DNA of 64,000 nucleotides from Yuukianura sp. NJ FZ-2021. Lineage: Eukaryota. The stretch's first letter is position 1; the number at the start of each line of letters is the position of its first letter. Shown here piece after piece: positions 1 to 64,000 of the stretch. Under the pieces are notes generated by a model that made no database searches, had not been told where the DNA came from, and saw nothing but the letters and a program-made list of their open reading frames with translations. A program made the translations under genes and the position numbers. The stretch covers positions 1 through 64,000 of the forward strand of contig CM102284.1 of NCBI GenBank assembly GCA_046563655.1, given 5' to 3'.

Positions 1-760
1 TCACGAAGCACTTCATTTCAACTCAAAATGCAAGTCAAAATTGAACTCCCAAATGGTACTCCCAATGTGGCTCCAAAATGGGATCCCAATTTGATTCAAA
101 AATGGAATTCAAAATGGGATTCCTAAATTGCACTCGAAATGGGATTCCCAAAGCCCTTCATTTCAACTCAAAATGGAAGTCGAAATGGGAATCTCAAATG
201 GAATTCCCAAATTAACTCCCAAATGGAAGTCGAAATGGGACTTCCAAATTGAAGTCCCAAATAAAAATCACAAAGCTTTCCAACTCAAAATGGAAGTCGA
301 AATGGTACTCCCAAAGCACTTCAACTGAAAAGAGATGTCCAAATGGGTCTCCAAAGTGGAATTCCCAAATTAACTCCCAAATGGAAGTCGAAATGGGAAT
401 CCCAAATGGAAGTCGAAATGGGACTCCAAAAGCACTTCACCTCAACTCAAAATGGATGTCCAAATGGGACTCCAAAATGGAAGTCGAAATGGGACTCCCA
501 AATGGTATTCCCAACTCGACTCCAAAATGCTCATCCCAATTTCACTCCAGAAATGGAGTTCCATTATTTACTCAAAAATGGAAGTCAAAATGGGTCCCCA
601 AAATGGCAGTGCAAAAGGGGGCTCCAAAATGGAAGTCAAAATGGGACTCCTAAACCCTTTCCTAGTTTTAACTCGAAATGAAGTCAAAATGGGACTCCCA
701 AATGGTATTCCGAACTCGACTCCAAAATGCTAATCCCAACTTTACTCCAAAAATGGAATT
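1..760. repeat. Degenerate minisatellite built from AAATGG-anchored 11-13 nt subunits (e.g. aaatggaagtcg / aaatgggactccc); runs off the window's left edge
   Basis: Motifs aaatggaagtcgaaatggga and ctcccaaatgg recur dozens of times; the ORFs here are only repeat translations (KWKSKW, MEVEMG). Confidence 0.9.
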
Positions 761-1284
761 CATAGCCTAACCTTTATCATTGTATACTTTAACTGCAGGT
801 ATAAACAAAGCTGTCGCATCCATTTACCCGATGAGTCGTTGCAAAGTAGTGGTGCTGAACGGACGTGTCTCAAGTTTATTCTTAAAAAAAGCAATACTGA
901 ATACTCTACCAAATTTGCGACATTTGTACCTACTGTTGGCATTTTTCTTTCAAGTTATACTAATCTTCTATATTGTTGCTCAGTTCACTCTCGTTTCATA
1001 TTATTTCGTTTTTGCCTTAAATCACAACTGTTTCACGAAATCAGTAAGCAATCATTTAGATTTTTTATTTATTATGCATTAGCTTTAGTCTTTCTTGATT
1101 GCTTTTAAATTCCTTGAGCTCTTTCAACTGCAACCATGTTTGGTTTTTTTAATGCTTGCCTTTAAACTAGAGATTTTGATTTGTTTTAGTAGCAAATACA
1201 ACTAAACCAAAAATGAACCCAATTTTTCTTTTGTTGATAGAAACACACTTTGGTAATCCATTAAGTACGCTTAACGTTTGATTG

Positions 1285-2121
1285 ATGGGCGTAACTGTTG
1301 GTAAGTTTAACAAACATTACATAACGAAAAACACCAACGTACAGACATTTTCACATCACCACACGTTGCAATTTAACCTATTACGTTTTTCTATACATTT
1401 CTTTCAGAGTTAAGCGTAACGAGAAAAGTTTTGACTGCTAAACGTGGAGTGATGTCGCACACTCCTACTTTATGTTTGGCAGGTCAGCTTACAATGGTTG
1501 ATAACCAAGAAACTATGAATGGGAACTTGATGTTAAATCCAGCTGACGGAATACTGACTTTCACTCAATGCGTTCGAGGAAGATTCTCCAAATTTGAGTT
1601 TCCGTTGTTGTCTGAAATGAAAGTGGAAAACTCAAAAAGTTTGCTATTCACTGATGGAGGACTATACTATGCGTTCGTTCCATCCCAGGATACCAACGTA
1701 GACATACAAAACTTAAACTACTTCACTGCCTTCTGCCGTCGGTTTGGACGTCATTATAATAAACTTGAAACAGTCCGTACGAATCAAATTGAGAAAATTG
1801 CATCAACGCTGAAGATTATCGTTGACAACATGATACAAACTAGGTAAAATAGTCTATGGAAATTAAATGATGTTCATACCTTCTTGCAATTTTATGCGTA
1901 AGAAATTTTTTATTTTCAGCACACTTGCCGCACAAGTCTCTCCGGAAATTCAAGCTGGAGTAAATGATTTGGTTCAGTTGATGACACAAGAAAAAGAACT
2001 AATCGAGTACGTAGGTGAACCGCAACGTGTCGTTGAAAATATTTCAAACCAGGGAGAAGGTAAAGGAGCAAAACGCCGAGCTGACAATTGTGAACTTGAA
2101 CAAAACAAACGTTCGAAGTAA
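1285..2121 (+). CDS. Orphan spliced gene (~217 aa); beta-rich N-terminal half followed by helices, basic NLS-like C-terminus (KRRADN...NKRSK)
   Basis: Exons 1285-1300, 1408-1843 and 1920-2121 join in frame through GT-AG introns (MGVTVELSVTRKVLTAKRG...IQT|STLAAQ...). Family not recognised. Confidence 0.6.
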
Positions 2122-2807
2122 GTACAAAAATTTTGTACAATTAAAATAAGGCATAAGTTTGTTAATGATACGCTTTGTTTTAAATGGTTACTGCTTTTCT
2201 GATAAGTATAATTGATTACGAATATGTTACCATAAGAAGCCACGAAACATTATTCAGTTGCTGAAAGTGTGAAACCATAGAAATAAAATTTCAATTTAAT
2301 TTAATTCAGTTTATAGCCTGCAAATAAAACAGAATTCAATATCAAAATAGCCTATTCCGGAATTTATACAAAAGTGTAGTTTGATTTTATACAGTTAGGC
2401 TAAGTTTGGACTTGCGGCAGAGGTTTCCAGATTTACATTTGGAAAAATGAAGCGATACAGTATTTTTGAATAACGTTCGTAGCAAAACTCGGTTGTCCAA
2501 CATAAACTAAAGAAAACATGGAAAAATTGGCTTCAAGAATTTCGTTCAAAATGGTCTTCATTTCTCAATTAGTTAGGGTTATGAAAAGTTTTAGAATCTT
2601 TGGATGTTTTAGAAATTAAGAAAAAATATACTTGGGAGGTGTTACATCGTACACTTTATGTATAGAATAAAGCTGTAACACCCAGTTACCACTTTAGTCG
2701 TTGCAAAGTAGTTGTAGTAAACGTACGTTTAGTAGAGACCAACAACAAGATCATTTACGGTGATGTGACAACAGATTCTCGGTATGTTAGGTTAGGTTTC
2801 TCTCCAG

Positions 2808-4388
2808 GTTATCGTTGTAACAATCTTCTCAGGTAGCGGTTCCGCTGAAGGTTATCATTTGCGAGCCGTCGAAGAGTCAAACAATCCGAAACGTCCATGC
2901 ATTTTTAAACCAATGTTTTCTTTTACCAACTCAAACACAACTGACGTTCACACTGACAATATTCTTTATTCTCTCGTATATTTTTCCTACTATCGTCATT
3001 CGCGTACTAAAGGTTGTATATCAACAGCGGTGTTTTGACAAAATTATATAAATTAAAGGGGTGAAATACAATTTCCTGTCAGTCGTCTTCCAGAAGTCTG
3101 AGAAAGGACATCTCGCTGTGGAGAGAAAAATTTGTCGACAAATTTCTGAGTTTTTTGTATCAACGAGTTCATTTACATTCAAAAAGTCAATGTCTTCAAA
3201 GGAATCAACTACAACTGAGGTAAGATTTTGAAGGAGTAAATTTTCAAACCATATTGTAAGGCTTGCACCACAAATTCGTTGTGCATGCAAGGGGTCTCGG
3301 TCACGGTAGTGTGGCAGAAAAAAGGAGAACTACATGTTATCAGCAAAATTAAGGCTCAGAACTGATATCTCATCGGAGAATTACAGCTTGGGCGATACCG
3401 CTCGGTTTTCAACTACCAATAACCACTTAACATTCGTAGTAGGAAATTGAAAGATCTCGCCCCAACTTCACTGCTCCGATCACATATATCAATTCTGAGG
3501 CTTTATTTTGCTGACAACTAGTAGTTCTCCTTTTTTCCGCCAGACTAGAGTGACCGAGACCCCTTACATGTACACCGAACGAACTTTTTGTGAAATCCTG
3601 CCTTAGCAGGTAATATTGTCAGAAATATTTGGTCAGAAGTGAAATGATCAGGAGTGAAAAGGTCAGAATTCAAAACATCTCAGGTTAGGTTTGGTTACGT
3701 TCCTTCATTTCCTGATCTTTTTTATGTGATCATTTCACTTTTGATCTTTTCACTTTCTGACCAAATCACATGGAACCAATCCTGCAAATTGTATGTTATA
3801 TGCAACCCAATCCAACATAACACACGCTTATTTACATAGGATCTGGTTTTGGTGGGACAACTGATGATGTTTGTTCAATATTCAGAGTTGATGAAGGAAA
3901 CTGGCGTTGGGAAACAAATATTGGGAAATGTATCCGATGAGGAGGTAAATACATTATACACGTTCTACTAACAATCATATTCATAGTCATTATTAATTTT
4001 CATATAGATCAAACAAATGGCCTCCACCATTGTAGAAAGAGAGAGAACAACTGGTTTCACAATGGACATGCCCGATCCGGATTCTAATTTCATTGATGAT
4101 GTAATACGACACATTTCATTTGTAGTTTCAACGATTTTACATTTATATTATTGTTTAACCAATTTCCACTTTACTTTGTATTAGATGTCAGCAATTGCCA
4201 ACACCACGACTGCTAAAGAGTTTTTTAAAACTCTAACGCACGCAATCGCAAATCAATACTACAACCTTATGGAACTTATGAAGGCATTCGGAGAGGTTTC
4301 ACCACAAGTAGAACCCTTTACGAAGTTTTTTTTTCCGGCTTTGGAATCAATGATGGTGATTACTGATGCCTTGTTCAATCAGCTTTAG
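2808..4388 (+). CDS. Orphan spliced gene, 5' end not resolved
   Basis: Exons 2808-3012, 3083-3219, 3840-3944, 4008-4100 and 4185-4388 are phase-compatible with no stops (...DLVLVGQLMMFVQYSELMKE...|IKQMASTIVERE...|MSAIANTTTAKEFF...NQL*). No convincing upstream start exon was found. Confidence 0.55.
3258..3605. mobile_element. Foldback/MITE-like inverted-repeat element, possibly nested, in the long intron of the 2808-4388 gene
   Basis: aaggggtctcggtcac (~3289) is matched by gtgaccgagacccctt (~3550-3565). The imperfect inverted repeat extends ~90 bp inward, and weakly outward to taaggc/gcctta. Confidence 0.75.
3628..3766. repeat. Short imperfect palindromic element with a central ggttaggtttggtt spacer
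   Basis: tggtcagaagtgaaatgatca... is mirrored by ...tgatcatttcactt...ttctgacca. Confidence 0.55.
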
Positions 4389-4681
4389 CCTAAATTGTTT
4401 GAATGAATGAATTATTGTAGAAACTTTACTACATGCATTTACTAACTTTGTATTAAACATGTTTTCACGCTTTAAAATTGGAATAAGGCTTCAAATTTTT
4501 TGTTATAGTTTTTGTCAAGAAACCTTGCGCACAGTAGACACTCCATTCCGTTTGTAATTGGGTTCGTGACAATTACTTTTACAAGATTTTTCAACGTGTG
4601 AGGTTGCTCAGTATACGAGACCGATGAACGAGACCTAACCTGCTTCGGAATCAATTAACTATTGGTATACTTTGTAATACA

Positions 4682-5959
4682 TAAGGGACTGGTAAATTCT
4701 CCGTTTACGGAGAGTTTTTGAACGGAGATGGTCCACAAGCGGAACCTTTTCGTTCCGTACCAAACTTTCACTCTCCGTCTCCGTCTCCGTTACGGAGATT
4801 CTAACGAAGAAAAGCCCAACTCTCCGGCCGATCTTCGTTCACTTTTTACATGAGCGTCGCTCGCATCCCCGGCAGAAAATACGACATGTAGGCATCGGCT
4901 AATGACGAAATATGACCCCTGGTGACATTAATGTCAACGCCGCTATTTTGAAAATTATTACTTATTAATTTCAATTGACATATCTTCCTAACGATTGCAC
5001 GGAGTGCAGTAGAACTTGAATAATAACAGTAACACCTAGGTTTGTTGACAAATTACGACATCCGATGGTCCCCGCCGCCATGTTGAAATTTTATGCAAAC
5101 GGGTTTTTAGCGCTTTTACGGTAGTTTTATAGCAATTTTTTCCAGGAGTGGACCAAACGATGACTTGCCTAGAATCGACAAATAAATGTCACCCTACGGT
5201 CGCCGTCGCCATCTTTAATGTCGCCCAAAGACACTGTTTAGCACCTCTTGCGGGATATGCTTCAAATACCCTACATAAACATACCAAAAGCTTGCAAAAC
5301 TGGTTGTGACGACAAATTAAGACCATTGAATGTCGCCAGCGCCATCTTCGAATTTTTTGCTGCCGTTCAAATGCGAAAATTTGCACATATTTTTTAAAGT
5401 GCTGAGAAAAGTGATGGACTAATGAGGGCAATGCGAGAAAAAAAATCCAAGATGGCGCTGGCGACCGTCCTCGCCATTTTTGGATGTTCGATCAGCTTAT
5501 AGTTATTCTACTATTCTTAAGCTTTTCGCTGTTATAAACCACAACCACTAACCTAACCACGAAAAAGCGTTATAAATTAATCCTTCCTCAATGGCGACAT
5601 TCACAATGGCGGCGACGACCGGTGACCTATGCAGGAGTTCGTTGGCAATAGTAGTTGCCTGACTGGTTTCATTAATAAACTGTTACAACCTACTGTACAT
5701 CTATTATTACAACGGCGGCGAAATTCAAAATGGCGGCGGTGACCATCGAAAAGACTTGTCGTCCGTCAAAAATTTTAACGACAACTGTTCTACATCGACG
5801 CAATTTCGTACAAGTCGTATTTTTCTGAAAAGTCTAGGATTCTCCGTTTCCTTATTTACGTGAAAATTACCACTGCATTTAAAGACAAACGGAGATGAAT
5901 AGACGGAGCGGAACATCTTCGTCCAAAACTCTTCGTAAACGAAGAATTTACCACTCTCT
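4682..5959. mobile_element. Non-autonomous DNA transposon (~1.28 kb) with ~45-bp imperfect TIRs
   Basis: Left end taagggactggtaaattctccgtttacggagagttttt matches the reverse complement of the right end, tagagagtggtaaattcttcgtttacgaagagtttt. The interior has many gccat/atggc motifs. No TSD or transposase was seen. Confidence 0.7.
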
Positions 5960-6785
5960 ATAGTCCGGGAAAGTGTAATCAATGTTCGCAGAACATTCTT
6001 TATCACAGAGCTACAGCAACGTAAAGTGCATTTGTTTCTACCTCAACTTGAGTCAACGTTTCAGTTTTTGAACATTACGTCAAAGCTTTAACATATACAT
6101 TAGTTTCGCAACATCCTCACACATGATTAGTCTCTACAAAGCTGTCGTGCTGAACGGACGTCTCCTACGTTTATTCTTCCACAAATATTGCCTTCCTTGA
6201 TTACTCGCTGCAACGTCGTTGTGTTGAGCGGCCGAGTGCAAAACATATAGAACAACATTTGCCTTGTTGAGAAAAAAAGGTAGGTCAAATTACTGAAACT
6301 ATCTACCAAAATTGCGGACAATAGTTAGAGCTAATGTTTCTTATTGTTACATTTGTGTCATTTCCAACAGCATCATCTCTAACGTTTCCTGTTTTTCATC
6401 CTGCTCCACTTCACATGGTTTCATTTTGATCCATTTAGTAAGCTCGTATTTTGTTTATACATTACTTTTTTCGTTGTTACCTTCTTTTCCGCTTATATGC
6501 TTCTCTCTGTTGGAGTATAATTTTACACCTCTATCTGCTTTTGCAAGCTTTTAAACTTGAAAATTTTAATACATACGGTAGGGGATTGAACATGCTAAAT
6601 CTTTTGAAATCTCAACATTGTCAACACCAACATTTTTACTGTTGCTAGTATGAGAATGGCGCTGGCATATATTTCATTGTGACTACCAATGTAATTTCCA
6701 CCATGGTAACAACATTGCTTCTACATTTATTTCACATTAAATTTGCATTTATATACTTTGTGCAACTTTTTATTTAAACAAACCA

Positions 6786-7492
6786 ATGCCAATAGGTATG
6801 CTCAATAAGGAGACGTTGATTGAACGCGCTGACGACACAATGAAACTAATTCAACATATGCGAGATACACACCCTGTCTTTTACAACTCAGCGATACGTC
6901 TAGTTAAGAAGTCCTTCATTGTTGGCGGAGTTGGAATTGTTGGAGTAACGGGGTACAACGTTAAGGGGTTTCTCAACGATTTGCACAACAAGATTGAGAT
7001 TCCTATTACGTATGAACGTTTTTCATAACAACTTACCACTACTTCAGCCTCATTGGTACACAGCTTTTACGTGCTACTTGTTCTTTAAACAGCAACGAAA
7101 TTCATACTCTTGCAACCCAATGGGAAAACAAATGGAGTCAATTGGACGCCAAATGGAGCAACCTTTCGAATCATTGGGAAACCAAATTCAACAATTTCGA
7201 CAACAAGGTAAGACTAACGTATGAAATGTTGTTAACAGTACACTGCAACTGTAGTCGCTTAACTTGCGCATGTTTGTAACAGATTAACATCTTGGAAGTC
7301 AAGAATAAGCAAAACTCAGACGAGCTCAAAATGGAGCTCAACAAAGCCATTGAAGAACTACGCAAAGACTTGGCGTCGCTTGAAAATCAAATTGGCTCTA
7401 CTTCCGCTACCAACCGTGGAACGCAACCAAAACAAGTCATTGCAAATGTTCGAACGTTTTTCGACTATGCAACGCAATGGTTCCGCAATTAA
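6786..7492 (+). CDS. Orphan spliced gene (~182 aa) with a Gly-rich hydrophobic segment followed by a coiled coil
   Basis: Exons 6786-7009, 7093-7207 and 7283-7492 join in frame (FIVGGVGIVGVTG; TQWENKWSQLDAKWSNLSNHWETKF; ELKMELNKAIEELRKDLASLENQI). Confidence 0.65.
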
Positions 7493-7629
7493 AGAGGCCC
7501 TTCCACACATCTTTGATTTACTATTCCACATTATCCTTTATGTAACAAGTGAAACGTAACATATAGCTTAAGCTACATCTTGGAACCACATGCGCCTAAC
7601 ATTCACAGCAATTTGTTCCCCTGTAAATA

Positions 7630-8790
7630 TAGTTTTTTCCCACGGTAATTTTTTTAAAAGGTTCATTTTTTTTCAAAGTTCATTTTAGTTTTTTCACGCT
7701 CAGTTTTTTCCCACACTCGTTTCTCTTTCAAAGTTCATTTTGTTTTCCCACATTCATTTTTTTCTTCCAAGTTCATTTTACTGTCCCATGTTCAATTTCT
7801 TCCGACGTTGAGCATTAGTTAAAAGTTCAATTTATTTTCCCACCGTCATTTTTCGCCACCTTCATTTTTCCCAATAGTCATTTTTTTTCAGAGTCCATTT
7901 TATATCCCCACCTTCACCATTTTCCCACAGTCATTTTCCCCCAACGTCATTTTTGTTAAAAAGTTCATTTTATTTTCTCATGCTCCATTTTTTTTCACCT
8001 TCATTTGTTTCCCACAGTCATTTTTTTTCCAAAGTTTATTTTATTTTCCCATAATCATTTTTTGTCCACACTCATTTTTTTTCGAAATTCACTTTATTCT
8101 CCCACACAGTGGGGCAGAATCAAAAATAACACGCCACGGTTGTTAGGGGAAACGTTAAGCTAATTTTTGCAATTACATTAAAAATGAATGCACAAATCGG
8201 GATTTACTAAGATCGAAATCTCCGAAATTCTCTGGAACGCACAGGTAAGCTAGATATTGGAATAAAAACTAGACACCATGACGTACCAAGTCCGACCACC
8301 ACTTGGCACCACTATGCCATTTTACTATTTTTAACCGATTTTTGAATTTGGGCTAAAATTGTGTCTATGAGGGGTAACCTAGGTCACCACGCATAAAAAT
8401 TGAAAGCGCTCAATGTTTACAGTTGCTATGTCGACAATTTAGCAACTGTTTCGCCTCCATAATTGTGTATTTTGCAAAAAGTAATTTGTTTCCCCCGAAA
8501 CACTTGTCGTTGTTTGTACGACTCGACCCCACTGTGTCCCACCATCAATTTTTTTTCCAAAGTTCAATTTTGTTTCCCATATTCATTTTTTTCCACAGCC
8601 ATTTTTTTTCGAAGGTCATTTTATTTTCCCATAATCATTTCTTTCCGCAGTCATTTCTTGTCAAAGTTCACTTTATTCTCCCACCTTCAATTTTTTCCCT
8701 CCGTTATTTCCTAGCAGTCCTTTTATATTGCAAAGTTAATTACATCTTCAAACTGAATTTTTTTTCTATAAGTTCATGTTTTTAAACATG
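7630..8790. repeat. T-rich degenerate minisatellite (aagttcattttattttcccac / gtcattttt variants), interrupted by a Transib element
   Basis: Recurrent ttcatttt and ttttcccac units on both sides of 8105-8536. Confidence 0.75.
8105..8536. mobile_element. Non-autonomous Transib DNA transposon (432 bp)
   Basis: Termini CACAGTGGGG...CCCCACTGTG with a perfect 5-bp TSD tccca (8100-8104 and 8537-8541). CAC termini plus a 5-bp TSD are the Transib signature. Confidence 0.85.
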
Positions 8791-8937
8791 TTCAGAATCT
8801 CCATGCAGTGTTATATTTGCATGATTCTGCGCTAGAAAGGCCATTGCCAGAAGTTTGCGCGTGTTTGACATTTTAGAAAATGTTGCATTACAGAGTTCGT
8901 TGTTGGGCGTTTGAGATATGTCCAAAAGCTCTATAAA

Positions 8938-11900
8938 GGTTTTTGTTCAATTTGTTCCTTTTGAGCTGCATGAGGCGATCTCTGAGGGTTTTTGTTCAAT
9001 TTGTTCCTTTTGAGCTGCATGAGGCGATCTCTGAGGGTTTTTGTTCAATTTGTTCCTTTTGAGCTGCATGAGGCGATCTCTGAGGGTTTTTGTTCAATTT
9101 GTTCCTTTTGAGCTGCATGAGGCGATCTCTGAGGGTTTTTGTTCAATTTGTTCCTTTTGAGCTGCATGAGGCGATCTCTGAGGGTTTTTGTTCAATTTGT
9201 TCCTTTTGAGCTGCATGAGGCGATCTCTGAGGGTTTTTGTTCAATTTGTTCCTTTTGAGCTGCATGAGGCGATCTCTGAGGGTTTTTGTTCAATTTGTTC
9301 CTTTTGAGCTGCATGAGGCGATCTCTGAGGGTTTTTGTTCAATTTGTTCCTTTTGAGCTGCATGAGGCGATCTCTGAGGGTTTTTGTTCAATTTGTTCCT
9401 TTTGAGCTGCATGAGGCGATCTCTGAGGGTTTTTGTTCAATTTGTTCCTTTTGAGCTGCATGAGGCGATCTCTGAGGGTTTTTGTTCAATTTGTTCCTTT
9501 TGAGCTGCATGAGGCGATCTCTGAGGGTTTTTGTTCAATTTGTTCCTTTTGAGCTGCATGAGGCGATCTCTGAGGGTTTTTGTTCAATTTGTTCCTTTTG
9601 AGCTGCATGAGGCGATCTCTGAGGGTTTTTGTTCAATTTGTTCCTTTTGAGCTGCATGAGGCGATCTCTGAGGGTTTTTGTTCAATTTGTTCCTTTTGAG
9701 CTGCATGAGGCGATCTCTGAGGGTTTTTGTTCAATTTGTTCCTTTTGAGCTGCATGAGGCGATCTCTGAGGGTTTTTGTTCAATTTGTTCCTTTTGAGCT
9801 GCATGAGGCGATCTCTGAGGGTTTTTGTTCAATTTGTTCCTTTTGAGCTGCATGAGGCGATCTCTGAGGGTTTTTGTTCAATTTGTTCCTTTTGAGCTGC
9901 ATGAGGCGATCTCTGAGGGTTTTTGTTCAATTTGTTCCTTTTGAGCTGCATGAGGCGATCTCTGAGGGTTTTTGTTCAATTTGTTCCTTTTGAGCTGCAT
10001 GAGGCGATCTCTGAGGGTTTTTGTTCAATTTGTTCCTTTTGAGCTGCATGAGGCGATCTCTGAGGGTTTTTGTTCAATTTGTTCCTTTTGAGCTGCATGA
10101 GGCGATCTCTGAGGGTTTTTGTTCAATTTGTTCCTTTTGAGCTGCATGAGGCGATCTCTGAGGGTTTTTGTTCAATTTGTTCCTTTTGAGCTGCATGAGG
10201 CGATCTCTGAGGGTTTTTGTTCAATTTGTTCCTTTTGAGCTGCATGAGGCGATCTCTGAGGGTTTTTGTTCAATTTGTTCCTTTTGAGCTGCATGAGGCG
10301 ATCTCTGAGGGTTTTTGTTCAATTTGTTCCTTTTGAGCTGCATGAGGCGATCTCTGAGGGTTTTTGTTCAATTTGTTCCTTTTGAGCTGCATGAGGCGAT
10401 CTCTGAGGGTTTTTGTTCAATTTGTTCCTTTTGAGCTGCATGAGGCGATCTCTGAGGGTTTTTGTTCAATTTGTTCCTTTTGAGCTGCATGAGGCGATCT
10501 CTGAGGGTTTTTGTTCAATTTGTTCCTTTTGAGCTGCATGAGGCGATCTCTGAGGGTTTTTGTTCAATTTGTTCCTTTTGAGCTGCATGAGGCGATCTCT
10601 GAGGGTTTTTGTTCAATTTGTTCCTTTTGAGCTGCATGAGGCGATCTCTGAGGGTTTTTGTTCAATTTGTTCCTTTTGAGCTGCATGAGGCGATCTCTGA
10701 GGGTTTTTGTTCAATTTGTTCCTTTTGAGCTGCATGAGGCGATCTCTGAGGGTTTTTGTTCAATTTGTTCCTTTTGAGCTGCATGAGGCGATCTCTGAGG
10801 GTTTTTGTTCAATTTGTTCCTTTTGAGCTGCATGAGGCGATCTCTGAGGGTTTTTGTTCAATTTGTTCCTTTTGAGCTGCATGAGGCGATCTCTGAGGGT
10901 TTTTGTTCAATTTGTTCCTTTTGAGCTGCATGAGGCGATCTCTGAGGGTTTTTGTTCAATTTGTTCCTTTTGAGCTGCATGAGGCGATCTCTGAGGGTTT
11001 TTGTTCAATTTGTTCCTTTTGAGCTGCATGAGGCGATCTCTGAGGGTTTTTGTTCAATTTGTTCCTTTTGAGCTGCATGAGGCGATCTCTGAGGGTTTTT
11101 GTTCAATTTGTTCCTTTTGAGCTGCATGAGGCGATCTCTGAGGGTTTTTGTTCAATTTGTTCCTTTTGAGCTGCATGAGGCGATCTCTGAGGGTTTTTGT
11201 TCAATTTGTTCCTTTTGAGCTGCATGAGGCGATCTCTGAGGGTTTTTGTTCAATTTGTTCCTTTTGAGCTGCATGAGGCGATCTCTGAGGGTTTTTGTTC
11301 AATTTGTTCCTTTTGAGCTGCATGAGGCGATCTCTGAGGGTTTTTGTTCAATTTGTTCCTTTTGAGCTGCATGAGGCGATCTCTGAGGGTTTTTGTTCAA
11401 TTTGTTCCTTTTGAGCTGCATGAGGCGATCTCTGAGGGTTTTTGTTCAATTTGTTCCTTTTGAGCTGCATGAGGCGATCTCTGAGGGTTTTTGTTCAATT
11501 TGTTCCTTTTGAGCTGCATGAGGCGATCTCTGAGGGTTTTTGTTCAATTTGTTCCTTTTGAGCTGCATGAGGCGATCTCTGAGGGTTTTTGTTCAATTTG
11601 TTCCTTTTGAGCTGCATGAGGCGATCTCTGAGGGTTTTTGTTCAATTTGTTCCTTTTGAGCTGCATGAGGCGATCTCTGAGGGTTTTTGTTCAATTTGTT
11701 CCTTTTGAGCTGCATGAGGCGATCTCTGAGGGTTTTTGTTCAATTTGTTCCTTTTGAGCTGCATGAGGCGATCTCTGAGGGTTTTTGTTCAATTTGTTCC
11801 TTTTGAGCTGCATGAGGCGATCTCTGAGGGTTTTTGTTCAATTTGTTCCTTTTGAGCTGCATGAGGCGATCTCTGAGGGTTTTTGTTCAATTTGTTCCTT

Positions 11901-14175
11901 TTGAGCTGCATGAGGCGATCTCTGAGGGTTTTTGTTCAATTTGTTCCTTTTGAGCTGCATGAGGCGATCTCTGAGGGTTTTTGTTCAATTTGTTCCTTTT
12001 GAGCTGCATGAGGCGATCTCTGAGGGTTTTTGTTCAATTTGTTCCTTTTGAGCTGCATGAGGCGATCTCTGAGGGTTTTTGTTCAATTTGTTCCTTTTGA
12101 GCTGCATGAGGCGATCTCTGAGGGTTTTTGTTCAATTTGTTCCTTTTGAGCTGCATGAGGCGATCTCTGAGGGTTTTTGTTCAATTTGTTCCTTTTGAGC
12201 TGCATGAGGCGATCTCTGAGGGTTTTTGTTCAATTTGTTCCTTTTGAGCTGCATGAGGCGATCTCTGAGGGTTTTTGTTCAATTTGTTCCTTTTGAGCTG
12301 CATGAGGCGATCTCTGAGGGTTTTTGTTCAATTTGTTCCTTTTGAGCTGCATGAGGCGATCTCTGAGGGTTTTTGTTCAATTTTGTTCAATTTGTTCCTT
12401 TTGAGCTGCATGAGGCGATCTCTGAGGGTTTTTGTTCAATTTGTTCCTTTTGAGCTGCATGAGGCGATCTCTGAGGGTTTTTGTTCAATTTGTTCCTTTT
12501 GAGCTGCATGAGGCGATCTCTGAGGGTTTTTGTTCAATTTGTTCCTTTTGAGCTGCATGAGGCGATCTCTGAGGGTTTTTGTTCAATTTGTTCCTTTTGA
12601 GCTGCATGAGGCGATCTCTGAGGGTTTTTGTTCAATTTGTTCCTTTTGAGCTGCATGAGGCGATCTCTGAGGGTTTTTGTTCAATTTGTTCCTTTTGAGC
12701 TGCATGAGGCGATCTCTGAGGGTTTTTGTTCAATTTGTTCCTTTTGAGCTGCCAATTTGTTCCTTTTGAGCTGCATGAGGCGATCTCTGAGGGTTTTTGT
12801 TCAATTTGTTCCTTTTGAGCTGCATGAGGCGATCTCTGAGGGTTTTTGTTCAATTTGTTCCTTTTGAGCTGCATGAGGCGATCTCTGAGGGTTTTTGTTC
12901 AATTTGTTCCTTTTGAGCTGCATGAGGCGATCTCTGAGGGTTTTTGTTCAATTTGTTCCTTTTGAGCTGCATGAGGCGATCTCTGAGGGTTTTTGTTCAA
13001 TTTGTTCCTTTTGAGCTGCATGAGGCGATCTCTGAGGGTTTTTGTTCAATTTGTTCCTTTTGAGCTGCATGAGGCGATCTCTGAGGGTTTTTGTTCAATT
13101 TGTTCCTTTTGAGCTGCATGAGGCGATCTCTGAGGGTTTTTGTTCAATTTGTTCCTTTTGAGCTGCATGAGGCGATCTCTGAGGGTTTTTGTTCAATTTG
13201 TTCCTTTTGAGCTGCATGAGGCGATCTCTGAGGGTTTTTGTTCAATTTGTTCCTTTTGAGCTGCATGAGGCGATCTCTGAGGGTTTTTGTTCAATTTGTT
13301 CCTTTTGAGCTGCATGAGGCGATCTCTGAGGGTTTTTGTTCAATTTGTTCCTTTTGAGCTGCATGAGGCGATCTCTGAGGGTTTTTGTTCAATTTGTTCC
13401 TTTTGAGCTGCATGAGGCGATCTCTGAGGGTTTTTGTTCAATTTGTTCCTTTTGAGCTGCATGAGGCGATCTCTGAGGGTTTTTGTTCAATTTGTTCCTT
13501 TTGAGCTGCATGAGGCGATCTCTGAGGGTTTTTGTTCAATTTGTTCCTTTTGAGCTGCATGAGGCGATCTCTGAGGGTTTTTGTTCAATTTGTTCCTTTT
13601 GAGCTGCATGAGGCGATCTCTGAGGGTTTTTGTTCAATTTGTCTCCTTTTGAGCTGCATGAGGCGATCTCTGAGGGTTTTTGTTCAATTTGTTCCTTTTG
13701 AGCTGCATGAGGCGATCTCTGAGGGTTTTTGTTCAATTTGTGTCTCTGAGGGTTTTTGTTCAATTTGTTCCTTTTGAGCTGCATGAGGCGATCTCTGAGG
13801 GTTTTTGTTCAATTTGTTCCTTTTGAGCTGCATGAGGCGATCTCTGAGGGTTTTTGTTCCAATTTGTTCCTTTTGAGCTGCATGAGGCGATCTCTGAGGG
13901 TTTTGTTCAATTTGTTCCTTTTGGAGCTGCATGAGGCGATCTCTGAGGGTTTTTGTTCAATTTGTTCCTTTTGAGCTGCATGTGAGGCGACTTCTGAGGG
14001 TTTTTGTTCAATTTGTTCCTTTTGAGCTGCATGAGGCGATCTCTGAGGGTTTTTGTTCAATTTGTTCCTTTTGAGCTGCATGAGGCGATCTCTGAGGTTT
14101 TTGTTCAATTTGTTCCTTTTGAGCTCAGGCGATCTCTGATTTGTTCAATTTGTTCCTTTGAGCTGCATGAGGCGA
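8938..14175. repeat. 49-bp tandem satellite, ~107 copies, putative telomere-associated sequence
   Basis: Unit gggtttttgttcaatttgttccttttgagctgcatgaggcgatctctga. It appears identical by eye up to ~12378, with indels accumulating toward the gap. Confidence 0.97.
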
Positions 14176-14232
14176 TTAGGTTAGGTTAGCTGTTGGGTTA
14201 GGTTGAGGGTTAGGTTAGGTTTAGGTTAGGTT
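14176..14232 (+). repeat. Degenerate (TTAGG)n arthropod-type telomeric repeat at the contig end
   Basis: ttaggttaggttagc...gttaggttaggtttaggttaggtt lies just before the N gap, with the G-rich strand pointing toward the end. Confidence 0.75.
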
Positions 14233-14251
14233 CAATTTGTTCCTTTTGGGT

Positions 14252-14351
14252 NNNNNNNNNNNNNNNNNNNNNNNNNNNNNNNNNNNNNNNNNNNNNNNNN
14301 NNNNNNNNNNNNNNNNNNNNNNNNNNNNNNNNNNNNNNNNNNNNNNNNNNN
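14252..14351. other. Assembly gap (100 N)
   Basis: Run of exactly 100 n, a typical arbitrary scaffolding spacer. Confidence 0.99.
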
Positions 14352-14545
14352 AACGTTAATACTCTAACTACTGTTATAATATACGGAGGAGAAAGTGGTC
14401 GGAACTAATTGTTTGGGATATAAATTGTAAAATCCAAAGTAGATTTAGTAAATGATAAGATGAGTACAACGTTAGACCACTTCGGTATGTACCCACATGC
14501 GTGGATTCCACAATGGAATTCCGAAGGAAGTTAGGAGGTTGGGGG

Positions 14546-16398
14546 TCAAGTGGGGGGTTCTGCGTGGAAAGTGTCCTTGAGCGCCACGGAGAAGATTCTG
14601 CCGACATTGGCTGCTCTCTTCTGTTCCAGTTTTGTGCGCAGGTCATCTTGATGAATGACGTTGAACGGGGACTTGGACAGAGCAGCAGTCGGTCGCTTCG
14701 ACGAATCCATCTTTCCGGAAAAGTCATCTCTTCCATCCGAATCTTCATTGTTCGGTCCACTCCGCGGGGAATCTCCAACAGCATCTCTCTCCAACTTGTC
14801 TTCGTGTGGCCTGGATTTTTTAGCCGCTGCACCCAATCGGCTTGGAATCCAACCTGAATTTGTCTCCTTCCTTGCCGCAACTTTGGATTCAAGGGCGATT
14901 GGTTCTTTGGGAGACTTGGAAGGAATTCCTTCCGGTGAGGATTTTAGGCTCACTTTTCCACTCTGGCTCACTCCAGACTCGAATTTCATCTTGCGCCTTC
15001 TAATCTTCAATCGCTGTTCCTCAGTTAAGTTTCTCAAGTCTCCTTCCGAAGATGGGCTTCTGCTTCTTCCCGTCTCTTCCTTAGCCGACTTTGGATTTGT
15101 TCCTTTGTTTCCAAGTGGAGATCTGCTGTTTCGTTGTGGACTTGCATGTCGAGAGTAATTCCGATTTCCCTTCCTGTCCCTTTCGCCTACTCGAAGTCTG
15201 TGGTCTCCAAAGGACAGGATGCTCCTGCGACTAGGAGAACTGGAACTGCGCCCATCACCTGATCCATTCACTTCACTCCTTCGTTTCTGCACAGTCCGGG
15301 CACTGTCACTCTCAGCATTAAGTCTGCTTTTGGGATTGAGTCTCCACCGGTCACGGGATCTTGAATGTGAGTCTTGTCCATACCTTCTTCCTTCACTTTC
15401 TCTGAATGTGATGGGAGACAGACATTCCTTGCGACTCCCTGTCTTGGACTGTCTTTTTTCAGGGGGCGAAGGTCGGCGACGAAGGGGAGGGCGGTATCGC
15501 CTGCATGCTGGAGATTTCGAGCGACGACTTCGATAGTGATTTCCTGAATGAGGGGAGAGCGGCCTCCGCAGTCTCTGGCGAGAGGATCCTTGTTCTCTCC
15601 GATCTCTGGAACACGGAGAGCTGGAACTCTGTTTTTTGGCATTCCTTTTCGGACTTGGCATCTTTCCTGGCTCTTCTGGATTAGTTCTTAGCCTATAAAT
15701 GTAAATGTTTTTATGATCAACTTGAAACAAAAAGTAAACAGAAACATTGAATGAGAACCTACCGTTTGGAATCTGTGGGACCAGAGGTGGATTCTGAGTT
15801 TACATCTGAGGATGTCCGTTTCTTGGACCCTCTAATTTCCTCTTCAACTGAATTTAGAATCTCGTCGAAAGAATCATGACTGGCTAAACTGACGGCATCT
15901 TCAGCCTCTTCTTCCTCTGGACTTGACATGTTCTCACCCTCCGACACAACAACTTCCTCAATCACTTGATCCACATCACCAGATGAAACAGAAAGTCCCT
16001 CTTCTAAAAAAACACACCAGTCAGCGACAAATTCATAACAACGTCCAGTTTCTTTGGGTTCATTGGTTGTGATAATTACCGACAACAGCATATTCGCTCC
16101 CACTGCTCGTCTCGTCATCACTCTGTCCGTTGTCATCGTCCTCTTCTATGGGGGGGCCATCATTCTCATTCTTCTTTTGGATTTCTTCCACCGGTTGAAT
16201 TGAGATGAGGTTGGAGTTTGACACTGGACGGTAAAAGACCTAATACAATACAAAAGAAACACTATGAGGATTGAAAAGTACTCAAGTGGACAGGGATTCA
16301 CTCACAGCACTCGTTTGGACTGGGAAGTTGTTCTTGAGGAGACTGCTGAGGGCCAGTTGTCGTAAGTTCTCCAAGTCAGTGTCGTCCGAGTCACTCAT
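14546..16398 (-). CDS. Ser/Arg-rich, probably nuclear, low-complexity protein (~546 aa)
   Basis: Exons 16398-16306, 16239-16080, 16003-15763 and 15692-14546 join in frame (MSDSDDTDLENLRQLALSS; acidic region; RS/SP-rich region; KIRRRKMKFES; DDLRTKLEQKR). Confidence 0.8.
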
Positions 16399-16674
16399 CG
16401 CTAACAACCAACTGACCTAAGGATATAAAAACACATGTCAAAACTGATTCCCTTTTAATAAGTTACATTGTTACCGTTTAGTTGATTGGAGATGAGGCTT
16501 CCTCCACTAATCCTCCAGATCAAGTGAATATGAACAGTTGCACAAGTTGTTATTCAAACTGAAGCAAAGCAACAGACAGTTATTCCTGATTACTAATTAA
16601 TTTAGTACTATTAATTGTTTTCTTGTAATCGAAGTGTGAAGATTAAATCTAAAAACTTAAACTTTTTAAATTAG

Positions 16675-16869
16675 GTTCCCGCACTTTGTCTCAAGTGCAA
16701 AACATAGGAGTGTCTAAGAATCAGATAACTCTATCTGCAGTTTCTACTCTTTTCCGAGTATTAGCCTCTGATAGTCACTTTGTGGCGGAATTTTTGTTAC
16801 ACGCGCGGTCCGCACTCAGAAAAGGAAAAAGTTATAAATAGGACCAGAGGAGTTACTTGTTACTCCTCT
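16675..16869 (+). ncRNA. Conserved structured non-coding element, copy A (candidate small RNA gene or promoter module; strand uncertain)
   Basis: Shares identical blocks of 25, 18, 14 and 12 nt with the reverse complement of 53014-53220. Contains AATTTTTG (16789-16796), TATAAATA and a terminal hairpin. Confidence 0.4.
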
Positions 16870-17157
16870 GTGCAGTAGAAGTTGTGGGGTGAAGTGGGCT
16901 TGAATAAAGTTGGAGCGAAGGTAGGCGCTATTTTCAAATTCAGATTGCGCAGCGTGCAATTGCGTCCGCGTGTTTTTGTGATCAAGTCCCTGTTTTCAGA
17001 TTCACTTTGGAATTCATCCTTGTCAGCAGTAGTCGTTCATCCAATTGTCATTACATTGACCTCGACGTCGTTCAACCAAAGGTCACCGTCTCTTCATTGA
17101 TTAATTTACAAGTTCTTTCCTGGTAAGAAGAACAGAATAGTTGAAGGCAACATGATC

Positions 17158-18957
17158 ATGGCAGCCGAGAAACGAAAGGTAAGTCTTCCTAATTTTTCTT
17201 CCTAACTTGAGTCTTGACTTAATTATGACTTGATTGTGTTTGCAGTCCGTTGGGGGAAACAATACCCCATCCAAATTTACCAAAAACCAACAAGGTAAAT
17301 CCCCTGGAGGACCTCAAGGTCATCGCCCCAAATTCGGAGGAAACAAGTCCTTCGGTGGTCAACAAAGTCCCAAGCAGCAACAAGGCAAAGGTAACCAGTT
17401 AATTCCTTTCAGATAGTATCTGGAATCAACTTTTCAACACACTGTTTTTGGCTGTAGGTGGAAATCCTCCGAAACAGCAACAGAAGCATGACAATCAGAA
17501 GAGTCAACCTCAGAATTTGAACAAGAAAGTGGCTCCTCCACCATTGGGTGCAAAGAAAGTGGAAGTGACGAAAGCCACTTCTCCACCGAAAGCTCCAGCC
17601 ACGCAACACCCAAAGCAGAAGTTCCAGAAGAAAGATCAAGCCAAGGGAGGATTGAATAAAGTGTCTGCGCAGAGTAAGAACATTTTCAAGAAATCCAAGA
17701 AGAGCCGATTCCAACGTTTCACTAGCGTAAGTAATCCACGGTTTCGCACTAGCATCTTCCCAATCGGTAAACTTGTGACTGTGTTTAGAAATTGGCTTCC
17801 AATCCAAGACCGGCTGGAGCGTGCGAGCGAGCAATGAAGGCAGAGCAGGAGCTGGGTCATGGTGGTCGTGTGTACTTGATCAAAGTGCATGATCCTCCCA
17901 TCACAGAGCAAATTGTAAAGGCGTGGCATGGCGGCATCGAAACTGCAGTCTTTGCCAAATCTGTCGAACCCAGACAGTTTCTCGTCATCTTCAAACACGA
18001 CGCAGACGTCAAGAAGGGAGTGGAAGCCTTGAAGAAAGTCAAATTCGCTGGTTCAAATATCACCGTAAGGAAACATTCCCAGTTCATTCTAAAACCTGCA
18101 AGTATCTTTATTCTCTTGCTTGGGTTGATCTAACTTTGTTTTTATTGTAAGGTGGAGGAGAAACTGGACAGTGACACGCGTGTGACGAATAACCCTGAGC
18201 ACATTGACCCATTTTGTCTCTACGTGACGAACATTCATGCAGATGCGACTAGAGAGGATGTGAAGAAACTCTTTTCCAAATGTACTACAGTCACCAATCC
18301 CAGGAAACACAATCCGAAAATCGGGTAAGAGATCTTAATCCTAGTTTCTAAATTCCATTTAAGACTAATGGGTTGTGCCTGTTTGGTAGGACTTCGACCA
18401 AGTTTTGTTTCGTTGCCTTTGAGTCTGCTAACGATGCTTTGGCTGGATTGAAGGACAACTACAATGCAACGTTGGCTGGGAACACGATTGTGATGAGGTT
18501 CCGACGTGAGAGTGCAAAGGAGCTCAAAGCGAGAGAACGGTCGACGGAGGCTGCAGTGGCCCCGAACAAGGGAGCTCAACAGGCCAAGGAACCTCAGAAG
18601 AAAGTAGACAAGAAGCCACTCAAGGCTGAGCCACAAAGTGAGGATGATGATGACGAGGATGAGGAAGAAACGGCGTTGGGTGGACCCGTTGCTGCGGCGG
18701 AGGATGACGACGAAGATGATGACGATGACGACGAGGTACGCTTATGCTGGAAAAAACAAAATAGGATTTAGAAACTATTTGGAATGAAGATGAAACTTTT
18801 AAATAGTTGTTTTATCCAACTTACAATCACTGTTTGTTGTTTTTAGGAGCTGGGAGTTGGTGAGGAAGATGATGATGAAGATGACGACGACGATGATGAT
18901 GACCTGGATGACGATGATGATGATGATGATGATGACGATGATGATGATGATGAGTAG
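17158..18957 (+). CDS. Nucleolin/modulo-like RNA-binding protein: Lys/Gln/Gly-rich N-terminus, two RRMs, C-terminal Asp/Glu tract
   Basis: Exons 17158-17178, 17246-17390, 17458-17726, 17789-18064, 18152-18324, 18390-18735 and 18847-18957. RNP2-like LYVTNI and RNP1-like KFCFVAF / RQFLVIF motifs, plus a poly-D tail. Confidence 0.8.
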
Positions 18958-19749
18958 TTATTTTTATATTCCGGAAAGTAATCTACAGTTGTCCTTTTGT
19001 AGAAATAAGTTTATGACTTGATATATTGTTTACATTACTTCTATGAGCCATGATTAGACTTTGGATACGAACTTACTAAAATCCTCATCCACTGTTCTTT
19101 GAATATGCTTGGATGTTTTAAGATGAATAAACCTTTCTTCTACAACTTATTCTCTAAAAATCGCGATTCCAGAACTAATTACGCAACAAGTGAGGCAATA
19201 CGGTCTTAGTTTTAATTACTTCGTTAGGTATGTAGTATGTGTTGGATTTTTGTTTGTGGATTGTTTTGAGTTTACTTTTGAATTTTTGAAGAGATTTCCC
19301 GCACTGGAGAACAGTGTCTAATTGTCAGAAAACAACGGGAGCACTTTGCCTCTTCCGGTGATTAGTCAACTGTACAATTTGAACATGCGACTTGAGGGCG
19401 GGAATTATTTTCAAAAGTTAAAAACAAAACAAATGTTGTTAAAAAACAGAAATTGGATTTGGAAACACAGTGAGTAGAGTAGGAATGTGAGTGATCAATT
19501 AAAATAGTAATTGGAATGATAATTGGTTGTTGTCTGCAGTTGAAATTGGAGTGATTGAAGAGATGAACTTGTATGGAGCGGAGGATGGGCTTGTGATCGG
19601 TGGCTGGGGCAACCACAGCAGTGCACAAATGGTAAAATCCAAACAAACATTCAAATCCCAACTTTGTAGATTGGAGAGTCAGTTGAAGATACTTTTTTGG
19701 TTTTGCAGGAAGGTGACTTGGATTGGAGATTTTTTTCAAGTGAATCACA

Positions 19750-22700
19750 ATGGGAACAGCATTCGTCGCTCTTCTTTTGTTGTTTCTGTGCCTGGATGGA
19801 GTGTGTGGGACAAAGGGCAAGTCCTGTGCCGTGATTGAGGTGGAGAAGGAGAGGCATGCCAACAGCATCGTCAAGGCAGAAGCCCAGTATGGGAAGGAGT
19901 GGTGCTGGAGACAGGAGCTCGTCAGGAAAACTGGCCGTAAGTAATTCCATCTTCATCAATCACTACTTTGAGCACAAACTAATTGAAATGTTGTTTCAGA
20001 GCGGAATTGCACGAGTGGAGACATGATTGGGCCACACACCAACGAACATGCTCCTCTCAAGTACTTTTTCACACTCTTCGTCATCATTGGCTACGGAGCC
20101 ATTGTGCGCACGATCCTCAAGAGTTACGCACTTCCCATTCCATACACGGTTATCTTTTCAATAAACCTACTTTACTAACAATTTAAATCATGAGTTCACT
20201 CTTTAACTTGACTTTTGATTCCAGGTTGTGCTCATGATTTCTGGACTCTGCTTTGGGTTCCTGTCCAAGAGCTACTGCGACGACTTGAACGAGTACACTG
20301 CCATTGCCAGGTCACCACCCAAGGTCATCCTCTTCACCTTTCTGCCCATTCTCATCTTTGAATCAGCATTCTCCATTCCAGTACATACATTCATGCGCAG
20401 TCTGTCACAGGTAACCAACAACTTTTCAATTCCTTTCCAGAAAAAAAGACAACTTTAAAAAGGAATCTTTGTTTTCACTTTGTGTAGATTCTGGTGACAG
20501 CATTTCCGGGTAAGGATGGTAGTTTTTGTTGTAATTTGGAGAAACACTTACTCTCTTTCTTTGTAGGAATGATCATCTCCACTTTTGCAACAGCAGGAGT
20601 TGCCATTTTGTTTCTCAGAGACTACGACTGGGACTTGAAGACGGCTGGACTCTTCGGATCAATCAGTCAGTTTACCACACTTACAAGTTGTAGATTTGAG
20701 GACTAATTTGGATTCTGTTTTTTGTAGTCAGCGCCACGGATCCAGGTACAACTACACTTTTTGAAGTGATGAAAGTGATGGAACTGTTTTTGTTTTGGCA
20801 GTGGCTGTCGTTGCAATTCTGCGAGAGTTGGGTAAGGCTTTGGCCCTTGACAGTTCATGAGTTGTGACTTTGATGTTGGATTTCCCTGTTCCAGGAACTT
20901 CTGAAATGCTGAGTGTGAACATTGAGGGGGAGTCTCTGTTAAACGACGGAGTGGCCATTCTGCTCTACGAAGTCTTTGAAAGTGAGTTCCACTTGGATCC
21001 TTCCATTGAAGTGAATAATTGGACGTTGTTTGTAGAAATCATGCTGTGTGACATCAACACGGAGACTCTGGGGGCGTGGAGTGTGATCGGAAACATAACA
21101 TTGATGTTTGTCCAAATTGCAATCGGAGGGTAAGTACTTTGTCCTACTTTTAACTTCCAGTTTGACCTTTTTAAATTAAAAATGTTGTTGTTTGGAGGCC
21201 GATCTTTGGGTGGGTGATGGCTAAAATTACAATTTTGTGTCTCTCTCGAATCTTCAACGATGCAGTTGTGGAAGTGACGTTGACACTCGTCGCAGCCTAC
21301 CTCACCTATTTTGTCGGTGAGTCTAAATTCTTACATTTCAAAACATTTGAGTTGAATTGAAAACTGATTGATTTTTCAGGAGAAAGAATTCTGGGAGTGT
21401 CTGGTGTGATGGCGGTTGTGAGTAAGTGGAATTTAGAAACCAAGTGAAATGAAGTTTAAAAAGTAGTGGTTGTTGTTAAGGTCTTGGTCTGACGATGAGT
21501 TCAGAAAGGACTTGCATCAGTCCGGAAGTGGAGTCGAGTGTGCACCACTTCTGGGAGATGCTGGGCTATCTGGCCAACACTGTCCTCTTTGTCTTTGTCG
21601 GAATCATCATCGCAGTAAGTACACTTATTCTGTCATTCTTTCATTCTATTTGTGGAGCCTTAAGTTTGTTGTGTGCAGGAAACGGCATTCAAGTCGGCTG
21701 GATGGACTGATTTGTACTACTTGGGTATAACAATGTACACTCTCTTTCAAACATAGCATTTCAAACACTCAATTCTTTCCAGGTTTTCTGTACATCGCTT
21801 TGAATTTGATTCGGTACTACTTGAACTACCTTTTCATTTTTACAATTTTCATTATTTCCATTCCATTCCATTTTTTAACTTGGAGGTTCATGATGCTTCT
21901 GGTTTTGTACCCACTTTTGGCCCACATTGGATACGGATTGACTTGGGAAAATGTAAAACACAATTCACAATTTACAACTAAAGTTTGAAACTTTCCTTTG
22001 AAATGGCTAACTTGTTTTGGTGCAGATGATGATCATGATGTGGGGAGGACTGCGTAAGAACCACACGTCATTTGTAATCCATCATTTTCCTCTGCTTAAT
22101 GTTTTGTGATTTTTGTTTTGAGGTGGGGCCGTGGGTCTGTGTCTCACACTGGAGGTTTACAACGGAGAACTGTGCACTTCCTACGGCAGAATTGGACCAA
22201 TGGTAACTCCAAACATATAAACTCCAAGAGTCAAAGTTAAATTCCTCTCTTTTCAAATTTTTCTATCTTTTCAGTTTCTGTTCCAAACTGCTGGCGTTGT
22301 GATTCTGACTCTGTGTGTGAATGGGACGACGACTGAGACACTCCTGCGCATTCTGCATCTCACTGACATTTCTGCCGGAAGACTGCAGGACATGCGGAAT
22401 GCAGTGAAGCAGTTGCACCACACGAAGGTCAAGGCAGTGGCCATGTTGAAACACGACCGCTTCCTGGCGGATGCGAACTGGCGCATAGTGGACAAGTACA
22501 CGACGATCACCGACCCCTATGTCACCACCACCCAAAAACCACTTCTAGTAGAGGTTCCCAGCATCCTCTCCCTCCGCCCAACTGCCAAGGACCACACCAC
22601 ACAATGTGCATGTAACACAAACATACTAACTACTCAAAACTTTAAGCATTTCCTACTTTGTAGTCATTTGAATTCCTCCTTAGTTTGTCACCATGAAATC

Positions 22701-25700
22701 AAGAATGAGCCGACGGAGAAGGAGTTTGAGGACATGACGGAAGAGGCTCGTCTCCGCGTCATCCGAGCCCTCAAGGTCACAAATCACTCTCAATTTAAAA
22801 CATTTCCTCCAATACACAACTTTTCAAAAATTGTGACTCCAATCCAGGTTTCATTTTGGCATCAATTCGAACATGGTAACAACAGTCCACTACTTTGACT
22901 AAATAAATTGGAAGGGTACTTGAAAGTTGTTTTGTAGGAGTGTTGACTGAGGTTGCTGTTCAGCTGCTGGTTGGAGTAGCGGAGACAGTGGAGGACAAGC
23001 CGTTTGGGATGGTGCATGCCAAGGATCTGCGCAAGTTCTGGCAAATCCATGGAATTCAGAAGTTCCTCAAAACAGTTTTTGTGAGAAGACTGACCGTGAC
23101 CAAGGACAGCACTCCTGAACCTACTACCAAGTAATAAAATTAAAAAAGAAATTAAATAGTAAATGATAATAAAGTTGAATTGTGGGACTTTTTGGACAGA
23201 TGTCTCCGTCCGTTTTGGCGACTGGTGGATAAGGCGTGGTTCAACTGGGCCATGATGATCCTAAATGTGCTCAACATGGTTCCAGTCATCATGGAGTTGT
23301 ACATGAGCAGAGAGAGGGAACTGCCACAGGAGGAGCAGGATGTCTTCTTCTACATCAACGTTGCCTTCACAGCCATCTACCTCTTGGAATTCATTCTCAA
23401 AGTAACCACAAACTACCTAATTCCTTCCTTTTTCCTAACTCTTTTCCAAAATGTGTTCAGGTCCTGGGCTACCGCCACCACTACTTCAAGAGTGTGTGGA
23501 ACTACATCGACCTCTTTGTTTTGATCGTGAGTGGAGCTGAAATTGGGATTCGAGTTGGGAATCAACGCAACAAGCAGGATGTGACTCTACGACGCATTTT
23601 CACTGGACTACGCTTGGCTCGTCTCCTCCGACTCCTCCGCATTCCACGAGTACACTCAACAAATGTTAGGATTTGGTCTATTTTGTGATTCATTTGTGGA
23701 ATTTGAATGTTTCCAGTACATCATTCCCGCTTTTCGCCACTACATTCTAGTCCAGATCAACAACCAGCTCTTCCTGGGATACGACATTGGACTCGTAAGC
23801 ATTACAATCTTTGCCAACTTTTCACAAAGCTCAACTTTTTAAACTTTTACTTAAATTGGCGTCGTATTCTCAGGGATTCATCAACGCTGTAATGGACGTT
23901 CTCAAGTTTTTGCCTCAAATGGTACCAACAAACACAACAAGTTTGGATTTTAAAGTAGACTTTTCATCTATTCTGGACAATTGTAGGTTGACCATCCTAA
24001 AATCCTGGACAAACTGCGCCAGAGTCTGGAGAAGGAGCGTTTAAACACAGTTCGTGAAATGGGTAAACAAACAAAGTCATTCCGCACAATCAAACCACTC
24101 AATGAACTTTGTTGTTTTCAGGATTGCTGCAGAAGGACCATCCTGGAATCGTGATTGCTGTCAAGACAAGACATGCGAGTCGAGCGATTTTAAACCAAAT
24201 GAGACAAGCTCTGCTGGAACTCAAAGAAGACGGTCAGTTCACCTTTTGACGTTCACCTCTGGCGGGAAATTTTAACTTTTGGCATTCTCTTAGGTCTGGT
24301 GGATGAAAAGGAAAATGAACTTTTGAACATCATGATTGAGGAGAACATGAAGCGACTTTGGAATTCCCCAGCCAGCATTTCTCCTTCCGATCCAGTCCTA
24401 CTCCTCGGTAACCAAAACACATCACAAATATTCCTACTTTCAACTTTACAAAACTAATCAATCTTATATTTTAATTTTTTAGAAAACGTTGCATGGATCA
24501 TTGGGGACGGGGCGTTGCTCAAGTTCATGAGAGTAAGCGAAACCAAATCCCCAAATTCTTCCTAACTTTACGGAGTCACCCAACTTTTTTGACCAACTTT
24601 GTTTTCCTTGTGTTTAGGAAAATGCACTTTTGCGGAACTACAACTATGGGGAACGGATTGCAGAAATTGGAGACGCTCCGGACGGAATCCACGTCGTCGT
24701 TTCTGGAATGATCAAAATCCACTTTATCCCACAACCGCAATTGATCGCTGTTAGACACTCGCTTACACATTCTAAAAAACGTTTTTAGTCAAGTGGTGTT
24801 AAGTTCATGGTTTTGTGTTTTAGACGATGAAGGAGACAGGGAGACTTCCGAACGTGGAGATTTTCTCAGACATGACGTTTGAGTGTGAGATGAACGATTT
24901 CCTGACGACAGGAGCAGTGCTGGGGGAAGTGGGTGTGTTGACGGGAGTGGCCAAAGCCTACTCTGCCACTTGCGAAACCTCTGTCCTCGCATACTTCATC
25001 TCCCTGGACGTCATCGCAAAAGCAATGTCCACCTTCGACCAACCAGTCTCTTCACTCCAGGCAAGAATGTGGAGAGCCATCGGACTCAAGATCGGCAGAC
25101 ACCTTCTCCCAGTCCACCCATTCCACCAAGTAAACAACTCACAAACTCATCAAACCTTTAAATTTTTTAACTTTTAAATTTTGAATCTAGGCTTGGCATC
25201 TGGACAAGATCAGAACTCATCTGGAAAAGTCGACTGTTGCCCTGGGTGATGCTTATGCAGAAATGAAGATCCCCAGTTACATTGCAGAGGTGATTGTGCT
25301 CCAAGGGAAAGTCAAAAACTTCCACACGAACGAAGTCTTCACTGCACCTCGTCTCCTCCCCCGCAGTTGCATCCAAATCATCAAAGTATTTACAAAAACA
25401 TTCTCCTACTTCTGCTCTTTTGTGAATTTGTAATTTTGGAATTGGTTTTGGAGGTTGAGAATTCAGTGGATCCGGTCCTCATGTTTGTAGCGGTGGATGA
25501 GTTGAATGAGGAGACTGAAATTGCAGATTCACAGACTTCCATCTACAATCGAATCATGTTTGAAACGACGGCTACCAACGGAACAACCAAGGTTACAAAT
25601 TCAACTTCCACTCAATTGGAACTTTTTGTAACTGAGTTTTGAACAGGTCGCCAGCACGAGTGGAGACAAGAGGAAACCGCCTGTCCTCAACTTCGCTGTC

Positions 25701-25889
25701 CGTAAGTTATTCACCTTTTTCACAAATTGAAAATCTAGACACATACAAAGCATGTTTTAAAATGCTAAACAAATTGTGCTCAATTGGACAGGAAAGAAAA
25801 GCCAGCGTCGACTTTTGAACTCTGCCAGCAGTCGAGCTGTCAACATCCAGAAAACGTTTCTGCGTCGAACAATTTCCTCTCACGACTGA
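19750..25889 (+). CDS. SLC9C1: SLC9C-family (sperm-type, sNHE) Na+/H+ exchanger with voltage-sensing domain and cyclic-nucleotide-binding domain; ~35 coding exons
   Basis: Spliced translation gives CPA1 motifs FLPILIFESAF, ATDPVAVV, IEGESLLNDGVAI and WGGLRGAVGL; HDRFLADANW; a voltage-sensing domain with S4 LRLARLLRLLRIPR; and CNBD GEVGVLTG...ATCET. Confidence 0.93.
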
Positions 25890-26333
25890 ATCTCACAACC
25901 ACACTTCAAACTTCAACTCAACTTTATACGCAAACCACCGACTAAATATTTTATTACACCATAAACCAACTCTAAATCTATGCACAATCATCTACAACAA
26001 AGTATATGTAACTTACTTGTCCCGGTATGAATTTCAATTTTTCATAATTTTTATTCACCACTTTCAAAAATACATTTTATTTAGTTGTAATTAGGAAACA
26101 GTAGTTGCGAGGTGTTAGAGTTCACGTCAGGAAACACTAACATTCATCTATTCCAAAATCATGAAAATCATAGGAAGTTCCAAAAATGAGGGACCATTAT
26201 GATTAGGAAAATGGAACTTGTGATTAAAAATAGTGGGATGAGTAAACTTTATTGTGAAATCAAAGTAGTTGACACGTTGAACGTTGCACTTACCCCTCTG
26301 CTCACTCTTGCTTTTGAAGTGCGTTGTCCTTGG

Positions 26334-29300
26334 TTAGTTTGCGTTGTGAATGATGGACTCCCATTGGGTGATGAGGTTGGATCGCTTCCTCTCCCGCGGA
26401 GTAAACGTTTCCCTGGACACGGGACTCACTGGACTGTGTTCGTCCAAGTTCATTGGTTGGAGAGTCAAGTCCAGACTGAGGTTGGGTGTGGATTTGAAAG
26501 TGCGACTTCTGACGAGAGCCAACTCCTTCTCTCTTTCCTGCATCTCTCGCAACTCGTTCTGGATTTTGTGTGTGGCTGGAACGAGTTTCCGTCGAGGTGG
26601 CTCTTCAACTGATCCTGGTTCCTCTTTCTGCGGAGGGTGCTGGACAGTGGGCGGAGGAACCTGGAAGTTTTTGGCAATTCTGAGTTGAACGCTGGACTTG
26701 AGGAGAAAGCGCTGCATGGAGTTGAACCCCGCTTTAGTGAAGGAGGGACTTTTTAAATTTCCAAATGCAGTGGGGGAAGAGGGCTCGAAAGTGGAGTTGA
26801 TGGGAGACAGAGTCCGTGGACGATCAACATTTGTCACTTCCTTCACAGTACTTGGTTGGCCTTTCACTTTCATTGTGGGTTCCTTCACTTTTCCAACTGG
26901 AGAACAAGGCTTCGGACTCCACTGCTCAATTTCTACTTTCCGCACTACAACTTTTTCAACTGGCCCTTCATCCAAGTCCTTTACCTAAATTCAGTTGACA
27001 AAAAGATAATTTTTAAACTTTGAGTTTTTGTTGTAATTTGTGAAAGTTGTACCGTGGCTAGCGTTGACATGGACACTGTTCGGTGGACCTTGTGCAGCTC
27101 CTCTTCTCTGCGCTGTGCTTCGACCATTTCCTTGCGCAGTCGCTCTGTCGCCATTTGATACTGCATCTTCCTCACACTGCTCCCCTTTGGTCCACCTTCA
27201 AATCCCTTCTCCTCCACTCCTGTCTTTACTGATTTAGCAACTTTCATATCCGCTGCCGCAGTTGGGACTTTGGGAGTAACTGGGTCCACCATGGAACTCA
27301 GTCTACGCTGACGATGCTCCTCCTCTCCTAAAAACCACAAACAACAACTTTTAAAAAACACCAACTTTCCATTCTCCATAAATTCCATCTTTTTTGTACT
27401 CACGTTCACTGGCCAAGCGAATCTCCTTTTCGATCGGAGTTTCCTTCCTGGAAAACCAAGTTCCTTTTTTAAAGTTTTTGTTTAGTGCTTTCATTTTTTT
27501 AAAAGTGTTTTCCATACTCAAATCTGAAAACCTTGGGCGAATCTTCGTCTACTGCTCCGTTTGCGTTGAAAGGTGGGGAAGGTGGACGAGTGGCATGTTG
27601 AGTGCCAGTGTCTTTTCTTTCGTTGACTTCCGCTGGACGTGGACTTGGACTTGACGCTTTGTGCACAATGACAGCAGTTCCCTTGACTGCGACGACATTG
27701 TTTTGTTTCGTGTCTCCACTTTCTGTGCAAACTCCCACTTCGTCTTCACCAACATTTGAGTAGAAGCCAGACTCCAGGCGAGGGCTCTCGGAGTGCTCAA
27801 AGTCATCCACACTGGACGCAGTGGACGAAAAGACGTCGTCATCCTCCTCATGAGGTCCCATCACTCCACCTTTACTCAACTCACGCTCTCTTCTGCTCAA
27901 CTCCTCAATCTCCATATTGATCTTCTGCATAACCGGCGAAGTGGACGAACAAGTCCTGGAACTTCTCTGGAAAAACACAAACCAAAGGAAATTAATTCAC
28001 TCATTGGCATTCGGCAGCTGTTCGGCACAATATGCCATTGTAGTCAAAGTTTAAAAACTCATTCCATCCATCTCCCTTATCACCAAACCAAGGATTTAGT
28101 TGTCAGTTTAGTCAAGGTCACAAGGAGTGCACAACAGGTTCACTTCAACCAAGTGGGTGGAACCAATTCCAGGAAAACACTTTTTAGTATTCTCTGGAAC
28201 CACCTTGAATTGGAAATGAACTCAATTTACAATTCAGTTTCCGTGTTTATGCGGACAGACGCCGCATGTCCACGCATATTCATACAAATTAACTCACTTC
28301 AACTAAAAATACTTTTAAAGTATTCCATTTCTCGTGACGATTCTTTTTCTTAAAAGTCTCAATTTGTTTTGTAATTTGAGTGGTGGGGAAATGGACTAAT
28401 TTTCCTAACTACTGACCTTATTGTTTCCTGAGTGGAGTCTGTCTCTCTCCAACTGATCATGGCGCATGAGTGACTCCCAGTACAGCTTCGTCCTCTCCTT
28501 GTTGTCGCCCAAGATGCTGTCATCCACTATTTGACCTGTGACCAAACAGGAAATTAGCAATTTGACCTCTGACCTCAACAAAACAACTCAATTCACCACT
28601 TCCCGTTCCATCTCAGACTTCAATTATCCCAACCCTTCACACGAAACCATCCACATCCACCCTTAGTTACTCCCTCCGTTACTCAATTCCAACAAAATAT
28701 TGCAGAAACAGTTTTTGAAATCCAAAGTACCTGGCATGGTGACTCCAAAGATTCGGAAGTTGCAAAATGGCCACTTCTCACACGTCCGCCCTACTACTCC
28801 ACTCCCATCAAATTCATCCCGAGTTAAAACATTTTGGGAAAATGGGCAGAATCTAATCTTGATTTCATTTCATGGACGCATGTCCACGTAATGCAGTCAC
28901 ACTGATACCCTAATCTAAGGATTCAACAAATCAAGGTTCCGCTTCTTTCGCTCTCAAAATCCACTTTTTTGGCCAACCATCACAAGCTACACGCTGACTC
29001 AGCCTCTCATTATGCTTGTGAATTTTGAGAAATTCCGAAAAAGTGTGAAAAAAGAAACTGAGAGAGACAAAAGTATGGGAGACAAAGCTGAGTGTTGAGC
29101 ACTCAAGTGGTCACTGACTCTTATTTTTGGACTGAATAGCGTAGATTGTTGGGAAAATGAGTTGCGAAAAGTGTTGGAATCCCCTCAATACTGCACCACT
29201 CTCCTCACACTTCACAGAGACTGACTCTCTTCTTTGCGCATGACTCCTCATTCTCTCCAAATCGTTTCCTTGGATTCAAAAGTGCCGTTAAGAAGTTGAG

Positions 29301-29892
29301 CTCCTTAGGAATTTAGGAGATCACTTCCCATCCTCTTCCTGCCCCAAAGTGAGTGTCAAAGTGACACTTCGGATTCAGTTCGTGGGACACTTCTTTGTCA
29401 GACTGACCCACTAAAAACCACAACCAACTTTGTGTACAAAAATGTCAACAAAGTTGGTGGAAACAAAGGAGAAGAACCTGGACGCTTTTCTCTTTTTTTG
29501 TCAAGTTGAACAATGTGTAACGGTCCTTGAATCTTACCGTCGACCCAAGTCTGAGCGTACTTGGCTCTGACGCGCTGAGCTGCGACCAGTCTGCGCCTCT
29601 CCTGCTCCACTTCCTCCAAATTCATCCAATCCCCATCTGATGACCCACTTGACCTCTGCCCATTGTTCTTCTCTTCCCAAGTCACACTCTTCTGTCCATC
29701 CACTGAATCCGCCTCACCTTTGACCTCTGCGTCCATTCCACCCATGCTTCTGCTCTTGCGCAGCAGGGTGGGGCAGGGGAACTTCACACAAGTCAGAATG
29801 TTCCTAGGAACTTCATCTTTTTTCACATCCTCCGAAATGGTGGGGCTGTCGGCGGTGAGGGAACAAGCCGAAATCATCCGAGGGTACGCCAC
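26334..29892 (-). CDS. MISP / PALM2-AKAP2-like protein (AKAP2_C-type C-terminus); multi-exon, 5' end uncertain with possible upstream exons to ~31330
   Basis: Microexon KETPIEKEIRLASER (~27409-27450); repeated KI.xE..E..xRE.EL helices (QKINMEIEELSRREREL, ERLRKEMVEAQRREEEL, KIQNELREMQEREKEL); terminal RKRSNLITQWESII. Confidence 0.7.
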
Positions 29893-31810
29893 CTACACAA
29901 TCCAAAAACAACATTTTACTTTTTACAAAATACAAAACCTTTTAAAAATCCACAACTAAATGAGAAACTGTGCCAATGTGGACTTTTTTTCTTCATGTAC
30001 CAATTTCACTTTCGTTGACGAGTGCCAAGGGCTGGTCAAGCGTGTCTCACAGCAAACATAATCTTTAACATTTAACACAAAAAAAAAAGTTGACCATCAT
30101 CACCTTGAGGTTTGCCAAACGAAAGTGAAATCCAACTTCTTCTTTAGTTTGCAACCTTCTCAGAGAAAATGCCAAGTTGAAGTCAATCTAAGGAACAATG
30201 TAAAAATTAACCTTGAGAAATTTCAATTCCAATTTGACAATTTCATTTGTTTTGCCAAAGTAAAAAAAAAAAGTTAAAGTCGTTGTGCCACTTTTTTCAA
30301 AAATGTTTTCCAAAAAGTTTGCGCATTCAGTGGAATTTGGGAGACAATTTGAGTTAATTGACAAGGGAGTAATCGTTCATAATTGTTATGCTGAGTAGTC
30401 TAATGACACTCAATTCTCATTTCCAACCTAAAACTTACAATTACTAACATTTAAAAAACAGCATTTTCAAAATCATTTTTCCACAACGGTAATGGGGTCA
30501 AAAGTTAAAAAAAAACACATTGGGCTTAGATGTGTTTGAAGTTTGTTTTTGTTGCCTAATTGTTCACATCTTTTGTGGATGTTTGGAAGATGGTTATCCC
30601 ACGGTTGGGATTGGGAAGAAGAGCGGCTAATGAACTCTGTTTCTCCTTTTCTCCTTGGAGATGAGAGTGGGAGATCAAATTGCACAATCGCGAGAGTAAT
30701 CTCCGAACATTCTTCAATTTGACAGAATCCACCAACTCTTGAGGAAAGTTGATCCATTCTGTCTACTTTTTAGTCCGATTTCAAGAGATGCTGGAATGAG
30801 TGAACAATCATATCATTTCCGCCTCTTTAGTCTCAAGTACCGCCCAGTCCACCTTCTGCAACGACACATCACAAATTCCGCAGAATGACATTCGGATTTT
30901 TAAAAAGTTCGGTGCTCCTGTTCTTCACTCTCCAAAAATATGGAAGAACGTTTAAAGAAGTGTGCTTTGGGAGATTCTTTTAGAAAAAGTAGTGAATTAA
31001 GAGTGTGATGTGAAGTTACCTTTTGGAGCTTCTTTTCTTTGATGCTGAGGCGAGAAATGAGTTTGCGGAATTTGAATTTCGTGTCCGCCTCTCTCTTTTC
31101 CAGCACGTTGTCATCTTCGTTTAGGAGCATTCCGAGATTGATTACACAGAGCACAGTTTGATCCTTTCAGTTGGAAGACTGCAATTGTAGTGAAATTTAG
31201 GAGAGAGACTGCAGGGAGTCAGAGCACACATTCACCTGTCCACTTCGTATCTCGCAACAAGGAGTCACAGACACATCTCAAAGTGTCTCTCCTGACCTCC
31301 ATCCAAGTCCTGTCAACAAAAAATTAATGGGCTCCAAGTGACAAAGTGCAAAGTTAGAGGAACTTGAACTCTCACTTTCATTCAGCAGTTGAACAAGCAT
31401 CTGAATCCCCTTGATTTGTAGCATCTCCCACCCGACTGAGAAATCAAGAGATGAGAGATTTATCAGTCGATATCCCACCTCCACTTCCTTCCGTTCTGTA
31501 GAAATTATAATAAAAAATGTGAGAATTCTTTTAAATAAAACCACGGTATGAAGTTTAAACATCCTATGGTCAAGTAAACAAGTAGAAAGTGAAACCTAAT
31601 GATTGTTTAAGTCTTAAGTCTAACCTAACCTTTATCTCGCATCTTTTGAAGCTGATGGAAGATTACAACTGTTAGTGTGGCGAAAGGAAAAAGTGAAACT
31701 GTTGATCGGATTCACATTCACTGTGACCAAAAATAAAGGATTCTCATATAATTAAAAGTTAAGACTAAGCGGTTACATTGCTTTGTCTAAGATTTTTAGT
31801 CTAAAAAAAG

Positions 31811-34800
31811 GGTTTTCTCTTAAGGTGATTACATACTGTGAGAATAAAATTTTTGAAAAAGTTTTTCTCTTAAGGTGGTTACATACTGTGAGAATAAAAT
31901 TTTTGAAAAGGTTTTTCTCTTAAGGTGATTACATACTTTGAGAATTCAATTTTTGAAAAAGTTTTTCTCTTAAGGTGAGTACACACTGTGGGAATTCAAT
32001 TTTTGAAAAAGTTTTTCTCTTAAGGTGATTACACACTGTGGGAATTCAATTTTTGAAAAAGGTTTTCTCTTAAGGTGATTACATACTGTGAGAATTCAAT
32101 TTTTGAAAAAGTTTTTCTCTTAAGGTGATTATATACTGTGAGAATAAAATTTTTGAAAAAGTTTTTCTCTTAAGGTGAGTACACACTGTGGGAATTCAAT
32201 TTTTGAAAAAGTTTTTCTCTTAAGGTGATTACACACTGTGGGAATAAAATTTTTGAAAAAGTTTTCTCTTAAGGTGATTACATACTGTCAGAATTCAATC
32301 TTTGAAAAAGGTTTTCTCCTGACGTGATTACATACTGTGAGAATTCAATTTTTGAAAAAGTTCTTCTCTTAAGGTGATTACATACTATGAGAATTTAATT
32401 TTTGAAAAAGTTTTTCTCTTAAGGTGACTACACACTGTGAGAATTCATATTTTGAAAAAGTTTTTCTCTTAAGGTGAGTACACACTGTGGGAATTCAATT
32501 TTTGAAAAAGTTTTTCTCTTAAGGTGATTACATACTGTGAGAATTCAATTTTTGAAAAAGTTTTTCTCTTAAGGTGATTACATACTATGAGAATTTAATT
32601 TTTGAAAAAGTTTTTCTCTTGAGGTGACTACACACTGTAAGAATTCATATTTTGAAAAAGTTTTTCTCTTAAGGTGATTACATACCGTGAGAATAAAATT
32701 TTTGAAAAAGTTTTTCTCTTAAGGTGATTACACATAGTGAGAATTAAATTTTTGAAAAAGTCTTTCTCTTAAGTTGACTACACTGTGTGAGAATTCAATT
32801 TTTGAAAAAGTTTTTCTCTTAAGGTGATTACATACTGTGAGAATTCAATTTTTGAAAAAGTTTTTCTCTTAAGGTGATTACATACTATGAGAATTCAATT
32901 TTTGAAATAGTTTTTCTCTTAAGGTGACTACACACTGTGAGAATTCAATTTTTGAAAAAGTTTTTCTCTTAAGGTGATTACACATAGTGAGAATTAAATT
33001 TTTGAAAAAGTCTTTCTCTTAAGTTGACTACACCGTGTGAGAATTCAATTTTTGAAAAAGTTTTTCTCTAAAGGTGATTACATACTGTGAGAATTCAATT
33101 TTTGAAAAAGTTTTTCTCTTAAGGTGATTACATACAGTGAGAATTAAATTTTTGAAAAAGTTTTTCTCTTAAGGTGAATACATACAGTGAGAATAATATT
33201 TTTGAAAAACTTTTCTCTTAAGGTGATAACACACTATGGGAATTCAATTTTTGAAAAAGTTTTTCTCTTAAGGTGATTTCATACTGTGAGAATTCAATTT
33301 TTGAAAAAGTTTTTCTCTTAAGGTGATTACATACTATGAGAATTTAATTTTTGAAAAAGTTTTTCTCTTAAGGTGACTACACACTGTGAGAATTCAATTT
33401 TTGAAAAAGTTTTTCTCTTAAGGTGATTACATACTGTGAGAATTCAATTTTTGAAAAAGTTTTTCTCTTAAGGTGATTACATACTATGAGAATTTAATTT
33501 TTGAAAAAGTTTTTCTCTTAAGGTGACTACACACTCTGAGAATTCATATTTTGAAAAAGTTTTTCTCTTAAGGTGATTACAAACTGTGAGAATTCAATTT
33601 TTGAAAAAGTTTTTCTCTTAAGGTGATTACATGCTGTGAGAATTCAGTTTTTGAAAAAGTTTTTCTCTTAAGGTGATTACACACTGTGAGAATTCAATTT
33701 TTTAAAAAGTTTTTCACTTAAGGTGATTACATACAGTGAGAATTAAATTTTTGAAAAAGTTTTTCTCTTAAGGTGATTGCATACAGTGAGAATCAAATTT
33801 GTGAAAAACTTTTCTCTTAAGGTGGTTACATACTGTGGGAATTCAATTTTTGAAAAAATTTTCTCTTACGGTGATTACACACTGTTAGAATAAAATTTTT
33901 GAAAAAGTTGTTCAGTTAAGGTGATTATATACTGTGAGAATAAAATTTTTGAAAAAGTTTTCTCTTAAGGTGATTACATACTGTCAGAATTCAATCTTTG
34001 AAAAAGTTTTTCTCCTGACGTGATTACATACTGTGAGAATTCAATTTTTGAAAAAGTTTTTCTCTTAAGGTGATTACATACTATGAGAATTTAATTTTTG
34101 AAAAAGTTTTTCTCTTAAGGTGACTACACACTGTGAGAATTCAATTTTTGAAAAAGTTTTTCTTTTAAGGTGACTACATACTGTGAGAATAAAATTTTTG
34201 AAAAAGTTTTCTCTTAAGGTGATTACATACTGTCAGAATTCAATCTTTGAAAAAGTTTTTCTCCTGACGTGATTACATACTGTGAGAATTCAATTTTTGA
34301 AAAAGTTTTTCTCTTAAGGTGATTACATACTATGAGAATTTAATTTTTGAAAAAGTTTTTCTCTTAAGGTGACTACACACTGTGAGAATTCATATTTTGA
34401 AAAAGTTTTTCTCTTAAGGTGATTACAAACTGTGAGAATTCAATTTTTGAAAAAGTTTTTCTCTTAAGGTGATTACATGCTGTGAGAATTCAGTTTTTGA
34501 AAAAGTTTTTCTCTTAAGGTGATTACACACTGTGAGAATTCAATTTTTTAAAAAGTTTTTCACTTAAGGTGATTACATACAGTGAGAATTAAATTTTTGA
34601 AAAAGTTTTTCTCTTAAGGTGATTGCATACAGTGAGAATCAAATTTGTGAAAAACTTTTCTCTTAAGGTGGTTACATACTGTGGGAATTCAATTTTTGAA
34701 AAAAATTTTCTCTTACGGTGATTACACACTGTTAGAATAAAATTTTTGAAAAAGTTGTTCAGTTAAGGTGATTATATACTGTGAGAATAAAATTTTTGAA

Positions 34801-37800
34801 AAAGTTTTCTCTTAAGGTGATTACATACTGTCAGAATTCAATCTTTGAAAAAGTTTTTCTCCTGACGTGATTACATACTGTGAGAATTCAATTTTTGAAA
34901 AAGTTTTTCTCTTAAGGTGATTACATACTATGAGAATTTAATTTTTGAAAAAGTTTTTCTCTTAAGGTGACTACACACTGTGAGAATTCAATTTTTGAAA
35001 AAGTTTTTCTTTTAAGGTGACTACATACTGTGAGAATAAAATTTTTGAAAAAGTTTTCTCTTAAGGTGATTACATACTGTCAGAATTCAATCTTTGAAAA
35101 AGTTTTTCTGCTGACGTGATTACATACTGTGAGAATTCAATTTTTGAAAAAGTTCTTCTCTTAAGGTGATTACATACAACGAGAATTAAATTTTTGAAAA
35201 AGTCTTTCTCTTAAGTTGACTACACACTGTGAGAATTCAATTCTTGAAAAAGTTTTTCTCTTAAGGTGACTACATACTGTGAGAATAATATTTTTGAAAA
35301 ACTTTTCTCTTAAGGTGATTACACACTATGGGAATTCAATTTTTGAAAAAGTTTTTCTCTTAAGGTGATTACATACTGTGAGAATTCAATTTTTGAAAAA
35401 GTTTTTCTCTTAAGGTGATTACATACTATGAGAATTTAATTTTTGAAAAAGTTTTTCTCTTAAGGTGACTACACACTGTGAGAATTCAATTTTTGAAACA
35501 GTTTTTCTCTTAAGGTGATTACATACAGTGAGAATTAAATTTTTGAAAAAGTTTTTCTCTTAAGGTGATTACATACAGTGAGAATCAAATTTTTGAAAAA
35601 CTTTTCTCTTAAGGTGGTTACATACAGTGAGAATCAAATTTGTGAAAAACTTTTCTCTTAAGGTGGTTGCATACTGTGGGAATTCAATTTTTGAAAAAAA
35701 ATTCTCTTACGGTGATTACACACTGTGAGAATAAAATTTTTGAAAAAGTTGTTTTGTTAAGGTGATTACATACTGTGAGAATAAAATTTTTGAAAAAGTT
35801 GTTCCGTTAAGGTGATTACATACTGTGAGAATAAAATTTTTGAAAAAGTTTTCTCTTAAGGTGATTACATACTGTGAGAATTCAATTTTTGAAAAAGTTT
35901 TTCTCTTAAGGTGATTACACACTGTGAGAATTCAATTTTTGAAAAAGTTTTTCTCTTAAGGTGATTACATACTATGAGAATTCAATTTTTGAAAAAGTTT
36001 TTCTCTTAAGGTGACTACACACTGTGAGAATTCAATTTTTGAAAAAGTTTTTCTCTTAAGGTGATTACATACTATGAGAATTTAATTTTTGAAAAAGTTT
36101 TTCTCTTAAGGTGACTACACACTGTGAGAATTCAATTTTTGAAAAAGTTTTTCTCTTAAGGTGATTACATACTATGAGAATTTAATTTTTGAAAAAGTTT
36201 TTCTCTTAAGGTGACTACACACTGTGAGAATTCATATTTTGAAAAAGTTTTTCTCTTAAGGTGAGTACACACTGTGGGAATTCAATTTTTGAAAAAGTTT
36301 TTCTCTTAAGGTGATTACATACTGTGAGAATTCAATTTTTGAAAAAGTTTTTCTCTTAAGGTGATTACATACTATGAGAATTTAATTTTTGAAAAAGTTT
36401 TTCTCTTGAGGTGACTACACACTGTAAGAATTCATATTTTGAAAAAGTTTTTCTCTTAAGGTGATTACATACTGTGAGAATAAAATTTTTGAAAAAGTTT
36501 TTCTCTTAAGGTGATTACACATAGTGAGAATTAAATTTTTGAAAAAGTCTTTCTCTTAAGTTGACTACACTGTGTGAGAATTCAATTTTTGAAAAAGTTT
36601 TTCTCTTAAGGTGATTACATACTGTGAGAATTCAATTTTTGAAAAAGTTTTTCTCTTAAGGTGATTACATACTATGAGAATTCAATTTTTGAAATAGTTT
36701 TTCTCTTAAGGTGACTACACACTGTGAGAATTCAATTTTTGAAAAAGTTTTTCTCTTAAGGTGATTACACATAGTGGGAATTAAATTTTTGAAAAAGTCT
36801 TTCTCTTAAGTTGACTACACCGTGTGAGAATTCAATTTTTGAAAAAGTTTTTCTCTAAAGGTGATTACATACTGTGAGAATTCAATTTTTGAAAAAGTTT
36901 TTCTCTTAAGGTGATTACATACAGTGAGAATTAAATTTTTGAAAAAGTTTTTCTCTTAAGGTGAATACATACAGTGAGAATAATATTTTTGAAAAACTTT
37001 TCTCTTAAGGTGATAACACACTATGGGAATTCAATTTTTGAAAAAGTTTTTCTCTTAAGGTGATTTCATACTGTGAGAATTCAATTTTTGAAAAAGTTTT
37101 TCTCTTAAGGTGATTACATACTATGAGAATTTAATTTTTGAAAAAGTTTTTCTCTTAAGGTGACTACACACTGTGAGAATTCAATTTTTGAAAAAGTTTT
37201 TCTCTTAAGGTGATTACATACTGTGAGAATTCAATTTTTGAAAAAGTTTTTCTCTTAAGGTGATTACATACTATGAGAATTTAATTTTTGAAAAAGTTTT
37301 TCTCTTAAGGTGACTACACACTGTGAGAATTCATATTTTGAAAAAGTTTTTCTCTTAAGGTGATTACAAACTGTGAGAATTCAATTTTTGAAAAAGTTTT
37401 TCTCTTAAGGTGATTACATGCTGTGAGAATTCAGTTTTTGAAAAAGTTTTTCTCTTAAGGTGATTACACACTGTGAGAATTCAATTTTTTAAAAAGTTTT
37501 TCACTTAAGGTGATTACATACAGTGAGAATTCAATTCTTGAAAAAGTTTTTCTCTTAAGGTGACTACATACTGTGAGAATAATATTTTTGAAAAACTTTT
37601 CTCTTAAGGTGATTACACACTATGGGAATTCAATTTTTGAAAAAGTTTTTCTCTTAAGGTGATTACATACTGTGAGAATTCAATTTTTGAAAAAGTTTTT
37701 CTCTTAAGGTGATTACATACTATGAGAATTTAATTGTTGAAAAAGTTTTTCTCTTAAGGTGACTACACACTGTGAGAATTCAATTTTTGAAACAGTTTTT

Positions 37801-40800
37801 CTCTTAAGGTGATTACATACAGTGAGAATTAAATTTTTGAAAAAGTTTTTCTCTTAAGGTGATTACATACAGTGAGAATCAAATTTTTGAAAAACTTTTC
37901 TCTTAAGGTGGTTACATACAGTGAGAATCAAATTTGTGAAAAACTTTTCTCTTAAGGTGGTTGCATACTGTGGGAATTCAATTTTTGAAAAAAAATTCTC
38001 TTACGGTGATTACACACTGTGAGAATAAAATTTTTGAAAAAGTTGTTTTGTTAAGGTGATTACATACTGTGAGAATAAAATTTTTGAAAAAGTTGTTCCG
38101 TTAAGGTGATTACATACTGTGAGAATAAAATTTTTGAAAAAGTTTTCTCTTAAGGTGATTACATACTGTGAGAATTCAATTTTTGAAAAAGTTTTTCTCT
38201 TAAGGTGATTACACACTGTGAGAATTCAATTTTTGAAAAAGTTTTTCTCTTAAGGTGATTACATACTATGAGAATTCAATTTTTGAAAAAGTTTTTCTCT
38301 TAAGGTGACTACACACTGTGAGAATTCAATTTTTGAAAAAGTTTTTCTCTTAAGGTGATTACATACTATGAGAATTTAATTTTCGAAAAAGTTTTTCTCT
38401 TAAGGTGATTACACATAGTGAGAATTAAATTTTTGAAAAAGTCTTTCTCTTAAGTTGACTACACTGTGTGAGAATTCAATTTTTGAAAAAGTTTTTCTCT
38501 TAAGGTGATTACATACTGTGAGAATTCAATTTTTGAAAAAGTTTTTCTCTTAAGGTGATTACATACTATGAGAATTCAATTTTTGAAATAGTTTTTCTCT
38601 TAAGGTGACTACACACTGTGAGAATTCAATTTTTGAAAAAGTTTTTCTCTTAAGGTGATTACACATAGTGAGAATTAAATTTTTGAAAAAGTCTTTCTCT
38701 TAAGTTGACTACACTGTGTGAGAATTCAATTTTTGAAAAAGTTTTTCTCTTAAGGTGATTTCATACTGTGAGAATTCAATTTTTGAAAAAGTTTTTCTCT
38801 TAAGGTGATTACATACTATGAGAATTTAATTTTTGAAAAAGTTTTTCCCTTAAGGTGACTACACACTGTGAGAATTCAATTTTTGAAAAAGTTTTTCTCT
38901 TAAGGTGATTACATACTGTGAGAATTCAATTTTTGAAAAAGTTTTTCTCTTAAGGTGATTACATACTATGAGAATTTAATTTTTGAAAAAGTTTTTCTCT
39001 TAAGGTGACTACACACTGTGAGAATTCATATTTTGAAAAAGTTTTTCTCTTAAGGTGATTACAAACTGTGAGAATTCAATTTTTGAAAAAGTTTTTCTCT
39101 TAAGGTGATTACATGCTGTGAGAATTCAGTTTTTGAAAAAGTTTTTCTCTTAAGGTGATTACACACTGTGAGAATTCAATTTTTTAAAAAGTTTTTCACT
39201 TAAGGTGATTACACACAGTGAGAATTAAATTTTTGAAAAAGTCTTTCTCTTAAGTTGACTACACACTGTGAGAATTCAATTTTTGAAAAAGTTTTTCTTT
39301 TAAGGTGATTTCATACTGTGAGAATAAAATTTTTGAAAAAGTTTTCTCTTAAGGTGATTACATACTGTCAGAATTCAATCTTTGAAAAAGTTTTTCCCTT
39401 AAGGTGACTACACACTGTGAGAATTCAATTTTTGAAAAAGTTCTTCTCTTAAGGTGATTACATACAACGAGAATTAAATTTTTGAAAAAGTCTTTCTCTT
39501 AAGGTGATTACACACTGTGAGAATTCAATTTTTTAAAAAGTTTTTCACTTAAGGTGATTACATACAGTGAGAATTCAATTCTTGAAAAAGTTTTTCTCTT
39601 AAGGTGACTACATACTGTGAGAATAATATTTTTGAAAAACTTTTCTCTTAAGGTGATTACACACTATGGGAATTCAATTTTTGAAAAAGTTTTTCTCTTA
39701 AGGTGATTACATACTGTGAGAATTCAATTTTTGAAAAAGTTTTTCTCTTAAGGTGATTACATACTATGAGAATTTAATTTTTGAAAAAGTTTTTCTCTTA
39801 AGGTGACTACACACTGTGAGAATTCAATTTTTGAAAAAGTTTTTCTCTTAAGATGACTACATACTGTGAGAATAATATTTTTGAAAAACTTTTCTCTTAA
39901 GGTGATTACACACTATGGGAATTCAATTTTTGAAAAAGTTTTTCTCTTAAGGTGATTACATACTGTGAGAATTCAATTTTTGAAAATGTTTTTCTCTTAA
40001 GGTGATTATATACTATGAGAATTTAATTTTTGAAAAAGTTTTTCTCTTAAGGTGACTACACACTGTGAGAATTCAATTTTTGAAACAGTTTTTCTCTTAA
40101 GGTGATTACATACAGTGAGAATTAAATTTTTGAAAAAGTTTTTCTCTTAAGGTGATTACATACAGTGAGAATCAAATTTTTGAAAAACTTTTCTCTTAAG
40201 GTGGTTACATACAGTGAGAATCAAATTTGTGAAAAACTTTTCTCTTAAGGTGGTTGCATACTGTGGGAATTCAATTTTTGAAAAAAATTCTCTTACGGTG
40301 ATTACACACTGTGAGAATAAAATTTTTGAAAAAGTTGTTTTGTTAAGGTGATTACATACTGTGAGAATAAAATTTTTGAAAAAGTTGTTCCGTTAAGGTG
40401 ATTACATACTGTGAGAATAAAATTTTTGAAAAAGTTTTCTCTTAAGGTGATTACATACTGTGAGAATTCAATTTTTGAAAAAGTTTTTCTCTTAAGGTGA
40501 TTACATACTGTGAGAATTCAATTTTTGAAAAAGTTTTTCTCTTAAGGTGATTACATACTATGAGAATTCAATTTTTGAAATAGTTTTTCTCTTAAGGTGA
40601 CTACACACTGTGAGAATTCAATTTTTGAAAAAGTTTTTCTCTTAAGGTGATTACACATAGTGAGAATTAAATTTTTGAAAAAGTCTTTCTCTTAAGTTGA
40701 CTACACTGTGTGAGAATTCAATTTTTGAAAAAGTTTTTCTCTTAAGGTGATTACATACTGTGAGAATTCAATTTTTGAAAAAGTTTTTCTCTTAAGGTGA

Positions 40801-43800
40801 TTACATACAGTGAGAATTAAATTTTTGAAAAAGTTTTTCTCTTAAGGTGAATACATACAGTGAGAATAATATTTTTGAAAAACTTTTCTCTTAAGGTGAT
40901 AACACACTATGGGAATTCAATTTTTGAAAAAGTTTTTCTCTTAAGGTGATTTCATACTGTGAGAATTCAATTTTTGAAAAAGTTTTTCTCTTAAGGTGAT
41001 TACATACTGTGAGAATTCAATTTTTGAAAAAGTTTTTCTCTTAAGGTGATTACATACAGTGAGAATTAAATTTTTGAAAAAGTTTTTCTCTTAAGGTGAA
41101 TACATACAGTGAGAATAATATTTTTGAAAAACTTTTCTCTTAAGGTGATAACACACTATGGGAATTCAATTTTTGAAAAAGTTTTTCTCTTAAGGTGATT
41201 TCATACTGTGAGAATTCAATTTTTGAAAAAGTTTTTCTCTTAAGGTGATTACATACTATGAGAATTTAATTTTTGAAAAAGTTTTTCCCTTAAGGTGACT
41301 ACACACTGTGAGAATTCAATTTTTGAAAAAGTTTTTCTCTTAAGGTGATTACATACTGTGAGAATTCAATTTTTGAAAAAGTTTTTCTCTTAAGGTGATT
41401 ACATACTATGAGAATTTAATTTTTGAAAAAGTTTTTCTCTTAAGGTGACTACACACTGTGAGAATTCATATTTTGAAAAAGTTTTTCTCTTAAGGTGATT
41501 ACAAACTGTGAGAATTCAATTTTTGAAAAAGTTTTTCTCTTAAGGTGATTACATGCTGTGAGAATTCAGTTTTTGAAAAAGTTCTTCTCTTAAGGTGATT
41601 ACACACTGTGAGAATTCAATTTTTTAAAAAGTTTTTCACTTAAGGTGATTACACACAGTGAGAATTAAATTTTTGAAAAAGTCTTTCTCTTAAGTTGACT
41701 ACACACTGTGAGAATTCAATTTTTGAAAAAGTTTTTCTTTTAAGGTGATTTCATACTGTGAGAATAAAATTTTTGAAAAAGTTTTCTCTTAAGGTGATTA
41801 CATACTGTCAGAATTCAATCTTTGAAAAAGTTTTTCCCTTAAGGTGACTACACACTGTGAGAATTCAATTTTTGAAAAAGTTCTTCTCTTAAGGTGATTA
41901 CATACAACGAGAATTAAATTTTTGAAAAAGTCTTTCTCTTAAGGTGATTACACACTGTGAGAATTCAATTTTTTAAAAAGTTTTTCACTTAAGGTGATTA
42001 CACACAGTGAGAATTAAATTTTTGAAAAAGTCTTTCTCTTAAGTTGACTACACACTGTGAGAATTCAATTTTTGAAAAAGTTTTTCTTTTAAGGTGATTT
42101 CATACTGTGAGAATAAAATTTTTGAAAAAGTTTTCTCTTAAGGTGATTACATACTGTCAGAATTCAATCTTTGAAAAAGTTTTTCCCTTAAGGTGACTAC
42201 ACACTGTGAGAATTCAATTTTTGAAAAAGTTCTTCTCTTAAGGTGATTACATACAACGAGAATTAAATTTTTGAAAAAGTCTTTCTCTTAAGGTGATTAC
42301 ACACTGTGAGAATTCAATTTTTAAAAAGTTTTTCACTTAAGGTGATTACATACAGTGAGAATTCAATTCTTGAAAAAGTTTTTCTCTTAAGGTGACTACA
42401 TACTGTGAGAATAATATTTTTGAAAAACTTTTCTCTTAAGGTGATTACACACTATGGGAATTCAATTTTTGAAAAAGTTTTTCTCTTAAGGTGATTACAT
42501 ACTGTGAGAATTCAATTTTTGAAAAAGTTTTTCTCTTAAGGTGATTACATACTATGAGAATTTAATTTTTGAAAAAGTTTTTCTCTTAAGGTGACTACAC
42601 ACTGTGAGAATTCAATTTTTGAAAAAGTTTTTCTCTTAAGATGACTACATACTGTGAGAATAATATTTTTGAAAAACTTTTCTCTTAAGGTGATTACACA
42701 CTATGGGAATTCAATTTTTGAAAAAGTTTTTCTCTTAAGGTGATTACATACTGTGAGAATTCAATTTTTGAAAATGTTTTTCTCTTAAGGTGATTATATA
42801 CTATGAGAATTCAATTCTTGAAAAAGTTTTTCTCTTAAGGTGACTACATACTGTGAGAATAATATTTTTGAAAAACTTTTCTCTTAAGGGGATTACACAC
42901 TATGGGAATTCAATTTTTGAAAAAGTTTTTCTCTTAAGGTGATTACATACTGTGAGAATTCAATTTTTGAAAAAGTTTTTCTCTTAAGGTGATTACATAC
43001 TATGAGAATTTAATTTTTGAAAAAGTTTTTCTCTTAAGGTGACTACACACTGTGAGAATTCAATTTTTGAAAAAGTTTTTCTCTTAAGATGACTACATAC
43101 TGTGAGAATAATATTTTTGAAAAACTTTTCTCTTAAGGTGATTACACACTATGGGAATTCAATTTTTGAAAAAGTTTTTCTCTTAAGGTGATTACATACT
43201 GTGAGAATTCAATTTTTGAAAATGTTTTTCTCTTAAGGTGATTATATACTATGAGAATTTAATTTTTGAAAAAGTTTTTCTCTTAAGGTGACTACACACT
43301 GTGAGAATTCAATTTTTGAAACAGTTTTTCTCTTAAGGTGATTACATACAGTGAGAATTAAATTTTTGAAAAAGTTTTTCTCTTAAGGTGATTACATACA
43401 GTGAGAATCAAATTTTTGAAAAACTTTTCTCTTAAGGTGGTTACATACAGTGAGAATCAAATTTGTGAAAAACTTTTCTCTTAAGGTGGTTGCATACTGT
43501 GGGAATTCAATTTTTGAAAAAAATTCTCTTACGGTGATTACACACTGTGAGAATAAAATTTTTGAAAAAGTTGTTTTGTTAAGGTGATTACATACTGTGA
43601 GAATAAAATTTTTGAAAAAGTTGTTCCGTTAAGGTGATTACATACTGTGAGAATAAAATTTTTGAAAAAGTTTTCTCTTAAGGTGATTACATACTGTGAG
43701 AATTCAATTTTTGAAAAAGTTTTTCTCTTAAGGTGATTACATACTGTGAGAATTCAATTTTTGAAAAAGTTTTTCTCTTAAGGTGATTACATACTATGAG

Positions 43801-46800
43801 AATTCAATTTTTGAAATAGTTTTTCTCTTAAGGTGACTACACACTGTGAGAATTCAATTTTTGAAAAAGTTTTTCTCTTAAGGTGATTACACATAGTGAG
43901 AATTAAATTTTTGAAAAAGTCTTTCTCTTAAGTTGACTACACTGTGTGAGAATTCAATTTTTGAAAAAGTTTTTCTCTTAAGGTGATTACATACTGTGAG
44001 AATTCAATTTTTGAAAAAGTTTTTCTCTTAAGGTGATTACATACAGTGAGAATTAAATTTTTGAAAAAGTTTTTCTCTTAAGGTGAATACATACAGTGAG
44101 AATAATATTTTTGAAAAACTTTTCTCTTAAGGTGATAACACACTATGGGAATTCAATTTTTGAAAAAGTTTTTCTCTTAAGGTGATTTCATACTGTGAGA
44201 ATTCAATTTTTGAAAAAGTTTTTCTCTTAAGGTGATTACATACTGTGAGAATTCAATTTTTGAAAAAGTTTTTCTCTTAAGGTGACTACACACTGTGAGA
44301 ATTCAATTTTTGAAAAAGTTTTTCTCTTAAGGTGATTACATACTGTGAGAATTCAATTTTTGAAAAAGTTTTTCTCTTAAGGTGATTACATACTATGAGA
44401 ATTTAATTTTTGAAAAAGTTTTTCTCTTAAGGTGACTACACACTGTGAGAATTCATATTTTGAAAAAGTTTTTCTCTTAAGGTGATTACAAACTGTGAGA
44501 ATTCAATTTTTGAAAAAGTTTTTCTCTTAAGGTGATTACATGCTGTGAGAATTCAGTTTTTGAAAAAGTTCTTCTCTTAAGGTGATTACACACTGTGAGA
44601 ATTCAATTTTTTAAAAAGTTTTTCACTTAAGGTGATTACACACAGTGAGAATTAAATTTTTGAAAAAGTCTTTCTCTTAAGTTGACTACACACTGTGAGA
44701 ATTCAATTTTTGAAAAAGTTTTTCTTTTAAGGTGATTTCATACTGTGAGAATAAAATTTTTGAAAAAGTTTTCTCTTAAGGTGATTACATACTGTCAGAA
44801 TTCAATCTTTGAAAAAGTTTTTCCCTTAAGGTGACTACACACTGTGAGAATTCAATTTTTGAAAAAGTTCTTCTCTTAAGGTGATTACATACAACGAGAA
44901 TTAAATTTTTGAAAAAGTCTTTCTCTTAAGGTGATTACACACTGTGAGAATTCAATTTTTTAAAAAGTTTTTCACTTAAGGTGATTACACACAGTGAGAA
45001 TTAAATTTTTGAAAAAGTCTTTCTCTTAAGTTGACTACACACTGTGAGAATTCAATTTTTGAAAAAGTTTTTCTTTTAAGGTGATTTCATACTGTGAGAA
45101 TAAAATTTTTGAAAAAGTTTTCTCTTAAGGTGATTACATACTGTCAGAATTCAATCTTTGAAAAAGTTTTTCCCTTAAGGTGACTACACACTGTGAGAAT
45201 TCAATTTTTGAAAAAGTTCTTCTCTTAAGGTGATTACATACAACGAGAATTAAATTTTTGAAAAAGTCTTTCTCTTAAGGTGATTACACACTGTGAGAAT
45301 TCAATTTTTAAAAAGTTTTTCTCTTAAGGTGATTACATACAGTGAGAATTCAATTTTTGAAAAAGTTTTTCTCTTAAGGTGACTACATACTGTGAGAATA
45401 ATATTTTTGAAAAACTTTTCTCTTAAGGTGATTACACACTATGGGAATTCAATTTTTGAAAAAGTTTTTCTCTTAAGGTGATTACATACTGTGAGAATTC
45501 AATTTTTGAAAAAGTTTTTCTCTTAAGGTGATTACATACTATGAGAATTTAATTTTTGAAAAAGTTTTTCTCTTAAGGTGACTACACACTGTGAGAATTC
45601 AATTTTTGAAAAAGTTTTTCTCTTAAGGTGACTACATACTGTGAGAATAATATTTTTGAAAAACTTTTCTCTTAAGGTGATTACACACTATGGGAATTCA
45701 ATTTTTGAAAAAGTTTTTCTCTTAAGGTGATTACATACTGTGAGAATTCAATTTTTGAAAAAGTTTTTCTCTTAAGGTGATTACATACTATGAGAATTTA
45801 ATTTTTGAAAAAGTTTTTCTCTTAAGGTGACTACACACTGTGAGAATTCAATTTTTGAAAAAGTTTTTCTCTTAAGATGACTACATACTGTGAGAATAAT
45901 ATTTTTGAAAAACTTTTCTCTTAAGGTGATTACACACTATGGGAATTCAATTTTTGAAAAAGTTTTTCTCTTAAGGTGATTACATACTGTGAGAATTCAA
46001 TTTTTGAAAATGTTTTTCTCTTAAGGTGATTATATACTATGAGAATTTAATTTTTGAAAAAGTTTTTCTCTTAAGGTGACTACATACTGTGAGAATAATA
46101 TTTTTGAAAAACTTTTCTCTTAAGGTGATTACACACTATGGGAATTCAATTTTTGAAAAAGTTTTTCTCTTAAGGTGATTACATACTGTGAGAATTCAAT
46201 TTTTGAAAAAGTTTTTCTCTTAAGGTGATTACATACTATGAGAATTTAATTTTTGAAAAAGTTTTTCTCTTAAGGTGACTACACACTGTGAGAATTCAAT
46301 TTTTGAAAAAGTTTTTCTCTTAAGATGACTACATACTGTGAGAATAATATTTTTGAAAAACTTTTCTCTTAAGGTGATTACACACTATGGGAATTCAATT
46401 TTTGAAAAAGTTTTTCTCTTAAGGTGATTACATACTGTGAGAATTCAATTTTTGAAAATGTTTTTCTCTTAAGGTGATTATATACTATGAGAATTTAATT
46501 TTTGAAAAAGTTTTTCTCTTAAGGTGACTACACACTGTGAGAATTCAATTTTTGAAACAGTTTTTCTCTTAAGGTGATTACATACAGTGAGAATTAAATT
46601 TTTGAAAAAGTTTTTCTCTTAAGGTGATTACATACAGTGAGAATCAAATTTTTGAAAAACTTTTCTCTTAAGGTGGTTACATACAGTGAGAATCAAATTT
46701 GTGAAAAACTTTTCTCTTAAGGTGGTTGCATACTGTGGGAATTCAATTTTTGAAAAAAAAATTCTCTTACGGTGATTACACACTGTGAGAATAAAATTTT

Positions 46801-49800
46801 TGAAAAAGTTGTTTTGTTAAGGTGATTACATACTGTGAGAATAAAATTTTTGAAAAAGTTGTTCCGTTAAGGTGATTACATACTGTGAGAATAAAATTTT
46901 TGAAAAAGTTTTCTCTTAAGGTGATTACATACTGTGAGAATTCAATTTTTGAAAAAGTTTTTCTCTTAAGGTGATTACATACTGTGAGAATTCAATTTTT
47001 GAAAAAGTTTTTCTCTTAAGGTGATTACATACTATGAGAATTCAATTTTTGAAATAGTTTTTCTCTTAAGGTGACTACACACTGTGAGAATTCAATTTTT
47101 GAAAAAGTTTTTCTCTTAAGGTGATTACACATAGTGAGAATTAAATTTTTGAAAAAGTCTTTCTCTTAAGTTGACTACACTGTGTGAGAATTCAATTTTT
47201 GAAAAAGTTTTTCTCTTAAGGTGATTACATACTGTGAGAATTCAATTTTTGAAAAAGTTTTTCTCTTAAGGTGATTACATACAGTGAGAATTAAATTTTT
47301 GAAAAAGTTTTTCTCTTAAGGTGAATACATACAGTGAGAATAATATTTTTGAAAAACTTTTCTCTTAAGGTGATAACACACTATGGGAATTCAATTTTTG
47401 AAAAAGTTTTTCTCTTAAGGTGATTTCATACTGTGAGAATTCAATTTTTGAAAAAGTTTTTCTCTTAAGGTGATTACATACTATGAGAATTTAATTTTTG
47501 AAAAAGTTTTTCCCTTAAGGTGACTACACACTGTGAGAATTCAATTTTTGAAAAAGTTTTTCTCTTAAGGTGATTACATACTGTGAGAATTCAATTTTTG
47601 AAAAAGTTTTTCTCTTAAGGTGATTACATACTATGAGAATTTAATTTTTGAAAAAGTTTTTCTCTTAAGGTGACTACACACTGTGAGAATTCATATTTTG
47701 AAAAAGTTTTTCTCTTAAGGTGATTACAAACTGTGAGAATTCAATTTTTGAAAAAGTTTTTCTCTTAAGGTGATTACATGCTGTGAGAATTCAGTTTTTG
47801 AAAAAGTTTTTCTCTTAAGGTGATTACACATTGTGAGAATTCAATTTTTTAAAAAGTTTTTCACTTAAGGTGATTACATACAGTGAGAATTAAATTTTTG
47901 AAAAAGTTTTTCTCTTAAGGTGATTGCATACAGTGAGAATCAAATTTGTGAAAAACTTTTCTCTTAAGGTGGTTACATACTGTGGGAATTCAATTTTTGA
48001 AAAAAATTTTCTCTTACGGTGATTACACACTGTTAGAATAAAATTTTTGAAAAAGTTGTTCAGTTAAGGTGATTACATACAGTGAGAATTAAATTTTTGA
48101 AAAAGTTTTTTTCTTAAGGTGATTGCATACAGTGAGAATCAAATTTGTGAAAAACTTTTCTCTTAAGGTGGTTACATACTGTGGGAATTCAATTTTTGAA
48201 AAAAATTTTCTCTTACGGTGATTACACACTGTTAGAATAAAATTTTTGAAAAAGTTGTTCAGTTAAGGTGATTACAGACTGTGAGAATAAAATTTTTGAA
48301 AAAGTTTTCTCTTAAGGTGATTACATACTGTCAGAATTCAATCTTTGAAAAAGTTTTTCTCCTGACGTGATTACATACTGTGAGAATTCAATTTTTGAAA
48401 AAGTTCTTCTCTTAAGGTGATTACATACAACGAGAATTAAATTTTTGAAAAAGTCTTTCTCTTAAGTTGACTACACACTGTGAGAATTCAATTTTTGAAA
48501 AAGTTTTTCTTTTAAGGTGACTACATACTGTGAGAATAAAATTTTTGAAAAAGTTTTCTCTTAAGGTGATTACATACTGTCAGAATTCAATCTTTGAAAA
48601 AGTTTTTCTCCTGACGTGATTACATACTGTGAGAATTCAATTTTTGAAAAAGTTCTTTTCTTAAGGTGATTACATACAACGAGAATTAAATTTTTGAAAA
48701 AGTCTTTCTCTTAAGTTGACTACACACTGTGAGAATTCAATTCTTGAAAAAGTTTTTCTCTTAAGGTGACTACATACTGTGAGAATAATATTTTTGAAAA
48801 ACTTTTCTCTTAAGGTGATTACACACTATGGGAATTCAATTTTTGAAAAAGTTTTTCTCTTAAGGTGATTACATACTGTGAGAATTCAATTTTTGAAAAA
48901 GTTTTTCTCTTAAGGTGATTACATACTATGAGAATTTAATTTTTGAAAAAGTTTTTCTCTTAAGGTGACTACACACTGTGAGAATTCAATTTTTGAAAAA
49001 GTTTTTCTCTTAAGGTGATTACATACAGTGAGAATTAAATTTTTGAAAAAGTTTTTCTCTTAAGGTGATTACATACAGTGAGAATCAAATTTTTGAAAAA
49101 CTTTTCTCTTAAGGTGGTTACATACAGTGAGAATCAAATTTGTGAAAAACTTTTCTCTTAAGGTGGTTACATACTGTGGGAATTCAATTTTTGAAAAAAA
49201 ATTTCTCTTACGGTGATTACACACTGTGAGAATAAAATTTTTGAAAAAGTTGTTTTGTTAAGGTGATTACATACTGTGAGAATAAAATTTTTGAAAAAGT
49301 TGTTCCGTTAAGGTGATTACATACTGTGAGAATAAAATTTTTGAAAAAGTTTTCTCTTAAGGTGATTACATACTGTGAGAATTCAATTTTTGAAAAAGTT
49401 TTTCTCTTAAGGTGATTACACACTGTGAGAATTCAATTTTTGAAAAAGTTTTTCCCTTAAGGTGATTACATACTATGAGAATTCAATTTTTGAAAAAGGT
49501 TTTCTCTTAAGGTGACTACACACTGTGAGAATTCAATTTTTGAAAAAGTTTTTCTCTTAAGGTGATTACATACTATGAGAATTTAATTTTTGAAAAAGTT
49601 TTTCTCTTAAGGTGACTACACACTGTGAGAATTCAATTTTTGAAAAAGTTTTTCTCTTAAGGTGATTACATACTGTGAGAATTCAATTTTTGAAAAAGTT
49701 TTTCTCTTAAGGTGATTACATACTATGAGAATTTAATTTTTGAAAAAGTTTTTCTCTTAAGGTGACTACACATTGTGAGAATTCATATTTTGAAAAAGTT

Positions 49801-49855
49801 TTTCTCTTAAGGTGATTACATACTGTGAGAATAAAATTTTTGAAAAAGTTTCTCT
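31811..49855. repeat. 50-bp AT-rich tandem satellite, ~360 copies, with higher-order repeat blocks
   Basis: Consensus gtttttctcttaaggtgattacatactgtgagaattcaatttttgaaaaa; diagnostic variant monomers recur in conserved order. Confidence 0.98.
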
Positions 49856-50146
49856 GTTAAACTTTTAAAGTTCATACAAAAAGTGAACAGCTACCCTCGT
49901 CCTGTAAGTGGCAAACTGGAACGTACTACAAACAGTTTGCAGGAAAGTATTTTCGTGCATGATGTGGTCATTTATTATCAGTTGATAGTCCCAACTAACT
50001 GAGAATCTGCTAAAAATGTTAGCGTTTAGAACGATATCTGAGACTAGATGATTTAGCTAAACCAGCAGCATAATCTTAGGCGGGAGGAATAAATAATATA
50101 AAAATAGATTACTGGTAGAGCGGAAATATCACATGACATGTCATGC

Positions 50147-51573
50147 TTATCCTGTTTTGATCATGAGTCCAGTGTCCAGTTTGAGTAGTTGCTTCACCAG
50201 TTCATAAGTACTGAAACTTACGGCTACCATTGGAATTGCCCGCAAGTAGTTGATGCTCATCCCACGAAACAAACCTCGAACAATCCCATTCTCCAAGTAG
50301 ATGCAACGCAGAGTGGAAACCATCCCCATACTAAAAACACAATTACACAATGTATTAGCAAAAAGAACTCTTTCAAGAATCAAAATGAAACTTACTGTCT
50401 GGTTTTGAGCAAATACAAGTCATTTGAATTGGAGTAGAACAAAAAGTGAAACACAAAATGAGTATGCTGAATAAATTTTGTTTAGTTTTGTTGTTGGGTG
50501 TTACCCAAATTTGTGAGTCTTTTCGTTCATCATGGCCAACTGCATTCTTCGTCTCGTCACATCCAATGGGTAGCTGAAAGTTTGTGCAACTGCCCCTGCC
50601 ACGCCACCACAAAGCAACTTGTAAGTCACCGTCAGCACAAGACCTCCAGTGTTGTGCTCGTTCCGATTACACGTCAACTCTGTTATCAAAAACAAAACAA
50701 AAACAAAGGTAAAGTTTGGCATTTTTGAAAAATATTGAATGTCTCATGTTTATGAAGTGACCTGGAAAGTGCTTCATACAGATGAATTTGAAATACTCGA
50801 AACAGTAGAAGCTGAGTCCTGCATAGGGAACCATTCCACAGACAGTGGGGATGAATCCACGATAGAGCCCTCGAAGTCCCCCTTCCTTTGTGAACATGGT
50901 CACAGCACAGGAGTAGATCCCAGAGTAGATGTGTTCTCCATGAACCTAGACAGTCCAATATGTCAACATGTTTAACTCAATTAAGTTAAACTAAATTTTG
51001 GTTAGGTGAGTAATTGTTCGTCTTTACTTGGAAGGCAAGTCTGGCACGAATGGTGTCGAGCGGATACGTCAAAAGTACTGCTGTGACACCAGCAGCTGAT
51101 CCAGCCAGGAACTTCCCAATGTGAGACTCCTCTCCAAATAGTTTCTTGTACTGTTCGAATGCTGTGAATTGGGTGGCAGCATAAGGGAAAATTCTAACCA
51201 TTTGTGCCCCGTTTCCTAAACAAATGAGAGTAATTAAGTTAAGTTAAACTGTTAATGCCAATTAACCTGAACTACTTCTGCTTAACTCACCTTTGTAGAG
51301 AGCAACAATGCTTTCCCTGTGAACGATTTCTCGTAAACCACTGAACACACCCAGATGCTTGTAGTGGGCTGAATGTGCTTGGAGCAGGATCTTGATTCTG
51401 TCCAGTGGAGCAACAGCGCTCTTGGCACACATCCCAGCAACACCTTCAATTTACAAACACAATTACATATACATATCATTCAGAAATCTGCTAATACTTG
51501 TGCTAGTTAGTAACTTACCACCGGATATGAGGGATTTCGCAATGAATTCCAAGTTACGAGGCTCGGTCGCCAT
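50147..51573 (-). CDS. SLC25A16: Mitochondrial carrier, Graves disease carrier protein / CoA-carrier subfamily
   Basis: Three PX[DE]XX[KR] signatures (APLDRIKILLQAH, YPLDTIRARLAFQ, YPLDVTRRRMQL), plus GNGAQMVRIFPYAATQF and RGMSINYLRAIPMVAVSFSTYE; about 6 coding exons. Confidence 0.92.
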
Positions 51574-52088
51574 CTTTAAATCCTCTGACCTCGGATCTCG
51601 TTCTGATTTTGCCAATACGACTAACTTCAATCTCATTTACTTCTATTCTTGATCTATTTTTCCAGGGTCATCAACAACCTACGAAAAATCAAAACTACTA
51701 AAGTAAACTTAACTTTCCAAATGTTACAAGTAGTACTTTAACTTACCCCTTGTGTGGGACGACTGTTGGTTTCGAATGGCCTTCATACAGTCCAACTGAC
51801 GTTGACCTTGATATGAGATGCAATGACTCAACCAGGTGATTGCGTGACGGTGTCCCCTTATCCTACGAGTGGTGGTCCACGATCCAAATCTTTTGATCAT
51901 TGAGATGTTCTGTTCTGGACAGGGTGACTGACCCGTTTGACCACTAATGCACTACTGCTCACACAACCAGTCTCTACCACCATGTCAACTTAATCACCAC
52001 TACGTCTACACTTGATAATCTTATTGACATTGTGACCTTTACTCCGGTGGTTGTTGACAGAAGTGCAGCCACTTCACTCTTGTCAATC

Positions 52089-52959
52089 CATAGATGGGCG
52101 TCCTCACTCAAAAAATCCTCAAAGAGGACGAAATCCTCAAAGAGGACACGATTTTGGATGAGGATTGAGTATAGAGGATTTGAGGACCGATGGCCGGGAA
52201 GAGTATAGAGGATTGAAGTTTTGAGGATGGACTTTGAATGAGGATAGAGGTTTTGAGTATTTAAGGATACAGTATGAAGTGAGGATAGAGGATTAGAGTA
52301 GTTGAGGATTCAAATTTACTTGAGGATTGAGTATTTGAGCACTCCTCAATTTCGCAATCCCTAGCAAATTGAGTCAAATGAGACATCCCCAGACATCCCG
52401 CTAACAACCGCGGTTGTTTCAAAGTTGAGCATGAGCTTTAATCCTATTTCTTCTCTTCACTATTATTCTTTTGTATCATCAGCTGCCACTGGCAATAGTA
52501 TAGTCCGAAGTGGTGCGTATCTAATTTAAATTAGTTAGTGAACAACATGTCGTCGAACTTAAAACAGGCAACACTCGAGTTTGGTCCTATCGTGATTAAT
52601 GACGAGGAAGTACAAGAAATCGAATCTTCGTCATCTGCAAAAGTTATCAACCGTCTACGTTACAAGAAAGTTACTGGTGGTGTTCCTGACGCTGTTAGGT
52701 TAGGTTAAATAAATTGAATTTTAGTCTTGAGGACATAGAATTTTAGAATTGAGGATAGAGGTTTAAGGATTTGAGGACATTATTGGGATTGAGGATAGAG
52801 GATTTGAGGTTTTAAGGATTGGGATACCAATGAGGATGAGGTTTTGAAGATTTGAGGACTAGAAATCGAGTGAGGATAGAGGAGAAGAGTACTTGAGGAT
52901 TGGGAATCGATTGAGGATAGAGGATTTGAGGACGTCCTCTTTGAGGATGCCCATCTATG
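52089..52959. mobile_element. Non-autonomous TIR transposon (871 bp), P-element-like termini (hAT not excluded)
   Basis: TIR catagatgggcgtcctca / tgaggatgcccatctatg (17/18 match), perfect 8-bp TSD tgtcaatc (52081-52088 and 52960-52967), and subterminal gaggat repeats. Confidence 0.88.
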
Positions 52960-53013
52960 TGTCAATCACCTTTCAGCAATCATTTTGGTTTCCTTTCCTT
53001 TTATATGACAACG

Positions 53014-53220
53014 AGAGGAGTAACACGTAACTCCTTCGGGTTGTATTTATAACCTTTCCTATCCTGAGTGCGGACCGACGGTGTAACAAAAATTCCGCAA
53101 CAATTTTGTTTTCCAAGTTCTACCCCAGGCTAATCCTCGGGAATGAGCAGAAACTGCAGACAGAGTTATCTGATTCTTAGACACTCTTACGTTTTGGACT
53201 TGAGACAAAATGCAGGAATC
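53014..53220 (-). ncRNA. Conserved structured non-coding element, copy B
   Basis: Reverse complement aligns colinearly with 16675-16869. Confidence 0.4.
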
Positions 53221-53874
53221 TTTTCCTGAATTCAAAACTTTAATGAACGATTGATTTGATTAGTGCAATTATCAAAAATCAATTAATTTTTATGACTATG
53301 AGTGGGAAATGATGGATTTATGCGGTGCATAACATGTCCGTTGGTACGATGAGTCATAAAGACGAATGAATAAGTTTTTAATTAAAGTAATTGCATAATT
53401 AATATGATTAATTTAGATGGAGAGTGGGTGGGAGAGTGGAGTGAAGTGATTGAGGAGGTGGAGGGGGTCTTCGCCTGTGTTGGGAGTGCCAAATAACCTC
53501 TCCATTCATTCCCTTCTCTTCTGGATGAAAGATAGAGTGAGGTTTCTTGGCTGTTGAGTTTGTGGGCATATGAGTCCATCGACCGCCGCTCCCCACAGGA
53601 CACCCAGACGCCATTTCTACACTACAAATTACCCCTCTAATCCCATTTCATTTCTCTCTCTTTCGTCAATCGACAGACGATCCACTTCAATTAACTTAAG
53701 GACAAGGAAGGACCCAGAGAGAGGCCACACGCAAGGTCAACTCCACTCCAGCATCGACAACCACCAAGTAAGACTATCCAAGTCCATCATTAACGATCTA
53801 AAGACGACTGAGTAATTCCGTCTCTTTCAGATTGAAAAGTGAGTCACTGAGAAGGAACAGACACTGATTTGGCC

Positions 53875-55211
<1,337 letters not shown>

Positions 55212-55575
55212 TAAAAGAGAGAGGAATGTAAACGTTATGGATCACTTTTTCCATCATCTTTAATTAATGTGAGTAATTTGTGAATTTGTGCGTAAAGTAT
55301 AAGTTAAACAGTAATCATAATTTAAATAAAACCTTCGCCTCAGTTGCTGTACATGGCTCCAACCTTCCTAATGTAAATAAATAGAGTATGACTTTATTCA
55401 ATTGACATCACTGCAACAGTTAACTGAGTAATTAGCACCTAACCACAATAACTTAAGTCCCACTTTTCACTTTTAAGAGTAATTAAACAGTTAAAAATTA
55501 ATGTTCCCTAACTGGCGTCTTCTTTGAAGGTACAGAGTCATTTTCAGACTGAAAATTTGATGGTGGCTACGTGGC

Positions 55576-58500
55576 TTAACTCATCGGCTGGAATCCGCCC
55601 CACTGGATGGTCCCACTCGCCTTCGTCCCACCGCCCGGTAACATGAATTTGATGGAGTCATCTAGTCCCACCTTCTCCACCGCTCCCTGCCACCCACTAG
55701 CCCCCTTCTCTGTCAAAGTTAAATTCAACTTTCAACTGGGGAAAAGTTAAAACATTTTCAATTTCAACTTGAATTTGAAGTTACCTGGTTGTTTGATCCC
55801 ACCATCGTGGCTGAAACTGGACTTGACGATGATGTCTCTTGGTCCAGAGTCTCTTGTGATGTCCACGAGTGGTCCAGTGATCAGGTCATCATAGTCCATC
55901 GGTTGTGATGGTTTCAGTTTAGATTCTGAGTGAGGACGGAAGTGATGCTGCGGAGGTGGGGCATATGGGGGAGGAGATTCGTGGTTTGGATGCTGGGAAA
56001 AGGGCGGTTGGTGGTAGAAGTTGTGATGGTGGGGCGGTGGGGCCGAAGGCTGGAAAGTCTCCTGCCTGTACAGTTCTTGCGATTGGCTGCTTTCCATCCG
56101 CCTCATTCCTGCTTTGGAATCAGTTCCTTGTTGAGTTTGCGCAATCATCTTGGCTTGAGTTTCTTGTGGAGGGTGGGACTGCTGCTGGGTGGGATCAGCT
56201 TCTCTGCCAGTTTTTTGGGGTGGAGGAAGCACAATCTGGTGCTGGACAGACTCAGCACCAGTCAGTTGTTGTGGTGGCTCTGGTGGCACTGGTGGGTTGG
56301 TGCTTGTGAGTTGCGGTTGCTTCTGCGCAAGAGGCAGTTCCACTTCGTCCGAGTACTCGATGAACTCATCCCCTTGTCCATTCTGCTTCAGTTTCTCCAG
56401 TTCCTCTTGTGTCACATAAATCACCTCCTCGGAAGAAGTGGCAGATGAATCCAGTCGCGGTTTGATGCTGGTCGTGGCAGTAGTTGGAGAAACTACTGGT
56501 GGCGTGGAAGATGGTGGGGCTGGGTGGGATGCTGGAACGGGTGGGCCACGAAATGGTCCAGCAGACGGTGGGAATGGGTGTCTCTGTCCAGTTCGTTTGA
56601 GTTGATTGTCCTCCTGGAACTTGTGTAGCAAATGCCCTTGTGGAGGGGGTGGTCCTAAATCAACAAACGTCAATGCATTACTTCAATTGTTACGTCTAAA
56701 CTCCACTTACATTTTACTTTAAATGTAAATTTAAATTCAATCTCTTTCCGCAGTTATTTCAAGGAGATCATTTTAATTGCTTTAATAGTTTAGTGATTAA
56801 TTTTTTTTTAAATTCCATTTTTGACGCTTTATAATTAAAAATGTAATCTTCCACCTAAATTTCCAGAGTTTTGATATTTGGAATTTCGCTCGTCTTAGAC
56901 TCTAATTTTCCAGCTAAACGTTTTAAAATTTGGAATTTTGTAGTGTTTCCAAAGTTGTGGAAGGTGGTTACCTTGAATGAAGAAGCCAATTGGTGGAGGA
57001 TGACCTTGACCTTGGTGGAATTGCGGTGGGGCGTTTCCCCCTGGGGGAGGGGATGGCGGAATGCGAGGTGGAAGTGGGCGTCCTGCGTTTTGCTGTCCGT
57101 TCTGCATTACCCCCGGGGGTGCCTGATGAATTGCTAAATCTGGAACTCTCGTTGGTTTCTGTCCGTTGAATTGCTGGAAGAATCCTGGAGGTGGCTGCAT
57201 CGACGGCCCACCAAACGGCGGGGCAGGAGGCGCTTGACCTTGAGGCGGGGGACCTTGACCTTAACAAACAATTTCAATCAAAATTCCATTTTAATCAAAA
57301 TTTCACTCGAAACTCAACTTTTCTTACATGACTTTTCTAAAAATATTTTTTTTAAATTACCAAACTGATTGTTGTGTGGAGGAAACTGATTTGGGGGGAA
57401 CTTGAGTCCAGGAGGTGGATGGCCCCACGGTCTTACAGTTTCGTTTCCATATCCAATCATAACATGCGGAGGAAGTGGTGGGCCCCGTTTGGTTCCGTAG
57501 AACAAATTGGTTAGAAAAGAAGCTGCAGTGGAGGGGCGGGGGAAGGGTGGCGGTGGATGCTGAGGGTGGGGCGGTGGTGGGAACATTCCAGCGATGTCTT
57601 CGCTCTTTTCCGTTGTGTTTCTCTTCTCCTCCTCCACTTCATCTTCATATTCCACTGATTGAGGAATTTCCACTGGTCCTTCGGGTAGTTTCGTTTTCTC
57701 TCCAGATACTTGTTGATCTCCTTCCCCGAAGAGTGGGAGTCGTTCGCTGGGGTGGACATTTGCATTTGGTCTGAACTGCGGGAGGATGTTGGGCAGAGAT
57801 GGAACTTCTTCCACTTCTTCCTCTTCTGGATCGTTTTCCAGAATAGAAAGTGACCCTGGTTCGTTCAGAATCTGTTCAGCCGAGATGAAGAAGTTGTCCA
57901 CTTGACTCGGTTTGAAACTGACCTTGGGAAGTGGGGCAGTTGAGGTCGATGACCTCTGCGTTGTAGGAGGAGAAGTAGAAGTAGTGGGTTTTTGTGTTGT
58001 AGTAGTTGTTGTTGTTGTTGTGGGTTCTGTTGTTGTTGTCGTTGTTGTTTTAGGCTGTATTGTTGTTGTAGATTTGGGAATTTGTACCTGTGGGGGATGA
58101 ATTGGTTCGTACAAGTCATGTGGCAGTTGGAAAACAGTTTGCGGGAACATTTGATCCTTGTTTGAGTTTGATTCCACTGCTAAATTATCTTGGTGCTGAA
58201 AAGAAGTTTGCGTGAGGTCAGAGGTCACGCTGTTCGGTCTCTGTTGCAACACTGCTGGTTTGGATTCCTGTTCATAGTACTGTTGTGGAGAGGGTGGATT
58301 GTGGGGGTGTGACTGTTGGTTGCTGTAGTACTGTCCCTGTGCATTGTTGTACGGATTGTACATGACTGGAGTCTCTTCCGGGTAATCTTCATAGTAAGTT
58401 TCGTATTCCGCTGATGTTGTTGTGGAGGAAGGAGGGGCTGTGGTGGGTGGAGCGGTGGCTTTTGTTGTAGAAACGACTGGTGGTGTTGGGGGTTGAGTTG

Positions 58501-61500
58501 TGGAAGGGATGAAAGTTGACCAAATTGTCACTTTTTCCTGGATGGCTGGAATTGTTGACTTTTGAGTTGGAATCGTGATTATTGGCGGAGGTTGTGTGGA
58601 AGGAGGCGGAGCTTTTGTTGTTGTTGCTTCTGTTGTTGTTGTTGTTGGAACAGTAGTAGTTGTTGGGGGGTCCAGTTTAACCGTAGTAGTTTGTGTTGTT
58701 GTCGCTTCTGTAGTGGTCGGAGCAGAAGTTGTTGTTGTGGTAGTTGCAGCTTTTGTTGTTGTTGTTGTAGCTTCTGTTGTTGTTGTTGTTTCTGCTGGAA
58801 TGGGAAAAGGTGGAGGGTTGTAGTCGATTTCTTGTGAAAATGGCGGCGGAGAGTTGTAGACGATTTCTTCTGAAGCCATTTTTTGCGGCAATTGGACAAC
58901 TACGAGTGGCTCTTTGTGTTGAGTGACTTGGGTGGGACCAATCGGGTGGGAAGTGGGACTGGAAGGAAGTGGAGCTGGAGTTGGGGGAGGTTTTTGGAAC
59001 GGAATGTCTGGTAGTGGCACAGGAATTCTGTTTTTCATGAGTTCTCCGACAGGGGGCGGTGGTCTGAATGGGAAATTGTGTCTATGAGGGGGTGGAAAGT
59101 GAGGTGGTGGGGGGTAGATTGGTGGTCGGTTAAAGTGAGGTGGTGGAGCATAGGGTGGTCTGAAATTAGGAGGTGGTCTGAAATGGTGGGGGGCAGGAGG
59201 TGGGGCTGGTCTGGGTTGATGCATGTCGTTGGGAAGTTGAATGGGATTGAATCCAGGTCCACTTGGTGTTTCTACTGAAACTGGGCTTTCATTTGACGTT
59301 TCTGCGCTGAATTGTGGGTGGATATTTTGAGTAGTTGTAAAAGTTGTGGTTGGTGGTTGTGTAGTTGATGTTGTTGTTGTAGGAGTAGTTGTTGTTGGTG
59401 TTGTAGAAGATGATGTTGTTGAAATAGTGGATGGATTTGTTTGTGAAACGAATGAAACTGCTGGTACTGGAGAAGTATTTGGTGGTGGATTTTGGAATTG
59501 AGAAGGGGGATGATGAGGGGGTTGAAATTGGTGATTTTGTCCTTGTGTATTTGGAATCTGTTGTGGGGTGAGTTGTGCAGGGGGATGAATTTGAGGTGGT
59601 TGCTGAGGGGGATGAATTTGCGGGGATTGTTGTTGTGGGGAATGAATTTGAGGGGGCTGATTTTGAGAGGGATGAATTTGGGATTGTTGTGAGGGATGAT
59701 GTTGAAATGCATTGGGTGGAGCTGGATAAGGTCCCCATGGTGAGTAAAATTGTTGTTGTCCTGGGGGTGGAAAGTACCAGGGTGGTTGAGGGTTTCCTTG
59801 AGCAAAGGAATTGAAGCTATTAGGGGATGGTTGTTGATTTCCATTGTAAGGATTGTAGAATGGTGGAAATTGGGCCAAGTTTTGCGGTGGTTGTTGCGGT
59901 GGGGACTGTCCGTCATAGTCATAGTCATATTCCTCATGTTCAGTCACTGCTTCAATCGTTCCAGTGCTGTTTGTGGTTGACTCAGGGACAGTCGTTGGAT
60001 TTTGAGTTGTTGAAGATGGAATGTCCTCCAGAAGTCCAGAGATGCTAATTGTAGTAGATGGAGTTGATGAAATTTCGACTAATGCTGGAACGTAGTCTAA
60101 TGGCACTGCTTCTACGCTTCCCACGATATCTTCGCCTGGAGGAATGTCACCAAAAATATCAGTTGGGCTGAAACTGGAGATTGGACTTTGTGGACTGATT
60201 TCTTGAATATGAGCCGGTAGTTCTATGTCAGGTTTTTTGGTCTGGAGATGAAGGAGGTCAAAGGGGAGGTAGGGATCATAGCCCGGGGGAAATGTTGAGG
60301 CTGATTGGCTAACTTTGAGTGTAATTAGTCTGAATTCTTCTGTAGTGGAAGTGGGCGGGGCTTCAGTTGTCGTAGTTATAGTTGTGGTAGGAGGAGGAGT
60401 TGTAGTTGTCGTAGTAGTAGTAGAAGTTGTTGTTGTTGTCGTTGGTTGAGTGGTGGATGTGCTGCTAGTTTTGATTCCCATGCTGTTTTTGAAGTCGCTG
60501 AGTGATTGAACTTTTGGATAGAAACTTGGGAGTCTGGGTGGGGCCAAAGTGGTTGATCTGTTTCCGTAGAAAAACGTTGGTTTTTTAGGCACAAACTTGT
60601 TGACTGGTCGTCGTTGTTGCCCCTGCATCTTGGTAGTTGAGTAAGAATGGATGATGATGGGCATTGGCTTCTTCTTTTTCGCCGATGCATCGGCAGTTCC
60701 GTTCGTCTCCACTTCGTTGCTCGAAATGGCTTTCTTCTGCCCCGGAGTGAAAGTGATGTCGCCCGTCGTTGGATCCTAAAACAAAGAAACTCATTGTAGG
60801 ATCCCAATATTTTCAAGCGTCAAAACAAACTTATACTTCTCATTAATTAACAATTTAACACTTTAACTCTCTACTGCTTTTCGATCCCGAGGGATGAATT
60901 TTCAAAATTTTTAAAAAAGATTGTTGAAATTTTAAAAAACTTTGAAAATCCATAATTCTGAAATAAAAGGGGATAGAATTTTAAATTCAACCCAAAACTA
61001 TCTTGCAAGTTATACAAATAAAAAGGCAACTAAAAAATGAAAAAACAAAAAGGAAGAGAAAAGAGAAAGTTGCTTTCACGATTTGCACCCCCGATTCACT
61101 TTACCCTAGCGACTTTTTATTAAGTATCGTCAGATACTTATAGTCATCGTAATGTCCGTCCGTCTGTCTGTCCGTCTGTCTGTCTGTCCGTCTGTCTGTC
61201 TGTCCGTCTGTCTGTCTGTCCGTCCGTCTGTATACTAGCTACAATATCTCTGGAACCGCTGGACCGATTTTCAATCTGTCTTCACAGATCAACTACGCAT
61301 GGTCCAGGGATGATTAATCGGTGTCCAGCTTGACCGGAAGTTGTCCAGGTTCGGGTCAAAGGTCAAGGTCAAATACATTTTTGACGGAAATCGGGAAAGT
61401 CACCCTTATAAAAGTTGTCCGTCTCATCGAGTCGAACAACTTTTGTATAGGTGACCTTGACCTCTGACCCGGGGCTCTGGAGATATAGGCCTTAGAAGTT

Positions 61501-63698
61501 GCATTATGGCGAGCCTCATGCAATTCGCGTCTATAACTCCAGAACCACTGGACCGATTTCCAATCTGTCTTCGCGGTTGCGGTTCACATGTACCAGGGGT
61601 GTATAATCATTGTCCAGCTTGACCGGAAGTTGTCCAGGTCCGGGCCAAAGGTCACGGTCAAGTACTCTATTGACGGAAATCGAAAAAATTGCCTCTACAA
61701 AAGTTGTGTATCCTATTGTGCTGAACAACTTTTTTAAAGATGACCTTGAGCTTTGATCTACGTTTCCAGAGATATAGACGATAGAAGTTGAAAATGGCGT
61801 CCCTCGTCCTAGTCGGGGAAGCATGACCTACTTTATGTTTTCTCCCGAGTCTGGCTGTCTGTCTGTCTGTCCGTCTGCCTGTCTGCACAATAGTGCCAGA
61901 GGTCAAGGTTATGCTTTCTTTACAATACGGAAACGGATGTACAGACTCGGAAGCGGTTTGCGGGGATCCGATTTTGATCACCTCGAGTGACCTCTAACAG
62001 GGTCAAGGCTCACGGTCCTCGTTTTTTTCTACAATTCGGAAACGAATGGACCGATGCGGAAATGGTTTCCGGGGATGGATGTTTGACGACGCGAGGACTA
62101 AAATTCCAAATGTTCTTTGACCTCAAGTGACCTCTAACCATATCAGAGGTCTAGTCAACAATATCCTGCGCGGGAACTTTCTATAACTGATCTGACGATA
62201 CTTATTTACATCGTCTTTGCAAGAAGTTTATTCTTCATTGTTTTTTTAAATCAAAAACATAAAGTTATTAATTTTCAAGAAAAGTTGGTAAACATTATGT
62301 TTTCAATGTTTGGCAGGAATTCTGAAGATTTCGTTCTGAACTCTAACCATAACTTTTTTTTAAAGCATCTTGAAAAAGAAAGTTTTGGGATTTTTTGTTA
62401 CTTAACTTTTGAATAAAATGGATTGTTACCTTATCCAAGTAGAATGGTTTTCCTCCGTCCATGCCGAAGATGCCTGGCATTCTGTATCCAGAGTTGACAT
62501 CTCTCTTGAGTCTTACAAAAAGTGGCCCAATGGGATTGAAGAGTCTGTTTCTGTTGTTTCCGCGTGACTCTGTGTGAATTCCTGTGTGCAGTTTCACTTC
62601 CATCGTTTCTGGTTTCGAATCTCCCTCCTTGGTGGCTCTTGGACGCCCAGTCAAGTACTGCTGCTCCAAACGACGCTCTGCAGACGGCTTTTTGACGCGC
62701 AGTTTCTTGCGTCTCACTTGCGGTCCCTGCTGTGCGACTCCTGCGGTTTGACCTCCATTTTGTTGAGGAGCAAAAGTGTTGAGGGGAAAGTAGTGCGGGT
62801 AGGCTGGAGGGTGCGGTCGGTAGCCAGGCACGGTTGGTGATCTGTGGAACATGTTCGAGATTTTCTGGAGGTAGTGATTGAGAGAGACACGATGTTGCTG
62901 GGTTTTAGGAGGGTAGATTGGCGACATTGGCGACATTTGCGACATTGGGGGTCTGGCATAAGTTGGCATGTTGACACTTCCAGCTTGTTGCTGAGGAAAG
63001 TTAGTTTGCGGGGGGCCTGCGTAGGGTTGATTTGTGGGAGGAGCTGCGGCGACATTTGAAAAATGCAGAACTTTGCCTGGTTGAGGATGCGGTCGCCACT
63101 GCGGAGGATTAGGGGGACCCCGTCTAAAAATTGAAGTGAGACGACTAAAGGCCGACATTGGCGGATACGCAGGTCCAGGATGGTGAAATGGTGGAAAATG
63201 GGGATTGGGTTGCGTAGGAATGGGAATGCGTTGACCTTCTGCTGACCCCGACTCTTCCACAGACTGAGATTGGTGGTGAGTCAGTTGTGGTGGGGGAGAC
63301 GCTGAAGGTGGGGCTGGTGGGTCGTGAAGTGGGATCGGAGGAGGGCGTTTCTTTTTCTTTTTGAAGAGACTGAAACCGGGTTTAGAGCGTGGAGGAGGGG
63401 GGCCGAGGGGAGTTTGCGTAGTGAAAGAGACAAATTGGGGGTCAGAGTCATAGACTGGTTTGAATCCGTGCACGATGTTTGGGGGTGAGAATTTTAAAGT
63501 AGTTGAAGTGTAGTTGTGATGCGGAGGTCGAGTGACATTGGTCATCAGATTCCCAGCTTCGAATTGGTCAATGGCAGTCACCACGTCAGTTTCCTTGAAT
63601 GACGAAGAAGTTGACACATTTTGGGAACATGTTGCGCAGAAGCAGCTAAAAAGTAGCAACAGAAACAGTTGCCAGGAATCCATCTTCCGAAACTTCAT
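55576..63698 (-). CDS. Large secreted Pro/Thr/Gln-rich mucin- or extracellular-matrix-like protein (~1991 aa)
   Basis: Exons 63698-62430, 60775-57361, 57259-56972, 56654-55785 and 55709-55576 sum to 5976 nt in frame. Signal peptide MDSWQLFLLLLFSCFCATCS, furin-type RLKR site and poly-Thr tracts. Confidence 0.8.
61114..62230 (+). mobile_element. Non-autonomous Helentron / DINE-1-like (HINE) element in intron 1 of the secreted-protein gene
   Basis: 15-bp sub-terminal inverted repeats taagtatcgtcagat (61121-61135) and atctgacgatactta (62190-62204), a partial inversion after the 5' subTIR, a (GTCY)n microsatellite at ~61153-61231, an internal ~290-bp duplication and T-rich flanks. Confidence 0.85.
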
Positions 63699-64000
63699 CT
63701 AAAAAAATGTATTGAAAACGTTAAGGTTTAGAAGAATGAGTGAGTGTGGTGTGACAAAAAGACAGAGTAGGATGAAATGTGGAGATGCTTGGGGTGTGTC
63801 TAAAAGGCAGAATGGATCTGGGCTACTTGTGTACAAAGTAATTAAAATCCACCCTCCTTTTGCCGTGTCATAAATTTTGACAGTTTGAGTGAAAGGAGAG
63901 ATGGGACAATTTTGACTTTTGCCAAAATGTCCTTCATCCGTCACTCTCCAAGGCATTCGTCAGAGGAATTTGAGAATCGAGAGCAGGCGACCGCAGAGAG

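Follow-up and report, generated by a model that had tools for sequence, protein, structure and literature searches.

A dispersed element directly 5' of first exons in Yuukianura sp. NJ FZ-2021 that may be a repeated promoter-proximal module

The window analysed here is a 64,000-nt stretch of genomic DNA from Yuukianura sp. NJ FZ-2021, and it contains a repeated element of which two copies, A and B, lie between divergent genes. Copy A has an RS-rich gene (minus strand) on one side and an RRM-like gene (plus strand) on the other; the neighbours of copy B are a minus-strand gene for a mitochondrial carrier and a plus-strand gene for a PP2A-type phosphatase. The head-to-head arrangement that a preliminary description of this DNA had given for both copies was borne out when the genes on both sides were read. 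The start codon of the RS-rich gene (ATG; MSDSDD...) is in exon 2, and the gene matches no Pfam family. The RRM-like gene has an ATG near 17150 and an exon end at 17176, and its product has an acidic tail; no Pfam RRM match was obtained on the exons tested, and the label comes from a below-threshold Atlas lead together with a reading of the translation. On the two sides of copy B, the carrier gene has its ATG at 51573 (Mito_carr, E 1e-15) and the phosphatase gene at 53876 (Metallophos, E 2e-16). A further plus-strand gene, downstream of a degenerate relative of the element that we call copy C, has an intron at 19631-19707 and an ATG at 19751, and its later exons match Ion_trans above the Pfam cut-off and Na_H_Exchanger below it. 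This joining of Na/H-exchanger-like with Ion_trans exons over 19708-24044 (+) is presumably the combination of the sperm-type SLC9C exchangers. Introns can be short here, with intron-like joints of 58-87 nt found across 14300-20000. The genes downstream of copies A, B, and C have no evident function in common.

Several other features of the window were recorded. A tandem array of a 49-bp unit (8938-14176; about 107 copies, 94% matches, strong AT skew) lies just downstream of the 3' part of the RS-rich gene, and an 18-kb satellite built from a 50-bp AT-rich unit (31806-49860; 27% GC, about 362 copies, 89% matches) lies between copies A and B. Directly downstream of copy B, degenerate repeats rich in GAGGAT and TTGAGG occupy 52247-52933 and may be part of a long first intron of the mitochondrial carrier gene. 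An inverted repeat at 3275-3368 and 3486-3579 (94-nt arms that are 86% complementary and separated by 117 nt) is possibly a foldback or MITE-like element, and a 289-bp unit is present as two tandem copies with 76% identity at 61253-61790. The minus strand also carries a Thr/Pro-rich, mucin-like open frame of 1153 aa with no Pfam family (57314-60775) and a proline-rich protein of 451 aa whose start resembles a signal peptide (62343-63698). In a collection of 5.8 billion proteins, one relative of the 451-aa protein (55% identity) was found among 3076 candidates, and this single relative indicates that the animal lineage is poorly sampled.

Alignment by blastn paired 16610-16869 (copy A, plus strand) with 53287-53014 (copy B, 53014-53287, minus strand) at E 3.7e-48. 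The colinear alignment of two copies in inverted orientation is thus real. The homology runs further than the extents first given, 16675-16869 and 53014-53220; the former is the core of copy A. The two copies are 80% identical in 16675-16869 as compared with 55% in 16610-16674 (Fisher P 1.6e-4), and the weak match of the latter stretch of copy A to copy B gives the homology a ragged end. A gap of 1-2 nt was misplaced by MAFFT near the TATA box described below, and the true identity of the core is nearer 85%. The other end of the homology is sharp and falls directly after ...ACTCCTCT, at 16869 in copy A and 53014 in copy B. At this end lies a 24-nt palindrome, AGAGGAGT..ACTCCTCT (16846-16869; counterpart in copy B at 53014-53037), which sets the letters CTCCTCT on both strands, back to back.

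The identical blocks noted earlier are also genuine. The 25-mer (16708-16732) and the 18-mer (16785-16802) were each found at exactly two places in the window when up to three mismatches were allowed, and two matches arose in none of 100 shuffles for either. The letters AATTTTTG are at 16789-16796 of copy A. The conserved halves are separated by an unalignable spacer that does vary in length as described, being 16 nt in copy A (16769-16784) and 27 nt in copy B. Searches of larger collections gave no matches to the 25-mer in metagenome contigs or in viral contigs and none to a 31-letter pattern in prokaryote genomes; the 18-mer matched 14 metagenome loci, which is about the chance expectation, and at all 14 the likeness ends after 18-30 nt. 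The claim that conservation is blockwise fared less well, in that the blocks exist but their pattern is marginally beyond chance at 80% identity. When matches and mismatches were shuffled over the 195 ungapped columns, the longest run was at least 25 in 9.7% of trials (P 0.10) and the observed sum of the top four runs was reached in 3.8% (P 0.04). The conserved blocks therefore barely exceed what uniform decay at 80-85% identity would give, and do so marginally (P 0.04-0.10).

The element had been described as present twice, and this no longer holds because there is a degenerate third relative, copy C, at 19274-19407 (+). The lead to copy C was a 10-mer common to the element and position 19296, and nhmmer with a profile of copies A and B found it at E 3.2e-4. 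Among the controls, the reversed window gave a best E of 1.3 and 30 local shuffles one of 0.24, and none of the 30 reached 3.2e-4. In local alignment copy C scored 25.5 with A and 30 with B, as compared with at most 24.5 for 375 random windows, which were scored against A only. Copy C retains, in unchanged order and with altered spacing, TTCCCGCAC, AGTGTCTAA..TCAGAnAAC, TTCCG..GATTAG, and GGCGGGAATT, and it is without CGGTCCGCACTCAG, the TATA box, and the palindrome. The RRM-like gene, whose polyadenylation signal (AATAAA) is at 19126, ends before copy C; the next gene on the plus strand begins directly 3' of it with a non-coding first exon, and copy C is outside any head-to-head gap. No divergent gene begins beside copy C, so that it can serve a gene in its forward orientation only. 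All three copies lie directly 5' of a first exon, and their orientation relative to that exon is the same. A profile of the three copies found nothing further in the window, no more copies were seen in its approximately 40 kb of non-satellite sequence, and other k-mers shared within the window, copy C excepted, were at chance level.

These properties can be read in more than one way. The copies might be the inert remains of a mobile element that inserted into open promoter DNA and has since decayed neutrally, with the blocks arising by chance, an explanation that we consider unlikely. The copies seem to differ in age, with A and B about 80-85% identical and C much more diverged, their orientation differs, and all of them are in gene-free gaps at 5' ends. 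The marginal block pattern and a homology that is sharp at one end and ragged at the other are also in line with it. By contrast, the hallmarks of such an element were not found. A search for terminal inverted repeats in copies A and B gave none, the only inverted repeat being the palindrome at one end; there is no coding remnant and no target duplication shared by the copies. An earlier statement to the same effect holds for the inverted repeats, the coding remnant, and the flanks of copy A, which have no exact repeat of at least 6 nt, but not entirely for copy B, whose flanks have an imperfect repeat only. The lack of further copies in the approximately 40 kb of non-satellite sequence also speaks against mobile remains, as does the coincidence of the sharp end with the predicted start region of a transcript (see below).

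Additional evidence came from contigs of four sequencing runs placed on 14300-20000 at 80% likeness. The first run, X1, had been guessed to be DNA, yet it carries spliced contigs. Nine intron-like joints (6 GT..AG and 3 CT..AC) were found in X1 that are missing from X3 and X5, so that X1 behaves as RNA, that is, as a transcriptome. The alignment of record 4 of X1 (460 nt; depth of 190) to 16473-16840 contains 14 substitutions and 26 gap letters; the contig continues for 9 extra letters past 16840 and has a joint 16473>16414 with CT..AC ends. This joint (depth 190, side 76) marks a 58-nt first intron of the RS-rich gene at 16415-16472 on the minus strand. Because record 4 is spliced across it, minus-strand RNA holds the core of the element in the non-coding first exon of this gene. 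That exon occupies 16473-16849 (-) as far as the contig reaches and includes the core through the TATA letters, although the end past these letters may have been extended by background reads, as X1 has depth in 30 of 30 bins of 14300-20000. The source of record 4 is the copy A locus or a close allele, orthologue, or paralogue. The strand opposite the plus-strand gene is therefore transcribed as a leader at copy A or its close relative, and we infer the same for copy B with the phosphatase gene.

The same contigs provide a comparison between copy A and a close relative. Two DNA contigs of X3 have a loose end at 16840 and a median of 37 differing letters past it, which means that the palindrome has been replaced in a close relative of copy A and is not indispensable. 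The RNA contig ends before the DNA contigs do, and this is a weak hint that a transcript starts there. Record 4 has 13 listed substitutions; the conserved blocks (150 nt) hold one of them and the remaining 218 nt hold 12 (Fisher P 0.010, rising to 0.033 if the single unlisted substitution falls in a block). In the core at 16675-16840, three of the four substitutions of the relative are in the spacer at 16769-16784. This deficit within the blocks is modest evidence of constraint, and it argues against mobile remains that decayed neutrally.

Read depth was less informative. X6, the sole run recorded as RNA, covers 18199-18736 only, outside the element. Summed depth is elevated across all of 15828-18310 without singling out the element, and since it is raised well beyond the element it is not readable as copy number. 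Many contigs and high summed depth of X3 at 16769-16782 could have indicated extra copies of the element; this was rejected because contigs are as numerous at nearby positions (10 at 16017). Contigs of X1, X3, and X5 have a 210-nt gap with 5 other letters instead at 14774-14985, in a coding exon of the RS-rich gene, and those of X3 and X5 have a 105-nt gap or replacement at 16878-16984, just 3' of copy A. Over 17039-18363, X3 and X5 contain unspliced contigs that are approximately 5% diverged from the RRM-like gene and have a depth far above that of window-like contigs (for example, 1048 for record 19 of X5 as compared with about 10), and the spliced contigs of X1 over this gene are window-like. 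The diverged, high-depth contigs could come from a multi-copy paralogue or from a second lineage in the samples.

A TATA box, TATAAATA, is located at 16833-16840 (+) in copy A, and by its letters at 53044-53051 (-) in copy B. In both copies TATAWR is matched on this strand of the element and not on the reverse strand, where none of the six 6-mers fits. PMC5580651 gives TATAWR as the consensus and places its first T at -32 to -28 from the start. In copy A the first T of the box is followed after 30 nt by a pyrimidine run, CTCCTCT (16863-16869, +); in copy B the distance is 31 nt (53014-53020). The homology between the copies halts 36-37 nt past this T, at the end of the run. We take the run as the putative start region of a plus-strand transcript, a position deduced from the letters that falls within the range expected from the TATA box. 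CTCCTCT is also one arm of the palindrome, so the same letters are on the other strand approximately 10-17 nt away, and this repetition suggests back-to-back divergent starts.

The element thus resembles a TATA-containing Pol II core promoter in a bidirectional gene pair in having TATAWR on one strand in copies A and B (copy C does not have it), a candidate start rich in pyrimidines at the distance from the TATA box where a start is expected (PMC5580651), a position for A and B between divergent genes, and another strand that leads to a spliced mRNA leader. It differs from ordinary promoters in that approximately 200 bp can be aligned between the promoters of unrelated genes, and the starts proposed here are predicted. 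There is also some likeness to the TCT, or polypyrimidine, initiator, since a C-led pyrimidine run at the predicted start is kept in A and B. However, the run fits the TCT consensus at 5-6 of 7 positions at best, with the T of the TATA box then at -33/-34, according to PMC5580651. The same review describes TCT as a motif of ribosomal-protein genes, whose transcription in Drosophila uses TRF2 and not TBP, whereas the present element has a TATA box and its genes are not ribosomal-protein genes.

We also considered whether the blocks are the sequence of an RNA. The element had been called structured, and by eye it had been said to match none of U1, U2, U4, U5, U6, U7, U11, U12, 7SK, SRP, RNase P/MRP, or tRNA. 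The second point agrees with Rfam 15, which gave no matches at gathering score in the 64 kb; in E-value mode around the copies there were three and two matches, all with E of at least 0.85 and at most 15.9 bits. The first is not supported, as all six folds (both copies on both strands, and the predicted Sm-class RNA of each copy) had z-scores between -0.81 and +1.03 relative to dinucleotide shuffles. RNAalifold on the two sequences gave approximately -18.7 kcal/mol on both strands with three versus one double changes, and no usable covariation. In the stem CAGATA/TRTCTG, to which weight had been given, a G.U pair is indeed preserved, but by one change on one side only. A lineage-specific small RNA gene of approximately 100-125 nt, on either strand and in several copies within divergent promoters, seems improbable to us. 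Some named RNA classes were discarded. Telomerase RNA was rejected on the grounds that the TTAGG-like letters at 16672-16676 are not retained in copy B; box C/D or H/ACA snoRNAs, a tRNA-derived SINE, and a spliced-leader RNA were rejected by eye, the last having no GT kept in copy B after the candidate leader.

One specific proposal was a Pol II gene for an Sm-class snRNA on the copy-A strand, with PSEA and PSEB at about 16674-16710, a start near 16735, and an Sm site, AAUUUUUG. We consider it very unlikely. In its favour, both A and B retain AAUUUUUG, and the CAGAUA/UAUCUG stem has a single change, which leaves a G.U pair on the copy-A strand. An Sm site stands between stems and is accompanied by a stable 3' stem-loop. 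The Sm-like site here is followed by U, lies within the loop of GCGGA/UCCGC (there is no other stem nearby), and is missing in copy C. The RNA that would be made includes the unalignable middle, the length of which is unequal between the paralogues, and it has fold z-scores of -0.11 and +1.03 and no match in Rfam.

In the upstream part of this proposal, CATAGGAG (16703-16710) is at positions 30-37 from 16674, and this equals the PSEA-to-PSEB spacing of D. melanogaster as given in PMC1761439. Like the insect snRNA promoters (PSEA/PSEB and PSEA/TATA) treated there, copy A has a TTCC-containing block followed by an 8-mer at the right distance, and its other strand has an A/T box followed by a body and a T run. 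Unlike them, it has the invariant PSEA letters in part, its best conservation in what would be their spacer, and no known snRNA after it. The PSEA-like stretch, GTTCCCGC in A and ATTCCTGC in B, has 4 of the 7 invariant letters in each copy (ATTC-CAA in D. melanogaster; PMC1761439), although the D. melanogaster consensus may not be that of the host; insect snRNA promoters evolve rapidly according to that paper, and an incomplete match is for these reasons not decisive. The longest identical run, 16708-16732, is upstream of the predicted start at about 16735 and between the proposed PSEB and this start, where conservation is not expected of snRNA genes. Copy C keeps the PSEA-like block, but the spacing differs. 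The position of the longest run, the 4 of 7 PSEA letters, the lack of an Rfam match, and the missing Sm-like site in copy C all weigh against an Sm-class RNA.

The other specific proposal was a Pol III RNA on the opposite strand, with the palindrome and the A/T box as an external promoter, a start at about 16810-16817, a length of approximately 105-125 nt, and an end at a T run. The order of palindrome, A/T box, conserved body, and TTTT is common to A and B, and the TTTT is present on the reverse strand of both copies (16699-16702 in A, where the plus strand reads AAAA), as a 3' T run of such a gene should be. In addition, the sharp boundary of the homology would be the outer edge of the promoter, and the blocks resist change in the close relative. 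Even so, we think a Pol III gene here quite unlikely. The reverse strand is without a TATAWR match. A TATA box would be required approximately 25-30 nt before the start, but GAGTG starts at a distance of 23 nt from the box's first T, and the closing stem GAGTG/CACTC is therefore probably partly outside the RNA; nor is the spacing from box to GAGTG the same in the two copies, the difference being 1 nt. Beyond the T run, conservation extends for approximately 25 nt, with 21 of 25 positions identical, and TTCCCGCAC in this stretch is also in copy C. On this strand the A-to-G change in the CAGATA stem produces a C-A mismatch. The palindrome has no PSEA core and is replaced in the relative, the fold z-scores (+0.38 and -0.81) indicate no excess stability, and there is no Rfam match.

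Among the three readings first put forward, the best fit is with the last, a shared promoter module or exapted mobile element. Our interpretation, to which we give somewhat better than even credence, is that this is a promoter-proximal DNA module, dispersed and perhaps of mobile-element origin, rather than the gene of a structured RNA. The module would be an upstream sequence of approximately 200-260 bp that ends in a TATA box and a short palindrome, and transcription probably begins in both directions at the palindrome. On the copy-A strand, TATAAATA would set the start of the downstream first exon in CTCCTCT. The gene served would be the RRM-like gene at copy A and the Na/H-exchanger-like gene at copy C, which is TATA-less, and copy B would serve a short exon on the way to the gene for the mitochondrial carrier. 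Read from the opposite strand, this DNA would be transcribed as the 5' leader of the divergent gene, as record 4 shows for copy A or its close relative. The copies would descend from one sequence, either by duplication or as an old mobile element that settled in promoters, and the blocks are most likely transcription-factor binding sites or leader signals kept by selection. Candidate factor sites that we take to be present in the blocks are a TTCCCGC-type site, a GATA-containing palindrome, ATTAG, and an inverted GCGGAA. Against this interpretation, 80-85% identity over 200 bp between the promoters of unrelated genes requires a duplication event; the lack of an evident shared function among the downstream genes, the replaced palindrome of the close relative, and the partial TCT fit also count against it.

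Promoter-associated dispersed repeats are exapted fragments of mobile elements that supply promoters or 5' exons. The present element is similar to these in that related copies of unequal age are at the 5' ends of unrelated genes, each contributing a TATA box and a leader, though copy C is without the TATA box. It is different in that the hallmarks of a transposon were not found in copies A and B.

A discrete small RNA from this element would, if true, matter more than a promoter. A promoter module would be useful for annotation and for reporter constructs, and it does not open a long-standing question. If the promoter reading is true, one cis-regulatory cassette has been reused at three unrelated genes within 40 kb, and it would provide a ready-made TATA-containing, possibly bidirectional promoter in a poorly studied animal lineage. 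The element may thus be a small case of promoter spread via duplication or a mobile element.
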